Source: Elusimicrobiota bacterium
GTDB taxonomy: Bacteria > Elusimicrobiota > UBA8919
DNA: 63,799 bases
Assembly: GCA_016218625.1 (NCBI GenBank)
Contig: JACRDL010000045.1
Span: forward strand, 1 to 63,799
Reading direction: 5' to 3'
Positions 1 to 63,799 of this stretch are shown piece after piece (within the stretch, counting starts at the first letter, position 1; every line of letters starts with the position of its first letter). The notes beneath the pieces were generated by a model. The model saw only the letters and a list, made by a program, of their open reading frames with translations, was not told the origin of the DNA and did not search any database. Position numbers and translations under genes: made by a program.

Positions 1-1
1 C

Positions 2-145
2 AATCTTCTTATTTCAAAATATGCAGTGGACTCAAAACGGCTGAAAGCGGTGGGTTACGGCGAAGAAAAACCGATTACGGATAATAAAACGGATGCCGGC
101 AGAGAACAAAACAGAAGAGTGGAAATCATAATACTTAAAAAGTAA
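2..145 (+). CDS. OmpA-family peptidoglycan-binding protein, C-terminal fragment (5' end outside window)
   Basis: Frame reads ...RLKAVGYGEEKPITDNKTDAGREQNRRVEIIILKK-stop. GYGE...NRRVEI is the OmpA C-terminal signature. TAA 143-145 overlaps the next ATG. Confidence 0.7.
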   Translation, partial: NLLISKYAVDSKRLKAVGYGEEKPITDNKTDAGREQNRRVEIIILKK

Positions 146-981
146 TGACAGGGTTTAAAAAAATAATTTTGTCGGTTTTTATAATAATAATTTCTCTGAT
201 AATTATTTTTACGGTTGTAATAAAATTAGTTTTTCCGTCAAAACTTTTGAAAAATTATGTGCAGGGAAGAATCTCGTATATTTCCGGAGCTAAAACCGAG
301 TTAAAAGATATATCGGTCGGCTTAAGTGGGATTAAACTGATTGATATTACGATATCATTGCCGGATGTATTTGAATTAAAAATTGAAAAAATAATAATTT
401 CCCCCAATTTATTCCCGTTTCCGAGAAAGCAGGTTGCTTTTAACGAAATAAAAATAATAAAACCAAAAATTAAAATTTGGAAAGGGTTTAGAAATTTCAA
501 AACAAAAAAAAGCATTTTACGCTCCGGACACACATTAGTTTTAAGCAGATTAAAGATTGAAAACGGAAGTTTTTATTGCGGCGAACTTGAAATTTCTGAC
601 ATTCAAATTGATATAAAAAATGCATCAATTATCGGCGTCTTCCCGATAGAAATATTTTTTAATATGAAAGGTGCTGAATCATATATTGATGCCGAGTATG
701 ATTTCCAAAAACAGTATCTTAAAATAAAGAACGCAGTTTTTAAAAGCGATAAAAAAAATATAATAATTTCGGGTAGTATTGAAAAACTCGTGAACCCGGA
801 TGAGGCGAAGTTTGATGTCAGTGTCAAGGGTAGCGGAGAATTATTCAACAAAATTTTTCTGTCAAACCTCCGGCATAAAAAGAAAATTATCATTTTTAAT
901 AAGGGAAATATCAATCTAAAAATTCACAGCGATATTGATTCATTTCAGATACTAAATTTGCAGGGAGGTGATGTAAAATGA
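145..981 (+). CDS. hypothetical membrane-anchored protein (weak AsmA-like N-terminus)
   Basis: 278-aa ORF with one N-terminal TM helix (IILSVFIIIISLIIIFTVVI) followed by a beta-rich part. Family call is by eye only. Confidence 0.4.
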   Translation: MTGFKKIILSVFIIIISLIIIFTVVIKLVFPSKLLKNYVQGRISYISGAKTELKDISVGLSGIKLIDITISLPDVFELKIEKIIISPNLFPFPRKQVAFNEIKIIKPKIKIWKGFRNFKTKKSILRSGHTLVLSRLKIENGSFYCGELEISDIQIDIKNASIIGVFPIEIFFNMKGAESYIDAEYDFQKQYLKIKNAVFKSDKKNIIISGSIEKLVNPDEAKFDVSVKGSGELFNKIFLSNLRHKKKIIIFNKGNINLKIHSDIDSFQILNLQGGDVK

Positions 982-1199
982 TGGCAGTAATTGGCGGTAT
1001 TGTTGCGGTCTTAATCGGTGTTGTTTTGCTATTCGGCGGTCCGCTTTTTGGTATTCCTGTTTATATGTGGGATGACTTTAAGGTCTGTCTGAAAGGAACA
1101 CTCTCTTGCGGACTTGTGCTGGGCGGAATTCTCGCAGTTATAGCCGGTGTTTCGGCAATCAAGGACAGGGTAAAAGCGAAATCAGAGGAAAATAAATAA
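978..1199 (+). CDS. small membrane protein (two TM helices)
   Basis: 73-aa ORF with an ATGA overlap on the upstream stop. Hydrophobic G/V/L-rich helices. Confidence 0.4.
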   Translation: MMAVIGGIVAVLIGVVLLFGGPLFGIPVYMWDDFKVCLKGTLSCGLVLGGILAVIAGVSAIKDRVKAKSEENK

Positions 1200-2195
1200 T
1201 TGAAAATATCTCAACTTGGCGAGTTTGGTTTAATAGAAAGAATAAGAGAGAAAAACAAAAAAGCGGTTCATCATTCCGGAACGGTTACCGGCATAGGTGA
1301 CGATTGCGCTGTCGTAAAATGCAGTCACAGTGAGTATTTTCTTTTTACAACAGACACGCTTGTGGAAAATATCCATTTTTCAAAAAAATATTACAGTTTT
1401 TTTGATATCGGATATAAATCACTTGCCGTTAACCTTTCCGATATCGCTGCGATGGGAGGTCTGCCGCTTTACGCTCTTGTAACCGCCGGTTTTCCTGCTG
1501 AAACGAAAATTGAAGACGCAGATGAAATTTATCGCGCAATTCGTAAACTTGCTTCCGAGTTCAATGTTGAAATTATAGGAGGAGATACCGTTAAGTCCCC
1601 ATCCGCTTTAATAATTTCAATTACACTTATAGGAAAGGCGATTTACGGTTCGGGTATAAAAAGAAGCGGCGCAAAAGTGGGCGATTTAATTTTCACAACT
1701 GGAAATTTTGGTGATTCTTCGGCAGGACTTTATTTGCTTCAAAAAGATATTTCGGGCTACAAAGAACTTAAAAAAAGGCATCTGAATCCCTACCCGCGAA
1801 TTAAAGAAGGACTTTTTATCGCAAAATCCGGTTTTGCAACTTCAATGATTGATTCTTCCGACGGGTTTGACAAGTCAGTCCGTTTTATTTGTCAGGAATC
1901 AAAAGCCGGCTGTGAAATATATCTTGATAAAATTCCTGTTTCCGAATCACTCAAAAAATTTATTACCACTTACCACTTATCGCAGGATAAATCCTGCGAC
2001 TACATTAATTACTGTCTTTTTGGTGGCGAAGAATATGAACTGCTCTTTACCATCCCTCCCAGTAAAAAACCATATTTTAAAAAAAGATTTTATGAAGTAG
2101 GGAAAATTACAGAAAACAAAAAAGTTATTTACCTTGATTCAAACAATAAAAAAATCAACTTAAAAGATAAAGGGTATGATCATTTTAAGAAATAA
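1200..2195 (+). CDS. thiL: thiamine-monophosphate kinase
   Basis: AIR-synthase-like motifs GIGDDCAVV, LSDIAAMGG and EIIGGDT. TTG start directly after the upstream stop. Confidence 0.85.
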   Translation: MKISQLGEFGLIERIREKNKKAVHHSGTVTGIGDDCAVVKCSHSEYFLFTTDTLVENIHFSKKYYSFFDIGYKSLAVNLSDIAAMGGLPLYALVTAGFPAETKIEDADEIYRAIRKLASEFNVEIIGGDTVKSPSALIISITLIGKAIYGSGIKRSGAKVGDLIFTTGNFGDSSAGLYLLQKDISGYKELKKRHLNPYPRIKEGLFIAKSGFATSMIDSSDGFDKSVRFICQESKAGCEIYLDKIPVSESLKKFITTYHLSQDKSCDYINYCLFGGEEYELLFTIPPSKKPYFKKRFYEVGKITENKKVIYLDSNNKKINLKDKGYDHFKK

Positions 2196-3732
2196 TTTTT
2201 CAAAATTGTTGTTTTTAAGTTTTTTATGCTTTATTCTTTTTTTGCCGTTTTTTAATAAAGCAATTTCCGGCGATTCAATTTTTTACATTTACACTGCAAA
2301 ACAGATTTTGAGAGAATCATTTAAACCGTTTGATTTTCAAATAAACTGTGCCGAAAAAAATTATTACGGGTGGGATGTTGCCAATAATCCGCCGTTGGTT
2401 TCATACCTCATTGCCGGTAGTATAAAAATTTTTGGCGAAAATGAAAAAATAATGCATTTTGTTTTTTTTGGTTTTACGCTATTTGCCGTTATTGGTATGT
2501 ATTTGCTTTCTAAAGAATTAAAAATAGATCCGTTTTTTTACGCACTTTTTTTAATAGCAAGTCCGGCATTTTTTGTGAATGCTACCGATATTATGCTTGA
2601 TATTCCGATGCTCGCGTTTTCAATATGGGGTATCTATTTTGTAATTAAGGAAAAGGCGCTCGGCTGGATTTTACTTGGTTTGGCGGTTCTTATAAAATTT
2701 GTAGCGATTATAAATTTGCCGGTTGTCTTCGCATGGTTTTTACTTAATAAAAAACTAAAAAAAAATCTTATATTTTTTTTGATTCCGATTTTATTTTTAA
2801 TTGCCTGGTCAGTGCATAATAAATTAGTTTATGGTGAAATTCAAATTTTTAAAAAATCACTATCAGTAGGACTGTTTTTTGGTATCGTCAAAGAAATCCC
2901 GCTTTTAACCTACATTGGAGGCGCCTTTATTTTTCCTTTGAGTATTTTATGGCTTAGTTTCAAATACAATAAAGTTTATATTTGGTTTTTTATAATTTTA
3001 TTTTCAGTTGCAAATCTTTTTTTTAATTTACTCGGCTATTCTAATCTTCAAAATCTGCTTCTTGGCGTTTTTATATCTTCATCAGTTATATTTATTTTTA
3101 TTTTTGCGGAGCATCTTAAAAAAACAAATTTCCAAAACGAAACAGTTTTTCTTGTAGCGTGGTTTTTGATATATTTTCTTTTTTTTGCATCCGTTTCTGC
3201 GATAATTGCGGTAAGATATCTTTTGCCTCTTTTACCGCCTGCAATAATGCTATTGGTAAAAATATCGGAAAAAGTATCAGGCAGAAAAGTTTTTTTGACA
3301 ATAACGGTTACCGCAGGAATTATCTTGTCGTTATTTCTTGCCCATTCCGACTATGTTCTTGCTAATTCATACAGAGACATTTCCCGGTATATTAAAAATA
3401 ATTATTCAAATAAAAACATTTATTTTACGGGTCATCTTGGTTTTCAATATTATATGGAAAAAAACGGTTTTTTAGCAGTTGATTCGAACGAAAAAGCATA
3501 TCCGAAAAATTCAATTTTAGTTAATCCGGTTTTCCCTGTTCCGCAGAAAATTCATAAAGACGTTATAAAAAAATTAAAATTTATCGGAGAAAAATATGTA
3601 TTTACAAAAAATCCGTTTAGAACAATGAATCCCTCCGCAAATGCGGGATTTCACTTAAATATGTACGGTCTTCTGCCGTATTCATTTTCAAAAATGTCGT
3701 TAGAAAAATTTACAATTTATAAAATACAATGA
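2176..3732 (+). CDS. polytopic GT-C-type glycosyltransferase (ArnT/PMT family-like)
   Basis: 518 aa with more than 10 TM helices. The N-terminal loop (YYGWDVANNPPLVSYL) resembles the ArnT/PMT_2 family. Overlaps the thiL end. Confidence 0.55.
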   Translation: MIILRNNFSKLLFLSFLCFILFLPFFNKAISGDSIFYIYTAKQILRESFKPFDFQINCAEKNYYGWDVANNPPLVSYLIAGSIKIFGENEKIMHFVFFGFTLFAVIGMYLLSKELKIDPFFYALFLIASPAFFVNATDIMLDIPMLAFSIWGIYFVIKEKALGWILLGLAVLIKFVAIINLPVVFAWFLLNKKLKKNLIFFLIPILFLIAWSVHNKLVYGEIQIFKKSLSVGLFFGIVKEIPLLTYIGGAFIFPLSILWLSFKYNKVYIWFFIILFSVANLFFNLLGYSNLQNLLLGVFISSSVIFIFIFAEHLKKTNFQNETVFLVAWFLIYFLFFASVSAIIAVRYLLPLLPPAIMLLVKISEKVSGRKVFLTITVTAGIILSLFLAHSDYVLANSYRDISRYIKNNYSNKNIYFTGHLGFQYYMEKNGFLAVDSNEKAYPKNSILVNPVFPVPQKIHKDVIKKLKFIGEKYVFTKNPFRTMNPSANAGFHLNMYGLLPYSFSKMSLEKFTIYKIQ

Positions 3733-5708
3733 TGAAAAAATATTTCAAATTATTTTTTATAAGTTTTGCGGCACTTTTTTTAGAAATTGCATGCATCAGA
3801 TGGTTCAACTCCAATGTTGTTATGCTTTCTTATTTTTCCAACTTTGTCTTGCTTGCATGTTTTTTAGGGCTGGGTATCGGGATGCTTCTTGTATCCAAAA
3901 AGATGGATTTCATAGTTTTATTTCCTTCATTTTTTTTAATTTTGTGTGTTATATTCTGGAAAGTTATCATCAGATTGACGGTTAATTCCGATATAAGCGT
4001 ATATTTTACCGCGTCAGGTTTTGCCAAAGGCGTGCCGTTGTATAATGCCAGCGCATGGTGGTTTCTCCCCGTTATTTTTATACTTGCAACTGTAATGTTT
4101 ATTTCTGTCGGGCAGGAGGTCGGCAGGGCATTTTCCGGCATTAAACCGCTTGTCGCTTACATAATAAATATCTGTGGAGCAATTCTTGGCGTCGGATTAT
4201 TTACAGCAATTTCATTTTTTAACAGTTCACCTCTTGTGTGGTTTGTGATTGCCTTTTTGTGCCTTTTGCCTTATCTGTACAAAAAACGGCTTTTCTATTT
4301 TAATGTTCTCGCGTTTATATTATCATTTTTTTTCATTTGGATGATAAGTTATGGCGCAATTTTTTCGCCTTATTATAGAATTGATGTAATCAATAATGTC
4401 AACGGTGTGATAGTCAACGGAATCCCCCATCAGATAATGCTTAATATAGACAAAGAGTTTGTCAATAACTATGAATTTCCGTATAAACTTGTAAAAAAAC
4501 CAAAAAAGGTCTTGATACTCGGCGCCGGTACCGGAAATGATGCGGCAGTTGCATTAAAAAACGGCGCTGAAAAAATAGATGCTGTTGAAATAGATCCTGT
4601 GATTATTGAAATAGGAAATCGGCACCCGAATAAACCCTATCAAAATAAAAAAGTAAAAATTTTTAATGATGATGCCCGGGCTTTTCTTAAAAAATCGGAC
4701 GAAAAATATGATTTGATAATTTTTGCCCTGATTGATTCGCTGACTGTATTTTCGCAATTTTCGTCGGTGCGTCTTGAAAATTTTGTTTTTACAAAGGATG
4801 CTTTTGAGGACGTAAAAAGGCATTTAACCGACGATGGTGTTGTTGTTATATATAATCAGTTCAGAAAAATCTGGCTCGTTGAGCGCCTATCAAAAATGCT
4901 TGAAGAAACTTTCGGCAAAAAAACAATTGTCTACAATGAACAGGAAAAAGAGCACTTCGCTGTATTGTTTAACGGTCCGGGAATTGAGAAAATAAATTTT
5001 CCCCAAAAAGCGGAATTATTTCCGAAGCAAAAAGTTCCGTTGTTTTTAACATTAAATTACCATATTAAATCAACAACCGACAACTGGCCATTTTTGTATC
5101 TTAAAAATCCGACAATTCCGAAACATTATGTTATGGCTATTTTTATGGTATTATTTTTTGCTGCCTTACTTGTTTATGTGTCGTCGGATGTTTCTTACGG
5201 TATAAACAACCATTTCTTTTTTCTCGGTGCGGGTTTTATGATTTTGGAAACATCTGCGATTATCAGAATGGCGATTTTACTTGGCTCAACATGGATTGTA
5301 AATTCGGTTGTGATAATCGCGATTTTGGTTATGGCTTTTTTTGCAACATATTTTACAAAAGTAATATCTGTGCAAAATAACAAAAAATATTATATTTTTC
5401 TGTTTTTAATTATAATCGCAAATATTATTATTCCGCTAAAAACATTTTTAATTTTTCCGCAATATATAAGAATTTTTCTTTCAGCAATTTTATTGTTTCT
5501 ACCGGTATTTTTTTCGGGAGTAATTTTTGCCACATCATTTTCTAAATCGGAAAACCCGCCGTCATCTTTAGGCTCAAATTTAATCGGTTCAATGTTCGGC
5601 GGCTGTTTGGAATACATCTCGTTAAAATACGGTTATAGTTCGTTGATGATTCTTTTGCTGGGGGTATATCTTGTTTCAATTAAAAACTTTAAGTGGAAAT
5701 TCAGATAA
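3729..5708 (+). CDS. membrane-embedded spermidine-synthase-like (SpeE-fold) protein
   Basis: 659 aa. TM bundles flank a Rossmann core (VLILGAGTGNDA, IDAVEIDP, YDLIIFALID) typical of aminopropyl/methyltransferases. Confidence 0.6.
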   Translation: MMKKYFKLFFISFAALFLEIACIRWFNSNVVMLSYFSNFVLLACFLGLGIGMLLVSKKMDFIVLFPSFFLILCVIFWKVIIRLTVNSDISVYFTASGFAKGVPLYNASAWWFLPVIFILATVMFISVGQEVGRAFSGIKPLVAYIINICGAILGVGLFTAISFFNSSPLVWFVIAFLCLLPYLYKKRLFYFNVLAFILSFFFIWMISYGAIFSPYYRIDVINNVNGVIVNGIPHQIMLNIDKEFVNNYEFPYKLVKKPKKVLILGAGTGNDAAVALKNGAEKIDAVEIDPVIIEIGNRHPNKPYQNKKVKIFNDDARAFLKKSDEKYDLIIFALIDSLTVFSQFSSVRLENFVFTKDAFEDVKRHLTDDGVVVIYNQFRKIWLVERLSKMLEETFGKKTIVYNEQEKEHFAVLFNGPGIEKINFPQKAELFPKQKVPLFLTLNYHIKSTTDNWPFLYLKNPTIPKHYVMAIFMVLFFAALLVYVSSDVSYGINNHFFFLGAGFMILETSAIIRMAILLGSTWIVNSVVIIAILVMAFFATYFTKVISVQNNKKYYIFLFLIIIANIIIPLKTFLIFPQYIRIFLSAILLFLPVFFSGVIFATSFSKSENPPSSLGSNLIGSMFGGCLEYISLKYGYSSLMILLLGVYLVSIKNFKWKFR

Positions 5709-7134
5709 AATTGTTTTTCCTATATTTGCATTTGTATTAGCAGTTTTTTTGATTTTGCTTATTTTTCATCGTGAGGTTGTTATTGATGAAGGAGTTTATC
5801 TTTATGCAGGTAAATTAGTGTCTGAAGGTAAAATTCCTTATTTGGATTTCGCACATGTTCAGGGGCCTTTATTTCCATTTTTTTACGGAATTATAAATTT
5901 ATTGATTGGAAGCGATATTTTTATTAACAGGATTATTACAGCATTTTTCGGTTTCTGTGGACTTATTTTTGCCGGTTTGATTGTAAGGAAAATCGGAGGC
6001 AATATCGCTGCGATTATATTTTTTTTATTCTGTCTCACAAGTGTTTATATGTTGAGTCATTATGTTGTTGTTGCCACATATGGGATAACTGCTTTTTTTC
6101 TTTATCTGGCAATTTATCTTGCACTTAATAAAAACTGCATTTTTTTATCATATTTTTTTTTAGGAATTACGCTGTCAATTCGTTTGAGCACTGCCATATT
6201 GGTTCCGGTTTTCATTTTTTATTTTATAATTAGTAATAAGAAAAAAACAAAAATTTCTTTAGAGTATTCGTTAATTTTAATTTTACTTTTTTGTGCAATT
6301 TTTTTACCGTTTATTATTAAAGCACCCAATGTATTTTTTTATAATATACTTGGCAAACATCTTACCATTTTAAGCATAAAACAAAGATTATTGATGACCG
6401 GCAGTGTGTTTTTTGCAAATATTAAAGATTACGCAGTTTTATTGCTGGTAACCCTATTGAGTTTTTTGTCTCTTATTAAGACAAGCACCGAAAATTTCAG
6501 TAAATTTCTTTTTCTTTTTTTGGTGTTTATCTTTTTATTTATTGCCAATCTTTTGCCAGTAGCAAGCCGTGGGAGTTATTATAATTCTCTTAATCTACCG
6601 ATATTATTTATGATAATTGGATTAGCAACGGCAAAGATGATAAAGACCGAAAAAAAAATAGCGGCTGTAATTCCGATTATACTTTTTATGAATTTTGCCG
6701 AGCAATCCGTACTGGTGAAAAAACATAAACTTATATCGGAAGAAAATGCAATGACAAAGATAAAAGAAGAAGCAAAATTTATAGAGATGGACATATTACC
6801 AAGCAGGAATCTATTGACATTTAGTACTCTTTTAACAGTTCAATCAAACCTGAATATACCGATTGAGTTTGCAGAAGATTGTTTTTCGTATAAAGGCGAT
6901 TGGTTGACCGATAAATGCAAAAAGTATAAAAGAGTAAATAACGAAATTTTTATGGATTATGTTTCAGATAAAGGAATAAGGTTAATTGCTCTTGGTGATT
7001 TTGACTTATATCAATTTGGAGAAAATAAAAAAATCATATTACAGAAAATGGAGAAATCAGGATTTACTTATGTTAAAAAAATTGAAAATTTCGGCCAGTG
7101 GCATGACAATCTTTATATTTTTACGAGGAAGTGA
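5671..7134 (+). CDS. polytopic GT-C-like membrane protein
   Basis: 487 aa, multi-TM. The first loop (IDEGVYLYAGKLVSEGKIPYLDF) is like PMT_2/GT-C families. The TTG start is uncertain. Confidence 0.45.
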   Translation: MFQLKTLSGNSDKIVFPIFAFVLAVFLILLIFHREVVIDEGVYLYAGKLVSEGKIPYLDFAHVQGPLFPFFYGIINLLIGSDIFINRIITAFFGFCGLIFAGLIVRKIGGNIAAIIFFLFCLTSVYMLSHYVVVATYGITAFFLYLAIYLALNKNCIFLSYFFLGITLSIRLSTAILVPVFIFYFIISNKKKTKISLEYSLILILLFCAIFLPFIIKAPNVFFYNILGKHLTILSIKQRLLMTGSVFFANIKDYAVLLLVTLLSFLSLIKTSTENFSKFLFLFLVFIFLFIANLLPVASRGSYYNSLNLPILFMIIGLATAKMIKTEKKIAAVIPIILFMNFAEQSVLVKKHKLISEENAMTKIKEEAKFIEMDILPSRNLLTFSTLLTVQSNLNIPIEFAEDCFSYKGDWLTDKCKKYKRVNNEIFMDYVSDKGIRLIALGDFDLYQFGENKKIILQKMEKSGFTYVKKIENFGQWHDNLYIFTRK

Positions 7135-7631
7135 AAAAATTGAAATCTACAAGTGCTGAAGAAACAGAAAAAACAGGCAAAAAAATAGCCATGACAGTTA
7201 AACCATTTGATGTTATCTGTCTTTTTGGCTCACTTGGGGCAGGTAAAACTGTGTTTGTGCAAGGTATATGTAAAGGCCTCGCGGTTAAAGATTTTGTCAA
7301 CAGTCCTTCTTTTAAGATTGTTAACGAATACAGAGGAAAATTTCCGGTTTACCCCGAACCTCGTCAAAAACCCCGTTTTTCTAAGACGGGTATGGGTAAA
7401 CGGCAAAAATTTACGAGGTGCGGGGTTTATCATATTGATTTATATCGTTTGAATTCTGCAGGAGAAATAAATGATTTAGGACTTGACGAATATATTTATG
7501 GGAATGGAATTGCAATTATTGAATGGGCTGAAAAATTGGGCAAAAAAAATTTGCCGAAAAAAAGAATAGAAATTTATATAAAAATTAAAAGTGAAAATGA
7601 GAGAGAAATAAAATGGCGGCGATATCCATAG
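7131..7631 (+). CDS. tsaE: tRNA t6A37 biosynthesis ATPase TsaE, carrying an in-frame palindromic insertion
   Basis: Walker A GSLGAGKT, then SPSFKIVNEY ... VYHIDLYRL. About 25 extra residues lie between these conserved blocks. Confidence 0.8.
   Translation: MKKLKSTSAEETEKTGKKIAMTVKPFDVICLFGSLGAGKTVFVQGICKGLAVKDFVNSPSFKIVNEYRGKFPVYPEPRQKPRFSKTGMGKRQKFTRCGVYHIDLYRLNSAGEINDLGLDEYIYGNGIAIIEWAEKLGKKNLPKKRIEIYIKIKSENEREIKWRRYP
7348..7429. repeat. TTTACCCCG...CGGGGTTTA palindromic mini-element, copy 1 (in frame inside tsaE)
   Basis: ACCCCGAACCTCGT (7351-7364) and ACGAGGTGCGGGGT (7413-7426) are inverted repeats with 1 mismatch. There is an inner CCCGT/ACGGG stem. Confidence 0.75.
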
Positions 7632-9523
7632 TTTTATTATTAGCAATTTTGATTTTACATTTCAAGACAGTTTTTCTTTTTGGACTTTTTTCTGCCCATC
7701 AAGCAGGTGCGAATGATATTACAACTTTATATTTTCCGTCAAGATTTTTTTTCGGAAATTCTCTGCGTACAGGTGAATTCCCGCTGTGGAATAATAATAT
7801 GTTTTTGGGTTTTCCGATACATGCCGAGGGTCAGGGTGGTTTTTTTTACCCGCTAAATATTATTTTTGCAATTTTTCCTCAATGGATTGCGTATAATTAT
7901 ATTTTCCTAATGCATGTTTTTTTAGGCGGATTTTTTATGTATCTTTTTTTAAGAGAAATAAAACTGAAAAAAATACCGTCACTTTTGTCCTCGTTTATTT
8001 TTATTTTTTCTGGATTTTTTGCCTGCCACGCAGAGCATATGAATCTCTTCAATTCCTGTATCTGGATACCGCTCGGATTTCTTTTTGTTTTGAAAAAGCA
8101 ATATTTATGTTTATCATTGATTTTTGCCCTGCAACTTTTAACGGGTTTCCCGCAAATTGCTTTTTATTCGGGAATAATTTTGTTTTTCTGGCAGATATTT
8201 AATATCAGAAAGTTCAAAGAAATTGTTAGACTTTTTTTATCATCAATTTTAGGAATTTTAATCGCTTTTTGTCAGGTACTGCCCACAATTGAACTTATTC
8301 CTCATTCAATCAGAAGCAAAGGCATAAATCCGCATGATATGTTTTCATGGGGATATTATTTGAAGGATATGCTCTTGTTTATTCATCCATATATTTTCGG
8401 CAATCCTGTTTTAGGCACTTATACAAGAAAAGATAGCATTTTTTGCGAGAATTGTGTATTTATCGGAATTATGACGATATTACTTGTAATTTTAAGTATT
8501 ATAAAAAACAAAAGTTTGGGAGTGAAGCGAATTGGTTTCTTTGCCGGACTTTCTATCGGCATTATTGTTTTTTTATTGGTGTTTCCGATTATTTCTGATT
8601 TAGTTTTGTATATTCCGGGGTTTAAGTTTTTCCGTCTTCCCCAGCGTTTTTTGGTTTTTATAGTTTTTTCACTTTCAATTCTTGCTGCCTACGGTTTTCA
8701 GTCGTTGAAAAGATTAAAAATACCCGTTTTGTTTATTATTTTACTTGAACTTATTAACTTTGGTTCCGGATACAACAAAGTACTTGATATGGAATATTTT
8801 AATATCCCATATTCAGTTAAATTTCTTAAAAAAGATGCTGATATATTCAGGGTTTTTGTTCTTGATGCCGGCAAAAAAGCATGGATTTCGAACTATGTAT
8901 TATCCACAATGCCGGAGACAAATTATATTTCTCAGAAGGGTTATCTGAATTATTTGCCGCCGAATACAAACATAATTTTTGATATTCCGGTGTTAAATAT
9001 TTATTCTCCGCTTAAAGTTGTAGACGACTCCGAATATTCCGAATTGGCAAAATCAAATGTAAAATATATACTTTCATCGGCAAATTTAAGCGATAAAGAA
9101 TTTGTACTCGCCGAAAAGATTTATTTGCCTTTGTTTTTACCGTCCTTGAAAATTTACAAAAATAGAAATTATTTTTCGCATGCATTTTTTGAAGATGAAA
9201 AAAAACAAAAGAAAGAATCTTTAAGAATCTTACAGTACAGCAGCAATAAAGTTAAAATTGAAAAAAATATAAATTTTGCCGGCACAGTTACGCTTTTAGA
9301 TTTTAATTATCCAGGATGGTCTGTTTTCGTTGACGGTAGTAGTTCAAAAATGTATACAGCGAATGCAATGACTCGCTCGGTAAAAGTAAGCCGTAGTTCT
9401 AAAAAAATTGATTTTATTTTTTTGTCGGAGTCATTTATAGTCGGAGTTTGGATTTCGATATTCGCAATATTTGTGGTTTTTTGTGTTTTAGGTATATTTG
9501 ACTATGAAAATACTTGCTATTGA
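7613..9523 (+). CDS. YfhO-like polytopic membrane protein (putative glycosyltransferase)
   Basis: 636 aa. N-terminal multi-TM region with the GQGGFFYPLN loop, a large C-terminal extracytoplasmic part and a final TM helix. Confidence 0.5.
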   Translation: MAAISIVLLLAILILHFKTVFLFGLFSAHQAGANDITTLYFPSRFFFGNSLRTGEFPLWNNNMFLGFPIHAEGQGGFFYPLNIIFAIFPQWIAYNYIFLMHVFLGGFFMYLFLREIKLKKIPSLLSSFIFIFSGFFACHAEHMNLFNSCIWIPLGFLFVLKKQYLCLSLIFALQLLTGFPQIAFYSGIILFFWQIFNIRKFKEIVRLFLSSILGILIAFCQVLPTIELIPHSIRSKGINPHDMFSWGYYLKDMLLFIHPYIFGNPVLGTYTRKDSIFCENCVFIGIMTILLVILSIIKNKSLGVKRIGFFAGLSIGIIVFLLVFPIISDLVLYIPGFKFFRLPQRFLVFIVFSLSILAAYGFQSLKRLKIPVLFIILLELINFGSGYNKVLDMEYFNIPYSVKFLKKDADIFRVFVLDAGKKAWISNYVLSTMPETNYISQKGYLNYLPPNTNIIFDIPVLNIYSPLKVVDDSEYSELAKSNVKYILSSANLSDKEFVLAEKIYLPLFLPSLKIYKNRNYFSHAFFEDEKKQKKESLRILQYSSNKVKIEKNINFAGTVTLLDFNYPGWSVFVDGSSSKMYTANAMTRSVKVSRSSKKIDFIFLSESFIVGVWISIFAIFVVFCVLGIFDYENTCY

Positions 9524-10172
9524 AACATCGGGTAGCATTTGCGGTGCCGCTGTGATAAACAGTGATAAAATTATTGCCGAGAAAAATATTTTTTTGCCAA
9601 AAAATTCGTCCTCCAAAATTTTTGATATTATAAAAAATATCGCAAAGAAAAACTTACAGTTTAATGCAATCGCAGTTGATGTGGGTCCCGGTTCTTTTAC
9701 CGGTATAAGAGTTGGCGTTTCTCTGGCTCGGGCTTACGGACAATTTCTGAAATTACCTGTTATCGGCGTTTCGTGTCTGGATTGTTTGGTTTTCAACGCA
9801 TTAAAAGACGCTACGCTAAAAAATGTTTCGGGAAAAATTTTCCCGATAGTAGATGCACTCCGCGGCGAAGTTTACACGGCAGAGTATGGGGGGCTAAAAA
9901 GAAAAACAAAATATAAAATAATTAAGGTTGAAAAATTCTTAAAAATGTTGGATAATAAATCAACGGTTATCGGCAATAGGGAAATTTGTAAAAAAATTTC
10001 CATGAAAAAATGCGTTATTATTAACGTATCCGCTTCTTCCGTCGGATTTACGGCGTTAAATAAATTTAAAAAAAATAAAAAGCACAATTATAATGAAGTT
10101 CTGCCTTTGTATATAAGGAGGGCTTTTGCCCAAGAGCATTATGCCGATTGTAAATCGACAAAAAGATACTGA
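9504..10172 (+). CDS. tsaB: tRNA t6A37 biosynthesis protein TsaB
   Basis: KILAIETSGSICGAAV and GPGSFTGIRVGVSLARA motifs. ATG at 9504 is preferred over TTG at 9498. Confidence 0.8.
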   Translation: MKILAIETSGSICGAAVINSDKIIAEKNIFLPKNSSSKIFDIIKNIAKKNLQFNAIAVDVGPGSFTGIRVGVSLARAYGQFLKLPVIGVSCLDCLVFNALKDATLKNVSGKIFPIVDALRGEVYTAEYGGLKRKTKYKIIKVEKFLKMLDNKSTVIGNREICKKISMKKCVIINVSASSVGFTALNKFKKNKKHNYNEVLPLYIRRAFAQEHYADCKSTKRY

Positions 10173-10605
10173 AATTGAGATTCGCCGGGTGCGGATTGAT
10201 GACATAAGGACAATTGCCGAAATTGAAAAAAAATCATATCCGGATCCATGGTCGGAAAATTTGTTTAAAAGGGAGATGCACCTTGAATTCTCAAATTTTT
10301 TTGCGGCGATAAAAGACCACGAAATCGCCGGGTATATATGTTTCTGGAAAGTTTCCGACGAAGGACATCTTACTAACATTACTGTTAAGGAAAAATTCAG
10401 GAGAAAAGGCATTGGCTCAGGACTTATGAAATATATTATAGATATATCTTACGCTATGGGAATAAAAAAAATGTTTCTGGATGTAAGAGCAATCAATTAC
10501 CAGGCACTATCGCTTTATGAGAAATTCGGATTCAAAAAAATAGGAGTAAGAAAAAAATACTATTCAAATTCTGACGATGCCGTAGTTATGTCCAAAACTT
10601 TATGA
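10126..10605 (+). CDS. rimI: ribosomal-protein-alanine N-acetyltransferase (GNAT)
   Basis: GNAT core RRKGIGSGLMKYII...ALSLYEKFGFKK. Sits in the classic tsaB-rimI position. The exact start is uncertain. Confidence 0.75.
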   Translation: MPKSIMPIVNRQKDTEIEIRRVRIDDIRTIAEIEKKSYPDPWSENLFKREMHLEFSNFFAAIKDHEIAGYICFWKVSDEGHLTNITVKEKFRRKGIGSGLMKYIIDISYAMGIKKMFLDVRAINYQALSLYEKFGFKKIGVRKKYYSNSDDAVVMSKTL

Positions 10606-12746
10606 AAAAGAAGTTTGTTTTGCTTTTCTTACTCACTTATTCACTTACTCACTCACTCACTTTTATTTCCGCCTCCCAATCCGACGCATATTATCATTAT
10701 CTTCTCGGTAACATCGCTGAAATGAAGGGTGATTTGCCAAAAGCAATAGAAGAATACAAAAAATCAATCTTATATGATATTGATTCCGTTTATGTGAAAA
10801 AACAACTTGTCAAGATTTATATTTTAACAGGAGATATGAAAGCGGCCTCGGAAATAATATCGGAAATTTCAAAAGTTACGCCTGATGATGAATCAACAAC
10901 CGAACTTGCCGCAGAATTATCAATTTACAATAAAAGACCCGAAAAAGCGATTTCGGCATATGAGAAAATATTATCAACAGAGCCGGCAAATAAAAAAGCA
11001 CTTTATAATCTCGGAGTGTTATATTCCGAAACAGGAAAATATGAAAAAGCAATTTTGTATTTTGAAAAATTTTTGCAGACTGAACCTGACTCGCCGGATG
11101 TTTATGTCAATATCGGGATTTTGTATAGTAAACTTGATCGTCCGACGGAAGCGGAATTATATCTGAAGAAAGCCGCTGAAATAGACGGTAATTCCGTTGT
11201 TGGGCTAATTGCCCTTGCAGGTATCTATGAGGAAAAAAAGGACTACACATTAGCGATTGAGTTATATGATAAACTGCTCAAAATACTGCCGGACGATGCG
11301 GAACTCACGATGAAAATTGCAGGACTTTATATTCTACAAAAGGATTATCTGTCGGTGAAAAAATATCTTACAGCAGCAAAAGAGAAGTTCCCAAAAAACC
11401 ACTGGATTGACTATTATCTCGGGCTTTTGTCTCTTGAAGAAAAGGACTACGAAACAGCGCTCAAATATTTTGACAAATCAATTTATCTGAATAAAAAATC
11501 ACCCGAGCCGCATATACAAAAGGGTTATATTTTTACAATTCAGGAGGACACAAAAGAAGCGGTAAAGTCATTTGAAAAAGCAGTGGGTCTCGGCGCCGAA
11601 GTTTCCGATCTGTATTTTTTTCTTGCGATGAATTACGAAGTTTTAGGCAAGTATAAAAAATCGGAAAGTTATCTGAAAAAAGCAGTTACACTTGAACCGC
11701 AAAATTCAAAATACCGGTTTGAACTGGGAATTGTTTATGATAAATTAAAAAAACAGGAATTAGCGGAAAAAGAGTTTTTTAGCGTTATAGAAATTGATTC
11801 AAATTCTGCGGTAGCATATAATTATCTCGGCTATACTTATGCTGACAAAAACATAAAACTTAACGAAGCGGAAGAACTGATAAAAAAGGCGCTGGAAATA
11901 GATGCCGAAAATCCCGCCTATATTGATTCACTCGGCTGGGTTTTTTACCGAAAGATGCAATATGCCGAAGCGATGACATTACTTAAAAAAGCGTCCAAAA
12001 AATTGGATGACGCCGTGATTTTTGACCATCTCGGCGACTGTTATTTTACCCTCGGGGATAAAGAGAAAGCAGTTGATAGTTGGGAGACATCTTTTTCTAT
12101 TGAAAAAAATAAAGCAGTCAAAAAAAAGATAAAAAAGCACCGTAGAAACTTAAAGTGGTCAAAAGATATAATAAAATTACGGGCAATGAGAAGTTTTAAG
12201 GAAATACAGGATATTTCCGGGTTTGTCAGTGCGAACACTATCTATAAAAACGAGGGATACGGAGTGAATGGGCCGTTTTTTTTCAAGAAACCGAAACAAT
12301 TGCGGTTTGAAATTTTAGGGCTGTTTTCCATCCCTCATGGGCTTATTTTGATGCGTCAGGGAACGATTGTTTATATCACGCCGGAAAAAAAGATATACAA
12401 CCTTACCGATGATTTTTTTTGGGTTAAGGATATTTTCAGTATTTTTGATGCGGAATGTTTTGATGGACTTGATAATGTTTCGGAGGGGAAAAATTTCTAT
12501 ATCTTTAAAAATGATTTGATTGAAATAAAGGTTGATAAAAAAGAACATACTGTTTCTGAGATAAAATTTGTCAACGGTTCCGTTATTATTCCTGCTGATT
12601 ATAAACTGTTGGGAAAAATAAAATTCCCGCACAAATTGAATTTTATAAGTTCCGGTGGGGATATAAAAACAACATTGATTCTCAAAAAACTCAATCTCAA
12701 TAAAAACATAAAAATAGATTTATTTAATGTGCCCGAGGCCCAGTAA
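10602..12746 (+). CDS. secreted TPR-repeat protein with a LolB/DUF4292-like C-terminal domain (tentative)
   Basis: 714 aa. Signal peptide, about 12 TPR units (AIEEYKKSI..., ALYNLGVLY...), then a beta-rich C-terminus. Confidence 0.65.
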   Translation: MKKKFVLLFLLTYSLTHSLTFISASQSDAYYHYLLGNIAEMKGDLPKAIEEYKKSILYDIDSVYVKKQLVKIYILTGDMKAASEIISEISKVTPDDESTTELAAELSIYNKRPEKAISAYEKILSTEPANKKALYNLGVLYSETGKYEKAILYFEKFLQTEPDSPDVYVNIGILYSKLDRPTEAELYLKKAAEIDGNSVVGLIALAGIYEEKKDYTLAIELYDKLLKILPDDAELTMKIAGLYILQKDYLSVKKYLTAAKEKFPKNHWIDYYLGLLSLEEKDYETALKYFDKSIYLNKKSPEPHIQKGYIFTIQEDTKEAVKSFEKAVGLGAEVSDLYFFLAMNYEVLGKYKKSESYLKKAVTLEPQNSKYRFELGIVYDKLKKQELAEKEFFSVIEIDSNSAVAYNYLGYTYADKNIKLNEAEELIKKALEIDAENPAYIDSLGWVFYRKMQYAEAMTLLKKASKKLDDAVIFDHLGDCYFTLGDKEKAVDSWETSFSIEKNKAVKKKIKKHRRNLKWSKDIIKLRAMRSFKEIQDISGFVSANTIYKNEGYGVNGPFFFKKPKQLRFEILGLFSIPHGLILMRQGTIVYITPEKKIYNLTDDFFWVKDIFSIFDAECFDGLDNVSEGKNFYIFKNDLIEIKVDKKEHTVSEIKFVNGSVIIPADYKLLGKIKFPHKLNFISSGGDIKTTLILKKLNLNKNIKIDLFNVPEAQ
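10628..10660. repeat. CTTACTCA/CTCACTCA word repeat encoding the signal-peptide core
   Basis: cttactcacttattcacttactcactcactcac encodes LTYSLTHSLTHSL. Confidence 0.7.
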
Positions 12747-13998
12747 AAAATGTTTAGAAAAATTTTACTTTTTACTTTTTACTTTTTACTTTTTACTTTT
12801 TACTTTTATTTACGCTCCTGACCTGACAGTTACATTTATAAATGTCGGGCAGGTCGGCGATTCAATTTTAATTCAGACACCGTTAAATAAAAACATACTT
12901 ATTGACGGCGGTTTGTGGTATGCAGGTGAAAAAAATATAGCCCCCGTTCTTAAAAACAAAAATATAGAAAAAATTGATACCATAATTCTTACCCATCCCC
13001 ACGGCGACCATTACGGCGGGTTGGAATATATTCTTAAAAACTTTAAAGTATTAGAGGTATTAGACAGCGGAATTGTCTCACCGGTTGAGCCATATCAGGA
13101 TTTTCTGTTAGATGTGAAAAAAAACGGCGCAGCATATAAAATAGTTGCCGTCGGTGAAAAATACGATTGGGGTGGATGCGAAGCGACTGTATTAAATGCA
13201 AAAAACGAGGTATTGTACGGTACGGAAGCATATAATAACCACTCTATAGTAATAAGGGTTGTTCATGGTAAAAATTCGTTTCTTTTTACAGGTGATATAG
13301 AAAAAGAAGCCGAAAATTTTTTACAAAGAAATGATATAAAATCTACCGTCTTAAAAATCCCGCACCACGGAAGCAGTTCATCGTCAAGTTATGAATTTCT
13401 GAAAAAGGTATCACCCAAAATTGCCGTGCTTACCGTCGGTGAGCCCAACGATTACGGTTTGCCGGTTTTCTCAACGCTTGAAAAATATAAGCAACTTAAC
13501 GTTAAATTATACAGAACAGATATTGACGGTAACATTGAAATCATTTCAGACGGAAAAAACTTGAAAATTAACACGGAAAAAAAATCGGATATAAACAGGT
13601 ATTCAGCATCCGTCGGTACATTTTCAATAAATTACGATGACTTTTGGATGTATATGGATAAGGGTTGGTTTTTAGTGAGGGATAAAAAATTTGATGAAGC
13701 GGTCGTTGAATTGAAGAAAGCCGTTATGATGGATCCTAATTCCGCCGATGCCCGCTCCAAACTCGGCTATGCTTATAAAAAAACAAATAATTCCGTCCTC
13801 GCCGAGAAAGAATTTTTGAAAGCAATTTCTCTTAACGATAAAGAATATTATGCACGGATACACCTCGGATTGATGTATTACTTTGATGATAATTTTGACG
13901 AAGCGATTACACTTTTCAGAAAAGCACTTGAAGTTGAGCCACACGGACGGTACACCGATTTACTGAATGAGAAAATAAAGGAAATAGAGGAGAAATAG
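12727..13998 (+). CDS. secreted MBL-fold hydrolase (ComEC C-terminal-like) fused to TPR repeats
   Basis: THPHGDHYGG and LKIPHHGS metallo-beta-lactamase motifs. C-terminal TPRs follow. Confidence 0.7.
   Translation: MCPRPSKKCLEKFYFLLFTFYFLLFTFIYAPDLTVTFINVGQVGDSILIQTPLNKNILIDGGLWYAGEKNIAPVLKNKNIEKIDTIILTHPHGDHYGGLEYILKNFKVLEVLDSGIVSPVEPYQDFLLDVKKNGAAYKIVAVGEKYDWGGCEATVLNAKNEVLYGTEAYNNHSIVIRVVHGKNSFLFTGDIEKEAENFLQRNDIKSTVLKIPHHGSSSSSSYEFLKKVSPKIAVLTVGEPNDYGLPVFSTLEKYKQLNVKLYRTDIDGNIEIISDGKNLKINTEKKSDINRYSASVGTFSINYDDFWMYMDKGWFLVRDKKFDEAVVELKKAVMMDPNSADARSKLGYAYKKTNNSVLAEKEFLKAISLNDKEYYARIHLGLMYYFDDNFDEAITLFRKALEVEPHGRYTDLLNEKIKEIEEK
12763..12804. repeat. perfect heptamer tandem repeat (TTTTACT)x6 inside the signal peptide
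   Basis: Six perfect copies read directly. They encode FYFLLFT FYFLLFT. Confidence 0.9.
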
Positions 13999-15203
13999 TG
14001 TTTACTCATTTACACAATCATTTTATCGGCTCGTTTTCTGACAGCGCACTGCGGATTGATGAAGCGGTAAAAAAAGCGAAATCACTCGGACAAAATGCAA
14101 TCGCCATAACGGAACACGGCGAAATGCCGTTTATGTATGAATTTTCGGATGCCTGTAAAAAATACGGCGTGAAACCGATTTTCGGTGTTGAAATATATTT
14201 TGTCGACGATGCCCAAAAATCAATTGAAAAGAAGGACAAAAACAGGTTTCATCTTCTTTTATTTGCTAAAAATGAGGTCGGCTATAAAAATCTCGTTTCA
14301 CTCGTTTCTGATAGTTGGATTGAAAACAATTATTATGAAAAAAGAGGGCTGGTTGATTGGAAACTTTTAGAAAAATATTGTGTGGGTTTAATTGCTTCGT
14401 CCGCCTGTTTTTTTAATCAGACCTCGCAGGCATACATAAAAAACGGTCTTCCCGATGCGGAAAAAATTTTCATAAGATACAAAGAAATTTTTGGGAACGA
14501 TTTCTATGTTGAGATAGCAAAGCACGGGATTACCGACGAGGAAATATCAAATAAAGGGCTGCTGGAACTTGCCAAAAAATATAATGTGGTTCCGATTGCG
14601 ACAAATGATGTTCATTATTTGGAAATTGACGATTGGCTTGCCCACGACATTATCATAAAAACCCGTTTTGATAAAATTTCATCATTTAAGATTGATTCGC
14701 ATCACTTTTGGCTTAAGTCGGAAAAAGAAATGTTTGCCGCGGGAATGCCGCAGGAGTTTTTGGACAACACTCAAAAAATTGTTGCGAAGTGCGAATTTGT
14801 TCTGAAAGATTTTCCGCAAGTGCTGTATGAAAACACAGGGTCGGAAGATGTAGAAATAAAAAAAGGCAATGCCGCTTATCTGTCGCAATTGGAGTATATT
14901 GAAAGCAGCAAGGCAATTTATTACGCTGAAAACATAATAGGAAAAAATCACCCGGATGTTGCTCATTATGCCGAAAGAATTACTGGAATTCCGAGAAGAA
15001 ATTCGCAGAACCCGGATAAAATTGTATATCTTCCCGACATAAAAGAAAAGATCCCGTTAAAACTTTCGCTCGGCAAAGTTATCACGCAATTCACCGAAGA
15101 TTCTTGTCGGCGCGCCGGTGCCGAAATTGTGCCGCTCATACGCTCAACTTTGGCAGAGGCATTGCTCAAAGCCCAAAAAGCTCTCAAAAAAATTATTAAA
15201 TAA
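13998..15203 (+). CDS. PHP-domain protein resembling the N-terminal third of DNA polymerase III alpha (DnaE)
   Basis: FTHLHNH, AIAITEHGEM, GVEIYF, FHLLLFAKNEVGYKNL, FYVEI and VPIATNDVHYL match the DnaE PHP region. The ORF ends at 401 aa. Confidence 0.65.
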   Translation: MFTHLHNHFIGSFSDSALRIDEAVKKAKSLGQNAIAITEHGEMPFMYEFSDACKKYGVKPIFGVEIYFVDDAQKSIEKKDKNRFHLLLFAKNEVGYKNLVSLVSDSWIENNYYEKRGLVDWKLLEKYCVGLIASSACFFNQTSQAYIKNGLPDAEKIFIRYKEIFGNDFYVEIAKHGITDEEISNKGLLELAKKYNVVPIATNDVHYLEIDDWLAHDIIIKTRFDKISSFKIDSHHFWLKSEKEMFAAGMPQEFLDNTQKIVAKCEFVLKDFPQVLYENTGSEDVEIKKGNAAYLSQLEYIESSKAIYYAENIIGKNHPDVAHYAERITGIPRRNSQNPDKIVYLPDIKEKIPLKLSLGKVITQFTEDSCRRAGAEIVPLIRSTLAEALLKAQKALKKIIK

Positions 15204-15210
15204 AAGATGC

Positions 15211-15238
15211 TTGAATAATTTTTCAGAAAAAGTATAAT
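15211..15238 (+). promoter_or_regulatory. candidate sigma70-type promoter (TTGAAT-N16-TATAAT)
   Basis: The -10 element ends 6 nt before ATG 15245, so the mRNA would be leaderless. AT-rich context makes a chance match plausible. Confidence 0.25.
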
Positions 15239-15244
15239 AAAATT

Positions 15245-16123
15245 ATGCCAAAAAAAATCAATTTCAAAGACGAATATGTCTGCACGATAACAGGGCTTGT
15301 TTCAAACGGTCTTCTGACGATAATTAAGTTTTTTGCCGGAATTTTTGGTCACAGTCAGGCAATGATTGCCGACGCCATCAATTCGCTTTTTGATGTATTG
15401 ACATCGGTGATTATTTATCTCGGAATAAAAATGGGTAAAAAACCCGAAGATGACGAACATCCATATGGACATGAAAACATAGAAGTTATTGTTTCATGGA
15501 TTGTCTCTATCATTGTGTTGTCCACCGGTCTGTTTCTCGGTTATTCCGCTTTTCATACTATAATTGACAAAAACTACAGCCATCCTTCTGCCGTCGCTTT
15601 GTGGGCTGCTATTATTACAATAATAATAAAAGAAATACTGCACAGGTATACTCTGAAAGTCGGCAATATCTTAAATTCACCCGCTATCAAGGCAAACGCT
15701 TTTGACCACCGTTCGGATGTTCTTGCATCAACGAGTGCGCTCATAGGTATTACTGGCGCCCGAATGGGATGGCTTTTTCTTGACCCTGTTGCAAGTTTAG
15801 TAGTATCAGTTTTTATTATGAGGACAGGCGCGAATATAATGAAGGAGAGCAACAGGATAATAATGGATTCCATTCCTTCGGAAGAATTTGTAAGGGAAAT
15901 AAAAGAATTTATTTTAAGATATCCCGAAATAAAAAAATTTTCTAATCTGCGGGTGCATCCCGTGGGAAGAAATTACATAATAGATGTTTCAATATTCGTA
16001 AGCTCGAATTACACAGTTTCAAAAGGACACGAGATAGCAACTAATTTAAGGGAGGCGATGATTAAAGAGAAAATTTTTTTAAAGGATGTAATCGTACATG
16101 TAGAACCGTATGGGGAAGGTTGA
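15245..16123 (+). CDS. cation diffusion facilitator family transporter
   Basis: Six TM helices, DALNS-like ADAINSLFD, HPYGHENIE and DHRSDVLAS motifs, plus a C-terminal dimerisation domain. Confidence 0.85.
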   Translation: MPKKINFKDEYVCTITGLVSNGLLTIIKFFAGIFGHSQAMIADAINSLFDVLTSVIIYLGIKMGKKPEDDEHPYGHENIEVIVSWIVSIIVLSTGLFLGYSAFHTIIDKNYSHPSAVALWAAIITIIIKEILHRYTLKVGNILNSPAIKANAFDHRSDVLASTSALIGITGARMGWLFLDPVASLVVSVFIMRTGANIMKESNRIIMDSIPSEEFVREIKEFILRYPEIKKFSNLRVHPVGRNYIIDVSIFVSSNYTVSKGHEIATNLREAMIKEKIFLKDVIVHVEPYGEG

Positions 16124-16832
16124 TTTTCACGATTTTTTTGATATAATAAAACTAACGGAGGTTTTCTCAAAAATATTTATGATGAATTTTATTAAACGAT
16201 TTGTAATTATGGTTAAATGGCTGTTCGGCGGAAGGAAAGGCATTTCCCCTCATCACTCGCAGGAAGATATTTACTTTGAAGTTCTCTCTGCACTTGCCGA
16301 GGCTATTGAAGCGAAAGACCACTCCACCCGCGGGCATTCCGAAAGAATGGTAAAACATGTAGATTACCTTGGAAAAAAACTTGGGTTATCAAAACAGGAA
16401 TTAAAGGATTTAGAAATGGCAGCAGTTCTTCACGATGTGGGAAAAATAGGAATTGACAAATCGGTTTTTCTGAAACCCGGTAAATTAACCTCCGAAGAAT
16501 ACGAGATTATAAAAAAACATTCCACAATAGGCGCCAACATCATCAGTCGCGTAAGTTTCCTGAAAGGCGCCGCCGAGTATGTCAAACATCACCATGAGAG
16601 ATGGGACAGCAACGGCTATCCGGACAAACTTAAAGGGAATGATATTCCTCTCGGCGCAAGGATTCTCGCCGTTGTTGACTCATTTGATGCTATGATGTCG
16701 GAGCGGCCTTACAAAAAACCGATGACACTATCAGAAGCGTTCGTGGAACTTAAAAAAAACAGCGGCTCGCAATTTGACGCGAAAGTTGTTGATGAATTCC
16801 TGAAATACGATTTCCAATCGGAAAAATTATAA
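16110..16832 (+). CDS. HD-GYP domain phosphodiesterase
   Basis: HSERMV, LHDVGKIGI and HHERWDSNGYPD motifs. The start is uncertain (internal Met candidates exist). Confidence 0.8.
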   Translation: MGKVDFHDFFDIIKLTEVFSKIFMMNFIKRFVIMVKWLFGGRKGISPHHSQEDIYFEVLSALAEAIEAKDHSTRGHSERMVKHVDYLGKKLGLSKQELKDLEMAAVLHDVGKIGIDKSVFLKPGKLTSEEYEIIKKHSTIGANIISRVSFLKGAAEYVKHHHERWDSNGYPDKLKGNDIPLGARILAVVDSFDAMMSERPYKKPMTLSEAFVELKKNSGSQFDAKVVDEFLKYDFQSEKL

Positions 16833-16844
16833 AACCGTTATATT

Positions 16845-16941
16845 TACCACGAAGACACAAGATAAGCCACAGAATGTCACAGAATTTCACTGAATCTTTT
16901 TCTGTGTGATTCTGTGGCGCCTTTTTCGTGCTTTCGTGGTT
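16845..16941. repeat. CACAGAA-word long hairpin (inverted-orientation copy of the family)
   Basis: Arms ACCACGAAGACACAAGATAAGCCACAGAATGTCACAGAA and TTCTGTGTGATTCTGTGGCGCCTTTTTCGTGCTTTCGTGGT. Positions 16861-16890 are the exact reverse complement of 48490-48519. Confidence 0.85.
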
Positions 16942-16958
16942 ATGAAGTTTTCTTGAAG

Positions 16959-17924
16959 ATGTATAAAAAACTCATCCGCACAATTTCCATTCTTGTTTTT
17001 ATTTTATTATTCGGCACACTTGGCTACATCATTATTGAAAAATGGAATTTTTTTGATTCTCTTTATATGACCGTCATTACGCTTGCCACCGTCGGTTACG
17101 GAGAGACCCATCCGCTTACAGTTCACGGAAGAATTTTTACGATTATTTTGATTTTATCCGGGATTAGCACTATGCTTTATGCCGTCTCATCTATTACCTC
17201 GTTTTTTATAGAGGGAGAAATGAGTCAGATTTTCAGGAGGAAAAAAATGCTTAAAACCATCTCACAATTAAAAAATCATTTTATTTTATGCGGCGCCGGA
17301 AAAGTAGGCAGCCACATCATCTCGGAACTTTCACAGACAAAAAGAGATTTTGTTATAGTTGAAAAAGATAAGGATTTGTTGAAAAAATATGAAAATTACC
17401 TCTGTATAAATAATGATGCCGGCGATGAAAATGTTCTTAAAGAGGCAGGGATAGAAAATGCCGCAGGCCTTTTTGCCGCACTTTCCACGGACGAGGAAAA
17501 CATTTTTTTAATTATAACTGCGCGCGAACTGAATCCAAATATAAAAATAATCGCCAAGGCGGTTAAGGATTCCTCAGCGAGAAAACTTATGTTTGCCGGC
17601 GCAAATTCGGTTGTCCTTCCTAATCTTATAGGTGGTTTGCGAATGGCTTCGGAAATGGTTCGTCCGACGGTTGTTTCGTTTCTTGATATGATGTTAAAAG
17701 AAGGAAAGGGCGACCTTCGGGTTGAAGATGTAGAGGTAAGAAATCCGAATGTTTCAACGGTTTCACAAGTGCAATTTGAAAAAACGGGAGTGCTGCTTCT
17801 TGCCATAGCAACAAAACAGGGTTACAAGTTCAATCCGCCTAAAGATACCTCAATTTGTGTAGGCGATAAACTGATTATTATGGGCAGTGCAGACCAGGTC
17901 TTATCGCTAAAAAATCTTCTGTAA
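16959..17924 (+). CDS. potassium channel with RCK (TrkA-N/TrkA-C) domains
   Basis: Selectivity filter TLATVGYGE and Rossmann motif CGAGKVGSHI. ATG 16959 is preferred because the longer ORF starts inside the hairpin. Confidence 0.8.
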   Translation: MYKKLIRTISILVFILLFGTLGYIIIEKWNFFDSLYMTVITLATVGYGETHPLTVHGRIFTIILILSGISTMLYAVSSITSFFIEGEMSQIFRRKKMLKTISQLKNHFILCGAGKVGSHIISELSQTKRDFVIVEKDKDLLKKYENYLCINNDAGDENVLKEAGIENAAGLFAALSTDEENIFLIITARELNPNIKIIAKAVKDSSARKLMFAGANSVVLPNLIGGLRMASEMVRPTVVSFLDMMLKEGKGDLRVEDVEVRNPNVSTVSQVQFEKTGVLLLAIATKQGYKFNPPKDTSICVGDKLIIMGSADQVLSLKNLL

Positions 17925-17925
17925 G

Positions 17926-18387
17926 ATGAGAATAATTTTAACGATAATTTTTGCGGCCGCGATGGGTTATCTGGAAGCCGCCGTCGTCGCATATTTGAGA
18001 GAACTTTATTATCCAAACGGATTTCACATTTCTAAAAAAATAAAATTTCCGTTTATAAAATTCGGACCCGTGGCCGAACTCAAACCTTTCTCGGAAAGAA
18101 TTTTTTTAACCGAACTTGCCCGTGAATTGTTCACGATGATAATGCTTGTTTCTTTTGCCTGGCTTGTCGGCAATTCTTTGTCATCACGTATCGTGTATTT
18201 TTTGCTGGCGTTCGGTGTGTGGGACATTTTTTATTATATTTTTCTTAAAATAATTTTGAACTGGCCGGAATCGTTTGGCACGACAGATGTTTTCTTTCTG
18301 ATACCGACTCCGTGGATAGGACCCGTGTGGCTGCCGATTTTGTGCTCAGTAATAATCATAGCAATTTCATTTCTGATACTTTTATGA
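17926..18387 (+). CDS. hypothetical membrane protein
   Basis: 153 aa with 4 predicted TM helices. No recognisable family. Confidence 0.4.
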   Translation: MRIILTIIFAAAMGYLEAAVVAYLRELYYPNGFHISKKIKFPFIKFGPVAELKPFSERIFLTELARELFTMIMLVSFAWLVGNSLSSRIVYFLLAFGVWDIFYYIFLKIILNWPESFGTTDVFFLIPTPWIGPVWLPILCSVIIIAISFLILL

Positions 18388-18830
18388 ATCATAAAAAATT
18401 TACCATTGAAAAAAATAAAAAATATTTTGAAAAGTTCCTGCAAATTCCTGCTAATAAAAGAATGATTTTGGTGCCGCAGTGTTTGAGGAATATAAAAAAA
18501 TGCAGAGCAAAGGAGTTCGGAAGTTATTATATCTGTGCCGAGTGCGGCGGCTGTAAAATATGCAAAATTTCGCAGACGGCAAAAACCGCCGGCTATCTCG
18601 GATTAAGAATACTGAAAGGCGGAAGCACCGTTAAAAAAATGGTTGCGGAATTAAAACCCGGGGCAATTTTGGGCGTTGCCTGTTATTTTGAGGGTGCGCA
18701 GGGAATAAAAGAGTGCGAGAAACGGAAAATTCCCGTATATTTTTATCCGCTGTCCAAAGACGGATGCGAAAATACCGATTTAGAATTAAACAATTTGTTA
18801 AAATTATTGGAGGAAAAAAATGGCAAGTGA
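18384..18830 (+). CDS. DUF116-family Cys-rich protein
   Basis: LVPQCLRN...C..., YICAECGGCKIC and a GGS motif. The ATGA overlap at 18384 is preferred as the start. Confidence 0.5.
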   Translation: MNHKKFTIEKNKKYFEKFLQIPANKRMILVPQCLRNIKKCRAKEFGSYYICAECGGCKICKISQTAKTAGYLGLRILKGGSTVKKMVAELKPGAILGVACYFEGAQGIKECEKRKIPVYFYPLSKDGCENTDLELNNLLKLLEEKNGK

Positions 18831-19317
18831 TTTTAGTTTTGACATTGTTTCGCAGGTTGATTTACAGGCAGTGGACGATGCAGTTAATATTTCAATGAAA
18901 GAAATAATCAACAGGTTTGATTTGAAAGGGACCAATTCCACAATTGAATTAAACCGTGTTGAGAAAACGGTCATACTCTCTGCCAGTTCGGAGTTTCATC
19001 TTAAACAGATTAAAAATGTCTTGTCGTCAAAAATGGCAAAAAGGGGAGTAAGCCAGAAAGCATTGACGGTAAAAAAAACCGAGACGAATATAAGCGGTGC
19101 CGTAAGGGAAACGGACAACATCGTCTGCGGCATAGAAAAAGAACTCGCGAAAAGCATCGTAAAAGACATAAAGACCTTAAATCTGAAAGTCCAGTCGGCG
19201 ATACAGGATGAGCAGATAAGGGTTTCAAGCAGAGATAAGGATGCCCTACAGTCGGTTATCAGTTTTATAAAATCCAAGGACTACCCCGTCCCGCTGCAGT
19301 TTGTAAATTACAGATAA
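18820..19317 (+). CDS. yajQ: YajQ-family nucleotide (c-di-GMP)-binding protein
   Basis: N-terminus SFDIVSQVDLQAVDDAVNISMKEIINRFDLKG is the UPF0234/YajQ signature. Confidence 0.85.
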   Translation: MASDFSFDIVSQVDLQAVDDAVNISMKEIINRFDLKGTNSTIELNRVEKTVILSASSEFHLKQIKNVLSSKMAKRGVSQKALTVKKTETNISGAVRETDNIVCGIEKELAKSIVKDIKTLNLKVQSAIQDEQIRVSSRDKDALQSVISFIKSKDYPVPLQFVNYR

Positions 19318-19337
19318 GTGAAAGGAGCATTAGGAAT

Positions 19338-19724
19338 ATGTTTAGGCTGTTTTTTATCGCCCTCGGCGGCGCTCTCGGAACACTGGTGCGGTATCTTATT
19401 TCCGGGCTTGATTATAAATTCTCCGGAGGTATTTTTCCTGTCAGCACTTTTGTAGTTAATCTTTCCGGTTCGTTAATCATCGGTTTTTTGTGGGGAATTT
19501 CCGACCGCATCGTTGTTTCGCCTAATGTAAGATTATTTGTTTTCATGGGAATTCTCGGAGGATACACCACCTTTTCCACATTCACTCTGGAAAGTTTTAA
19601 CCTTTTGCGCGACGGAGAATACGGCATAGCAGCGGCTAATATTTTGCTTTCCGCTATTTTCGGAATAGGTTTCGTATTCATCGGTTTTTTTGCTTCCAAA
19701 TTTTTAATTAACATGTTTGATTAA
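19338..19724 (+). CDS. crcB: fluoride channel CrcB/FluC
   Basis: 128 aa, 4 TM helices, GGALGTLVRY and GGYTTFSTF motifs. Confidence 0.85.
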   Translation: MFRLFFIALGGALGTLVRYLISGLDYKFSGGIFPVSTFVVNLSGSLIIGFLWGISDRIVVSPNVRLFVFMGILGGYTTFSTFTLESFNLLRDGEYGIAAANILLSAIFGIGFVFIGFFASKFLINMFD

Positions 19725-19737
19725 GGAGGTTTTCAAA

Positions 19738-20070
19738 ATGAAATTACCGGAAGAAGGAATGCTTTTAAGAATATTTATCGGAGAATCAGACCACTATAAA
19801 GGAAAATCGCTGTATGAACAGATTGTGTTAAAAGCAAGGGAACTGAATTTGGCGGGTGCAACGGTATTGCGCGGCATTATGGGTTTTGGTGCCGATAGTA
19901 GGATGCATACTGCAAAACTATTGCGATTGTCCGAAGACCTTCCGGTTATAGTTGAAATAGTTGATACCGACGAAAACCTTCAAAAAATTCTGCCTTTTCT
20001 GGATGAAGTGGTAACGGAAGGACTTATCACAATTGAAAAAGCAAGAGTAATAAAGTACAGGCATAAGTAA
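19738..20070 (+). CDS. DUF190 (UPF0166) protein, the usual crcB partner
   Basis: LRIFIGESDHYKGKSLYEQIV...ATVLRGIMGFG. AAGGAGG lies 10 nt upstream of ATG 19738. Confidence 0.75.
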   Translation: MKLPEEGMLLRIFIGESDHYKGKSLYEQIVLKARELNLAGATVLRGIMGFGADSRMHTAKLLRLSEDLPVIVEIVDTDENLQKILPFLDEVVTEGLITIEKARVIKYRHK

Positions 20071-20139
20071 AGCATGTTTTTAGACGGCGGCAATATTCCG
20101 CATTCAATAATGGCGTCCGTAACAATTGTGCGTTAGAAA

Positions 20140-20478
20140 ATGAAAATTGAATACTACGATTTTGGAGAAGTTATTGTTGACGGTAAAGAATACACCGTCG
20201 ACGTAATTATTTATCCTGACAGGGTTTTCGCGAACTGGTGGAGAAAGGCAGGGCATTCATTGTGTATTGATGACTTAAAAGATGTGATTTCGGAAAAACC
20301 GGAGATTATTATTGTGGGAACAGGTTATGACGGTTGTATGAAAATTCCTCCTGAAACAAAAAAATATATTGAAAGCCAAAACATAAAATTAATTATAGAA
20401 ACCACAAAAAAGGCAATTGAAATACACAATGAACTTCAATTTAAACATATAATCACCTGCTTGCATTTAACCTGCTAA
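20140..20478 (+). CDS. Mth938-like (DUF498) domain protein
   Basis: GEVIVDGKEYTVDVIIYPD...IIIVGTGYDG...CLHLTC resembles the MTH938 family. Confidence 0.55.
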   Translation: MKIEYYDFGEVIVDGKEYTVDVIIYPDRVFANWWRKAGHSLCIDDLKDVISEKPEIIIVGTGYDGCMKIPPETKKYIESQNIKLIIETTKKAIEIHNELQFKHIITCLHLTC

Positions 20479-20652
20479 ATTAAAAATAAAAATAGAAGTG
20501 AAAGTAGAAGCAGAAGTGATGAGCAAAAATTGTACCTGCCCCATTTTTCCATCTCTTTTTATATCTTATAACATTGACAGATTCAAATTTTTCTTTCCAA
20601 GAGTAAAATAGGTAGAGGGTTAAAACTATTTTTCCTATTTGTGAGATATCTA

Positions 20653-20681
20653 TTGACAGAATTCAGTTTCACGTTTATACT
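20653..20681 (+). promoter_or_regulatory. candidate sigma70 promoter TTGACA-N17-TATACT
   Basis: TTGACA 20653-20658, a 17-nt spacer, then TATACT 20676-20681. It sits upstream of the ORF starting at 20711 (AGGGGA Shine-Dalgarno). Confidence 0.45.
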
Positions 20682-20710
20682 CATAATAAGTGTTATATCA
20701 GGGGATATTT

Positions 20711-21248
20711 ATGGTGCAAGATACTATTGTTAGCGAATATGAAAATATGCTTGAAAAAGGCGAACAAATAATGCAGGTTTATGAATCCCGACGTTTTATT
20801 ATATTACTTGAAAATCTACCGGTCATAATTTTTGCGTTAGGATGGTTCTATTTTTACGACCACTACTTATACTTGAAAATATTTATTTTTTTATATGAAA
20901 TCTTAGATAAAGATATTTTTTTTTAGTAAGGCAACACCGTTATTATTAGCATTCACTGCTGGTTTATTAGCAATACCTTTCATAATAAGTTTGATACTTT
21001 ACCCATTACAGCCGATTTATAGAAATAATAAATATATTCTAACAGACAAAAAGTTTATATTAGATTCTTCGAATTTTTTTAAGTCAAAAATAATCTATTA
21101 TGACAAAATACAAAAAATCGAACTAATCAACAAAAAGATTGAGAAAAGATTTGATTTGGGCACGATAAAAATATTTCTAAAATCATCAAAAATAAAAAAT
21201 AAATTCGTTGTAATTCCGGCAGTGTATAATGGGGACGGAGGTAATTAA
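20711..21248 (+). pseudogene. bPH_2/DUF304-type membrane protein split by a frameshift in a T9 tract
   Basis: ORFs 20690-20926 and 20991-21248 join if one T is removed from the T9 run at 20916-20924. The junction then reads ...DKDIFFSKATPLLLAFTAGLLAIPF. The C-terminal part has the bPH_2 pattern (ILTDKKFIL...DKIQKIEL). Confidence 0.5.
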
Positions 21249-21264
21249 ATTGTTGACAATAGGT

Positions 21265-22434
21265 TTAAATCAAAAACAACAGTAGAACTGCCGAGAGGAC
21301 GCCGGTAAATCCACCCAGAATGAACGGCGCCGCTGCCCCGAGTTGGGTCCACAAAATTCCGGCTAAAAATGATGCGGGGAAAAGTCCGATTCCGACGATT
21401 GTAGCGTGAAGTCCTATTATTGTTGCCTTCTTATCCGTCGGTGCGACATCCGAAATAAACGCTTTTTCAATACCTTCCGTCAAGCCGATGTAAAGTCCGT
21501 AAAGCGCAAATAAAATCCAGATTGAAATTTTCGCCGAGGCATAAGCAAATCCAAAATACACTAACCCGTAGAAAAAATAACCCATTACCAGTATTTTTTT
21601 TCTGCCGATGTTGTCGGAAATAATTCCAGCCGGATAAGACACAAAAGCATAAACGATATTATACATTAAATAAAGCAGAATTATGTTTGCCGCGGAAAAT
21701 CCGAGATTTTTGGAACGCAGAAACAAAAACTGGTTTGAAGAATTTCCGAGTGTGAACAGCATCGCTATCATTAAAAAATATTTTAATTTTTTATCAAGAT
21801 ACTTAAAACTTTTAAAATTGATTTTTAGTTTTGTGTCTGTTCCGTGTTTTTGTTCCGTGTCAGTTTTGTGCTTTTCTTTAACGAAAAACAACACCACGAC
21901 ACCCAATGCTGCCGGCACCACCGACCACAAAAAAACGGTTTTGTAACTGCCATGCCACGTTGTGATGAAAAAGTAAGCAAGTAAAACGCCGGCTGCCGCG
22001 CCGATAGTGTCCATAGTCCTGTGGAGACCGAACGCTTTTCCCTTTTTGCCGTCTTGCGAACTTTCGGCGATAAGAGCGTCCCGCGGTGCCGTCCGGATGC
22101 CTTTTCCCAGCCGGTCAAAAATCCTCGCAAAAAAAACAAGGTGCCAAGTTGTAGAAATATAAAGCAAAAATTTTCCAACTGCGGAAAATGAATATCCAAA
22201 AATCACAAACGGTTTTCTTCTTTTTGTTTTATCCGAGAAATGACCGGAAAAAACTTTCAATAATGACGCTAAACTTTCCGCTATGCCTTCAATAAGTCCG
22301 ATAATAGCAGGTGTCGCACCCAGCGACGAAAGATAAACGGCAATCAAAGGATAAACCATCTCCGACGAAATATCGGTCAGCAAACTTGTAATTCCGAGAA
22401 TAATAATGTTGGACATAAATTTTATTATACACAA
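21265..22434 (-). CDS. MFS transporter
   Basis: 389 aa, about 12 TM helices, an MFS loop motif GHFSDKTKRRKP and a central charged loop. Confidence 0.8.
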   Translation of the reverse strand: MCIIKFMSNIIILGITSLLTDISSEMVYPLIAVYLSSLGATPAIIGLIEGIAESLASLLKVFSGHFSDKTKRRKPFVIFGYSFSAVGKFLLYISTTWHLVFFARIFDRLGKGIRTAPRDALIAESSQDGKKGKAFGLHRTMDTIGAAAGVLLAYFFITTWHGSYKTVFLWSVVPAALGVVVLFFVKEKHKTDTEQKHGTDTKLKINFKSFKYLDKKLKYFLMIAMLFTLGNSSNQFLFLRSKNLGFSAANIILLYLMYNIVYAFVSYPAGIISDNIGRKKILVMGYFFYGLVYFGFAYASAKISIWILFALYGLYIGLTEGIEKAFISDVAPTDKKATIIGLHATIVGIGLFPASFLAGILWTQLGAAAPFILGGFTGVLSAVLLLFLI

Positions 22435-22476
22435 TTTTTACTTGTTTTCAATCTTTATTTTTTGTAAAATCAAACT

Positions 22477-23637
22477 ATGGATATTGAAAAAATAATTTTG
22501 GAAAATTTTAATTGTTTCGGCGGAAAACACTGCCAGACGACAGCATTGAAAAGTATTCTTGAGTATCATAATTTGAATTTATCGGAGGAAATGCTTTTCG
22601 GTCTGGGCGGCGGCGTCGGTTTTATCTACTGGCATACAAAAAAAATGCCGGCACCGTTTATCGGATGCCGTAATTCAAAGGTTGATGAGTTTGTTGTAAA
22701 AATTTGTAAGCGAATCGGTGCAGAAGCAATATTATGGCAGACAGGCAACGCTGAAAAAAGTTACGAAGAAGTAAAAAAACTGCTCCGGTCCGGCGAGCCG
22801 GTTTATGTTTTTGTTGATATGGCATATCTTCCGTATATGGCTCTTCCATCGGAAGCACATTTTGGAGGGCATGCTGTTACCGTCTTCGGAATTGACGAAC
22901 AAGAAAATAAAGTTTATATTGCAGACAGAGGAAAAAAAGCCGTTTTTGTTTCTATCGGTGATTTCAAAAAAGCCCGTTCATCAAAATTCCCGCCGTTTCC
23001 CGCAAAAAATAAATTGTTCAAAATAAAATGTCCGCCGATAATACCGGATTTGAAAGAATGCATCAAAAACGGCATAAAAGAATGTTGTGATGCGATGATA
23101 AATCCGCCGATAAAAAATATCGGGCTTTCTGGAATGCAAAAATGGGTCGGGCTTATCCCAAAGTGGAATGAACAATTTAAGGGAATGAACCTGTTAGAAT
23201 GTCTTCTCAATACATTCATCTATATTGAAATCGGAGGCACCGGCGGCGGTGCCTTTCGCCCGATGTATGCAAAATTTTTAAGAGAATCAGCAGAAATTCT
23301 AAACTCGCCAAAACTCAGTGAAGTTGCCGAAATTTTTGAAAAATCGTCGGTAAAATGGACCGAAATAGCATCTGCCACCCTGCCCGACGAAATCCCAGAA
23401 CTTAGAAAAACAAGGGAATTACTTTTCCAAAAAAACAAAATTTTTGAGGAACAAGAACCCGATACAATTGAAAAAATGAAAAAAATCAACATTGAAATAA
23501 ACGGGTTAACAAAAAAAGCAGTTAACTGTTTACGAGAAAACCACTCGTTATTGGTCAACCTTCAGCAAAAAATTTTGGATTGCTATGAAACCGAAAAACA
23601 GGCATTCCTATTATTAAGCAAATCAAATATTTTTTGA
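22477..23637 (+). CDS. BtrH_N / DUF4872 domain protein (C39-peptidase-like fold)
   Basis: N-terminus NCFGGKHCQTTALKSILEYHNLNLSEEMLFGLGGGVGFIY matches the BtrH N-terminal family. Confidence 0.55.
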   Translation: MDIEKIILENFNCFGGKHCQTTALKSILEYHNLNLSEEMLFGLGGGVGFIYWHTKKMPAPFIGCRNSKVDEFVVKICKRIGAEAILWQTGNAEKSYEEVKKLLRSGEPVYVFVDMAYLPYMALPSEAHFGGHAVTVFGIDEQENKVYIADRGKKAVFVSIGDFKKARSSKFPPFPAKNKLFKIKCPPIIPDLKECIKNGIKECCDAMINPPIKNIGLSGMQKWVGLIPKWNEQFKGMNLLECLLNTFIYIEIGGTGGGAFRPMYAKFLRESAEILNSPKLSEVAEIFEKSSVKWTEIASATLPDEIPELRKTRELLFQKNKIFEEQEPDTIEKMKKINIEINGLTKKAVNCLRENHSLLVNLQQKILDCYETEKQAFLLLSKSNIF

Positions 23638-23693
23638 AAATTATTTTTCCTTGAAAACCCGCCTAAAAAGTAGTAAAATAACAACATATAAAA

Positions 23694-24080
23694 ATGATTA
23701 AAAAAATTCTCATCGCAGACGATAATGCCGATATAAGAGAACTTCTTAAAACGATACTTTTTCCGCTTGGGCATCAAATTCTTGTTGCCAAAGACGGTGC
23801 CGAAACATTTTCTATATGCCGTAAGGAGAAACCCCATCTTGTAATTTTGGACATAATGATGCCGTTTTTTTCCGGCTATCAGGTGTTAAGACGCTTAAAA
23901 CGGGACGAATCATTCAGTCCTCATCCGAAGATATTAATTCTTTCCGCAAAATCCCAGCCCGAAGACATTAAGCAGGCGGAGATGTTAGGATGCGATTCTT
24001 ATTTTGTAAAGCCGTTTTCAAACGAAGAACTTGTTGAAAAGGTTGAAGAATTATTATCTTCCAAGGATTACATATTGTAA
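23694..24080 (+). CDS. single-domain response regulator (CheY-like receiver)
   Basis: KILIADDN, LVILDIMMP and LSAK motifs. 128 aa. Confidence 0.85.
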   Translation: MIKKILIADDNADIRELLKTILFPLGHQILVAKDGAETFSICRKEKPHLVILDIMMPFFSGYQVLRRLKRDESFSPHPKILILSAKSQPEDIKQAEMLGCDSYFVKPFSNEELVEKVEELLSSKDYIL

Positions 24081-24082
24081 AA

Positions 24083-24778
24083 ATGACAAGAAAAAATATG
24101 TTCCGAAATTGTAGAATGATAATAATATATTTTTCAGCGGCATTCGTAACGGTACTTGTAAATATATCTACAGTATTCCCGGAAGTAGTGCGAAAAATAA
24201 CCCGGAACGGGAATATAAAAGAGATTTTTTTCTACAGTGGCGATAAGGAAATAGCGAGAGAAATAATTGATGGAAAAGGAAACATTAAAAAGTCAGGCGT
24301 TATACCCGACGGAATAGTCAAGCAATATTATGATAGTGGCCAGTTATTTTCAGAGACAAACTATAAAAAAGGTTCGCAGGAAGGCATCATCAGGTTGTAT
24401 TATGAAACGGGCAAGGTGATGCAAGAAGCAAATTATAAAAACGGTAAATTGGACGGTAAAACCAGAGAATATTATGAAAGCGGAAAATTGAAGGATGGGA
24501 TAAACTACAAGGACGGAAAATTGGAAGGTACAAGCAAAATGTATTACGAGAGTGGCAAAGTATTTCATAAGGTTAACTACAAGAATGATGAATTAAACGG
24601 AACATACAAAACATATTATGAAAACGGAAAATTAAAGGAAAAATCTGATTACAAAAATGGGAAGTTGGACGGAGTTTGCAAGGAGTATTATGAAACCGGA
24701 GAGATAATGTATAAAGATACCTACAAAACCGGTGAAAGAATAAAAAGTAAAAAATATAATAGTAAAGGCAAAAAATGA
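24083..24778 (+). CDS. MORN-variant repeat protein (YwqK-like)
   Basis: At least seven repeats of the type YYESGKLKDGINYKDGKLEG. N-terminal TM or signal sequence. Confidence 0.7.
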   Translation: MTRKNMFRNCRMIIIYFSAAFVTVLVNISTVFPEVVRKITRNGNIKEIFFYSGDKEIAREIIDGKGNIKKSGVIPDGIVKQYYDSGQLFSETNYKKGSQEGIIRLYYETGKVMQEANYKNGKLDGKTREYYESGKLKDGINYKDGKLEGTSKMYYESGKVFHKVNYKNDELNGTYKTYYENGKLKEKSDYKNGKLDGVCKEYYETGEIMYKDTYKTGERIKSKKYNSKGKK

Positions 24779-25755
24779 AAAAAATTATTTTGGTTTCTGC
24801 GGTTTTTTTATTCGGTTGCCCCAGCGGGACTTCCGTTGGTCGTTCAGTGGTTAGCAAGGAATTTTCCGAGAAGAAACTTTTAATGGGAACGACTGTAGAG
24901 ATAAAAATTTTATCTTATGATAAGACAATTGCTAAAAAATCAATCTCGGATGCCTTTGGTGAAATTGCCCACGTTGAAAATATTTTTTCCGTCTATAAGC
25001 CCGTTTCGGAAATTTCACAACTGAATAAAAACGGTTCGGCAGTTGTTTCGGATGAAGTAATTCAACTTATAAAAAAATCAAAATATTTTTCTGAAATTTC
25101 AGCAGGTGCGTTTGATATAACTGTATTACCCATTATTGAATTATGGAAAAATTCAAAGAAAATGGAGCGATTGCCATCAAAAAAAGAAATTGAGAATGCC
25201 AGAAAACTTGTCGGTTGGAAAAATATTAGCATTGACGAAAAAAACAAAAAAATTATCTTCGCAAAAAAAGGAATGAAAATAGATTTAGGCGGGATTGCCA
25301 AGGGCTATGCTGTGGATAGAGCCGTAGAAGTACTAAAAAAATCAGGGATAAAAACCGGCATAGTAAATGCCGGCGGTGATATTAGATGTTTTGGCGGCAA
25401 AATATGGAAAATAGCACTTCAGAATCCGCGTGATAAAAATGATTTTATTACGATAGTGAAAATCAAAAACAAAGCAGTGACCACTTCCGGCGATTATGAG
25501 AGATACTTTTTTCTTGACAAAATAAAAATTTCACATATAATAAATCCGTTGTCCGGCTATTCGGCAAATAAGTCAATAAGTTCAACTATCATAGCAGATA
25601 ATGCAACCGATGCCGATGCGCTTGCGACGGCGACATATGTTTTGGGACCCGAGGACGGAGTCAAACTTGTGCAATTGTACAAAGTTGCCGAGTGTCTTGT
25701 AATTGATAAAGAAAGGAAAATTTATAAAACAACGGGTTTTGCGCATTATGAATAG
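24775..25755 (+). CDS. apbE: FAD:protein FMN transferase ApbE (lipoprotein)
   Basis: LFGC lipobox. DLGGIAKGYAVD, NAGGDI and TSGDYERYF motifs. Immediately upstream of rnf. Confidence 0.85.
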   Translation: MKKIILVSAVFLFGCPSGTSVGRSVVSKEFSEKKLLMGTTVEIKILSYDKTIAKKSISDAFGEIAHVENIFSVYKPVSEISQLNKNGSAVVSDEVIQLIKKSKYFSEISAGAFDITVLPIIELWKNSKKMERLPSKKEIENARKLVGWKNISIDEKNKKIIFAKKGMKIDLGGIAKGYAVDRAVEVLKKSGIKTGIVNAGGDIRCFGGKIWKIALQNPRDKNDFITIVKIKNKAVTTSGDYERYFFLDKIKISHIINPLSGYSANKSISSTIIADNATDADALATATYVLGPEDGVKLVQLYKVAECLVIDKERKIYKTTGFAHYE

Positions 25756-27055
25756 TTTCGTCGGAGGAGTTCATCCTCCGCAATCAAAATACACATCACA
25801 GATAGAGACGGAGGAAATACCGCTCCCGAAAAAAGCGGTTATTCCTTTAGCACAACATACCGGTTCACCTTCAAAGTCCATCGTGAAAATCGGCGACCTC
25901 GTAAAAACCGGACAACTAATCGCCGAGGCAACCGGATTTATCTCCGCAAATCTGCACTCACCTGTTTCAGGAAAAGTTTCTGATATTTCCAGCCGTATTC
26001 ATCCCTGCGGATATAATTTTGACTCAATAATCATTGACTCCGACGACAAAGACGAGACGGTTGAGTTTAAAAAAAACAATCCTGAAAAACTTTTTCCGAA
26101 TGAAATCGTTGAAATTATAAAAAATGCAGGCATTGTTGGGCTTGGCGGCGCGGCTTTCCCGACACATGTAAAACTTTCTCCGCCGAAAGAGAAAAAGATT
26201 GACAGTGTTATATTAAACGGATGTGAATGTGAACCCTATTTAACCTGTGACCATAGAGTAATGCTTGAAGAGACGGAAAAAGTCGTCGGCGGTCTGAAAC
26301 TTATAATGAAAGTTCTTGATGTAAAAAACGGTTTCATCGCAATTGAAGATAGTAAAGAAGATGCGATAGAAAGGTTCAGAGTTCAGAGTTCAGAGTTCAG
26401 AGAAAAACTTAAAATTGTAAAACTTAAAACCAAATATCCTCAGGGTGCGGAAAAACAACTGATTAAAGCCGTTTTGAAACGAGAAGTTCCGTCCGGAAAA
26501 TTGCCTATGGATGTAGGTTGTGTAGTCCAAAATATCCAAACAGCAAAAGCGATTTACGAGGCGGTTTATGAAGGGAAACCGCTTTATGAACGGGTAATTA
26601 CCGTAGCAGGTTCCGTAAAAAGGCCGGGCAATTTGAAAGTTCGTATCGGGACATCACTGTCTGAAATTATTGATTATTGCGGCGGTTTTGTAGAAGATTT
26701 GCCGGGGCAAAAGGTTATAGCCGGTGGACCTATGATGGGAATTACACAGTTTAATTTGGATGTTCCCGTTGTAAAAGGTTTTTCCGGGCTGGTTATTCTT
26801 GCCCAGAAAGAGTCAAAATTTTATGAACCTTCTAATTGTATCCGTTGCGGAAAATGCATAGATGTCTGCCCGATGGGTCTTGTACCGACGATGATTTCTC
26901 GGCTGATAGAAAAAGAAAGATATGAGGAAGTGAAAAGTTACAGTCCGCTTGATTGTATGGAATGCGGCTGCTGCGCATATGAATGTCCCGCAAAAATTCA
27001 TCTTGTTCAGAATATAAAATTAGCAAAAACACTTATTCAGCAGAAAAAAATATGA
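25748..27055 (+). CDS. rnfC: Rnf complex subunit C
   Basis: GLGGAAFPTHVK, two 4Fe-4S motifs (CIRCGKCIDVCP and CMECGCCAYECP). ATG 25748 is preferred (MNSFVGGVHPP). Confidence 0.9.
   Translation: MNSFVGGVHPPQSKYTSQIETEEIPLPKKAVIPLAQHTGSPSKSIVKIGDLVKTGQLIAEATGFISANLHSPVSGKVSDISSRIHPCGYNFDSIIIDSDDKDETVEFKKNNPEKLFPNEIVEIIKNAGIVGLGGAAFPTHVKLSPPKEKKIDSVILNGCECEPYLTCDHRVMLEETEKVVGGLKLIMKVLDVKNGFIAIEDSKEDAIERFRVQSSEFREKLKIVKLKTKYPQGAEKQLIKAVLKREVPSGKLPMDVGCVVQNIQTAKAIYEAVYEGKPLYERVITVAGSVKRPGNLKVRIGTSLSEIIDYCGGFVEDLPGQKVIAGGPMMGITQFNLDVPVVKGFSGLVILAQKESKFYEPSNCIRCGKCIDVCPMGLVPTMISRLIEKERYEEVKSYSPLDCMECGCCAYECPAKIHLVQNIKLAKTLIQQKKI
26374..26401. repeat. (GTTCAGA)x4 heptamer tandem repeat inside rnfC
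   Basis: Four perfect copies encoding RFRVQSSEFRE. They lie in a region that is variable among RnfC proteins. Confidence 0.9.
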
Positions 27056-27057
27056 AA

Positions 27058-27187
27058 GGTCGCTCGCAAGCAAATTTGTCGGAAACGCTCATCCGACCGT
27101 CCTGTCGGATTTCGCTCTGTTCGTCGCTCCTGAAAGCGTAGTCGCTCCTCAAGGTTCCTTACAAATTTCTTGCTTCGCTCCGCGATT
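27058..27187. repeat. ~130-nt palindromic element between rnfC and rnfD
   Basis: Outer arms GCAAGCAAATTTGT and ACAAATTTCTTGC. Inner hairpin TCCGAC-cgtcct-GTCGGA. Rich in CGCT/GCGA words. Confidence 0.65.
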
Positions 27188-27200
27188 ACAAGGATTAAGA

Positions 27201-28112
27201 ATGAAGTTTACGATTTCACCTGCGCCACATATTAAATCAAAAGAAACGACATCAAAGATAATGTTGTCAGTTTTTTTGGCGCTAATTCCTTCAGGTTTAT
27301 GGGGTGTTTATAAATTTGGAGATCATTCAGGCTATGTTATTTTAACATCAGTTTTAAGTTGCGTTTTCTTTGAGTATGTTTCGCAAAAGTTTATTTTTAA
27401 AACAAAAGTAAAAATTACCGACGGCAGTGCAGCACTAACCGGACTTTTGATGGCTTATTGTCTTCCGCCGGATATTGCTTTATGGCAGGTTTGCATCGGT
27501 TCATTTTTTGCAATTTTTATAGCGAAGGAATGTTTCGGAGGCGTTGGTTTCAACATTTTTAATCCCGCTCTGATAGGTCGCGCCGTTTTACTTTCTTCGT
27601 TTCCGACTGTTATGACAAAATGGCAGATTGACGGAGTAACCTCCGCAACGCCGCTCGGTATTCTGAAAGAAAAACTTGCTCAACAACTACCTTCATATGC
27701 GGATTTGTTTGTCGGAAATATTCCCGGTTCCATCGGAGAGGTATCAAAAATTCTGCTTTTATTGGGAGCGATTTTTCTTTTTTACCGTCGGATAATTTCC
27801 TGGCATATTCCCATAACATTCATTTTAACCGTTGCGGTTCTTTCGGTTCTTTTCAGGCAGGATCCGGTTTTCCAAGTCATATCTGGCGGAATAATTTTGG
27901 GCGCATTTTTTATGGCGACCGATTATGTTACAAGCCCATTGTTTTCAAAAGGAAAAATTATTTTCGGATTTGGTTGCGGACTCTTGACCGTCTTAATAAG
28001 AAATCTCGGCTCATATCCTGAAGGCGTCTGTTATTCAATTTTGATTATGAATATACTTGTGCCTTTGATTGACAGATTCACAAAGCCAAGGGTCTTCGGA
28101 ACATGGGAATAA
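27201..28112 (+). CDS. rnfD: Rnf complex subunit D
   Basis: Polytopic, with the flavinylation motif GVTSATPLG. 303 aa. Confidence 0.9.
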   Translation: MKFTISPAPHIKSKETTSKIMLSVFLALIPSGLWGVYKFGDHSGYVILTSVLSCVFFEYVSQKFIFKTKVKITDGSAALTGLLMAYCLPPDIALWQVCIGSFFAIFIAKECFGGVGFNIFNPALIGRAVLLSSFPTVMTKWQIDGVTSATPLGILKEKLAQQLPSYADLFVGNIPGSIGEVSKILLLLGAIFLFYRRIISWHIPITFILTVAVLSVLFRQDPVFQVISGGIILGAFFMATDYVTSPLFSKGKIIFGFGCGLLTVLIRNLGSYPEGVCYSILIMNILVPLIDRFTKPRVFGTWE

Positions 28113-28114
28113 TA

Positions 28115-28178
28115 AGCCACAGAATTTCACAGAAAGGCACAGAAATAAATCTGTGTAAATCTGTGTTTATCTGTGGCT
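28115..28178. repeat. CACAGAA-word hairpin between rnfD and rnfG
   Basis: AGCCACAGAATTTCACAGAAAGGCACAGAAAT pairs with ATCTGTGTAAATCTGTGTTTATCTGTGGCT. Confidence 0.8.
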
Positions 28179-28191
28179 AAAAAGAAAAAAA

Positions 28192-28719
28192 ATGAAAGAA
28201 ACTATTAAACTCGGAAAATATCTTTTTATAATCTGTGCTGTTGCTGGTGTTACGCTTGCCGTCACCAATTATTTTACTACAAAAAAAATTGTTTCTCAAA
28301 AACTGAAGGATGAAAACGCTGCACTTAAAGAGGTTTTGCCGGTTGCTTTTTGTTTTGAAGTAAAAAATACTTTTCCAAAGAACGGTTATGACGAAAAAAA
28401 TAATATGGTCGGTTATGTTCTAAAAGTAATCGTAACCGGATATTCAAGCGAGATTTCGGCATTGGTCGGAATTGACAGGGACTTTAAGATAACCGGTGTA
28501 AAAATACTTTCACAGAACGAAACTCCCGGTCTTGGTTCAAAAATATCCGAGAAACATTTCCTTTTGCAATTTATCGGCAAATTTTCGGAAAAAATATTAT
28601 TGAAGAAAGATGCTCAAACCGGTGAAATTGACGGTGTTACATCGGCTACAATTTCTTCGCGGGCAATTACCGATGCTATAAGGAAAAATATAGATGAGTT
28701 CAAAAAAACTGTTAAGTGA
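28192..28719 (+). CDS. rnfG: Rnf complex subunit G
   Basis: N-terminal TM helix, FMN-binding domain, DGVTSATISSRAI motif. Confidence 0.85.
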   Translation: MKETIKLGKYLFIICAVAGVTLAVTNYFTTKKIVSQKLKDENAALKEVLPVAFCFEVKNTFPKNGYDEKNNMVGYVLKVIVTGYSSEISALVGIDRDFKITGVKILSQNETPGLGSKISEKHFLLQFIGKFSEKILLKKDAQTGEIDGVTSATISSRAITDAIRKNIDEFKKTVK

Positions 28720-29332
28720 ATTTACCCCGTTAGAAATGGCGTCCCGCAAAGCGGGATTTCTAACGGGGTTTACAAAAGGAATAATTAAAGAAAATCCTGT
28801 TCTGGGTTTGATGCTCGGGCTTTGCTCGGTGCTTGCCGTCTCAACCGAGGTAAAAAATGCAATCGGAATGGGTTGTGCGATGACATTCGTGCTTTTGGGT
28901 TCAAACATTTTGGTTTCGCTGCTTCGCAAAACAATCCCGCAAAAAGTCCGCATCCCGGTATTTTTAATAGTCATCGGTTCTTTCACGACAATTGTGGATT
29001 TAGTGATGAATGCATATGCCCCCGCTATTCACAAAAACCTCGGAATTTTTATCCCGTTGATTGTCGTCAATTGCATAATTATTGCTCGGGCGGAGGCGTT
29101 TGCGGCAAAAAAACAGATTTTGGAATCAGTAATAGATGCTCTCGGAATGGGTTTCGGATATACTTTGGTTTTATTTGTTATAGCGACAATAAGAGAGATT
29201 TCAGGCAATGGGACTTTTTCCGGCGTAAAACTTTTTGCTGAATTTAATCCGGTTTTAGTTATGATGTTGCCGCCCGGTGCGTTCATTACAATAGGACTGC
29301 TAATGGCAGTTTTGAGAGCGATAAAAAAATAA
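28694..29332 (+). CDS. rnfE: Rnf complex subunit E
   Basis: KENPVLGLMLGLC..LAVS plus conserved TM pattern. The start is ATG 28694 or the in-frame ATG 28736, which lies inside a palindrome. Confidence 0.85.
   Translation: MSSKKLLSEFTPLEMASRKAGFLTGFTKGIIKENPVLGLMLGLCSVLAVSTEVKNAIGMGCAMTFVLLGSNILVSLLRKTIPQKVRIPVFLIVIGSFTTIVDLVMNAYAPAIHKNLGIFIPLIVVNCIIIARAEAFAAKKQILESVIDALGMGFGYTLVLFVIATIREISGNGTFSGVKLFAEFNPVLVMMLPPGAFITIGLLMAVLRAIKK
28721..28772. repeat. TTTACCCCG...CGGGGTTTA palindromic mini-element, copy 2 (5' coding end of rnfE)
   Basis: Perfect 14-bp arms ACCCCGTTAGAAAT and ATTTCTAACGGGGT. Inner stem TCCCGC-aaa-GCGGGA. Confidence 0.85.
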
Positions 29333-29337
29333 TAAAA

Positions 29338-29462
29338 ACGATTTAGACAGATAAGAAACACGGATGAAAACGGATGGAGTCACGGATTCAGACAGATATA
29401 AATCCGTTTGCATCCGAAATAATCCGTCTGAATCTGCGTTTTTATCCGTTTGAATCGCTGTT
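29338..29462. repeat. ACGGAT/CAGACAGAT-word long hairpin between rnfE and rnfA
   Basis: About 60-nt arms. Starts AACGATTTAGACAGAT and ends GTTTGAATCGCTGTT. Same family as 31294-31410. Confidence 0.8.
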
Positions 29463-29465
29463 AAT

Positions 29466-30041
29466 ATGAAAGAACTTATTTTACTGTTACTGTCAACGAT
29501 TTTCGTCAACAATTTTGTATTTGCGAGATTTCTCGGTACCTGTCCATATATGGGTGTTTCCAGAAAAATAGCCGACTCAATCGGTATGGGACTTGCTGTT
29601 ATTTTTGTGCTTCTGATGGCGGCAGTTTCATCATGGTTTATCCAATATTTTATTCTTAACCCGTTGCATATTGAATATCTCCAGACGATTGTTTTTATTC
29701 TTGTGATAGCCGCCCTTGTTCAGTTTGTTGAAATGGTTATTATGAAAACATCGCCTGCACTTTATAAAGCATTGGGAATTTATCTTCCTTTGATTTCTAC
29801 CAATTGCATAATTTTAGCGGTTGCGATTTTGAATATCAGAGAAAATTACAATCTTATAAAAACGGTTGTATTTACAGTCGGTGCGGGTTTGGGTTTTACG
29901 CTCGCTTTGATTTTGATGTCATCTATAAGAGAGCGGCTTGAAATCGCCGATATTCCAAAACCACTTGAAGGCGAGCCGATAGCGTTTATCATTGCGGGAC
30001 TTATTGCAATAGCATTTTTCGGATTTTCGGGAATGATGTAG
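29466..30041 (+). CDS. rnfA: Rnf complex subunit A
   Basis: 191 aa, 6 TM helices, FVNNFVFARFLGTCPYMGVS typical of RnfA/NqrE. Confidence 0.9.
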   Translation: MKELILLLLSTIFVNNFVFARFLGTCPYMGVSRKIADSIGMGLAVIFVLLMAAVSSWFIQYFILNPLHIEYLQTIVFILVIAALVQFVEMVIMKTSPALYKALGIYLPLISTNCIILAVAILNIRENYNLIKTVVFTVGAGLGFTLALILMSSIRERLEIADIPKPLEGEPIAFIIAGLIAIAFFGFSGMM

Positions 30042-30049
30042 GGGGGATA

Positions 30050-30499
30050 ATGCAAGTTAAAAGTGAAAGGTTAAAGGTTAAAATTTTATGGTTGGTTATT
30101 TTTATTTGCGAAATTTCACGCTATACAACTTTTTGCGAAGCAAAAAACGATTCCGAAATTGGCGTTATCATCGGAAAGCCCGTTGGTATTTCCGGAAAGT
30201 GTATGCTTTCAGAGAAGACCGCTATTGACGGTGTATTTGGTTTCGGCTCCGGTTTTATGGCACATTTAGATTACTTATGGCATGATTTTAATGCACTCAA
30301 AGTAAATGAAGGAAAACTTCCGTTTTATTACGGCGTCGGTGCTTTAGTCAGTGAAAAAAATTTTTGTGTTCAGGGAAAACTTGGTCTTGAATATCTTTTT
30401 GATACAAATCCGCTCGGTATATTTATTGAGATTGCGCCGGCCGTCGGGACCGATTTTATATTTCAAGGCGGTATTGGTGTAAGGTATCGGCTAAAATGA
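30050..30499 (+). CDS. small secreted beta-rich protein embedded between rnfA and rnfB
   Basis: GGGGGG Shine-Dalgarno, a signal peptide, Gly/aromatic-rich alternating strands, and an ATGA overlap with the rnfB start. Confidence 0.45.
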   Translation: MQVKSERLKVKILWLVIFICEISRYTTFCEAKNDSEIGVIIGKPVGISGKCMLSEKTAIDGVFGFGSGFMAHLDYLWHDFNALKVNEGKLPFYYGVGALVSEKNFCVQGKLGLEYLFDTNPLGIFIEIAPAVGTDFIFQGGIGVRYRLK

Positions 30500-31290
30500 G
30501 CGTTTTTATTGTTCCATTATTGGTTCTCGGTATATTAGGGCTTCTTTTGGGAATAGGTCTTGCAATTGCATCTAAAAAATTTGCTGTTAAAACCGACCCA
30601 AAAGTTGAAATTATTTTCGGGATACTTCCCGGTGCTAATTGCGGTGCCTGCGGTTTCGCCGGCTGTCTCGGTTATGCAAAAGAGATCATAGAAGGTAGAG
30701 CGAAAACAGGACTTTGTCCTGTCGGCGGCGAAGATGCATCAAAAAAAATCGCAGAGGTATTAGGTATTGAAATTAGTTCACGGCAGAAACTTGTTGCCCG
30801 TATTCACTGCGGTGGTGATATCTCAGAAAAAAGGCAGAGGGGAAATTATAACGGAGTAAGGACATGTCTGTCGGCAACGCTGGTTTCCGGCGGTACCGTT
30901 ATGTGCAGTTATGGATGTTTAGGTTTCAGCGATTGCGTAAGGGTTTGTCCTTTTGATGCAATAAAATCAAGAGAAAATTTACCGCCGGAAATTGATGAAG
31001 AAAAATGTACTGCCTGTGGGTTGTGTGTGAAATCATGTCCGAAAAATTTAATTAAACTCACACCGCTAGATAAAAGATTTTTAATTGCCTGCTCATCACA
31101 CGATAAAGGAAAAATTACAAGGCAAGTTTGCGATGTGGGCTGTATCGCCTGCGGACTTTGTATAAAAAAGTGTCCCGAAAAAGCATGCAATCTTGAAAAT
31201 AATCTTTCCAAAATTGATTACACAAAATGCAAAAATATCGGAGAATGTTTTAAGGCGTGCCCGACTAAATGTATCCAATGGAAGAGATAA
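30496..31290 (+). CDS. rnfB: Rnf complex subunit B
   Basis: N-terminal TM helix, CGACGFAGC cluster and several CxxCxxCxxxCP ferredoxin motifs. Confidence 0.9.
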   Translation: MSVFIVPLLVLGILGLLLGIGLAIASKKFAVKTDPKVEIIFGILPGANCGACGFAGCLGYAKEIIEGRAKTGLCPVGGEDASKKIAEVLGIEISSRQKLVARIHCGGDISEKRQRGNYNGVRTCLSATLVSGGTVMCSYGCLGFSDCVRVCPFDAIKSRENLPPEIDEEKCTACGLCVKSCPKNLIKLTPLDKRFLIACSSHDKGKITRQVCDVGCIACGLCIKKCPEKACNLENNLSKIDYTKCKNIGECFKACPTKCIQWKR

Positions 31291-31293
31291 TAA

Positions 31294-31410
31294 GACGATG
31301 TAGACAGATGGAAAGCGGATTCAGAAAAAGAGGATGCAAACGGATTTTTATCTGTCTAAATCTGCGTCACTATCCGTCTGAATCGTAGTTATAATCTGTT
31401 TGAATCGTCG
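31294..31410. repeat. ACGGAT/CAGACAGAT-word long hairpin after rnfB
   Basis: Starts GACGATGTAGACAGAT and ends GTTTGAATCGTCG. It is a direct-orientation paralog of 29338-29462. Confidence 0.8.
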
Positions 31411-31420
31411 CTAATTTATT

Positions 31421-31510
31421 GTATCGGAAACTGAAAGGCGCCACAGAACCACACAGAAAAAGAACACAGAAATAACTTCTGTGAACTTCTGTGAAATTCT
31501 GTGGCTTATA
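31421..31510. repeat. CACAGAA-word hairpin, near-identical paralog of 48421-48520
   Basis: GTATCGGAA..GCGCCACAGAACCACACAGAAA...TTCTGTGAAATTCTGTGGCTTAT. A 22-nt block is identical to the other copy. Confidence 0.85.
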
Positions 31511-31540
31511 GTGGAGTCCTTGCGAAAGCAAGGTTATCTT

Positions 31541-31951
31541 GTGGAAGAAATTGCAACAGTAGTTGAAATTTCCGGCAACAGATTAAAATTGTCATTTACC
31601 CTGTTAGATAGTAAACATCTAACGGGGTTTACCCGCCAAGAGATGTGTAAAAAATGTGGTTCCTGCCAAAAATCAGAGAATGGTATAATGTATCTTGAAC
31701 TTGAAAACAGCATCGGTGCAAAGGTTGGCGATAAAGTTCTCGTTAAAATTGAGCCGTCAAACCTAAAAATCTCGGCAATACTTTACGGAATCCCTTCCAC
31801 TATGCTTATCATCGGTATTTTTTTGGGATATTTTTTATTCAATTCGGAAATTTATGGATTTTTAACCGGATTTATTTTTTTATTCATTTCATTTTTAGTA
31901 ATTAAAAAATCTATAAAAAAATACAAACCAAAAATAGAAAAAATAATTTGA
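31541..31951 (+). CDS. rseC: RseC/MucC-family protein (SoxR-reducing-system-associated)
   Basis: VEEIATVVEISGN.., CKKCGSCQ, and two C-terminal TM helices. GTG 31541 is preferred because the longer ORF starts inside the hairpin. Confidence 0.6.
   Translation: MEEIATVVEISGNRLKLSFTLLDSKHLTGFTRQEMCKKCGSCQKSENGIMYLELENSIGAKVGDKVLVKIEPSNLKISAILYGIPSTMLIIGIFLGYFLFNSEIYGFLTGFIFLFISFLVIKKSIKKYKPKIEKII
31595..31631. repeat. TTTACCCYG...CGGGGTTTA palindromic mini-element, copy 3 (in frame inside rseC)
   Basis: ACCCTGTTAGAT pairs with ATCTAACGGGGT (1 mismatch). Encodes FTLLDSKHLTGFT. Confidence 0.75.
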
Positions 31952-31963
31952 CGGGAGGTATTT

Positions 31964-32512
31964 ATGGTCTGGTTTTTTCTGATTGTTTTAGCTGGTGTTG
32001 TTCTGTATGTTGTCAGTATCTACAACAGGTTGATTAGATACAGGGTTGAATCGGAAAACTCATGGAGTCAAATTGATGTTCAACTTAAAAGGCGGCATGA
32101 CCTGATTCCGAACTTGGTTGAAACGGTTAAGGGCTATATGCAGTTTGAAAAAGACACACTTACAAAAGTGATGGAGGCACGCGCAAAAGCCGTCGGTTCA
32201 GGTGATATGCAAAGCCGTATGAAAGCCGAAGGCGAGATTTCCGGGCTTTTGGGTCGGTTGTTTGCGGTATGGGAGAATTATCCGGACTTGAAAGCAAACA
32301 AAAATGCGATGCAACTTCAGGAAGAACTTACTACAACTGAAAATCGGATTGCATATTCTCGCGGGCATTACAATGATGTTGTTGCAAATTACGATGCGCT
32401 TCTTGAGCAGTTTCCGTCAAATCAGGTTGCAAAGATGTTCGGTTCTTTTCAGGAAAAGATATTTTTTGAGATGCCCGAGTTAGAAAAAGAAGTACCAAAA
32501 GTTAAATTTTAA
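31964..32512 (+). CDS. lemA: LemA family protein
   Basis: N-terminal TM helix, YNRLIRYRV..WSQIDVQLKRRHDLIPNLVETVKGY. Confidence 0.85.
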   Translation: MVWFFLIVLAGVVLYVVSIYNRLIRYRVESENSWSQIDVQLKRRHDLIPNLVETVKGYMQFEKDTLTKVMEARAKAVGSGDMQSRMKAEGEISGLLGRLFAVWENYPDLKANKNAMQLQEELTTTENRIAYSRGHYNDVVANYDALLEQFPSNQVAKMFGSFQEKIFFEMPELEKEVPKVKF

Positions 32513-34137
32513 TGATTCATTCACTTCCTACTGAAACCGTTTTAGATGCAAGAGAACGGACAGAACGAACCACTCGGGTTCTATTTGTTTTGATACTGAT
32601 AGTATACACTATTTTTTTCAATCTAATATTTGCAGTAGTGCTTGCCTGTCTCGGTAAACATGTTTACTTTTTTATTGTAAAAAAATTCTGGATGTTTAAT
32701 ACAATTGCCACAGCGGTTGCTTTGATAACAGGTGTAGTTCATTTTCTTTTGGCACGGAAACGGTCTCTCAATGAAATTCTTAATCAGTTGGGTGCAATTC
32801 CGGCCGATAAAAGAGATGAGTATCATAAAGTTTTTATAAATATCGTTCAGGAAGCAGAATTGGCAGCGGGCATAAGACCGATTTTGCCGGTAGTTATTCC
32901 GTCTGCGGGATGCAATGCATTTTCTGTAGAGGACGGTTTTCACCTTACAGCGATTGGTGTAACGGAAGGCACATTAGTACGATTAGACCGTTCTGAACTG
33001 ACAGCGGTTGTATCTCACGAGGCGGCGCATTTGGTTTCTGGTGATTCACGGCTTGCTACGACGGTAAGTAATATTTTGAGCATATTTAACCGTCTGCGAG
33101 TGCTTTTTACAAAATCAAAACTCTGGCAGGTTTTGTCCAAAACAAGAGCATCCGTATTTCTAATATTGGCCCGACCGTTTTTATGGTTTCTGGCGGCACT
33201 CGGTCACTTTGTCACCAAATTTATATATATGGGGATTTCAAGGAAACGGGAATTTCTTGCCGATGCCAACGCGGTGAATATGTGCAAAGACCCGCTTTCA
33301 CTTGCGGAGGCGATTTACAAAATTTCACAAAAATACAGAGGCAGTTTTGATGTGCCTGAAGGTTTTGCGCCGCTTTTTATTTTAAGCCCGCAGGTATCTT
33401 GGTTAGATGAAAAACGCGGTTTTTTAGCGAATCTTTTCAGCACCCATCCGCCTGTTGCCGACCGTCTTAAAAAATTGATGACTTGGGCAAAAACGGATGT
33501 GATTGAAATTAAGCAGGACTTAAAAATTGAGAAAAATTTGATAGAGACGAAAGAGGAGCCGCCGAAATTTTTCGCGCACATAAAAGAAAACTGGGAAGGT
33601 CCGTTCACGCTAACACAGATACTTGCATTGGATACGATTAAGCCGTCAACATTTGTCTGTTCTGCCGACGGCGATAAAATTGTCCGCGCGGCCGATAACG
33701 AATTTTTGCTTCAACTTTTTGTTCGCCGAATGACGAATGAAGTATCAAAAAACAGATGTCCCAGATGTAATGTTTCGCTGGTTGAGATGCCATATGAGGG
33801 TACTTTTACGCTGCATTGCAGTTTTTGTAACGGTAATTTAATGAAATATGGAGTATTGGAAAGAATTATTACAAGAAAAGATAAAGTATTTTCTGATGAA
33901 GAAATAAAAAATGCTAAAATTTGGCGAAATCTGCAAAAGGTAAACATTCCTGCAATTGACAGTTTCCCGAATATCAGATGTCCGATTTGTAATACCCAAA
34001 TGGCGATGGTCTTTCACTGTATGCTTACCGGTGTTATTATTGACAGATGCTTAAATAAAAATTGTCGTGCTGTTTGGTGCGACGGCGGGGAATTGGAAAA
34101 AATTCAGATATTGGTTGAAGACGCTGAAAAAACATAA
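32512..34137 (+). CDS. M48-family (HtpX-like) metallopeptidase fused to a GYF_2-like domain and two zinc ribbons
   Basis: HEAAHLVSGD (HExxH) and EFLADANAV. WEGPFTLTQILAL is GYF-like. Zinc ribbons: CPRCN...CSFCNG and CPICN...WCDGGELEKI. Confidence 0.7.
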   Translation: MIHSLPTETVLDARERTERTTRVLFVLILIVYTIFFNLIFAVVLACLGKHVYFFIVKKFWMFNTIATAVALITGVVHFLLARKRSLNEILNQLGAIPADKRDEYHKVFINIVQEAELAAGIRPILPVVIPSAGCNAFSVEDGFHLTAIGVTEGTLVRLDRSELTAVVSHEAAHLVSGDSRLATTVSNILSIFNRLRVLFTKSKLWQVLSKTRASVFLILARPFLWFLAALGHFVTKFIYMGISRKREFLADANAVNMCKDPLSLAEAIYKISQKYRGSFDVPEGFAPLFILSPQVSWLDEKRGFLANLFSTHPPVADRLKKLMTWAKTDVIEIKQDLKIEKNLIETKEEPPKFFAHIKENWEGPFTLTQILALDTIKPSTFVCSADGDKIVRAADNEFLLQLFVRRMTNEVSKNRCPRCNVSLVEMPYEGTFTLHCSFCNGNLMKYGVLERIITRKDKVFSDEEIKNAKIWRNLQKVNIPAIDSFPNIRCPICNTQMAMVFHCMLTGVIIDRCLNKNCRAVWCDGGELEKIQILVEDAEKT

Positions 34138-34206
34138 AAATGATATTTGTTCATTTAATCATTTAACTAAATGAGCAAGTGAGAGCAAAACAAATGGAGG
34201 CAAAAA

Positions 34207-34881
34207 ATGCAAAAGTATCTTGATGGGTTTTGTGATGGATTGAGAAGTTCATTGGGCGAGGATTTGGTTTCTGTGATTCTTTACGGAAGTGCTGTAAAAA
34301 GTGAAAATATTTCAAAGCAGTCAGATGTAAATATAATGGTGGTTGTAAAAAAGTTTTCTCTTGAATGTTTATCTTCAATAGAAAAAATAATTTCTCGTGC
34401 AGAACGCAAAGCAGACATTAACCCTGTTTTCTGGACAGAGGACGAACTAAAAAATTCCGTGGATGTTTTTCCTATAGAATTTACGGATATAAAAGAAAGT
34501 TATCGTGTGTTGTATGGCAGAGATATTATTTCTGAAATTTCTATTGATACAAAAAACCTGCGTCATCAGTTAGAGTTTGAATTACGGAGTAAACTTTTGC
34601 GACTCAGAACTGAATGGTTAAGTGTCAAAGGGTCAAAATCACTTCTTTTTGATTTTCTTACTCGTGCAGGAACCTCGCTTTTGCATCTGTTTAATTATGC
34701 ACAGAAATTGTTAGAAGGAAAGATGGATAATTTTTTAGCAGAGCCGTTCAAAAAATGCGTGCTGCTTAAAAAAAAAGAGATAAAATTAGGTCGAGCGGAA
34801 TTGGAGAAACTCTATGAAGATGTTCATAATTCCGTCAATAAAATCATTTCCAGTGTCAATGAACTTGATTCTGTAAAGTAA
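34207..34881 (+). CDS. nucleotidyltransferase-domain protein
   Basis: LVSVILYGSAVKSE..SDVNIMVVV minimal nucleotidyltransferase motif, plus a helical C-terminus. GGAGG Shine-Dalgarno. Confidence 0.55.
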   Translation: MQKYLDGFCDGLRSSLGEDLVSVILYGSAVKSENISKQSDVNIMVVVKKFSLECLSSIEKIISRAERKADINPVFWTEDELKNSVDVFPIEFTDIKESYRVLYGRDIISEISIDTKNLRHQLEFELRSKLLRLRTEWLSVKGSKSLLFDFLTRAGTSLLHLFNYAQKLLEGKMDNFLAEPFKKCVLLKKKEIKLGRAELEKLYEDVHNSVNKIISSVNELDSVK

Positions 34882-34888
34882 AAAATGG

Positions 34889-34954
34889 AACCACGAGATT
34901 TACACAAGATTTTCACAAGAAAAAAATACTAAAAATCTGTGTTAATCTGTGGTT
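34889..34954. repeat. degenerate CACA(A)GA-word hairpin
   Basis: AACCACGAGATTTACACAAGATTTTCACAAGA pairs with ATCTGTGTTAATCTGTGGTT. Confidence 0.6.
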
Positions 34955-34971
34955 AATTATCGGAGGGTAAA

Positions 34972-35541
34972 ATGAAATACAAAGGTTTAATTGTTGCGGT
35001 CGTAGTTCTTATTTTAGTGGTTGTAATTCCTGTTGGGATGTATAACGGGCTTGTAAGAAGAGATGTAGCAGTAACAACCGCGTGGTCACAGGTAGAAAAT
35101 GTTTTGCAAAGAAGGGCGGATTTAATTCCGAATCTGGTCTCGTCGGTAAAGGGCTATATGAAACACGAAAAAGAGATATTGGATAATCTTGCGAAAGCCC
35201 GAACTCAATATACCGGCGCAAAGACATTTAATGAAAAACTGAAGGCAGGTGCTTTAATGGAAGGCGCACTTGCACGGCTTCTCGTCATTGTAGAAAATTA
35301 TCCAAACTTAAAAGCAAACGAAACATTTAATCGTCTGATGGACGAACTTGCAGGAACAGAAAACAGAATCGCAGTTGAAAGAAAAAGATACAACGAATCG
35401 GTTCAGGACTTGAATACAACTATTCGTAGAGTGCCTTATAATTTAATAGCAAACCAATTCAATTTTAAAGCCAAGCCATTTTTTGAAGCAGAATCCGGAG
35501 CAAAAGCAGTTCCAAAAGTGGACTTTGAGACAACAAAATGA
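34972..35541 (+). CDS. lemA: LemA family protein (second copy)
   Basis: YNGLVRRDV..WSQVENVLQRRADLIPNLVSSVKGY. Confidence 0.85.
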   Translation: MKYKGLIVAVVVLILVVVIPVGMYNGLVRRDVAVTTAWSQVENVLQRRADLIPNLVSSVKGYMKHEKEILDNLAKARTQYTGAKTFNEKLKAGALMEGALARLLVIVENYPNLKANETFNRLMDELAGTENRIAVERKRYNESVQDLNTTIRRVPYNLIANQFNFKAKPFFEAESGAKAVPKVDFETTK

Positions 35542-36230
35542 AAAATCTGCTGTTTTTATCCTTTTTGCTTACAATTAACCTTTATGCAAACATTCCTCAA
35601 AAACCCGTCGGTTATGTAAACGATTTTGCAAATATCCTTGACGATAAAACAAAATCGGAATTACTCTCTCTCATTATACAGGTTGAACAGAAGACATCAG
35701 CAGAAATTGCCATGGTGACAGTTTCGTCATTGGAAGGAATGAGTGTTGAAGATTATGCAGAAAAACTTTTTAAGAAATGGGGTATAGGAAAAAAAAGGAA
35801 GGACAATGGGGTTTTAGTTTTAATTGCTCCGAATGAAAGAAAAGTAAGGATTGAAGTCGGATACGGACTTGAGCCAGTTCTTCCCGACGGACTTGTAGGA
35901 GAAATTATACGAGAACAATTTATTCCCGCTTTTAAGCGGAACAATTTTTCTGACGGGATTACAAGCGGAGTTAAACGAATTGTTCAAATTATTGAACGCA
36001 ATGAACCGGCTCCAAAATTTTCGTTTGCCGGCCACCCGCAATGGATTTCACTACTGTCACTGTCTATATTTTTCTTAGTTTTTTTTGTTGTGATGTGGAA
36101 TTCAGCGAGTGGTAGGGGTGGTGGCGATAGTGGATGGAGTGGTAGTGGTGGATTTTATAGTGGTGGCGGTGGGTTCGGTGGGTTTGGAGGCGGTTCGTCG
36201 GGTGGCGGTGGTGCCAGTGGCAGTTGGTAA
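35538..36230 (+). CDS. TPM-domain (YgcG-like) protein with a Gly-rich tail
   Basis: VNDFANILD, AEIAMVTV, DNGVLVLIA, then a TM helix and a GGGFGGFGGGSSGGGG tail. Confidence 0.8.
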   Translation: MKNLLFLSFLLTINLYANIPQKPVGYVNDFANILDDKTKSELLSLIIQVEQKTSAEIAMVTVSSLEGMSVEDYAEKLFKKWGIGKKRKDNGVLVLIAPNERKVRIEVGYGLEPVLPDGLVGEIIREQFIPAFKRNNFSDGITSGVKRIVQIIERNEPAPKFSFAGHPQWISLLSLSIFFLVFFVVMWNSASGRGGGDSGWSGSGGFYSGGGGFGGFGGGSSGGGGASGSW

Positions 36231-36233
36231 ATT

Positions 36234-37046
36234 ATGAAAGAATTTGTCATTAACATAATTATTCACTGGTGGCAGGAATTTTTAATAGAAATAAAACACT
36301 TTTTATTTCTCATGCAAGAGATGGATCGTTTGACGCAAGTTTTTTGGCCGGGGAAGACAGAACCAAGTATGCCTGAAGCTATATTTTTCTTTCTAATGTT
36401 TATGGGTATTCCTATGAGTGCATGTTTTATTGCAGACAAAATGGTTAAGAAAATAAAAATAGATAAGTTTAATGGGAAAATTATAAGAGAAAAATTTGTC
36501 GCACAATGGCTACCAAGAGGTGTCTTAATCGCATACCTTTTAGCACTTCTAATTATATTTCTCCCGGATAGTTGGCTGATAAAAACCAACTCTTTAGAAC
36601 CGAGAAGTTTTCAACGAGTCATCCTCACTCTGATATTGGCAGTAGTAGCACTTTTTTTTACTTTTATTGAGTTCATTCAGAATTATATATTTGTAAAAGA
36701 ATGGGAAAGATCACGATTTTCTTTATTTAGATTATTAGCAGGAACTTTAGGTAGGTTAATATTACTTTGGACGATTGTATTAGCAATGAGTTTCATAGCA
36801 TTTATGCCGATTTTTTTTCTTTACGGTGCAGTAACATTAGAAAATGCTCGTCGCATATTGCTTTTCAGTCATAAAAATTGGATTCTTGTTTTTTTGCCTG
36901 TCTATATGATTTTCGGACGGAACCGGCGGTTTCTCTGGCAGATTTTAAGTTTGAATCTTCTTTTTGTTCCAATCCCCAGAATCCCCCGATGGAAGGGCTT
37001 TGGTGGAGGATTTTCCGGCGGTGCCGGAGTAGGTGCGAACTTCTAA
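36234..37046 (+). CDS. hypothetical polytopic membrane protein with a Gly-rich C-terminus
   Basis: 270 aa with several TM helices. Ends GFGGGFSGGAGVGANF. Confidence 0.4.
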   Translation: MKEFVINIIIHWWQEFLIEIKHFLFLMQEMDRLTQVFWPGKTEPSMPEAIFFFLMFMGIPMSACFIADKMVKKIKIDKFNGKIIREKFVAQWLPRGVLIAYLLALLIIFLPDSWLIKTNSLEPRSFQRVILTLILAVVALFFTFIEFIQNYIFVKEWERSRFSLFRLLAGTLGRLILLWTIVLAMSFIAFMPIFFLYGAVTLENARRILLFSHKNWILVFLPVYMIFGRNRRFLWQILSLNLLFVPIPRIPRWKGFGGGFSGGAGVGANF

Positions 37047-37067
37047 AAATTTTATATAATAAGATTA

Positions 37068-37176
37068 TTGAAAAAGTCCCTTTTGCCGTCATTGCGAGGC
37101 ATAGTCGTGGCAATCTCTACGACGAGATTACTTCGTCGCTTTGCTCTTCGTAATGACAAATCGCAGGGTTTTTCAA
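37068..37176. repeat. GTCATTGCGAGG-type nested palindromic (REP/MITE-like) element
   Basis: Outer stem TTGAAAAAGTCCC/GGGTTTTTCAA. Inner stems GTCATTGCGAGG/CTTCGTAATGAC and GCAATCTC/GAGATTAC. Confidence 0.8.
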
Positions 37177-37213
37177 CGGTATTATAAAGTTGGTGGCGGC
37201 GGAGGTGGGGGGT

Positions 37214-37633
37214 ATGAATAGTAAGATGGTTGTGGGGTTAGGATTGTTTTGTGGTTTGGTGGTTTGCTTGACTTCTTGCGGTAAGAAGGAACCGAGTTCT
37301 GTTCCCGCAGAAAAACCGGCTGATGAGATAGCATTTGAGTCAGAGGTTAAACAACTGATTGAAAGCGGGACAGACATCAATCAGGCAAAGACAACGAAAT
37401 ATGACGTACCAATTTTTTATTATGCAGTTGTACGCAGATATGTAGACGCTGCAAAAATGCTTTTGGAAAAAGGGGCTCAACCAAATATACAAGATAAACT
37501 CGGGAACACTGCTTTGTCTTATGCAGAAAAAAGAGAAATGGAATCAGTGTATCAGAAAACTGGTAAGCCGTATTACCCCGGTGCTGATTACGACAAAACT
37601 ATAGAAGTTCTTAAAGGATATGGAGCAAAATGA
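37214..37633 (+). CDS. ankyrin-repeat lipoprotein (short paralog)
   Basis: Lipobox LTSC and one or two ANK repeats (NTALSYAEK). Its termini are homologous to ORF 38204. Confidence 0.65.
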   Translation: MNSKMVVGLGLFCGLVVCLTSCGKKEPSSVPAEKPADEIAFESEVKQLIESGTDINQAKTTKYDVPIFYYAVVRRYVDAAKMLLEKGAQPNIQDKLGNTALSYAEKREMESVYQKTGKPYYPGADYDKTIEVLKGYGAK

Positions 37634-37645
37634 ATAATGAGACCG

Positions 37646-37755
37646 CTGAAAAAGTCCCATAAGCAGTCATCCTGAACAGAGTGAAGGAACTCGCCTTTGA
37701 CGGAAAGAGATTCTTCGTTTCACTCAGAATGACATCAAAAAGAGGTTTTTCAACA
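37646..37755. repeat. GTCATCCTGAAC-type nested palindromic element (same architecture as 37068-37176)
   Basis: Outer stem CTGAAAAAGTCCC/GAGGTTTTTCAAC. Inner stem GTCATCCTGAACAGAGTGAAGGAACTC/GAGATTCTTCGTTTCACTCAGAATGAC. Confidence 0.8.
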
Positions 37756-37775
37756 GTATCATAATAAAAAATTTT

Positions 37776-38177
37776 ATGAGAATAAAAAATATTATAGAAA
37801 TTCTGATTTTGCCTATTAGGATTATTTATTTTAATGTTTTGGGTTTGGTATTATTTGTTAGATGTTTATTACCACATATCAAAGTAAAAAAGGGTGATAA
37901 ATTTCTTGTTTTGGAAGATACTAAAGGAGATGCAGAGATACATTATAATGCGCCTTGTACAGATGGTTTTAAATGCATAATACCAAAAGGAACCATTTTA
38001 GTCGCTTATTACGATCCACCACGTCTTACAGCAGGTTTCGGATGTATTCCAGAAAACAAAGACGAATTTGAAAAACGATATGTGCCACAAGATGTTAGAA
38101 TGAGTCCTAAATATGCAGGCTATTCTTTTGGAATAAAATATAGTGATATTGGGAAGAAGATAAAAAAGATTGAATAG
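37776..38177 (+). CDS. hypothetical protein
   Basis: 133-aa ORF with an N-terminal hydrophobic segment. No recognisable family. Confidence 0.35.
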   Translation: MRIKNIIEILILPIRIIYFNVLGLVLFVRCLLPHIKVKKGDKFLVLEDTKGDAEIHYNAPCTDGFKCIIPKGTILVAYYDPPRLTAGFGCIPENKDEFEKRYVPQDVRMSPKYAGYSFGIKYSDIGKKIKKIE

Positions 38178-38203
38178 AGCGAAAACAAAAATGGAGGTGC
38201 CTT

Positions 38204-38956
38204 ATGAATGGTTGTAGGATTAGGATTGTTTTGTTGGTGTGGCTTTGTGGAATTTGGTTGGCAAGTTGCAGTAAGAAGGAGTCAACTTCTGGCTTTGGTA
38301 AAAAATCTGCTGATGAAGTAGCATTTGAGTCAGAGGTTAATCAACTGATTCAAAGCGGGGCTGATATCAATCAAGCAAAAAAATCTGCTGGTAGTGCACA
38401 GATTCCGTATCTCTGGTGTGCAGTTAGTATGAATTTTGTGGATGCAACAAAGATACTGCTTGAAAAAGGTGCAGACCCGAATACAACTCGTGATGAAAGA
38501 TCAGAGCCGGTTCTTTTTCAAACAACATGTCCACCTATGTATGGTGGAAGAGATGACCAGCCAATGCTCAATAGAACCAAAGCGATTGCAGAACTTCTTA
38601 TACAGCACGGTGCAAATGTTAATTATTCTTTTGTTCAGGGAGAAACACCTTTGCATAGAGCTGCATTTGGTGGCAGAGCCGACCTTTGTCAACTGTTTAT
38701 TGAAAAAGGCGCTTTAGTAAATGCAACTGAAAATCTATTGGGAAGAACACCGCTCCATACAGCGGCTGAAATGGGAAACTGGGAGGCAGTCCAGATGCTA
38801 CTTGAAAAAGGTGCTGATATAAACTTAAAAGATAAAAACGGCGTCACAGCACTGACTCTGGCAGAAGCAAAAAGATACAACGAGCGTATGTATCGTACTC
38901 CCAATGTTGATTATGACAAGACAATAAAAGTTTTAAAAGAGCGAGGTGCACAATGA
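38204..38956 (+). CDS. ankyrin-repeat lipoprotein (long paralog)
   Basis: Lipobox LASC. ANK repeats (GETPLHRAAFGGRADLCQLFIEKGALVNA; GRTPLHTAAEMGNWEAVQMLLEKGADINLKDKNGVTAL). Confidence 0.8.
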   Translation: MNGCRIRIVLLVWLCGIWLASCSKKESTSGFGKKSADEVAFESEVNQLIQSGADINQAKKSAGSAQIPYLWCAVSMNFVDATKILLEKGADPNTTRDERSEPVLFQTTCPPMYGGRDDQPMLNRTKAIAELLIQHGANVNYSFVQGETPLHRAAFGGRADLCQLFIEKGALVNATENLLGRTPLHTAAEMGNWEAVQMLLEKGADINLKDKNGVTALTLAEAKRYNERMYRTPNVDYDKTIKVLKERGAQ

Positions 38957-39387
38957 TAATAATTACTGCAATATTTATTGGATTCCTTGTTAAAATTGTC
39001 CTGCTGGTTTTTATTATAGGTGGATATAAAGGACTTAAATTAAGCAATGATGAGGTTATCAGCGGTATAGAAACTTCTACACAAAAACATCTCACACGAA
39101 GGTCAATAATAACTATTGGAAGTTTGATTTTTGTGCAATGGGTGAAGTTCGGGTCTTTTGGCTATGCAGAGTTAGAAGGTGCCTCGCTGATAATGTATAT
39201 CATTATTATCTATGAAGTTATCGGCGATTTTGCTATGTTATTTTTCAGGAAAGGGTATGTAAATGAATTGAAGTGGTTAGCACGAAATTTTCCTTTACTA
39301 CTCAGGTTGCCTGTAATTGGTATTATTATATTTCTCTGTTACCTTTTTGTGAAAGATGTTATGCTTGATCTATCAATGATATTTTAG
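38953..39387 (+). CDS. hypothetical membrane protein
   Basis: 144 aa, 4 TM helices, ATGA overlap with the upstream gene. Confidence 0.4.
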   Translation: MIIITAIFIGFLVKIVLLVFIIGGYKGLKLSNDEVISGIETSTQKHLTRRSIITIGSLIFVQWVKFGSFGYAELEGASLIMYIIIIYEVIGDFAMLFFRKGYVNELKWLARNFPLLLRLPVIGIIIFLCYLFVKDVMLDLSMIF

Positions 39388-39390
39388 AAA

Positions 39391-39774
39391 ATGAAACGGT
39401 TAAATAAAGCATTAGATAATTTAATAAATTTTTTATCTTTGGCAAATGAAAGCCACTGGGCTAAACTACTTTCTGAAATTAAAAATGAACTAAACCAACC
39501 GGACAAAAGAGAAGAAGCACTTAAATCACTTGGGAGTTGTTTCGGAGGCATGGGTAGTTTGAATGATTTGTATATTTGCAAAGAATATAACAATATACCA
39601 CAGGGTTATACTGCAATAGATGTGAATAAAAAATTAGATAAACTCATGGATAATTTATTTAAAGAATATAAATTGGTATCATTAAATCCATTATCTCGGA
39701 TTTTGTGGAAAATATTAGAATTTAAGTACAGAAATGATTTTCCACCGAGAATAAAAAACGCCTTTAAGAAATAA
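39391..39774 (+). CDS. hypothetical protein
   Basis: 127-aa helical ORF. No family recognised. Confidence 0.35.
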   Translation: MKRLNKALDNLINFLSLANESHWAKLLSEIKNELNQPDKREEALKSLGSCFGGMGSLNDLYICKEYNNIPQGYTAIDVNKKLDKLMDNLFKEYKLVSLNPLSRILWKILEFKYRNDFPPRIKNAFKK

Positions 39775-39839
39775 TTCAAGTTAGGAAAAAATTGGCAAGA
39801 AGTGGTAAAAATTATTTTTGGTATACAAAAAGAGGGGAA

Positions 39840-40661
39840 ATGAAATTAAAAGCAAACGCAAAGATAAATCTGTTTTTAGATGTGCTTGGGAAACGAAAAG
39901 ACGGGTATCACAATATAAAAACGATTTTTCAGGAAATTTCGCTTTTCGATGATATTTTTATTAGAGAAACAAAAAACAGAATCAAAATTTTTTGTGATCA
40001 TCCAAAAGTTCCGACCGATAAAAGAAATCTTGTTTATAAAGCGGTGGATTTAATAAAAAAACGGTTCAAAATTAAAAAAGACATTGAAATAAAAATCAAA
40101 AAAAGAATCCCTGTCGGAGCAGGTTTGGGAGGCGGTTCGTCGGATGCTGCGGCTGTGTTAGGAGGACTCAATAAACTTTGGAATTTGAAACTTGATAAAA
40201 ATCAACTTGCCAAAATAGGAAAAAAACTCGGCGCCGATGTCCCGTTTTTTATTTATGGCGGCAGATGTCTTGGCGAAGGAATAGGCGATAAACTTATGCC
40301 GCTTAAAATCAGAAAAACCCAGTGGTATGTGATAGTTAAGCCGCCATTTGAAATTTCTACAAAAAACATATATTTAAGATTGACAAAAACAAGAAAAACT
40401 GGTAAAATAAAAAAATATATTAACAGATTAGAAGATGTTGTAATTCCTTTGTATCCTGAAATAAAAAAGATTAAAGAGAAATTAGTTGATTATGGTGCAG
40501 AATTTTCATTAATGTCCGGCAGCGGGAGTTGTGTTTTCGGTTTTGTAAAAAATAAAAGTGTCGGCGAAAAAATAAAAAACAAAATGAAAAAAGCCGGCTA
40601 TGCTGTTTGGTTGGTACATTCGGTAGAAGGCAGTAAGTGGGAAGTGGGAAGTGGGAAGTAA
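39840..40661 (+). CDS. ispE: 4-diphosphocytidyl-2-C-methyl-D-erythritol kinase
   Basis: KANAKINLFLDVLGKRKDGYH and the GHMP motif GAGLGGGSSDAAAVL. The C-terminal 9 aa run into a GGGAAGT repeat. Confidence 0.85.
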   Translation: MKLKANAKINLFLDVLGKRKDGYHNIKTIFQEISLFDDIFIRETKNRIKIFCDHPKVPTDKRNLVYKAVDLIKKRFKIKKDIEIKIKKRIPVGAGLGGGSSDAAAVLGGLNKLWNLKLDKNQLAKIGKKLGADVPFFIYGGRCLGEGIGDKLMPLKIRKTQWYVIVKPPFEISTKNIYLRLTKTRKTGKIKKYINRLEDVVIPLYPEIKKIKEKLVDYGAEFSLMSGSGSCVFGFVKNKSVGEKIKNKMKKAGYAVWLVHSVEGSKWEVGSGK

Positions 40662-40708
40662 GAAGTGGTTTTGGTTTAACTACTCTCTACTTACTACTAC
40701 CTACTCCC
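40632..40708. repeat. GGGAAGT/AGTAAG-word hairpin between ispE and spoVG
   Basis: AGTAAGTGGGAAGTGGGAAGTGGGAAGTAAGAAGTGG pairs with AACTACTCTCTACTTACTACTACCTACTCCC. Confidence 0.75.
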
Positions 40709-40727
40709 TGATTTTATGGGGGGCATC

Positions 40728-41039
40728 ATGGAGATTACAGAGGTTCGGGTTTTTTTGAAGGAAGAGGAGCGGTTAAGGGCATATGTGACGGTGACATTTG
40801 ACAATGCATTTGTCGTCAGGAATATGAAAATTGTCAAAGTCAATGACAAACTGATTGTTTCTATGCCGTCAAGAAAAATGAAGGACGGTTCGCACAAAGA
40901 CATCGCACATCCGATAAATGCGGAAATGAGACAAAAAATAGAAAAAGCGGTTATGGATGCATATGAGAAAGAACTTAAAAATCCGCATCCCGTCAAACCG
41001 AGAGAGGTAAAAAGCGAATATCCCGCGAAGGAAGAATAA
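40728..41039 (+). CDS. spoVG: septation/regulatory protein SpoVG
   Basis: MEITEVRVFLKEEERLRAYVTVTFDNAFVVRNMKIV...VSMPSRK. ATG 40728 is preferred. Confidence 0.85.
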   Translation: MEITEVRVFLKEEERLRAYVTVTFDNAFVVRNMKIVKVNDKLIVSMPSRKMKDGSHKDIAHPINAEMRQKIEKAVMDAYEKELKNPHPVKPREVKSEYPAKEE

Positions 41040-41041
41040 AA

Positions 41042-43021
41042 ATGAAAAAGGAAATGATGATACGGTTATACGGTGATAAGATGATACGAATCAGCATATC
41101 AGCATATCAGCATATCATCGCAGTTTTTTCACTTACTTGCTTACTCGCTTACTCGCTTACTCGCTGTCTCTATGCTGCACCGTCGGGAAACATTCAACTT
41201 TCAATCGCTTCCCCTGACCCCGCCACTGCCGGTGAAAAAGTAACATTTCAGGTAATTGCATTGAATACGGGTAGTGAAAAATGGCTTTCCGATGAATATT
41301 ATATGGAAGCCGAGATTTATGATGCGCAAAAAAATTACATCAAAAAAACAGGGAAACTGAAAGTTAAAAATGATGTCAACACGGGTGAAACGGCGCTTGC
41401 CTATATTCCGTTTACCGTGCCGAGTTCTTTTTCCGGCGAGTATTTTTACAAAATTACTTTAACACTTAAAGAGCAAAGAATTATCGTCTCCGAGTATCTT
41501 CCTTTTACCATAGTTGAACTTGCCCGCCCCCTTCAACCGGAAAAAAAAGTTACCGTCGGCGGTAATGCCATTCTTTCATGGAAACAATCGCAAAAAAAAT
41601 ATGAGGTAGACAGTTCTTCATCCGACTACAACGGTTCTCTCAATTTGAATTTGGTTGGCAATGTCTATCAAACGCCGGTTTCGCTGAATGTTTATGCGCT
41701 CTATACGAAATCAGATCAATTTGACCTTGACAATTTTCTTTTTAATTATTACGGGAAAAAAATTCAGGTCGCTTTCGGCGACATACAGCCGTCATATAAT
41801 TCGCTTACATTATATGGTGCGGGAATCCGCGGTTTGAATATCACAGGAACAACAGGAAAATTTTCCGCATCCATCGTCGGTGCCCAGTCGGCGGAAAAAG
41901 AGGAAGGGACGGACACTGCCAACGGCATCTACGAAAGGTATCTATACGGCGGAAAAATAAATCAGGGCTTCACCGAGATGAACACCGTTTTAGGCGGCTC
42001 ATATATTGAAAGCAAAGATAATGAAAATTCTATTGAAAGACCCGGTACAACCCTTCCCGTTAAAAATACCGTTATCGGCGGTGATGTATATTTTGAACCC
42101 ATTGATTTTTTAGGAGTGAAAGGCGATTACGGGCAATCGGAGTACTGGGAGGATATTTCGTCAGGTTCAGTTAAGGACTCCGGCATCAGAGCGACGATTT
42201 CTTCCGTCAATGTTAAAAACTTTTCATTCACGGGAATATACTCAAAAATAGAACCGGATTTCAACTCGCTTGGTGCCCCCGCTTCCACAAAAGACAAGGA
42301 ATCATATGAACTCTCAACCGGGTATTCTCTGGAGCGTTCCTGTTCGCTTTCCGTCTATTTCAACAATTATCATGATAATTTGAACAAGGATCCGAGCAAG
42401 ACAACTACAACTCAAAATCTCGGAAGTGTTACATTGGCAACCGGCATTCCGAAATATCCGGTTTTGACTCTGGGTTATTCCATGAATATAGCGAAAGGCG
42501 ATCCGATAAACGCTCTTAACAATGAAACAAAAACGCCGTCGGTTGGAATTTCTCACACGATAAAAATGACGACACTTTCTTTAAATGCCCAGCAGTCAAA
42601 ATTCAAAGATAAAACCAGTGTCTCATCCGATTTAAAAACTGACACGGGAAATCTCGGATTTTCAACACGCATCGGAGAGAATATTTCCGTTTCCGGCGGT
42701 ACCACGCTCTCTAAAACATTAAATATTGCTTCATCAACGGAAACCGCAACTGGCTCATATTCACTCAACATAAATTATCTCAACATCATAAAAGATAAAC
42801 TCTCCGCCGCAATGTGGGGTTCTTATACGACTTCTCTTGATAAACCGATGCAATCAACGGATAATATAAACACGACCGGCACCGTTGAGTTGACATACAA
42901 CCTTCGTCAAAATCTTTCCGCCACACTCGGCTATACGCTCGCCGACTATAAAGACGATATTTCCGTAGTAAACAGTTATAAAGAAAATTCCGGAAATATC
43001 CGGCTATCAATGAGTTTTTAA
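41042..43021 (+). CDS. putative outer-membrane beta-barrel protein with an N-terminal Ig/CARDB-like domain
   Basis: Signal peptide ending CLYA. An Ig-like ~110 aa domain (GEKVTFQVIALNTGSEKW), then ~500 aa of alternating beta pattern. Terminal ...IRLSMSF. Confidence 0.55.
   Translation: MKKEMMIRLYGDKMIRISISAYQHIIAVFSLTCLLAYSLTRCLYAAPSGNIQLSIASPDPATAGEKVTFQVIALNTGSEKWLSDEYYMEAEIYDAQKNYIKKTGKLKVKNDVNTGETALAYIPFTVPSSFSGEYFYKITLTLKEQRIIVSEYLPFTIVELARPLQPEKKVTVGGNAILSWKQSQKKYEVDSSSSDYNGSLNLNLVGNVYQTPVSLNVYALYTKSDQFDLDNFLFNYYGKKIQVAFGDIQPSYNSLTLYGAGIRGLNITGTTGKFSASIVGAQSAEKEEGTDTANGIYERYLYGGKINQGFTEMNTVLGGSYIESKDNENSIERPGTTLPVKNTVIGGDVYFEPIDFLGVKGDYGQSEYWEDISSGSVKDSGIRATISSVNVKNFSFTGIYSKIEPDFNSLGAPASTKDKESYELSTGYSLERSCSLSVYFNNYHDNLNKDPSKTTTTQNLGSVTLATGIPKYPVLTLGYSMNIAKGDPINALNNETKTPSVGISHTIKMTTLSLNAQQSKFKDKTSVSSDLKTDTGNLGFSTRIGENISVSGGTTLSKTLNIASSTETATGSYSLNINYLNIIKDKLSAAMWGSYTTSLDKPMQSTDNINTTGTVELTYNLRQNLSATLGYTLADYKDDISVVNSYKENSGNIRLSMSF
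41055..41165. repeat. composite word repeats (GATACGG, CAGCATAT x3, CTTACTCG x3) encoding the leader peptide
   Basis: Read directly. Encodes MIRLYGDKMIRISISAYQHIIAVFSLTCLLAYSLTR. Confidence 0.85.
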
Positions 43022-43082
43022 TAGACTATAGATTACACGGATAAAAGACAAGATTACACAGATTAAAATCCTGGGAGGGAAA

Positions 43083-44522
43083 ATGAAACTAAAATCGGGA
43101 AGTGGGAAGTGGTTTGTAGCGGGCGAATTGCTATTCGCCATATTTTGTGGGATAGCAATCCCACCGCTACTCCCTACTCCCTGTCTTTACGCTCAAAAAG
43201 AATCAAAGACATCAATTGAAACCAAAATTGCCATTGAATCAAGCATGGAGAACCGTCTGAAAAAGGTCCTGACCGAAATAACCGGCACCGAAAAAATCGT
43301 CATCATAGTAAATGTCCAGTTGATGAGCGAAAAAAAGGAAAAAGCGCCTGCTAAAAAAGAGGATGAAATGTTTCTTCCCGGAGTTCCCATAAAAGAAACA
43401 CTTGCCGAAAAAAAGGTTGAGTCGGTTATGATGTCCGCACTTGGCGACGACACCAGGACGCTCATCAAAAAACTTTCGGTCACTATTATACTTGATAAAT
43501 CCGTATCTTCCGCAGTGGTTGAAATAGTAAAAAAAGTTTCATCGGGCCTTCTGGGGATTGAACCGGAGAGAGGCGATGAACTTAAAATTGAGCAGATGAG
43601 TTTTCATAAAGATATTTTTTCGTGGAGTTCGCTTATTTATCCGCCGAATATCTACTGGATTTTTGCTGTCTTGGCAGCACTCGGCTTTACCTTAACGATT
43701 TCACTGTTTTTGTTCGGACCTTTCCAGAAATTTGCCAAAGACCTTGTTTCTGCGGCTGTCAGTTCGGCGTCATCATTTAAGGAAAAGACATCGGAAGCAT
43801 CAGGCGGCTTTGCGACTGGTGCGGCAATTCCGGAAATAGCCGCCCCGGCGGAAACAAGAAAGGAACTTACGGCTTCCGGCAAAGAGCCGCTTTTTTCGTT
43901 TGTCAATTCCGAGAACATAAAGGAACTTGTTTATCTTCTCAAAAACGAATCAGCAAAAAATATAGCAATCGTTATGAACTATCTGACATCGGAATTATCA
44001 GCCCGAATTTTTACCGAGCTCCCGAAGGATATAAAGAAAGATGTCGTCGGTTTTTTGTCCAAGGTGGAGGAACTTACTCCGTCGGAGGTTGAAAAATTAG
44101 AAAACCATCTTAAAATAAAAATTGATTTTCTTTCAGGCGGAGAGGAAAAAATACGGGATATTGTAAATAATGCCGACGAGAAACTTCAAGGCGAAATTAT
44201 TTCCGAACTAAAAACCAAAGACCCGAACCTTGCCCAAAAAATTGAAAAATCAATCGTTCGTATTGACATTCTTTCTTCTATGGATGTGTCTGGTTTGCAA
44301 CTTTTAATAAAACAGGCGGGGACTGCCGTATTCGGACAGATACTGAAAGTTTTGCCCGCCGAGCAGCAGGAAAAAGTGTTTTCCGTTTTGCCGGCCGGAG
44401 CCGCTACCCGCTTGAAACAGGAAATGGAATTGGGAAAATCAATAACACCCCAGCGGCTTGAAATTGAGAAAAAAAGAATGCTGGATATTATTCGTAGGAT
44501 GAAAGAGAGAGGACTGATATGA
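43083..44522 (+). CDS. FliF-like ring domain / TM / FliG-like (middle plus C-terminal domains) fusion protein
   Basis: GGGAGGG Shine-Dalgarno. Periplasmic MENRLKKVLTEITGTEKIVIIVNVQL and KKLSVTIILD...PERGDELKIEQMSF are YscJ/FliF-like. TM helix YWIFAVLAALGFTLTISLFLF. The cytoplasmic half aligns by eye with FliG_M/FliG_C. Confidence 0.65.
   Translation: MKLKSGSGKWFVAGELLFAIFCGIAIPPLLPTPCLYAQKESKTSIETKIAIESSMENRLKKVLTEITGTEKIVIIVNVQLMSEKKEKAPAKKEDEMFLPGVPIKETLAEKKVESVMMSALGDDTRTLIKKLSVTIILDKSVSSAVVEIVKKVSSGLLGIEPERGDELKIEQMSFHKDIFSWSSLIYPPNIYWIFAVLAALGFTLTISLFLFGPFQKFAKDLVSAAVSSASSFKEKTSEASGGFATGAAIPEIAAPAETRKELTASGKEPLFSFVNSENIKELVYLLKNESAKNIAIVMNYLTSELSARIFTELPKDIKKDVVGFLSKVEELTPSEVEKLENHLKIKIDFLSGGEEKIRDIVNNADEKLQGEIISELKTKDPNLAQKIEKSIVRIDILSSMDVSGLQLLIKQAGTAVFGQILKVLPAEQQEKVFSVLPAGAATRLKQEMELGKSITPQRLEIEKKRMLDIIRRMKERGLI
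43098..43183. repeat. GGGAAGT-word arms enclosing a 55-nt three-way-junction palindrome (inside the signal-peptide coding region)
   Basis: GTAGCGG (43116-22) pairs with CCGCTAC (43164-70). They enclose hairpins GCGAAT-tgct-ATTCGC and GTGGGAT-agca-ATCCCAC. Confidence 0.8.
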
Positions 44523-44733
44523 CCACAGAACAGACACGGAAGCCCCCGCTTAAAGCGGGGGACACGGAACAAACACGGAACTGGTGCGGAATGTCATTGC
44601 GAGGAGTGAATGAAATGAACGACGAAGCAATCTCATGGGATTGCCACGGGACTTTGTCCCTCGCAATGACAACTTCGTTGTCAGTTTAGTGTCAGTTCTG
44701 TGTACAAGTTCCGCTTCAGTTCCGTGTAAGGAG
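44523..44733. repeat. composite element: CACGGAAC-word arms, a GC hairpin, and a nested GTCATTGCGAGG palindrome
   Basis: GCCCCCGCT-taa-AGCGGGGG (44541-61). GTCATTGCGAGG...CCTCGCAATGAC (44593-44670). Right arm GTTCCGCTTCAGTTCCGTG. Confidence 0.8.
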
Positions 44734-44743
44734 CGTAGCGACT

Positions 44744-45517
44744 ATGGATTTAATGACTTTATGCGGGTTTCTTATCGGCGGCGGTGCCGTCTATTATGTA
44801 ATGGTTCAGGGAAATATTGTAAATCTTCTTTTAGACCTTAACGCCGCAATACTTGTATTCGGCGGCACGCTCGGCGCTGCACTGATTACATATCCATGGA
44901 AAATAGTAAAAATTATTCCGAAAGCGATAACGATGATGATTTTTCCGCCCAAAAGGATAAGCAACGATACGGCTGTAAAAACTATTGTTTCGCTTGCCGA
45001 AAAATCAAAGCGGGAAGGAATTGAAAAGTTGCAGGAAGAAATTCCAAAATTAGAAACACCGTTTTTAAGGGATGCTCTGCAGATGGTTGTTGACGGTTTG
45101 GAGACGGAAATTATCAAGGAAAAACTTGAAAAGGAACTTTCGCTTGTCCGCCAGCGTCACCATCAGGTTTCATCAATTTTTCGTTCAATGGGAGCGTATT
45201 CGCCTATTTTCGGACTGTTGGGAACGCTGATTGGTGTCGTTCAGGTTTTAAGAAATCTTTCAGATGCCCAATCAATGGGCGCTGCAATGGCTATCGCGGT
45301 GACCACGACATTTTACGGAATTTTCGGCGCCAATTTTTTATTTTTACCGATAGCGGGAAAACTTACCATTTATTCCGAGGATGAAATTACGCTGAAAGAA
45401 CTTCTTGCGCGGGGCGTTTTATCAATTCAAAAAGGAGATGTCCCTGTTTTAATTCAGACGAAACTTGAAGCATTTCTGGCGTATAAGTTGCGTGGAAAAG
45501 AAGGAGAGAAAAAGTAA
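44744..45517 (+). CDS. motA: flagellar-type stator protein MotA/PomA
   Basis: 257 aa, 4 TM helices, a cytoplasmic charged loop, and conserved prolines in AYSPIFGLLGT and LFLPIAGKL. AAGGAG Shine-Dalgarno. Confidence 0.85.
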   Translation: MDLMTLCGFLIGGGAVYYVMVQGNIVNLLLDLNAAILVFGGTLGAALITYPWKIVKIIPKAITMMIFPPKRISNDTAVKTIVSLAEKSKREGIEKLQEEIPKLETPFLRDALQMVVDGLETEIIKEKLEKELSLVRQRHHQVSSIFRSMGAYSPIFGLLGTLIGVVQVLRNLSDAQSMGAAMAIAVTTTFYGIFGANFLFLPIAGKLTIYSEDEITLKELLARGVLSIQKGDVPVLIQTKLEAFLAYKLRGKEGEKK

Positions 45518-45584
45518 GCAGTAAGCAGTGAGTTAGGGAAGTCAAAATCCTCACTCACTTACTCACTTACTCACTGTTTTTTTT
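45513..45584 (+). terminator. terminator-like word-hairpin plus T8 between motA and motB
   Basis: AGTAAGCAGTAAGCAGTGAGTTAGGG pairs imperfectly with CCTCACTCACTTACTCACTTACTCACT. A T8 run (45577-84) follows, abutting ATG 45585. Confidence 0.5.
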
Positions 45585-46241
45585 ATGGCTCAACGAAGAG
45601 AAACAGATTCTCAGGAAGGTAATATCTGGACAACCGTATATTCGGATATGGTGACCAATCTCATGCTTTTTTTTCTGATGCTATACGGCTTGACTCGAAT
45701 GTCAGCCGATATGCGCAGCGATATCACAAAAGGGCTTGAAAAAAAATTCCGCGGCGCAACCTCTGCGGAAGTCCGTGCGGAAAAGGTGGTAAAAAAATTC
45801 ACCGAAGAAGAAACCGCCTCAAAGGTCAGCGATCTTGCTCAAAGCGAAAAATCGGAATATACATCCGTTGAAATAAACGAGAAACAAATCAAAATTATTC
45901 TTAATTCCCCTGTGCTTTTTTCACCCGGAAGCGCCGAGTTGCCCGATGCAACAAAAATCGCGCTGAATGATGTGGCAAGAATTATTAAACCCGTTCCCAA
46001 TACGATAATAATAGAAGGGCACACCGATGATATGCCGATTTCCAGAGGGCAATACTCAACAAACTGGGAACTTTCCGTGGCGCGGGCTTACAGCGTTATT
46101 GAATATTTCGTCAAAATTAAAAATATTCCTGCCGGCAGGTTTGTCGCGGCGGGTTACGGCGAGTTTAAAGCGATTGCGGGAAACGAAACCGAAGAGGGCA
46201 GGGCAAGAAACAGAAGGATTGAAATTGTGATGGTACGGTGA
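45585..46241 (+). CDS. motB: stator protein MotB (OmpA-like peptidoglycan-binding C-terminus)
   Basis: NIWTTVYSDMVTNLMLFF carries the channel Asp (D21, 45645-47). IIEGHTDDMPI...RARNRRIEIVM is the OmpA domain. Confidence 0.8.
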   Translation: MAQRRETDSQEGNIWTTVYSDMVTNLMLFFLMLYGLTRMSADMRSDITKGLEKKFRGATSAEVRAEKVVKKFTEEETASKVSDLAQSEKSEYTSVEINEKQIKIILNSPVLFSPGSAELPDATKIALNDVARIIKPVPNTIIIEGHTDDMPISRGQYSTNWELSVARAYSVIEYFVKIKNIPAGRFVAAGYGEFKAIAGNETEEGRARNRRIEIVMVR

Positions 46242-46242
46242 G

Positions 46243-46291
46243 GAACACGGAACTGACGCGGAATGAAGGAACACGGAACTGACACGGAATT
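46243..46291. repeat. CACGGAAC-word left arm flanking the GxxExxY gene
   Basis: GGAACACGGAACTGACGCGGAATGAAGGAACACGGAACTGACACGGAA. Complementary to 46667-46712. Confidence 0.8.
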
Positions 46292-46666
46292 ATGAGCAAA
46301 CTTTTATATGAGAGCGAGTCATATATTATTCGCGGTGTGGCATATGATATCTACAAGAAATTCAGGAATAGACATAAGGAAAAAGTTTATCAGAGTGCTT
46401 TTTATTATGGTCTTGTAAATAAGGGACTTAAAACGGAAAAAGAAAAAAGAATTGAGGTGAATTTTGATGGCAGAAAAGTCGGGACATATATACCGGATTT
46501 AATTGTGGAAGATAAACTTATGATAGAACTCAAAGTTAAACCGGAAATAACATCCGAAGATATAAAACAGTTCTGGTATTATCTTAAAAATTCAGGATAT
46601 AAAGTAGGTTTTCTAATAAATTTTGGCAGGTCTGATGGAATTAGAATAATCCGCAGAGTTCATTAA
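46292..46666 (+). CDS. GxxExxY-family (PD-(D/E)XK-like) protein
   Basis: 124 aa. EKVYQSAFYYGLVNKGL, YIPDLIVEDKLMIELK and GFLINFG match the GxxExxY family pattern. Confidence 0.75.
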   Translation: MSKLLYESESYIIRGVAYDIYKKFRNRHKEKVYQSAFYYGLVNKGLKTEKEKRIEVNFDGRKVGTYIPDLIVEDKLMIELKVKPEITSEDIKQFWYYLKNSGYKVGFLINFGRSDGIRIIRRVH

Positions 46667-46712
46667 AGTTCCGCTTCTGTTCCGTGTATAAGTTCCGTGT
46701 CAGTTCAGTGGT
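46667..46712. repeat. GTTCCGTG-word right arm flanking the GxxExxY gene
   Basis: AGTTCCGCTTCTGTTCCGTGTATAAGTTCCGTGTCAGTTCAGTGG. TTCCGTGTCAGTTC is the exact complement of GAACTGACACGGAA upstream. Confidence 0.8.
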
Positions 46713-46716
46713 ATTT

Positions 46717-47475
46717 ATGGATAAAGATTATTTTCAGGAAGACAGTGATATAATTGCGGCGATTGAAGGCGGCGAGGATTCGCAGAAAACTTCAAAACCC
46801 GAAGGTGAAAAATCCGAAAGTGAACATCGCGATCATTTTATTTCCACTGATTCATGGGTAATTCCATATGCCAATCTTATGACGATTTTGATGATTTTCT
46901 TTATGATACTTTATGCTTATGCCATTTTGTACGGCGGCGGCGCCCGATATGAAAAAGCAATGGCATCTATTCAGAAAGGCGTTGCTACGGGTAGCGAACA
47001 GTTAAAAAAAATAGAAACGCTTGAAAAAGAGGCGAATGCCGGAACGCAGATGGAGGATTTCATCAAGGAAAAAAATCTTTCCGAATATGCAAAGGTAGAA
47101 ACAAACGCCCAGAGAATAAAAATTTCTCTGTCAAATCCGATATTGTTTGACAGCGGTTCCGCGGAACTTAAAAGTGCCGCAACTCCTGCATTAAAAGAAA
47201 TAGCCCAGTTAATTCTCACTATGGAAAATCCGATTATTGTTGAAGGACACACCGACGATGTTCCTATTTCTTCGGCGAAATACCGTTCCAATTTTGAACT
47301 TTCTGCCGCGCGGGCGTTCAGCGTTATAAATTATTTCATCAACATTGAAAAAATATCCCCGGAAAGATTTTCCACATTCGGTTACGGCGAATACAGGCCG
47401 GTCGTCTCAAATGATACCGAAGAAAACCGTGCAAAAAACAGAAGAATTGAGATTAACATTATAAGAAAAACATGA
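46717..47475 (+). CDS. MotB paralog with Asn in place of the channel Asp
   Basis: SWVIPYANLMTILMIFF (N53, AAT 46873-75). IVEGHTDDVPI...RAKNRRIEINI is the OmpA domain. ATG 46717 is preferred. Confidence 0.75.
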   Translation: MDKDYFQEDSDIIAAIEGGEDSQKTSKPEGEKSESEHRDHFISTDSWVIPYANLMTILMIFFMILYAYAILYGGGARYEKAMASIQKGVATGSEQLKKIETLEKEANAGTQMEDFIKEKNLSEYAKVETNAQRIKISLSNPILFDSGSAELKSAATPALKEIAQLILTMENPIIVEGHTDDVPISSAKYRSNFELSAARAFSVINYFINIEKISPERFSTFGYGEYRPVVSNDTEENRAKNRRIEINIIRKT

Positions 47476-48392
47476 AAAAAGAATCGTTGATACGGTTATA
47501 TGCTTATATGCTGATACGATTTTTACATATCATCGTATTACCGTATTACCGTATTACTGTAGTTGTTTTACTACTTATCACCGTATCATCTTATCACCGT
47601 ATCACCTGCCTTTATGCACAGGAAATTTCCACTCTCTATCAGGATGCGATGACGGCGTTTTACAAAAAGGACTACAAAAAAGCGATTTCACTCTGGGAAG
47701 AGGTATTAAAAGTTGACCCAAGGCAAAAAAATCCGCAGAAACTTATAGAGATGGCTCGCTCAAAAATGGCGGAGAATATAAAGCCGCTCACCGACGAATT
47801 CAACAAATTTTTGGAAAGGGGCGAATACCTTCAATCAGTGGAAAAACTGGACCAACTTCTGGAACTTGACCCTACAAATCCAACTTGGCAGAGTTACAGA
47901 GAAAAACTTCAGAAGTTCACGGTGAATGTTGCACCGTCAATTACGGAGAAGGGAAAAATCCCTCAACTTTTAAGAAAAAGCGTCAACAGTTATTTAGGCA
48001 GAGAAAAAGACGACCGTATTGCCGTTCTTGCCTCCCGTTACGCGTGGCAACTTGAAAAATCAAATAAACTTTCTGAAAAGGTTTTTCTTTTTATGGACAA
48101 GGAGTTCTCGGTGGTCGCCCGGATTGAGGTTATTGACAGGGTGAAGACCGTTGTTGAGCAGAAGCAGGATACGATTTTGGATGCGATTTACGACGGTAAA
48201 TACGAATACGCCAAAATGGAATGCGAACTGGTAATATCAATTGAGCCGGAGAATGCTCTCGCTTGGAAACGGCTCGGCTCGGTGTATTATGCTCTCGGAA
48301 AAAGAACTGATGCAAAGGCGTGCTGGCAGGAAGCGATGAGAATTGCACCCGATGACTCCGAAACAAAAAAATTTTTACAGAAAATCAAGTGA
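47472..48392 (+). CDS. secreted TPR-repeat protein
   Basis: Leader ends CLYAQ. TPR units (AFYKKDYKKAISLWEEVLKVDP; AWKRLGSVYYALGKRTDAKACWQEAMRIAP). ATGA overlap with upstream. Confidence 0.65.
   Translation: MKKESLIRLYAYMLIRFLHIIVLPYYRITVVVLLLITVSSYHRITCLYAQEISTLYQDAMTAFYKKDYKKAISLWEEVLKVDPRQKNPQKLIEMARSKMAENIKPLTDEFNKFLERGEYLQSVEKLDQLLELDPTNPTWQSYREKLQKFTVNVAPSITEKGKIPQLLRKSVNSYLGREKDDRIAVLASRYAWQLEKSNKLSEKVFLFMDKEFSVVARIEVIDRVKTVVEQKQDTILDAIYDGKYEYAKMECELVISIEPENALAWKRLGSVYYALGKRTDAKACWQEAMRIAPDDSETKKFLQKIK
47487..47608. repeat. GATACGG/GTATTACC-word palindromic repeats encoding the leader peptide
   Basis: Shares TGATACGGTTATA (direct) and ACGGTGATAAGATGATACG (inverted, 47582-47600) with the leader of ORF 41042. 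Confidence 0.85.
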
Positions 48393-48420
48393 AAGACAAT
48401 TAAGAATTGATTTTTTTAGA

Positions 48421-48520
48421 GTATCGGAATTTGAAAAGCGCCACAGAACCACACAGAAACAACACAGAAAGAAACAAGAAAAAACTTCTGTGAAATTCTG
48501 TGACATTCTGTGGCTTATCT
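48421..48520. repeat. CACAGAA-word hairpin, paralog of 31421-31510
   Basis: GTATCGGAATTTGAAAAGCGCCACAGAACCACACAGAAA...TTCTGTGAAATTCTGTGACATTCTGTGGCTTATC. Confidence 0.85.
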
Positions 48521-48521
48521 T

Positions 48522-49016
48522 ATGGATTACATTCAGATTTTTGATGAATTGAATAAGGAAGAGATTGAATATCTGGTTGTCGGCGGACTGGCTTTGAATT
48601 TGCTGGGCATTCCGAGAGCGACATATGATATTGACCTGCTTTTAGAGTTATCATCGCACAACCTTATAAAGTTTTTGTCTTTGGTAAAAAAGTGGGGATT
48701 TAAACCTAAGGTTCCGGTAAGCATTATGGATTTTGCTGAGAAAGAAAAAAGAGACGGCTGGATAAAAAAGAAAAATATGAAAGCGTTCTGTCTGGTAAAT
48801 CCCGATTGGGCATTATCGGAAATTGACATTATTATTGATACACCGGTAACATACAATTTAGCGGCAAAAGATGCTAAACATATCAAAATCGGCACTGCTC
48901 CCGCTGTTTCCGTTCCGGTTATTTCAGTGAATAATCTTATAAAAATGAAACAAAAAACCGCCAGGCAGCAGGACAAAGCGGATATAAGATATTTAAGGAA
49001 ACTGCAAGATGTCTAA
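48522..49016 (+). CDS. nucleotidyltransferase-fold protein (possible toxin-antitoxin component)
   Basis: YLVVGGLALNLLGIPRATYDIDLLL and the C-terminal KQKTARQQDKADIRYL resemble uncharacterised nucleotidyltransferase families. Confidence 0.45.
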   Translation: MDYIQIFDELNKEEIEYLVVGGLALNLLGIPRATYDIDLLLELSSHNLIKFLSLVKKWGFKPKVPVSIMDFAEKEKRDGWIKKKNMKAFCLVNPDWALSEIDIIIDTPVTYNLAAKDAKHIKIGTAPAVSVPVISVNNLIKMKQKTARQQDKADIRYLRKLQDV

Positions 49017-49191
49017 AAAATTTAAAGAGTGCGGATTTAATTACTATCTTTCCAAAGAAAGGATAGAAGAATATCGGAAAAAACCGCCGGTGAAACGGCT
49101 TCTCTGGTTGTATCAGTTGAACCTTTTCCGTGCGAAATATCCGCAGAGCATTAGAAAAATCCAGGACAGGTTTCGAAGCGGAGAGTTATAA
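49009..49191 (+). CDS. small hypothetical protein overlapping the upstream nucleotidyltransferase gene
   Basis: 60-aa ORF with an 8-nt overlap. No family recognised. Confidence 0.3.
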   Translation: MSKKFKECGFNYYLSKERIEEYRKKPPVKRLLWLYQLNLFRAKYPQSIRKIQDRFRSGEL

Positions 49192-49216
49192 AAATCGCTA
49201 TGTGCAAAAAATCACA

Positions 49217-49245
49217 TTGACAAGATTGCAAAAATAGTTTATACT
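49217..49245 (+). promoter_or_regulatory. candidate sigma70 promoter TTGACA-N17-TATACT
   Basis: TTGACA 49217-22, a 17-nt spacer, then TATACT 49240-45. Same hexamers as the candidate at 20653. Confidence 0.45.
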
Positions 49246-49248
49246 TTT

Positions 49249-49335
49249 GGTAGTCGCAGGGTTTCCTGCTAATGTAGCTGCAGAGCGAAGCTCTGCTTGT
49301 GTTGTAGTCGCAGACCCTCGGTCTGCTGATGTAAA
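49249..49335. repeat. array of three (T)GTAG-hairpin modules
   Basis: GCAGG-gttt-CCTGC, GCAGAGC-gaa-GCTCTGC and GCAGACC-ctc-GGTCTGC. Each is preceded by (T)GTAG(T/C). Confidence 0.8.
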
Positions 49336-49358
49336 GCAAATATGAGCGATATAAGTAT

Positions 49359-49389
49359 TATGAAAATCAGAACCGTCCCGATAATTTCC
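49359..49389. repeat. 31-nt direct repeat, copy 1 (upstream of the MNT/HEPN pair)
   Basis: TATGAAAATCAGAACCGTCCCGATAATTTCC. Matches 50170-50200 at 30 of 31 positions. Confidence 0.9.
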
Positions 49390-49448
49390 TTGTCATGCAT
49401 TTTCATGGATGACGGGAAACTGTTTTTAAGAATAAAGGAATAGTTCGT

Positions 49449-49772
49449 ATGATTGGAAAAGAAAAAATAGACGAAATAGTTAAAAAAATTGTTGAAAATG
49501 TAAAACCGGAGAAAATTGTTTTATTCGGTTCATATGCTTATGGTAATCCGGCAAAGCACAGCGATTTGGATTTGTGTGTGGTTGTAAATGAGGATATTAT
49601 TAAAAATCCTGATATTGGCTGGGAAATAAGAAAATTATTTTGGGGTTGGTTAATTCCAATGGATATAATTACATACTCTCAAAAAGAGATTAATGAATGG
49701 AAAAATGTAAAAATGGCATTTCCTACTACAATTATGAGAAAAGGCAAAGTGCTATATGAAAAACAACAATGA
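49449..49772 (+). CDS. MNT-type nucleotidyltransferase (antitoxin of a HEPN/MNT module)
   Basis: IVLFGSYAYGNPAKHSDLDLCVV. Confidence 0.8.
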   Translation: MIGKEKIDEIVKKIVENVKPEKIVLFGSYAYGNPAKHSDLDLCVVVNEDIIKNPDIGWEIRKLFWGWLIPMDIITYSQKEINEWKNVKMAFPTTIMRKGKVLYEKQQ

Positions 49773-50151
49773 TTTAGTCAATGAATGGTTTAAAAAAGCA
49801 GATGAAGATATTCTGACTATTGAAAATAACTTAAAAGCGGAAAAGATACCAACATCAACCGTTTGTTTTCATTCTCAGCAATCTGCTGAAAAATATTTAA
49901 AGGGTTATTTGTCATATAAAGAAATAGAATTTGAATTTGTGCATGATATGGAATATTTAATTAATCTGGCAACAGAGAATGAAAAGAAATTTGAAGAATT
50001 AATTGAAGTAGTTAAAAAATTAGATAAGTATTCTGTAAAAATAAGATATTCATATTTTTATACACCGACATTGGAAGAAGCAAAAGAATCTTATGAAATG
50101 GCAGTAAAAATCAGAGATTTTGTGTTAAGTTTATTAAAAGGGAAAATGTAG
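49756..50151 (+). CDS. HEPN-domain protein (toxin of a HEPN/MNT module)
   Basis: WFKKADEDIL...CFHSQQSAEKYLKGYL...H. Overlaps the MNT gene by 17 nt. Confidence 0.8.
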   Translation: MKNNNDLVNEWFKKADEDILTIENNLKAEKIPTSTVCFHSQQSAEKYLKGYLSYKEIEFEFVHDMEYLINLATENEKKFEELIEVVKKLDKYSVKIRYSYFYTPTLEEAKESYEMAVKIRDFVLSLLKGKM

Positions 50152-50158
50152 AATTTTT

Positions 50159-53100
50159 ATGAAAAATAGTATGAAAACCAGAACCGTCCCGATAATTTCC
50201 CTTTGTAGTCGCAGAGTTTACTCTGCTTTCTTGTCATTGCGAGCGATAGCGAAGGTTGTCATTGCGAGGGCGAAGCCCGTGGCAATCTCTGTGTTTGTTC
50301 TGCGTCAGTTCCGCGTTCTGTTCCGCGTCTGTTCAGCGGTCTTAATAATTTCCTCCGTCCCCATTAGTTTATATGCTTGGGTAAAATATTCGGGAAATCC
50401 TATCCTGATTCACGAAAATGTTGGGGCACGGTTTCCAACAACGCTGAAAGAAAATAATACATATTATCTATTCTATGGCGAGTTAAATGTTGGCGACAAT
50501 GCAATGTGGGTAAACCTTGCAACTGCAACTGCTGTTACAGGTCCATATGGCAAATATGGAACCGTTCATAATATAAATTTACAAACATGGATGTCCCATG
50601 CTGTTTATCCCGGGTGTGTGCTTAAAGTTGCAACAACTTACTTTATGTACTATCATGGTGATGATGCGAACCTTGACCCCAACCGATATATCGGGGTTTC
50701 TACAAGTACGAATCTGTACAACTGGTCACCACATTATAATAATCCTGTCTTAAGTACAGGCCTCGCGGGGTCGCCAGATTCTCAAATGGCTACAAATCCA
50801 AGTGTAATCTATAAAGACAGCCAGTTTATTATGTGGTATATTGGTTATAATGGAAGTGTTAATTCGGTATGTCGTTCAACCTCAACAGATGGATACAACT
50901 GGGAAAAATATTCAGGAAATCCTGTTCTTTCCCCAAACGGTGAGGAAGTAAATATAGAAGATGTTAGTGTTATATTTGATACCGCAACCGCAAAATACAG
51001 AATGCTTTACGACAAAGCAGATAATAATATAAGATATGCAGAATCTACTGATGGTATAAACTGGGTGAAAAAATCCAACAATCCTGTTTTGGTGGGCGGA
51101 CCATCAGCATGGGATGCTCAAAGATCAGTCATGGCAAATTTTCTTAAAGATGCTACTACTGGTTATGTAATGTGGTATTGGGGATACCCTAACGAAGATA
51201 TTGGTTTTGCTAATAATCCCGAACCTGATGCTATTACAAATCTTTCAGCACTTACAGGTCAAAATTTTAATGAGATAAAATTAAGTTGGACAAGTCCTGG
51301 CGCTAATTATGATTTGGACTCACTTCCATCAGGCAGTCAATACAAAATTCAGTACTCATCATATTCGATTAATTGGTCAACTGCTTCAGCCAATCTTACC
51401 ATTTCAACTTCTGCTGTTTCGCCAGGAAGTTTACAATCATATACCCTAACCGGTTTAATAGGAGGGGCAACTTATTACATTAGAATTTGGACAGGCGATG
51501 AAACACCAAGTTGGTCTGACCTATCTAATGATGCAACTGCACAAGCAAAACCTGACAACACACCACCGGCGGGGATTAGTAATTTGACCGCGTTAAAGGG
51601 AGCGAATGCGGGACAAATTGTTTTACAATGGACATCGCCAGGTGATGACGGAACGGTCGGCAATTTAACGGGGCAGTTTGAAATTGAATACACCACAGGC
51701 GGAATAATAACGAACGCCAATTATTATTCTCCGCCGCCGCAAATGACATCAATAAGTATTTCAACGAGTAATCTTGCACCGCTGACCGCATGCACCACAA
51801 CGCTTTACAACTTGTCGCCAGGGGCGACATACTACTTTGCAATCAAGTCAAAAGACGATGTCAACAACATATCGGTTTGGAACTCCTCTGCGGATGTTTC
51901 AGGCGTCAACACCGCCGCCTTCCTTTATATACCGTTCATTGCCAAATCAATGTTTACCGGGAATTGGAATGTTCCGGGCACATGGGAAGGGAATGCGGTT
52001 CCGTGGGCAAATCAGGGAGTAGAAATTAAAAGCGGTAATACAGTTACTTTTAGCACGACTAATGCGTCGGTTACTTGCTCAACACTTACAATTTTGGGAA
52101 CTTTGCAGTTTGACGGAGCGGTTGCCAATCGGTCAATGGTTGTAGCGGGTAACATTGACATCCAGAATGGAGGTCAATTTTTGATGCCGCCGAATACGGG
52201 TTATATTTCAACACTGAAAATCAGGTGCGATACTGCCGGTCAGTATGGAATAATCGTCAATAACGGCGGAAAGTTTGATGTTCAGGGCAACACCACAACA
52301 ACGCCATCAACGAGAAATTGCCTAATCGCATCAGACAACCCGTCATACAAAACATACATCCGAAACCTTTCACTAACAGAAGCAAATTTTAATATGTATT
52401 ATGTAGAAGTAAGCAGCGTTGGAGTGGATGCTACATCAAAAGGGGGAATAACTTTTGATGGTGCCGGAACAAGAGGAAAAATCAATTATTGCAGTATTCA
52501 TAATGGGTATATTGGCATTTATCTTAACTCCAGTTCCAGCAACACAATAAGCAATAACAATTGTTACTCAAATACTCAATATGGCATTTACTTTTACAAC
52601 AGTTCCAACAATACAATAAGCAATAATAGTATCTATGCAAATTCTTATTATGGCATTTATTTTTACAACAGTTCCAACAACACTATAAGCAATAACAGTT
52701 GTTACTCAAACTCTCAAAATGGCATTTACATTGATTCCAGTTCCAACAATACTTTGAACAATAACAGTTGTTATTCAAATACTCTATACGGCATTTACTT
52801 TGTTGGCAGTTCTAATAACATAATGAGCAATAACAATTGTTACTCAAATGCTCAAAGTGGCATTGTTTCAGGTAATAATTCCATAAATAATACAGCAGTG
52901 AAATGTGAATTGAGCAATAACACAAATAGTGATATTCAGTATATCAATGGTTCTGTTTCCAAACTAACCTTAAAAAATTGTAATTTATATTCTTCAACGA
53001 AAGTCAATACGACAGGAATAAATACTGCGGGGTCATATCTTGTTTCGTATAATCAGGACGGGACACAGGGGACGACGAAGATTTGGGGCGATTACCATAT

Positions 53101-56100
53101 TGGAACAGGGCAAGCCCTGTCACTCCAGAAATTCAATTACGCAGAACCCTTATATGTTTCAACCGCAACCCTGCCGAATTCTACATTATCAGGCACCGGT
53201 TCAATTACATATCCGACGACTATTAGCAGTCAAACGCTGACAGAATTCTGGGAAGTGAAATTTAATGGGTCGTCTTTTGATGTCCGAAGAGGAACTTGGT
53301 CTGTTCTTACAAATGATGGCACGGCATCTGCTGCAGGAGTGCCTTATACAAGCACAACAAGAGGAGTGAGTTTTGCAGCAAACGGCACTTTCATATTAAA
53401 TGATGCGTTTTATTTTGTAACGATTTCTTCTTCCGCTGATATGAATGTTCAGAAAAAACTGGAATTCAGCGATTCGCCGATCGGGACAAAACTTACCGTT
53501 GATAACGGCGGGACAATCCAGATGCTCGGCACTTCTGCTAATCCCACAATTTCCACAAATGCAGTCGGAAGCACTTATTACGGATTTCAATCGTCAGGCA
53601 CGCTTAATTTGAGCAATTATGATATTTTCAATTTGAAATCATCCGGTCTGGAGATTTATCCGAATGCGAATGTCGTTGATTTAAGCACCGGCACTTTTGA
53701 TAACAGTCAGGGCGGCGCCGGTTCAAGTTGTATCAATGTGAACGGAATAACATCAAACAAGACATTTTACGGTTGTAAATTTAATGCTCCCGCGGACTAT
53801 AATGTCAAAGCCGATGGTGCGGGTATCAACTGGACGTTCCTCAACTGGTCGGGAGTAAGGGCGGGCGAAAATTATGATTATGAAACAAACGGAGCGCAAA
53901 TAAAATGGGATGCTACTCCGCCGACGATTACGGATTTGCAAGGCGGGGATGATGTTGTAAGGAACGCGGGGGGGACGGCTTATAATGTTGATTTTAATGA
54001 TAATGACAAGTTGGATACGATTCAATACAGGGTGACAACGCTGCCGTCTATTTCCGGCGGCGGAACGGAAATCATTCCGTGGACAAATATAGCGGTGAAC
54101 ATAGGAGCAAGCTCCTATACTACAGATTGGCAGGTTAATTTTGCGGCACTTCAATCGCTTCCAACCACCAACTATGTTTCCGTTCGCGTCTGGGATGTCG
54201 CAGGAAATACTACAACTGTCAACGATGTTTTTTATGTGATGAAAGACACCGTTCCGCCGACCTCCGGGGTTTCAAGTCCTGTTGATGCTATAAATGTGCA
54301 AACGCTTACAACAATTTCCGGCACCTGTGCTGATAATTACAGTGTAGGTAACGTTAATATACAGATAAAACGATTTTCAGATGGGCAGTATTGGGATGGT
54401 GTTAGCAAAGTTTGGACTACTGTTATGTGGAATGCTGCTTCTTCAACTTATCCATCATGGTGGACATATACGCCTCTTACCGATGCATATCTTACACCCG
54501 GCACATCCTACCAGATTCGTACTTTTGCAGTTGATACCTTAAATAATAATGAAACACCCGGTGCCGGCATCACATTCACATATAAAACGAAAAAAACGAT
54601 TTCATCTGGCAACTGGACAGATGCTGCGACATGGTCAGGCGGACAGCAGCCGCTTGATGGCGATGCGGTCTTTCTAAAACCGTCGTGGGCAGTAACCTTA
54701 AATGCCAACACATCCAACCTTTATTCTTTGACGATAGAAGACGGTGCGAAACTTGGCAATACAAGTTATCAAATCAACATTTCCTCCTTTGACGGCGGCG
54801 GGATTTATAATTATGGGACGCTTGATTATAATACATCCGGTGCTCTTAATATGAAAGGAAACAAAGTTGTCGTGTCAACGGCCACCAGCCAGCAGATATG
54901 CAATGATTTTTATGTTCTTACCGGTGCGACAATTACTCTTCAGTCGGACATCACTGTCGGCGGTATCAGAATTGAAAATGGCGGGAAACTGGATTCAGCC
55001 AGCAAACAAATCACACTAAAAACAGGCAGTTGGAACATGCTAAGCGGAGGAACATTTTTAGCGGGGTCATCAACGGTGACATTCGCCGGAGGAACGGGGT
55101 CCCCTCAGGACATCAATTTTCTCAGCAACTTACCTCAAAACTTCGCCAATTTAAGAATCAATAATGGCTTTTCCGTTGTCCCATATGGGGCACTTGACAT
55201 CAATGGAGACTTTACGATTCAGAGCGGAACATTTGTCGCAGGTAATTTTGAACACTTTATTTCAAGCAATTTCACTCAGACCGGCGGCGGGTTTGAAGCG
55301 AACACATCCACAATAACATTTGACGGTTCAGGATTACGAACAATTTCTGTATTAGCAGGCACTTCTTTCTACTGTTTAAAAAATACAGGAATCACCGGTA
55401 GTACTTTGAGACCGCTTTCTAATTTAGATATAAACGGTGATTTTACGCACGCAGGGACGGGTTCGTTTGATTTTGGAAACTATACTTATAATTTTGCAGG
55501 TAAAGTTTCTGTATTATCCGGCGCGAGTTATGGCGGAAGTTCTAAATGGATATATGACGGCATAACACAACAAATTGGTCACACCAGTGGAGATATCATT
55601 ATTGTAAAAAATCCCGCCGTATTAAAATTTACTGCAACACCATTGCTCAGATCTATTAATATAGACCCGGGCTGTTCAGTTGATGCAACAGGACTAAATC
55701 TGCAACTTCGAGAAAGTTTCACCAGTTCGGGAACTTTTATAAATAGCGGCTCAACAGTAACATTTGAGACATATTCTGGTAATGGGTCAATCTGGACAGT
55801 GGCGTCATCAACATTTAATAACGTAACGATACAGAAACCATCAATAACTGATATCGTGACCGCACTTACTTCTTTAAATATCGGCGGGTGGCTGAAAGTT
55901 AATTCCGGCACACTTAATATGGGTTCTACAATTCATACGATTCAAGGCAATACAACCATCAGCGGTATTCAGTCACGGCTGGACATCGGCTCGTCCACGA
56001 CTACGCTTGTAGGTGCGGTTAATGTGCTGAACGGAGGCACGCTTTTACTACCTAATGCCACACCCAACCCTGTTCTTAAACTCGGAGTGCCGGGAGCAAA

Positions 56101-59100
56101 TTATCTGAATGTTGACAGCGGCGGATTTTTCATTTCGCAATCATCAAATAATTTAATTACTTCAACCAATCCCGGCGGCACACGATACACATTCAAGTGC
56201 TATGCTTCCACTCTCAACATAACAGGCGCTACTTTTGAGTCGCCATGTTGGGAGGATGACGCACTGTTTATATCAAGCGATACAAAAATTGTCAATTTGA
56301 ACAATGTGAACTTTAAATCATTAGTATCAACAAGTAGGGCGATTACACTTGGTTATACAACTATTCCGGGAACTTTTACATTCACCGGACATCAGTTTGA
56401 TTCAACTGTGAATACAAATGTTAATGCACCTAATTTAACCAGCGGAATTGTAGTGATGCAGGATGCAACCGGTGCAAAAGCAGGCGCTGCCTACGAATGG
56501 GACAATAACGACAGGGTTTTCTGGCAGCCGGGCGATTCAATTTCGGTTGTTAAACCGGCCGGCGGCGAAATTTATGTGGTTGGGACATCAACGCCGATTT
56601 TGTGGAATACAAATGGGTCAATCAAAAATGTCCGACTTGAGTATTCAAAAGACGATTTCGCCACAGCGGGTATTTTTATAGCGAATGTGTCAACCTCGGC
56701 GAGTTTCGGAAGTTACAACTGGACAATTCCGAATGATGTTTCAGCCACTGTGAAGGTTCGCGTATCTGCATTGAATTATTCTGCGATATACAGCAATTCA
56801 ACTTCAAACTTTACAATCCAGCAACCCGTTGCGGCGCCGTCAAATCTGAAGGTCTCGTTATTAGGCACGACATCAATCCAGTGGCAGTTCACGGATAATG
56901 CTACAAATGAGACAGGGCTGTATATTTCCAGCGGCGCAAATGTTTCAATGCGGCTGTCAAATAATTTAGGACCATTGACCGGCACCGGCTTAACGACGAG
57001 TTGGTTTGAAATAAATCTTTCAACAAATACTCAATACACAAGGTATGCGGAAGCGGTCAATGCCGGCGGAAGCAGTTGGTCAGCCGTAATTTCATCATAC
57101 ACCGCTGCGGCTGTGCCGAAAGGGACAAAAATAATTGCCCGCTCATCATACAGCGTAGAACTTGATTGGCAGCCGAACGGCAACCCTGAACCCGGTACCG
57201 GTTACGATGTCTGGTCTTCAAGCGTATCGGACTTTTATAATTACACAGCTGTAGGTGCTTCAACAACATCTTATGTCGTTGCCAATTTATTGGCAAACAC
57301 AACATACTATTTCAGAGTTCATGCAATGAATGAGGATTTGGTTCAAACTGATGATGATATAACAATATCAACTCAAACACTTAAGGCACAGGCGTCAAAA
57401 CTTGTGGTGGTTGCGCCTGGCGAGACATTTACGGATGGTGTAGGCAAAGCGGGGGCACCGACGAGCCAAACAGCGGGGGTTTCATTCACAATCACAGTTA
57501 ATGCTGTTGGGATTACTAACTGGATAGACCCGACAGCAAATCAGATAACAACCGTAACGACAACAGATAATTACGACACGGAGCCGATAAATCGGCAACT
57601 ACAGAACGGGACAACAACATTTGATATAACGCTTGTAACGGCGAAGGTGTCGTCGGTAACTGCGAGTGCAACCGGGATTACTGCCGGCAGTTCGTATCTT
57701 AATGTAGTTGCTGGGTTACCCAGCAAATTACAAGTGCTCGTTCCCGGTGAAACAGTAGTTTCTGGCTCTGCAACAGGTAAGACGGGCACACCGAACAATC
57801 AGCAATCAGGCGCCGCTTTCAATATCACAGTGAATGTTGTTGATAGTTATTGGAATCTTGTTACCTCAACACAGCCGACGGTTAAAATTGTAACAAGCGA
57901 CCCGGTGGATACAGAGCCGATAAATCGGCAACTACAAAACGGCACAACCACATTCATGGTAACACTTATTACACTTGGCAATACGACAATCACAGCGAGT
58001 GATGTAAGTTCTACATTAACACAGGATATTTCACCGAGTATAACAGTGAATACGGAAAGCACGCCGCCGACGGTGGCGATAATAGAGCCGGCAAACAATT
58101 CTTACAAAAACTCACTTACCTCAATTTCCGGCACTGCTGCGGATAATGTTTCCGTGTCGTCGGTAACGATACGGATAAGTGATGGTTCGCAGGATTGGGA
58201 TGGTGTTAGTGCGTGGACAGTACCATCAATATGGCTTGGTGCGACGCTGTATCCATCTTCATGGACTTATACAAGTGTTCCTTCTTGGGTGAGTGGTTCA
58301 TCATATACAGTAATAGCAAAATCAAAGGATTCATCAGACAACTGGTCCACTGCATACTCTACAAATACATTTACATATGATACAACTGCGCCGACATCTG
58401 CGGTAGTAAATCCTGCGGATGGTTCTACAATAAGTTCGCTTGGCACGATTTCGGGGACAGCAACTGACAATGTAGGGCTGAACAAGGTAGAGGTCGCATT
58501 TATGCGACTTTCTGATAATCAATACTGGACAGGTGGTGCTGGTTGGAGTGTAGAGACATGGCTATCAGCGACGGGCACAAATCCGTGGCAATACACAGGG
58601 ATTACAAATGGTGATTTAACCGATAACACATCATATCAAATAATAAGCAAAGCAACTGATTTAGCGAACAATGTTGAAACACCTGGAGCTAGAATCAAGT
58701 TCACATACTTACAACCACCGAATGCACCGACTGCATTTACAATTTCAGATAGAGGCACAAATTATCTGTACTGGGGTTGGTTTGATAATTCAACTAACGA
58801 GTCAGGGTTCAGGTTAAGGAATTCAACAGGCGGATTAGTAGCGGAGTTATCAGTGAATACGACATATTATCTTGAGAGCGGGCTATCTGTGAATACTTCA
58901 TACTATCGTTATGTGGAATCATATAATGCAAATGGAAGCAGTGCAAGCACTGCGGCTACATATTATACATCAGCCAATCCACCTTCAGGAACCTCTGTGG
59001 TCTCTGTGTCCTCTGTGGTGATTTCGTTGACTTGGTCATCAAATAGCAATCCTGCTTGGACTGATTTCTTTGTGCAGCGGGCAACGAGTAGTGATTTTGG

Positions 59101-60652
59101 GAACATAGTAGAGGACGGCGGGACGAATGTATTGAGTTACAACTGGACAAGTTTGAGTCCGAATACTGAGTATTATTTCCGAGTCAGAGCCAGAAATGGC
59201 GATGGAATTCCGACTAATTTTGATGTAACAATACAAACAGTTACACTGCCAGCACCTGTCAGTGCACCCGATGCACCGACGGGTCTTGCGGCAACTGAAG
59301 TGACGAATTCGTCAATCAAATGGGTATGGACTGATGTTGCAAACGAACAGGGATATTATTTGCAAACCAGCACTGGGGGATTTGTATCCTCACTTTCGGC
59401 TGATGTTGTAAGTTATTCCGAAACCGGGCTTACACCGAACACGCAATACAGCCGTTATTTGGAAGCATATAACGCCGGCGGAATAAGTACATCAACCGTT
59501 GTTTCAAAATACACACTTGCAAGTACTCCGACAAGTTTTCTCTGTTCTTCAAAGGACTTCAACTGGATTTCACTTTCTTGGTCGGCGAATAGCAATTCGC
59601 CCGCTACAATTTACGAACTATATCGTTCTACTGATAATGCTTCATTCGGCTTGATAAATCAAGCCACTACAACTGTTCATTTGGATACGGGATTGGCGCA
59701 ACTTACGACATACTATTACCGTCTGTATTCGGTTAATGCGGAAAGTATTAAAACGGGTCCTGCGGAACTTACGGTTCAGACGCTTAACTCTGTCATCAAA
59801 GGGCCGATTTCAGGAAAAGTGACTCAGGCGAACGGAACTGTCGCGTTTCCGGTTTTAGTACAATTGTTCAATAATGATGGCACAATAAAAATAGCAGAGA
59901 CATTTAATAAGTCCGACGATGGCAGTTATTTGTTTGAGAATCTTGACGACGGGATTTATCAAGTTAAGTGCAGTTGGCTTGTCAACGAAATTGAGTCGGT
60001 GGTTTATAAAACGGACATTCCCGAAAACAGCAAGGATGTTTTATTCACGCTTGAAATAAAGTATGATGTGGCGTTCCTGTCTGGCAAAATTACGCTCGGA
60101 AGCAAAGCGAATTTTGTAACAGGGAGATTTGCCCCAGCTCAACAGCCGTTTGTTGAACTTTTACAGAGAGGAAGGGTGATAGCGAAAATAGATGCGGACA
60201 CTTCCGGCAATTACACGATACCCAATTTACTGCCCGGAAAATATGTTGTGAGAGCGTTTAACGGCGTTCAGATGTCCGAGCCGTCTGAAATAAAAGTTGC
60301 CGAAGGCGAAAAGATAATGCTTAATTTCAGGTGGGCGCTGGGACTTCAGGACAGCGAAGTTTATGCATATCCGAATCCGTGCAAGGACTCTGTAACAGTA
60401 CGATATAAAGCAAATACCAACCACACTGCAACTTTGAGAATCTATAATATCGCAAGTGAACTTGTAAAAACAATTAAAGGTGACGGTTCTGATTTCCGAA
60501 AAGGTTCTAATTATAAAATTCCGTGGAATTTAGAAAACGACGACGGTTCAGAAGTTGCTTCCGGAATTTATATCTACATTCTTGAACTTAAAGAGACCGG
60601 CGATGACGGCGAAAAAGCGACGGTGAAGAAAAAAATAGCGGTGATAAAATGA
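50159..60652 (+). CDS. giant (3,497 aa) multidomain surface protein. Domain order: beta-propeller glycosidase-like, FN3, parallel beta-helix (PbH1), Ig-like, FN3, CarboxypepD_reg-like, then a T9SS/FlgD-Ig-type C-terminal domain.
   Basis: Repeated W-x-K-Y-S-G-N-P-(I/V)-L blades. NNTISNNSCYSN..GIYF beta-helix repeats. Many LSWTSPG-type FN3 domains. C-terminus YAYPNPCKDSVTV...SGIYIYILE. The start is uncertain (ATG 50159 or GTG 50291). Confidence 0.85.
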   Translation: MKNSMKTRTVPIISLCSRRVYSAFLSLRAIAKVVIARAKPVAISVFVLRQFRVLFRVCSAVLIISSVPISLYAWVKYSGNPILIHENVGARFPTTLKENNTYYLFYGELNVGDNAMWVNLATATAVTGPYGKYGTVHNINLQTWMSHAVYPGCVLKVATTYFMYYHGDDANLDPNRYIGVSTSTNLYNWSPHYNNPVLSTGLAGSPDSQMATNPSVIYKDSQFIMWYIGYNGSVNSVCRSTSTDGYNWEKYSGNPVLSPNGEEVNIEDVSVIFDTATAKYRMLYDKADNNIRYAESTDGINWVKKSNNPVLVGGPSAWDAQRSVMANFLKDATTGYVMWYWGYPNEDIGFANNPEPDAITNLSALTGQNFNEIKLSWTSPGANYDLDSLPSGSQYKIQYSSYSINWSTASANLTISTSAVSPGSLQSYTLTGLIGGATYYIRIWTGDETPSWSDLSNDATAQAKPDNTPPAGISNLTALKGANAGQIVLQWTSPGDDGTVGNLTGQFEIEYTTGGIITNANYYSPPPQMTSISISTSNLAPLTACTTTLYNLSPGATYYFAIKSKDDVNNISVWNSSADVSGVNTAAFLYIPFIAKSMFTGNWNVPGTWEGNAVPWANQGVEIKSGNTVTFSTTNASVTCSTLTILGTLQFDGAVANRSMVVAGNIDIQNGGQFLMPPNTGYISTLKIRCDTAGQYGIIVNNGGKFDVQGNTTTTPSTRNCLIASDNPSYKTYIRNLSLTEANFNMYYVEVSSVGVDATSKGGITFDGAGTRGKINYCSIHNGYIGIYLNSSSSNTISNNNCYSNTQYGIYFYNSSNNTISNNSIYANSYYGIYFYNSSNNTISNNSCYSNSQNGIYIDSSSNNTLNNNSCYSNTLYGIYFVGSSNNIMSNNNCYSNAQSGIVSGNNSINNTAVKCELSNNTNSDIQYINGSVSKLTLKNCNLYSSTKVNTTGINTAGSYLVSYNQDGTQGTTKIWGDYHIGTGQALSLQKFNYAEPLYVSTATLPNSTLSGTGSITYPTTISSQTLTEFWEVKFNGSSFDVRRGTWSVLTNDGTASAAGVPYTSTTRGVSFAANGTFILNDAFYFVTISSSADMNVQKKLEFSDSPIGTKLTVDNGGTIQMLGTSANPTISTNAVGSTYYGFQSSGTLNLSNYDIFNLKSSGLEIYPNANVVDLSTGTFDNSQGGAGSSCINVNGITSNKTFYGCKFNAPADYNVKADGAGINWTFLNWSGVRAGENYDYETNGAQIKWDATPPTITDLQGGDDVVRNAGGTAYNVDFNDNDKLDTIQYRVTTLPSISGGGTEIIPWTNIAVNIGASSYTTDWQVNFAALQSLPTTNYVSVRVWDVAGNTTTVNDVFYVMKDTVPPTSGVSSPVDAINVQTLTTISGTCADNYSVGNVNIQIKRFSDGQYWDGVSKVWTTVMWNAASSTYPSWWTYTPLTDAYLTPGTSYQIRTFAVDTLNNNETPGAGITFTYKTKKTISSGNWTDAATWSGGQQPLDGDAVFLKPSWAVTLNANTSNLYSLTIEDGAKLGNTSYQINISSFDGGGIYNYGTLDYNTSGALNMKGNKVVVSTATSQQICNDFYVLTGATITLQSDITVGGIRIENGGKLDSASKQITLKTGSWNMLSGGTFLAGSSTVTFAGGTGSPQDINFLSNLPQNFANLRINNGFSVVPYGALDINGDFTIQSGTFVAGNFEHFISSNFTQTGGGFEANTSTITFDGSGLRTISVLAGTSFYCLKNTGITGSTLRPLSNLDINGDFTHAGTGSFDFGNYTYNFAGKVSVLSGASYGGSSKWIYDGITQQIGHTSGDIIIVKNPAVLKFTATPLLRSINIDPGCSVDATGLNLQLRESFTSSGTFINSGSTVTFETYSGNGSIWTVASSTFNNVTIQKPSITDIVTALTSLNIGGWLKVNSGTLNMGSTIHTIQGNTTISGIQSRLDIGSSTTTLVGAVNVLNGGTLLLPNATPNPVLKLGVPGANYLNVDSGGFFISQSSNNLITSTNPGGTRYTFKCYASTLNITGATFESPCWEDDALFISSDTKIVNLNNVNFKSLVSTSRAITLGYTTIPGTFTFTGHQFDSTVNTNVNAPNLTSGIVVMQDATGAKAGAAYEWDNNDRVFWQPGDSISVVKPAGGEIYVVGTSTPILWNTNGSIKNVRLEYSKDDFATAGIFIANVSTSASFGSYNWTIPNDVSATVKVRVSALNYSAIYSNSTSNFTIQQPVAAPSNLKVSLLGTTSIQWQFTDNATNETGLYISSGANVSMRLSNNLGPLTGTGLTTSWFEINLSTNTQYTRYAEAVNAGGSSWSAVISSYTAAAVPKGTKIIARSSYSVELDWQPNGNPEPGTGYDVWSSSVSDFYNYTAVGASTTSYVVANLLANTTYYFRVHAMNEDLVQTDDDITISTQTLKAQASKLVVVAPGETFTDGVGKAGAPTSQTAGVSFTITVNAVGITNWIDPTANQITTVTTTDNYDTEPINRQLQNGTTTFDITLVTAKVSSVTASATGITAGSSYLNVVAGLPSKLQVLVPGETVVSGSATGKTGTPNNQQSGAAFNITVNVVDSYWNLVTSTQPTVKIVTSDPVDTEPINRQLQNGTTTFMVTLITLGNTTITASDVSSTLTQDISPSITVNTESTPPTVAIIEPANNSYKNSLTSISGTAADNVSVSSVTIRISDGSQDWDGVSAWTVPSIWLGATLYPSSWTYTSVPSWVSGSSYTVIAKSKDSSDNWSTAYSTNTFTYDTTAPTSAVVNPADGSTISSLGTISGTATDNVGLNKVEVAFMRLSDNQYWTGGAGWSVETWLSATGTNPWQYTGITNGDLTDNTSYQIISKATDLANNVETPGARIKFTYLQPPNAPTAFTISDRGTNYLYWGWFDNSTNESGFRLRNSTGGLVAELSVNTTYYLESGLSVNTSYYRYVESYNANGSSASTAATYYTSANPPSGTSVVSVSSVVISLTWSSNSNPAWTDFFVQRATSSDFGNIVEDGGTNVLSYNWTSLSPNTEYYFRVRARNGDGIPTNFDVTIQTVTLPAPVSAPDAPTGLAATEVTNSSIKWVWTDVANEQGYYLQTSTGGFVSSLSADVVSYSETGLTPNTQYSRYLEAYNAGGISTSTVVSKYTLASTPTSFLCSSKDFNWISLSWSANSNSPATIYELYRSTDNASFGLINQATTTVHLDTGLAQLTTYYYRLYSVNAESIKTGPAELTVQTLNSVIKGPISGKVTQANGTVAFPVLVQLFNNDGTIKIAETFNKSDDGSYLFENLDDGIYQVKCSWLVNEIESVVYKTDIPENSKDVLFTLEIKYDVAFLSGKITLGSKANFVTGRFAPAQQPFVELLQRGRVIAKIDADTSGNYTIPNLLPGKYVVRAFNGVQMSEPSEIKVAEGEKIMLNFRWALGLQDSEVYAYPNPCKDSVTVRYKANTNHTATLRIYNIASELVKTIKGDGSDFRKGSNYKIPWNLENDDGSEVASGIYIYILELKETGDDGEKATVKKKIAVIK
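50170..50200. repeat. 31-nt direct repeat, copy 2 (5' end of the giant ORF)
   Basis: TATGAAAACCAGAACCGTCCCGATAATTTCC. Confidence 0.9.
50201..50339. repeat. composite of a TGTAG hairpin, two GTCATTGCGAG half-elements and GTTCCGCG words, all within the giant ORF's 5' end
   Basis: TTTGTAGTCGCAGAG-ttta-CTCTGC. GTCATTGCGAGCG and GTCATTGCGAGGGCGAAGCCCGTGGCAATCTC. GTTCCGCGTTCTGTTCCGCG. Confidence 0.8.
52531..52870 (+). repeat. five tandem ~69-nt coding repeats (23-aa PbH1 beta-helix coils)
   Basis: SSSNTISNNNCYSNTQYGIYFYN-type units are repeated at both the DNA and protein level. Confidence 0.85.
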
Positions 60653-62478
60653 AAAAAATAATTTCTAATTTTATTAGTAGCGGCAAAGCGATAGCTTTGC
60701 TTGGCAGAGCGGCGTTTATCCCGATGATTATATCGGGACTCTGCGGCTACATTTATGGGTTAGAAATAAAATCCGTGTCTGTGACAGACCAATTAGGTGC
60801 TGTAAGAAGCAACTATTCCAATACAGAAAAATTAAATTTCAATGTAACGGTGTATAATTCCGCCGTAGTTGACAGAATCTCTTTTAAGTTTGCAATATAT
60901 GACCCCGCCGGAGTTGTTAGGTTTACTCACACAGGCAATTCAATTCCGGGAACTATAGGTTCCGGCGGCTCGTCGGTGAAATATATTCCCATCACTAATT
61001 TTTTCTCAACCAGCGGGAATTACAAATTAGTCGTCACTGCAAACACCGTTTCAAAAGAGGCATCTTTTTCCGTCTACGCTCCTAACATCACGCCGACATA
61101 CCCTTCAAATTACGCTCGGGACTTAACTGATAAACCACTTGTTTTCAGGTGGGTGGCATCCGGCGCTGCAAAATACAAAATATATGTGGCTCTTGATGCG
61201 GCATTTTTCAATACTATACTTACCGACGAAACGGCGCTTTTGCAGTTCAGTTATCCCGATAATCCCGTTGATGTGAGGCAGAAACTTTCCGCCGGCACCG
61301 TCTATTACTGGAAAGTTGAGGGGCTGGATGCCGCAGGAAACATAGTCGCAAAAATGTCGTCGCCTTCAAATTTTACTATAAAGTCAACAGCGATAACCAT
61401 TACCGCAAAAGACCTAATTGTTTTGGATATTATTCCGACGCCTTATCAGCCGAAAGTGACAGTCAGCATAAAAAATCAGGGCGGGAAACAGGAGAACTCA
61501 ATTCCGCTCTCATTATACTTAAACGGTATGCTTGTCGGCACTCAAAACATAGACATGATTTCCGTGGGTGAGACAAAATCGCTCAATTTCCTGACAAATA
61601 TTTCGGGGCTGGTTATCGCGATGGCGTCTTTGACTTTTGAGGATGATAATGTAAAAAATAATAGTTTGACTAAGCAGATAAATATCTTTACGCCTGTTGT
61701 TGTTTCAACCGCTCCTGCAGTAGTTGAAAAAGCGAAGATACTGGGCACGGTGATGACTATGGACGGCAAAAAACTTCCCGATGTCGTTATCAAGTACGAT
61801 GGTCCTTCAAAAGGAACGGTTCTGACAAACTATGGCGGCGAGTATAAACTGGACGATTTATCGCTCGGAGAATACAAACTTACCGTCTCTGCAAGCGGAT
61901 ATATTGAAGCGGAAAGCATTGTTAAAGTGGACAAATTAAAAGCATATACGAATGTTGATTTCAAACTGCAATCGGTTGAAATCGCCAAACAGGAAGAGGC
62001 GCCTGCTGCCGGAATTATCAAAGGGCTTGTGGCTGATGAAAATAAAAAAGGACTCGCGGAAATGGAGATTGTTCTTCTGAAAAAAGACAAAAATGGCAAA
62101 CTTGGGGAATACCAAAACATTGTTTCCGATAAAAACGGTTATTATAAGTTTTTAGATGTGCCCGAAGGCGATTATGTTCTGTCGGTCAAAAACGATACTT
62201 ATGAAAATGTGGAAATCCCGGTTGAGTTAAAGGACGGAAAAACTGAGATAAAGGATATAAAGTTGGTTGTCAAAAAAGAGGAAGTTGCTGACTACTCAAA
62301 GGACTCAAAAAAATTGTGGGCAAAACTGAAAGAGTTCATCAAAGACGAAAAAATATTATCTCAATTAGACGGTTACGAAATATCTGGCGTAGAAACAAAA
62401 GCGGATGTCAATAAAATAATTTCCGAATTGGAAGAAGGCAATGCAAAGATAGTCGGTGCGGAAATCACAGCGGAGTAA
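60649..62478 (+). CDS. secreted/anchored protein with Ig/FN3-like, CARDB-like and two CarboxypepD_reg-like domains
   Basis: ATGA overlap with the giant gene stop. CARDB-like VTVSIKNQGGKQENSIPLSLYLNG. GEYKLTVSASGY and GDYVLSVKNDTY are carboxypeptidase-regulatory-like. Confidence 0.55.
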   Translation: MKKIISNFISSGKAIALLGRAAFIPMIISGLCGYIYGLEIKSVSVTDQLGAVRSNYSNTEKLNFNVTVYNSAVVDRISFKFAIYDPAGVVRFTHTGNSIPGTIGSGGSSVKYIPITNFFSTSGNYKLVVTANTVSKEASFSVYAPNITPTYPSNYARDLTDKPLVFRWVASGAAKYKIYVALDAAFFNTILTDETALLQFSYPDNPVDVRQKLSAGTVYYWKVEGLDAAGNIVAKMSSPSNFTIKSTAITITAKDLIVLDIIPTPYQPKVTVSIKNQGGKQENSIPLSLYLNGMLVGTQNIDMISVGETKSLNFLTNISGLVIAMASLTFEDDNVKNNSLTKQINIFTPVVVSTAPAVVEKAKILGTVMTMDGKKLPDVVIKYDGPSKGTVLTNYGGEYKLDDLSLGEYKLTVSASGYIEAESIVKVDKLKAYTNVDFKLQSVEIAKQEEAPAAGIIKGLVADENKKGLAEMEIVLLKKDKNGKLGEYQNIVSDKNGYYKFLDVPEGDYVLSVKNDTYENVEIPVELKDGKTEIKDIKLVVKKEEVADYSKDSKKLWAKLKEFIKDEKILSQLDGYEISGVETKADVNKIISELEEGNAKIVGAEITAE

Positions 62479-62482
62479 AAAA

Positions 62483-63514
62483 ATGAAAAATAGAAAGTTC
62501 GGAGTTCGGAGTTCGGAGTTCATAGTTCGTAGAATCTTGTTGATTTTGCTTTTAACTATGAACTATGAACTATCAACTATCAACTGTCTCCATTCTGCCC
62601 AGATGGCAGGCGTTATTACAACCATAAAGGAAGATGTCCATGTATTGCCCTATCAGAAAAACATCTGGCAGCCGTCAAAAGTCGGGGCGTTTCTTTACGA
62701 AGGCGACACGGTAAAAACATTGAAAAACTCTCAGGCAGCGATAACTTTAACAAATGGCGTGGTAATAAAACTAAACCAAAATACGGAGTTTTCTTTTGAT
62801 GTAAACAGTTCAATTGAAAAAATATCTTCACAGATAAAAATGAAAGCGGGACAGATTTGGTCAAAAGTGCGTCCCAAAACAAAATTTGAAATTCACACGC
62901 CCGTTGCAATTGTTGCGGTAAGAGGAACGGAGTTTGATGTAAATTACGGGGCAGGTAAACTGAAACTTAAGGTCTACAAGGGTATGGTCAACTTAAAAAA
63001 TAAATTCGGAAATGTGAACGTGAAAGAAGGGAAAGAAGCATCGGCAGGGGATGAAGGTGTGCCTGAGCCGCCGAAAGACAGCGAAGGAGAAGAGAAAAAA
63101 TGGGACGACGAAATAGTGTCCAAGGGCTCACTTAAAATAGAAACGAAAACCGCAAAACCGGTTACGGATAAAGCATTTGAAATAGCGGTTTCTGTTTATG
63201 ATGCGGATAATAAATTGGACAAAACGGCAAAGCCCGAGATCACAATTAAATCTGATATAGCAGAAATGTCCTTTTCTTCCGACGGTGCAAATTGGATCAA
63301 CGAACTCAAAACAGAAGGTGTCTCAGAAGGTGTCATAAAACTTTTCGCAAAAACATCTGCAGCCGGCGTCAGTTCAATTATTGCCTCATCAGACGGCTAC
63401 ACAGCCGGACAAATCAGTATAACAGCCATCCCAGCCAAAACAAAAAACCTCAAAGTGAAAGTCACCTCATCAACCGGTGACGACGAACTCCTCCTCAAAT
63501 TCAAGAAGAAATAA
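62483..63514 (+). CDS. FecR-domain protein with a C-terminal Ig-like domain
   Basis: GDTVKTLKNSQAAITLTNGVVIKLNQNTEFSF...IHTPVAIVAVRGTEFDV. Leader ends CLHSAQ. Confidence 0.6.
   Translation: MKNRKFGVRSSEFIVRRILLILLLTMNYELSTINCLHSAQMAGVITTIKEDVHVLPYQKNIWQPSKVGAFLYEGDTVKTLKNSQAAITLTNGVVIKLNQNTEFSFDVNSSIEKISSQIKMKAGQIWSKVRPKTKFEIHTPVAIVAVRGTEFDVNYGAGKLKLKVYKGMVNLKNKFGNVNVKEGKEASAGDEGVPEPPKDSEGEEKKWDDEIVSKGSLKIETKTAKPVTDKAFEIAVSVYDADNKLDKTAKPEITIKSDIAEMSFSSDGANWINELKTEGVSEGVIKLFAKTSAAGVSSIIASSDGYTAGQISITAIPAKTKNLKVKVTSSTGDDELLLKFKKK
62496..62585. repeat. GTTCGGA/AACTATGA-word hairpin encoding the leader peptide
   Basis: (GTTCGGA)x3-GTTCATA-GTTCGTA pairs with AACTATGAACTATGAACTATCAACTATCAACT. Confidence 0.85.
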
Positions 63515-63520
63515 TGCCTT

Positions 63521-63628
63521 TGTAGTAGCGAGGTCTCCTCGCTGTTTTGTAGTTGCCTGATTTATCAGGCATAATGGCGCTCAATAAAATTGAGCAACTA
63601 CATTTAGGCAGGGAGACCCTGCCACTAC
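63521..63628. repeat. nested four-hairpin palindrome built from TGTAGT/ACTACA modules
   Basis: TGTAGT-[AGCGAGG tct CCTCGCT]-TGTAGT-[TGCCTGA ttta TCAGGCA]-[GCTCAAT aaa ATTGAGC]-ACTACA-[GGCAGGG aga CCCTGCC]-ACTAC. Confidence 0.85.
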
Positions 63629-63674
63629 CTTTAACCTTTAATTTTAATTTTTAACCTGTCGGTGAATTCAACCA

Positions 63675-63799
63675 TTAAGTGCAACAGTGCGAATTGAAAA
63701 CCTCGTTTGGAGTAGAGAACCCGAGACATTTTCTCGGTCTGTTGTTGAGCCAAGATTCGACCTTTGAAATATCAGCATCAGAAATAATATCAAAATTAG
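63675..63799 (-). mobile_element. IS30-family transposase, C-terminal 40 codons (rest outside window)
   Basis: The minus strand reads NFDIISDADISKVESWLNNRPRKCLGFSTPNEVFNSHCCT-stop. LNNRPRK.LG..TP.EVF is the IS30 C-terminal signature. Confidence 0.65.

Follow-up and report, generated by a model that had tools for sequence, protein, structure and literature searches.

Gene content and conservation of the locus

We analyzed 63,799 nt of DNA from an Elusimicrobiota bacterium (GenBank assembly GCA_016218625.1, contig JACRDL010000045.1), and this whole stretch is referred to as the window. One open reading frame, whose position and translation were as first described in a sequence-only reading, encodes a protein in which a ring-building piece of FliF is fused to the torque-receiving piece of FliG within a single gene. 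The fusion gene and its surroundings are organized as follows.

41042 to 43021, + strand: outer-membrane protein of 659 aa, with a signal peptide, an Ig-like β-sandwich (approximately aa 51-158), a β-barrel of about 26 strands and a C-terminal Phe
43083 to 44522, + strand: FliF-FliG fusion ORF (FliFG), 479 aa up to the stop codon
44524 to 44727, no strand assigned: nested palindromic element of about 205 nt with inverted repeats I1-I4, filling the gap between the FliFG and MotA genes
44744 to 45517, + strand: MotA, flagellar-type stator A subunit (PomA/MotP-length class), full-length match to 9lu9
45585 to 46241, + strand: MotB1, with a plug, a transmembrane (TM) segment with the channel Asp (YSDMVT) and an OmpA peptidoglycan-binding domain (PF13677, PF00691)
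46684 to 47475, + strand: MotB2, a second MotB paralog in which the channel Asp is replaced by Asn (YANLMT) (PF13677, PF00691)
47472 to 48392, + strand: secreted TPR protein (TPR families), last gene of the cassette
50159 to 60652, + strand: giant surface protein of 3497 aa, with G8, β-helix and four fn3 domains and a T9SS type-A sorting domain at its end
60649 to 63514, + strand: CARDB/CarboxypepD_reg protein (609 aa) and FecR-domain protein (352 aa), assigned by Pfam, downstream of the giant gene

The remaining ORFs of the window contained only housekeeping genes and an Rnf operon according to Pfam, and tRNA and Rfam scans of the window revealed no RNA genes. The core 12-mer of the palindromic element occurred five times in the window, against 0.16 copies expected. 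The FliFG and MotA genes abut in other loci, unlike in the window, and the element is not part of the machine discussed below.

The fusion protein belongs to a large family of at least 180 clusters at 50% identity, and all of its named members are from Elusimicrobiota. The cassette FliFG-MotA-MotB1-MotB2-TPR was present in all 19 distinct loci of sufficient length, in which the fusion protein showed 28-89% identity to that of the window. The TPR gene, which overlaps the MotB2 stop codon by 4 nt, was found in every related locus that was long enough. An hmmsearch found both halves of the protein at every related locus, save where the contig ended inside the gene, and ten of ten distant members sampled kept RBM3 together with the FliG middle and C-terminal domains. 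Many residues were invariant in relatives with identities to the window protein as low as 26%. The smallest arrangement (locus L036) comprised only the barrel gene and the cassette, flanked by housekeeping genes on both sides.

The AlphaFold model of the outer-membrane protein had a pLDDT of 71.6, and its best Foldseek match was the 26-strand barrel of MtrB (E = 1.7e-9, TM-score 0.50). Since the other matches were generic large barrels such as LptD, ushers and TonB-dependent receptors, we assigned the barrel no specific function; it matched no Pfam or NCBIfam family. In 15 related loci, a barrel homolog adjoined the cassette, and three different arrangements of the genes were seen.

The giant protein of the window scored 31.6 bits against TIGR04183 (cutoff 23). 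Of ten neighboring giants tested, nine exceeded this cutoff, and the tenth matched the CTD part of the PorU/PorZ models. Such CTD-bearing giants were neighbors in 12 related loci, in several gene orders, and were also found beside distant subfamilies, where proteins of 14,454 and 16,931 aa occurred together with PorV-like barrels (the latter near family members in L034 and L037). NCBIfam returned nothing meaningful for the 472-830-aa proteins that accompany these distant subfamilies. Because the giant protein is a recurrent neighbor, we infer that it belongs to the same system. As giant genes are common in Elusimicrobiota according to the literature, some of this adjacency could be background, and in L036 no giant gene lay within 10 kb of the cassette. 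Additionally, three other loci (L004, L012 and L013/L035) had the CARDB/CarboxypepD_reg and FecR genes immediately upstream of the fusion gene, in the order giant-CPDreg-FecR-FliFG. The T9SS core components (PorL/M or GldL/M, PorK/N, SprA/Sov, PorV and PorU) were not seen in the window.

Pfam scans revealed no flagellar or T3SS genes in the window, and at about 35 loci, for which flanks of up to 10 kb were inspected on either side, no flagellar structural or export gene was found beside the fusion. The conserved operon is thus non-flagellar as judged from the window, from the flanks at related loci and from one preprint, in which Uzun et al. described free-living Elusimicrobiota as carrying motAB/fliG without flagellar structural genes. 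In the literature searched, we found no mention of motAB/fliG in non-flagellated Elusimicrobiota besides that of Uzun et al., and motility was not discussed in the groundwater Elusimicrobia paper. Since a stator-linked fusion occurs in a phylum reportedly without flagella, the flagellar-style motor is probably used for another job.

Domain structure of the fusion protein

The sequence-only reading had divided the protein into a leader/TM segment, a periplasmic domain, a TM helix, a Ser/Ala-rich linker and about 210 residues resembling FliG. Sequence profiles and the Foldseek search agreed with this layout and with the proposed FliF-FliG fusion, placing an RBM domain, a TM helix and the FliG middle and C-terminal domains on one polypeptide, with the following boundaries.

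43083 to 43193, + strand: probable cleavable signal peptide, aa 1-37, with a basic n-region, a hydrophobic core and a putative cleavage site between CLYA and QKE
43206 to 43607, + strand: single FliF RBM3-type domain, approximately aa 42-175 (profiles, Pfam, Foldseek, model)
43647 to 43715, + strand: TM helix, aa 189-211 (N-out, C-in), hydrophobic stretch IYWIFAVLAALGFTLTISLFLFG, model helix H189-211
43716 to 43892, + strand: juxtamembrane helix (H214-236) and disordered Ser/Ala-rich linker, aa 212-270, with pLDDT below 50 at aa 235-262
43893 to 44135, + strand: FliG middle domain (ARM_M and helix MC; PF14841), aligning to 1lkv and 4fhr
44136 to 44522, + strand: Gly-Gly linker (G352 G353) and FliG C-terminal domain with the torque helix (PF01706)

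The N-terminal segment (aa 1-38) had been read as a leader or TM segment; the leader was retained in our analysis, but a TM segment that stays in the mature protein was not. In particular, a small-x-Ala cleavage site with the pattern (L/V/S/T)-x-A followed by Q/A-K was conserved across 33 homologs, and by this sequence pattern aa 1-37 are probably a cleavable Sec signal peptide.

The periplasmic region contained one RBM3-type domain with the order α-β-insertion-β-α-β, in which the insertion comprised about 42 residues and carried a conserved LPGVP motif. The AlphaFold model, which describes the monomer, showed the elements H42-67, E73-82, E126-138, H143-157 and E166-172, and the insertion (aa 84-124) was modeled with low confidence (pLDDT below 50). 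A profile of the periplasmic region matched FliF 9yh6 (E = 8.5e-5), Vibrio FliF (E = 9e-4), Salmonella FliF (E = 5e-3) and SpoIIIAG (E = 7.5e-3) in the PDB, and the NCBIfam spore_III_AG model matched the fusion protein at E = 0.002. Foldseek comparisons with MS-ring and RBM3 chains gave E-values of 1e-3 to 1e-2 and TM-scores of up to 0.59. Overall, the RBM3 match to PDB structures was modest, with E-values of 1e-3 to 1e-5. Pfam YscJ_FliF_C (PF08345) matched all 21 family members with a best E-value of 1e-7; the full-length window protein scored 20.8 bits, below the gathering score of 23.8, and the isolated domain scored 24.1 bits, above it. This match was clearer in relatives, reaching 43 bits over the full model in L031. 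The two blocks that had first suggested a FliF relationship proved to be the two halves of this domain: MENRLKKVL...VNVQL aligned to residues 241-280 of Salmonella FliF and 47-89 of SpoIIIAG, and KKLSV...RGD...F aligned to residues 418-492 of Vibrio FliF and positions 97-147 of YscJ_FliF_C. The RBM1/RBM2 model PF01514 gave no match at E ≤ 1 in the fusion protein, and the periplasmic region of the AlphaFold model has space for one domain only. As RBM3 is the sole remnant of the FliF periplasmic region, the earlier description of a drastically shortened ring domain is correct.

The TM helix, found at aa 189-211 in the model, is followed on its C-terminal side by a Lys-rich flank, and its N-out, C-in topology places the FliG-like part in the cytoplasm, as had been proposed. 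The linker region (aa 212-270) was weakly conserved and differed in length across the family, and its Ser/Ala-rich stretch was modeled as disordered. It occupies the position that the C-tail of FliF and FliG_N would otherwise hold.

The resemblance of the C-terminal region to FliG was confirmed by matches to PF14841 (aa 281-348, E = 6e-12, 46 bits) and PF01706 (aa 375-479, E = 9e-18, 65 bits) and by an alignment of aa 271-478 with T. maritima FliG-MC (1lkv, E = 1.2e-20); Foldseek to FliG-MC gave an E-value of 2e-8. The FliG equivalog TIGR00207 covered only its model positions 109-324 and scored 77.1 bits against a cutoff of 226.7. MgtE_N also matched, but its 29 bits, compared with the 65 and 46 bits of the FliG domains, reflect the usual cross-match of FliG ARM repeats, and an MgtE-type Mg2+-sensing protein was rejected on this basis. 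The sole Pfam match to FliG_N (16.9 bits, cutoff 25) extended over aa 292-374 and was an ARM cross-match, in agreement with the previously noted lack of this domain. Its absence is compatible with a covalent linkage that would replace the FliF-C/FliG-N contact.

The EHPQR motif for FliM binding was degenerate in the family, with only the Glu kept (H to S/P/T, P to A/P, Q to K/E and R160 to F). Mapping on E. coli FliG supported the assignment of NESAK to this site, with E125 corresponding to E289 and H126, P127 and Q128 replaced by S, A and K. The Gly-Gly linker and K264 were conserved in the family. FliG's Gly-Gly linker is the basis of the ARM_M/ARM_C stacking by which the subunits are chained around the C-ring. 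In the torque helix region, where the window protein has K422, G439, R443, K445, Q446, E447 and E449, we found new conserved charges at R443, K/R445 and E/D449. The alignment reproduced the by-eye assignment of R281 to Gly (G439) and of the D288/D289 pair to Q446/E447. The R297 equivalent had likewise been assigned to Gly, but it is T455, which is variable in the family; a glycine, G451, aligns to R293.

Stator proteins and the rotor-stator interface

Residues 1-246 of the MotA protein aligned with solved flagellar MotA (9lu9) at E = 7.5e-50. The protein scored about 190 bits against NCBIfam flagellar motor protein models, although the scores of the adjacent MotA and MotB proteins were below the equivalog cutoffs. 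Its Thr-rich TM3/TM4 motifs presumably resemble those of PomA, a possible hint of Na+ coupling. With a torque interface, a plug and OmpA domain, and a channel Asp, the MotA/MotB sequences fit the flagellar class of stators (the 'FIT' class, PMC12505986), which has been treated as a marker of flagellar motility (PMC12505986). A TM alignment revealed that the channel Asp was missing alternately from MotB1 or from MotB2 across loci and never from both.

Two residue pairings have been described between the E. coli rotor and stator, MotA R90 with FliG D289 and MotA E98 with FliG R281 (PMC7564593, PMC12505986). The former pair was kept in the family: the D289 position was Glu in 32 of 33 proteins (E447 in the window), and the R90 position was Lys or Arg in 23 of 24. 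The latter pair was lost on both sides, as R281 was replaced by Gly (G439; 32 of 33) and E98 by Gln, Ala or Ser (12, 4 and 4 of 24, respectively), the acid not being conserved. In the window MotA, R90 corresponds to K89, E98 is lost to Q97, and P173 and P222 are kept. The divergent stator-facing charge pattern noted earlier is thus real and is mirrored in the neighboring MotA, and the interface co-varies.

Comparison with known systems and possible function

We compared the fusion with flagellar FliF and FliG of Salmonella and Vibrio (PDB 6sd3, 8umd, 8z5v) and found the same order of RBM3 with a β1-β2 insertion, TM helix, ARM_M, Gly-Gly linker and ARM_C with the torque helix, as well as MotA/MotB partners, K264 and an acidic residue at the D289 position. 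The fusion is a single chain of 479 aa, while the E. coli FliF and FliG have 552 and 331 aa. In contrast to flagellar FliF, it lacks RBM1/RBM2, a retained N-terminal TM segment and the C-tail, and its collar insertion comprises about 42 aa; in contrast to flagellar FliG, it lacks FliG_N, EHPQR, R281 and R297. None of the genes for a flagellar export gate, rod, hook, switch or filament lies near the fusion loci.

Salmonella FliF-FliG fusion mutants are reportedly motile. Engineered or spontaneous fusions in Salmonella and Vibrio, in which full-length FliF and full-length FliG are joined within a complete flagellum, assemble an MS-ring (PDB 8z4d/8z4g; PMC11481574, PMC10941966). A natural FliF-FliG(M) fusion is already known in the Chlamydiaceae (CT719 family; Bergeron 2016, PMC4768692), a non-flagellated, PVC-related group. 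It shares the shortened FliF periplasmic region, the TM segment and the cytoplasmic FliG-like domain. However, the chlamydial protein (about 330 aa) has two RBMs, one of them RBM2-like, retains no FliG domain other than the middle one, and has been proposed to act with the injectisome, whereas the Elusimicrobiota family has RBM3 as its sole RBM, retains the torque-generating FliG_C and shares an operon with MotA/MotB. The chlamydial model PRK05934 scored 23.2 bits against the window protein (cutoff 297), with aa 276-322 matching model positions 291-337. We found no description of a natural fusion of the Elusimicrobiota architecture in the literature searched, and it was not treated in papers dealing with the evolution of MotAB, with force transducers of the periplasm or with giant genes.

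Three further systems showed partial similarity. The GldLM/PorLM motor of the Bacteroidota T9SS and gliding machinery is also an ion-driven 5:2-type inner-membrane motor tied to large CTD-bearing adhesins and barrels, but GldL and GldM are not flagellar-class MotA/MotB, there is no FliG/FliF-like rotor, and GldM itself spans the periplasm; GldK/N, SprA, PorU and PorV were not seen in the window. The Myxococcus Agl motor (AglR, AglQ and AglS) similarly combines one A subunit with two different B subunits in non-flagellar surface movement, but belongs to the TolQR-like 'generic' class without a plug, OmpA domain or torque interface (PMC12505986) and has no FliG-like rotor. SpoIIIAG shares a single RBM3-like domain with an inserted β-region, one TM segment and a large ring, with a weak profile match; it differs in its N-terminal TM helix and in lacking a cytoplasmic FliG domain and stators.

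We consider it fairly probable that the fusion is the single rotor subunit of a non-flagellar, ion-driven motor of the flagellar rotor-stator type. After signal-peptide cleavage, it would be a single-pass inner-membrane protein whose periplasmic RBM3 domains may oligomerize into a ring, like RBM3 of the MS-ring and SpoIIIAG. Such a ring would display a circle of FliG middle and C-terminal domains on its cytoplasmic face, and peptidoglycan-anchored stators, in which the adjacent MotA would most likely be combined with a heterodimer of MotB1 and MotB2, would harness an ion flow to push on the torque helix of FliG_C and so rotate the ring. The work would probably be relayed across the envelope by two co-conserved proteins, the secreted TPR protein and the outer-membrane barrel of ~26 strands, and its likely targets would be the giant CTD-bearing surface proteins, which may be secreted or moved on the surface. 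Since RBM1/RBM2 for an export gate, FliG_N and EHPQR are missing, the assembly would be a stripped-down MS-ring and upper C-ring of non-flagellar character. More tentatively, the FliF/FliG ring and MotA/MotB1/MotB2 could be a hitherto unrecognized, envelope-spanning machine of Elusimicrobiota in the role of GldLM/PorLM, powering secretion or surface movement of giant CTD proteins via the barrel and the TPR adaptor. In that case, surface movement would possibly serve gliding or attachment to prey or substrates, with giants of up to about 17,000 aa.

The same genetic evidence would be expected if the fusion were a non-rotating force transducer of the TonB/TolA type, in which one or a few copies are pushed by MotA5B2 through FliG_C and pull via the TM helix and RBM3 on the TPR protein and the barrel. 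The partnership with a barrel in the outer membrane and a TPR protein in the periplasm resembles that of Ton/Tol-type systems, and the frequent neighbors FecR and CarboxypepD_reg are typical companions of TonB-dependent systems. However, RBM domains are ring-building in every solved match (FliF 33-35-mers according to the entry titles, and SpoIIIAG), the FliG Gly-Gly linker is conserved, and a periplasmic part of about 150 aa is by itself too short to reach the outer membrane; we therefore regard a transducer as unlikely. A motor for a type IV pilus or twitching accessory system, after the twitching role that Uzun et al. proposed for MotAB in Elusimicrobiota, which have type IV pilus genes, is very improbable: PilZ is encoded close to the cassette in L037, but no pil genes adjoined the cassette in any locus examined, and the conserved partners are the barrel, the TPR protein and the CTD-bearing giants.

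The genuinely flagellar type of the stators, and FlbD, a small flagellar-operon protein that adjoins MotA in L038, would suit FliF/FliG of a real reduced flagellum whose remaining genes lie elsewhere in the genome. We consider this highly unlikely, as the fusion lacks RBM1/RBM2 for the export gate, the FliM-binding motif and FliG_N, about 35 loci have no flagellar structural or export neighbors within flanks of up to 10 kb, and the structural genes are stated to be absent (Uzun et al.). Nor do we give more than minimal weight to the view that the fusion is what remains of a flagellum since lost, a residual piece of rotor and stator whose function is absent or marginal. The reported lack of flagellar structural genes in the phylum, the loss of EHPQR, FliG_N and RBM1/2, and a TIGR00207 score far under the cutoff (77 vs 226.7) would agree with decay. 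In contrast, at least 180 clusters keep one architecture, many residues are invariant down to 26% identity, 19 loci have kept the gene order, the residues at the rotor-stator interface co-vary, and new conserved charges have appeared in the torque helix, all of which indicates sustained selection.

To our knowledge, the rotor-stator pair of flagella is considered flagellum-specific. If the fusion rotates, as in our preferred reading of a single-subunit rotor, it would be the smallest natural flagellar-type rotor known, and the FliG-MotAB torque module would work without a type III export apparatus, switch complex or rod. [quoted passage not shown] If the machine does act in the role of GldLM, it would bear on motor evolution as either an exapted remnant or a surviving pre-flagellar rotor. 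Additionally, the two MotB paralogs, with their complementary losses of the channel Asp, offer a natural experiment for the question of whether both proton-binding sites are required in a 5:2 stator. Finally, the recurrent linkage to CTD-bearing giants suggests a testable answer to the question of how the very large surface proteins of Elusimicrobiota are exported or put to use.

Architecture and topology of the fusion protein

The first-ATG ORF at 43083-44522 on the plus strand encoded a 479-residue protein, termed FliFG, and its product was identical to the translation in the sequence-only reading. The Pfam scan located FliG_M at residues 281-348 (E 6e-12) and FliG_C at residues 375-479 (E 9e-18), and a search against solved structures aligned the middle and C-terminal fragment of T. 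maritima FliG (1lkv) with residues 271-478 (E 1.2e-20). The NCBIfam fliG model reached 77 bits, where its cutoff is 226.7, and was covered only at positions 109-324 of 338. Because of these three kinds of match, the resemblance of the C-terminal half to FliG, as originally proposed, was far above chance. The protein is not a FliG equivalog: its score was under the cutoff, the N domain was absent, as had been noted, and the EHPQR site was as divergent as described, with Glu the sole survivor. In a Foldseek search with an AlphaFold model built from 33 homologs (mean pLDDT 77), FliG-MC structures were the top matches (E 2e-8 to 4e-6), followed by Salmonella and Vibrio MS-ring/RBM3 chains (E 1e-3 to 1e-2; TM-score on the target of at most 0.59).

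The full-length protein matched the Pfam family YscJ_FliF_C weakly: residues 128-174 aligned with positions 97-147 of the model and scored 20.8 bits, short of the 23.8-bit gathering score. A profile from residues 37-216 and the equivalent segments of 20 relatives matched, at E < 0.01 among PDB sequences, FliF and its structural cousin SpoIIIAG alone. In particular, the matches were the FliF RBM3 (third ring-building domain) chain 9yh6 (E 8.5e-5, profile positions 16-138), Vibrio FliF residues 418-492 (E 9e-4), which comprise the second half of RBM3 and TM2, Salmonella FliF residues 241-280 (E 5e-3), which comprise the first half, and SpoIIIAG (E 7.5e-3). Additionally, all 21 members of this alignment individually matched YscJ_FliF_C (best E 1e-7), and a divergent relative in locus L031 matched the entire model with 43 bits. 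The AlphaFold model contained a helix (42-67), three strands (73-82, 126-138 and 166-172) and a second helix (143-157), with low confidence at residues 84-124. As modeled, the periplasmic fold is an α-β-β-α-β ring-building motif with an insertion between strands 1 and 2, similar to FliF RBM3 and SpoIIIAG; in the homolog alignment, this collar insertion spanned approximately 42 residues and carried a conserved LPGVP motif. Since RBM3 was matched and Pfam gave no signal for PF01514 (RBM1/RBM2) in the fusion protein, the protein retains a single FliF ring domain, the third, and in all but RBM3 it falls outside the definition of FliF. The drastically shortened FliF-like domain of the earlier description was thereby upheld.

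The N-terminal 37 residues began with basic positions and continued into a hydrophobic core; their end was a small-x-Ala site, conserved in 33/33 homologs, with Q/A-K-E after it. The sequence-only reading listed residues 1-38 as a leader/TM segment; residues 1-37 are probably a cleaved signal peptide rather than a retained transmembrane helix. The sole membrane anchor in the AlphaFold model was helix 189-211. Beyond it lay Lys-rich sequence, the juxtamembrane helix 214-236 and, with pLDDT < 50 over residues 235-262, a disordered linker. The single anchor and its Lys-rich flank therefore place the FliG part in the cytoplasm, as had been supposed, and RBM3 in the periplasm. We are nearly certain of the resulting FliF-RBM3/TM/FliG-MC domain architecture. 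Long leaders ending in C-L-Y-A-(Q/A) were encoded at 41042-41160 in the upstream outer-membrane barrel gene, at 43083-43200 in the fusion gene and at 47472-47625 in the TPR gene; this ending may reflect a shared signal-peptide style or common regulation.

Distribution and gene neighborhood

The search for the same architecture elsewhere revealed a large family. By word-indexed search, 34 clusters (449-515 residues) and one 275-residue fragment were retrieved, all with a common layout; the named clusters were all Elusimicrobiota or Endomicrobiales MAGs. When each GTDB species was represented by a single genome, a scan yielded 27 loci, from MAGs of Elusimicrobia, Elusimicrobiota, Elusimicrobiales or Endomicrobiales or from MAGs labeled "bacterium" or "uncultured bacterium". 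An exhaustive HMMER search of 1.84 billion representatives with the periplasmic profile matched 741 proteins when the threshold was E <= 1e-3; E <= 1e-10 was reached by 180 of them and E <= 1e-30 by 45. In most of the 150 matches listed, the domain lay at residues ~25-210 of a 450-800-residue protein; FliG_M and FliG_C followed it in 10/10 distant matches scanned, three of which carried a C-terminal TPR extension. The few named members were Elusimicrobiota; the one exception, a 4.9-kb contig assigned to an archaeal bin, is probably mis-binned. No named cultured species occurred among the matches of these family searches.

Gene context was established by phmmer comparison of window proteins with the ORFs of related loci and from precomputed gene tables. 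The window features were as follows.

41042-43021, outer-membrane barrel protein, 659 aa
43083-44522, plus strand, FliFG
44524-44727, nested palindromic element, ~205 nt, filling the FliFG-MotA gap
44744-45517, MotA
45585-46241, MotB1
46292-46666, PD-(D/E)XK_3 family ORF, 124 aa, between motB1 and motB2
46684-47475, MotB2
47472-48392, TPR protein
50159-60652, giant protein, 3497 aa, with G8, right-handed beta-helix, fn3 and a C-terminal T9SS type-A sorting domain (CTD)
60649-62478, CARDB/CarboxypepD_reg protein, after the giant gene
62456-63514, FecR-domain protein, after the giant gene

The order FliFG-MotA-MotB1-MotB2-TPR was found in 19/19 distinct loci with long enough contigs, whose fusion proteins were 28-89% identical to that of the window. 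A barrel homolog adjoined this cassette in 15 loci; upstream copies were on the same strand, downstream copies on either strand. In locus L036, the barrel gene and the five-gene cassette were flanked by unrelated housekeeping genes, and this isolated arrangement defines a six-gene minimal module. The barrel protein was modeled by AlphaFold as an Ig-like domain and a ~26-strand barrel with a terminal Phe; its best Foldseek match was MtrB, the others being generic large barrels. In other loci, FliFG/MotA and MotB1/MotB2 neighbors abut or overlap, and the PD-(D/E)XK_3 ORF was missing at the motB1-motB2 junction of those compared. The 12-mer palindrome core, GTCATTGCGAGG, occurred five times in the window (0.16 expected), the sites outside the gap being 37088, 50233 and 50258; because two copies lie just inside its annotated start, the giant gene may truly begin further downstream. 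The Pfam scan revealed no flagellar, T3SS or T9SS core genes among the ORFs in the rest of the window.

We also observed variant arrangements. At 8383-12858 of L031, from another Elusimicrobia MAG, a paralogous set comprised a histidine kinase, MotA, a FliF/G fusion, a coiled-coil-like 472-residue protein with no function named and a single MotB, preceded by a 1338-residue YadA-like protein and two Lcl_C proteins. In a distant subfamily (L034, L037 and L038), the fusion protein was extended at its C-terminal, cytoplasmic end by a TPR region, and a conserved 800-830-residue protein without a family match came next; PorV/UPF0164-like barrels and PilZ, Roadblock/LC7 and FlbD proteins were encoded nearby.

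Stator subunits and rotor-stator contact residues

Both MotB paralogs contained the plug and OmpA domains (Pfam). The channel Asp, equivalent to E. coli D32, was lost from one or the other in a complementary manner.

Residue at the channel Asp position (locus; MotB1; MotB2)
Window and its clade; Asp; Asn/Ser/Thr
L003, L018, L021; Gly/Ala/Cys; Asp
L001, L007, L022-L024, L030 (six loci); Asp; Asp

It was missing from both paralogs in none of the loci compared (window, L001-L030). The simplest reading of these sequences is that MotB1 and MotB2 would form a heterodimer in one MotA pentamer, where one carboxylate would be enough. A complete-looking Rnf operon (RnfC/D/G/E/A/B-like; 25703-31290), with an ApbE gene upstream, probably contributes to the ion gradient of this anaerobe.

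Contact residues were mapped onto E. coli FliG and MotA (NC_000913.3).

FliG contact residues (E. coli; window; fusion family)
K264; K422; K/R in 32/33
R281; G439; G in 32/33
D288; Q446; Q in 29/33
D289; E447; E in 32/33
R297; T455; variable

Of the charge positions read by eye, Gly for R281 and Q-E for D288/D289 were correct, but R297, read as Gly, aligned with the variable T455. The torque helix also carried conserved charges peculiar to the family, R443 (31/33), K/R445 and E/D449, and the Gly-Gly linker (G352, G353) was invariant. In MotA, R90 corresponded to K89 (K/R in 23/24 family members) and E98 to Q97, where the acid was not conserved (Gln 12, Ala 4 and Ser 4 of 24); P173 and P222 were invariant. 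The HMMER alignment of the solved flagellar MotA 9lu9 (RREG...LE) with window MotA (KREG...LQ) agreed with this mapping. According to PMC7564593 and PMC12505986, the E. coli contacts join MotA R90 to FliG D289 and MotA E98 to FliG R281. Taken together, the two mappings indicate that the R90/D289 pair was kept on both proteins and the E98/R281 pair lost on both, the pattern expected if window MotA acts on the window FliG-like domain. The stator shows the features by which PMC12505986 characterizes a "flagellar ion transporter", here in a flagellum-free context.

Giant neighbors and a proposed envelope motor

A very large secreted protein was encoded near the cassette in the window and 12 related loci. 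Wherever the C-terminus was on the contig, the final ~90 residues matched the T9SS type-A sorting domain; TIGR04183 reached at least its 23-bit cutoff in 8/8 giants of the first test set, and the window giant scored 31.6 bits. Elusimicrobiota is, to our knowledge, not a phylum known for type IX secretion. The order giant, CARDB/CarboxypepD_reg, FecR, fusion gene recurred in three loci (L004, L012, L013/L035); the cassette of L035 was followed by ECF sigma and anti-sigma factors and by another FecR protein, hinting at surface-signal regulation. In L037 (1-8090), a 16,931-residue giant (CTD 25.8 bits) preceded a TPR/PorV-like protein, FliFG, MotA, MotB, an 824-residue unknown protein and a PorV-like barrel. 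In L038 (1-7823), which came from an Elusimicrobia MAG, a 14,454-residue giant, whose C-terminus matched PorU/PorZ CTDs, preceded a TPR protein, FliFG, an 800-residue unknown protein, FlbD, MotA and two MotBs. One TPR-protein gene thus separated giant and fusion genes in both, and L034 had two PorV genes and a CHU_C/CTD cargo a few kb upstream. Genes of at least 10,000 residues are frequent in Elusimicrobiota, so the adjacency is possibly in part background; the linkage nevertheless persists through rearrangements and across subfamilies, which argues for a functional tie.

The fusion protein, whose FliG part is cytoplasmic, and flagellar-class stators are inherited together in gene neighborhoods that are not flagellar, and their interface residues co-vary. 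We consider it very probable that these proteins form a non-flagellar rotor-stator motor, ring or not, and moderately favor a true rotating ring; an output on the giant proteins is a tentative suggestion. In the proposed mechanism, the RBM3 domains would build a ring, as every solved relative forms one, and this ring would bear FliG torque domains chained via the conserved Gly-Gly linker region. Peptidoglycan-anchored MotA5-MotB1-MotB2 units would turn it. More speculatively, its periplasmic face could act on two partners, the secreted TPR protein and the 26-strand barrel with its Ig domain, so as to secrete or move the CTD-tagged giants.

The closest natural precedent is the FliF-FliG fusion of Chlamydiaceae (PMC4768692), which differs in keeping RBM2 plus one RBM and FliG_M alone, without stators; with the chlamydial-family model, the window protein scored 23 bits against a cutoff of 297 and is not a member. 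Engineered FliF-FliG fusions (PDB 8z4d) demonstrate that covalent linkage is compatible with ring assembly. A full-text literature search turned up no account of this domain layout, nor of its association with giants. If the giant output is true, GldLM of type IX secretion and gliding would be a functional analogue of the proposed module. There is a fair chance that the whole module, of six genes and more, is a new kind of envelope machine.
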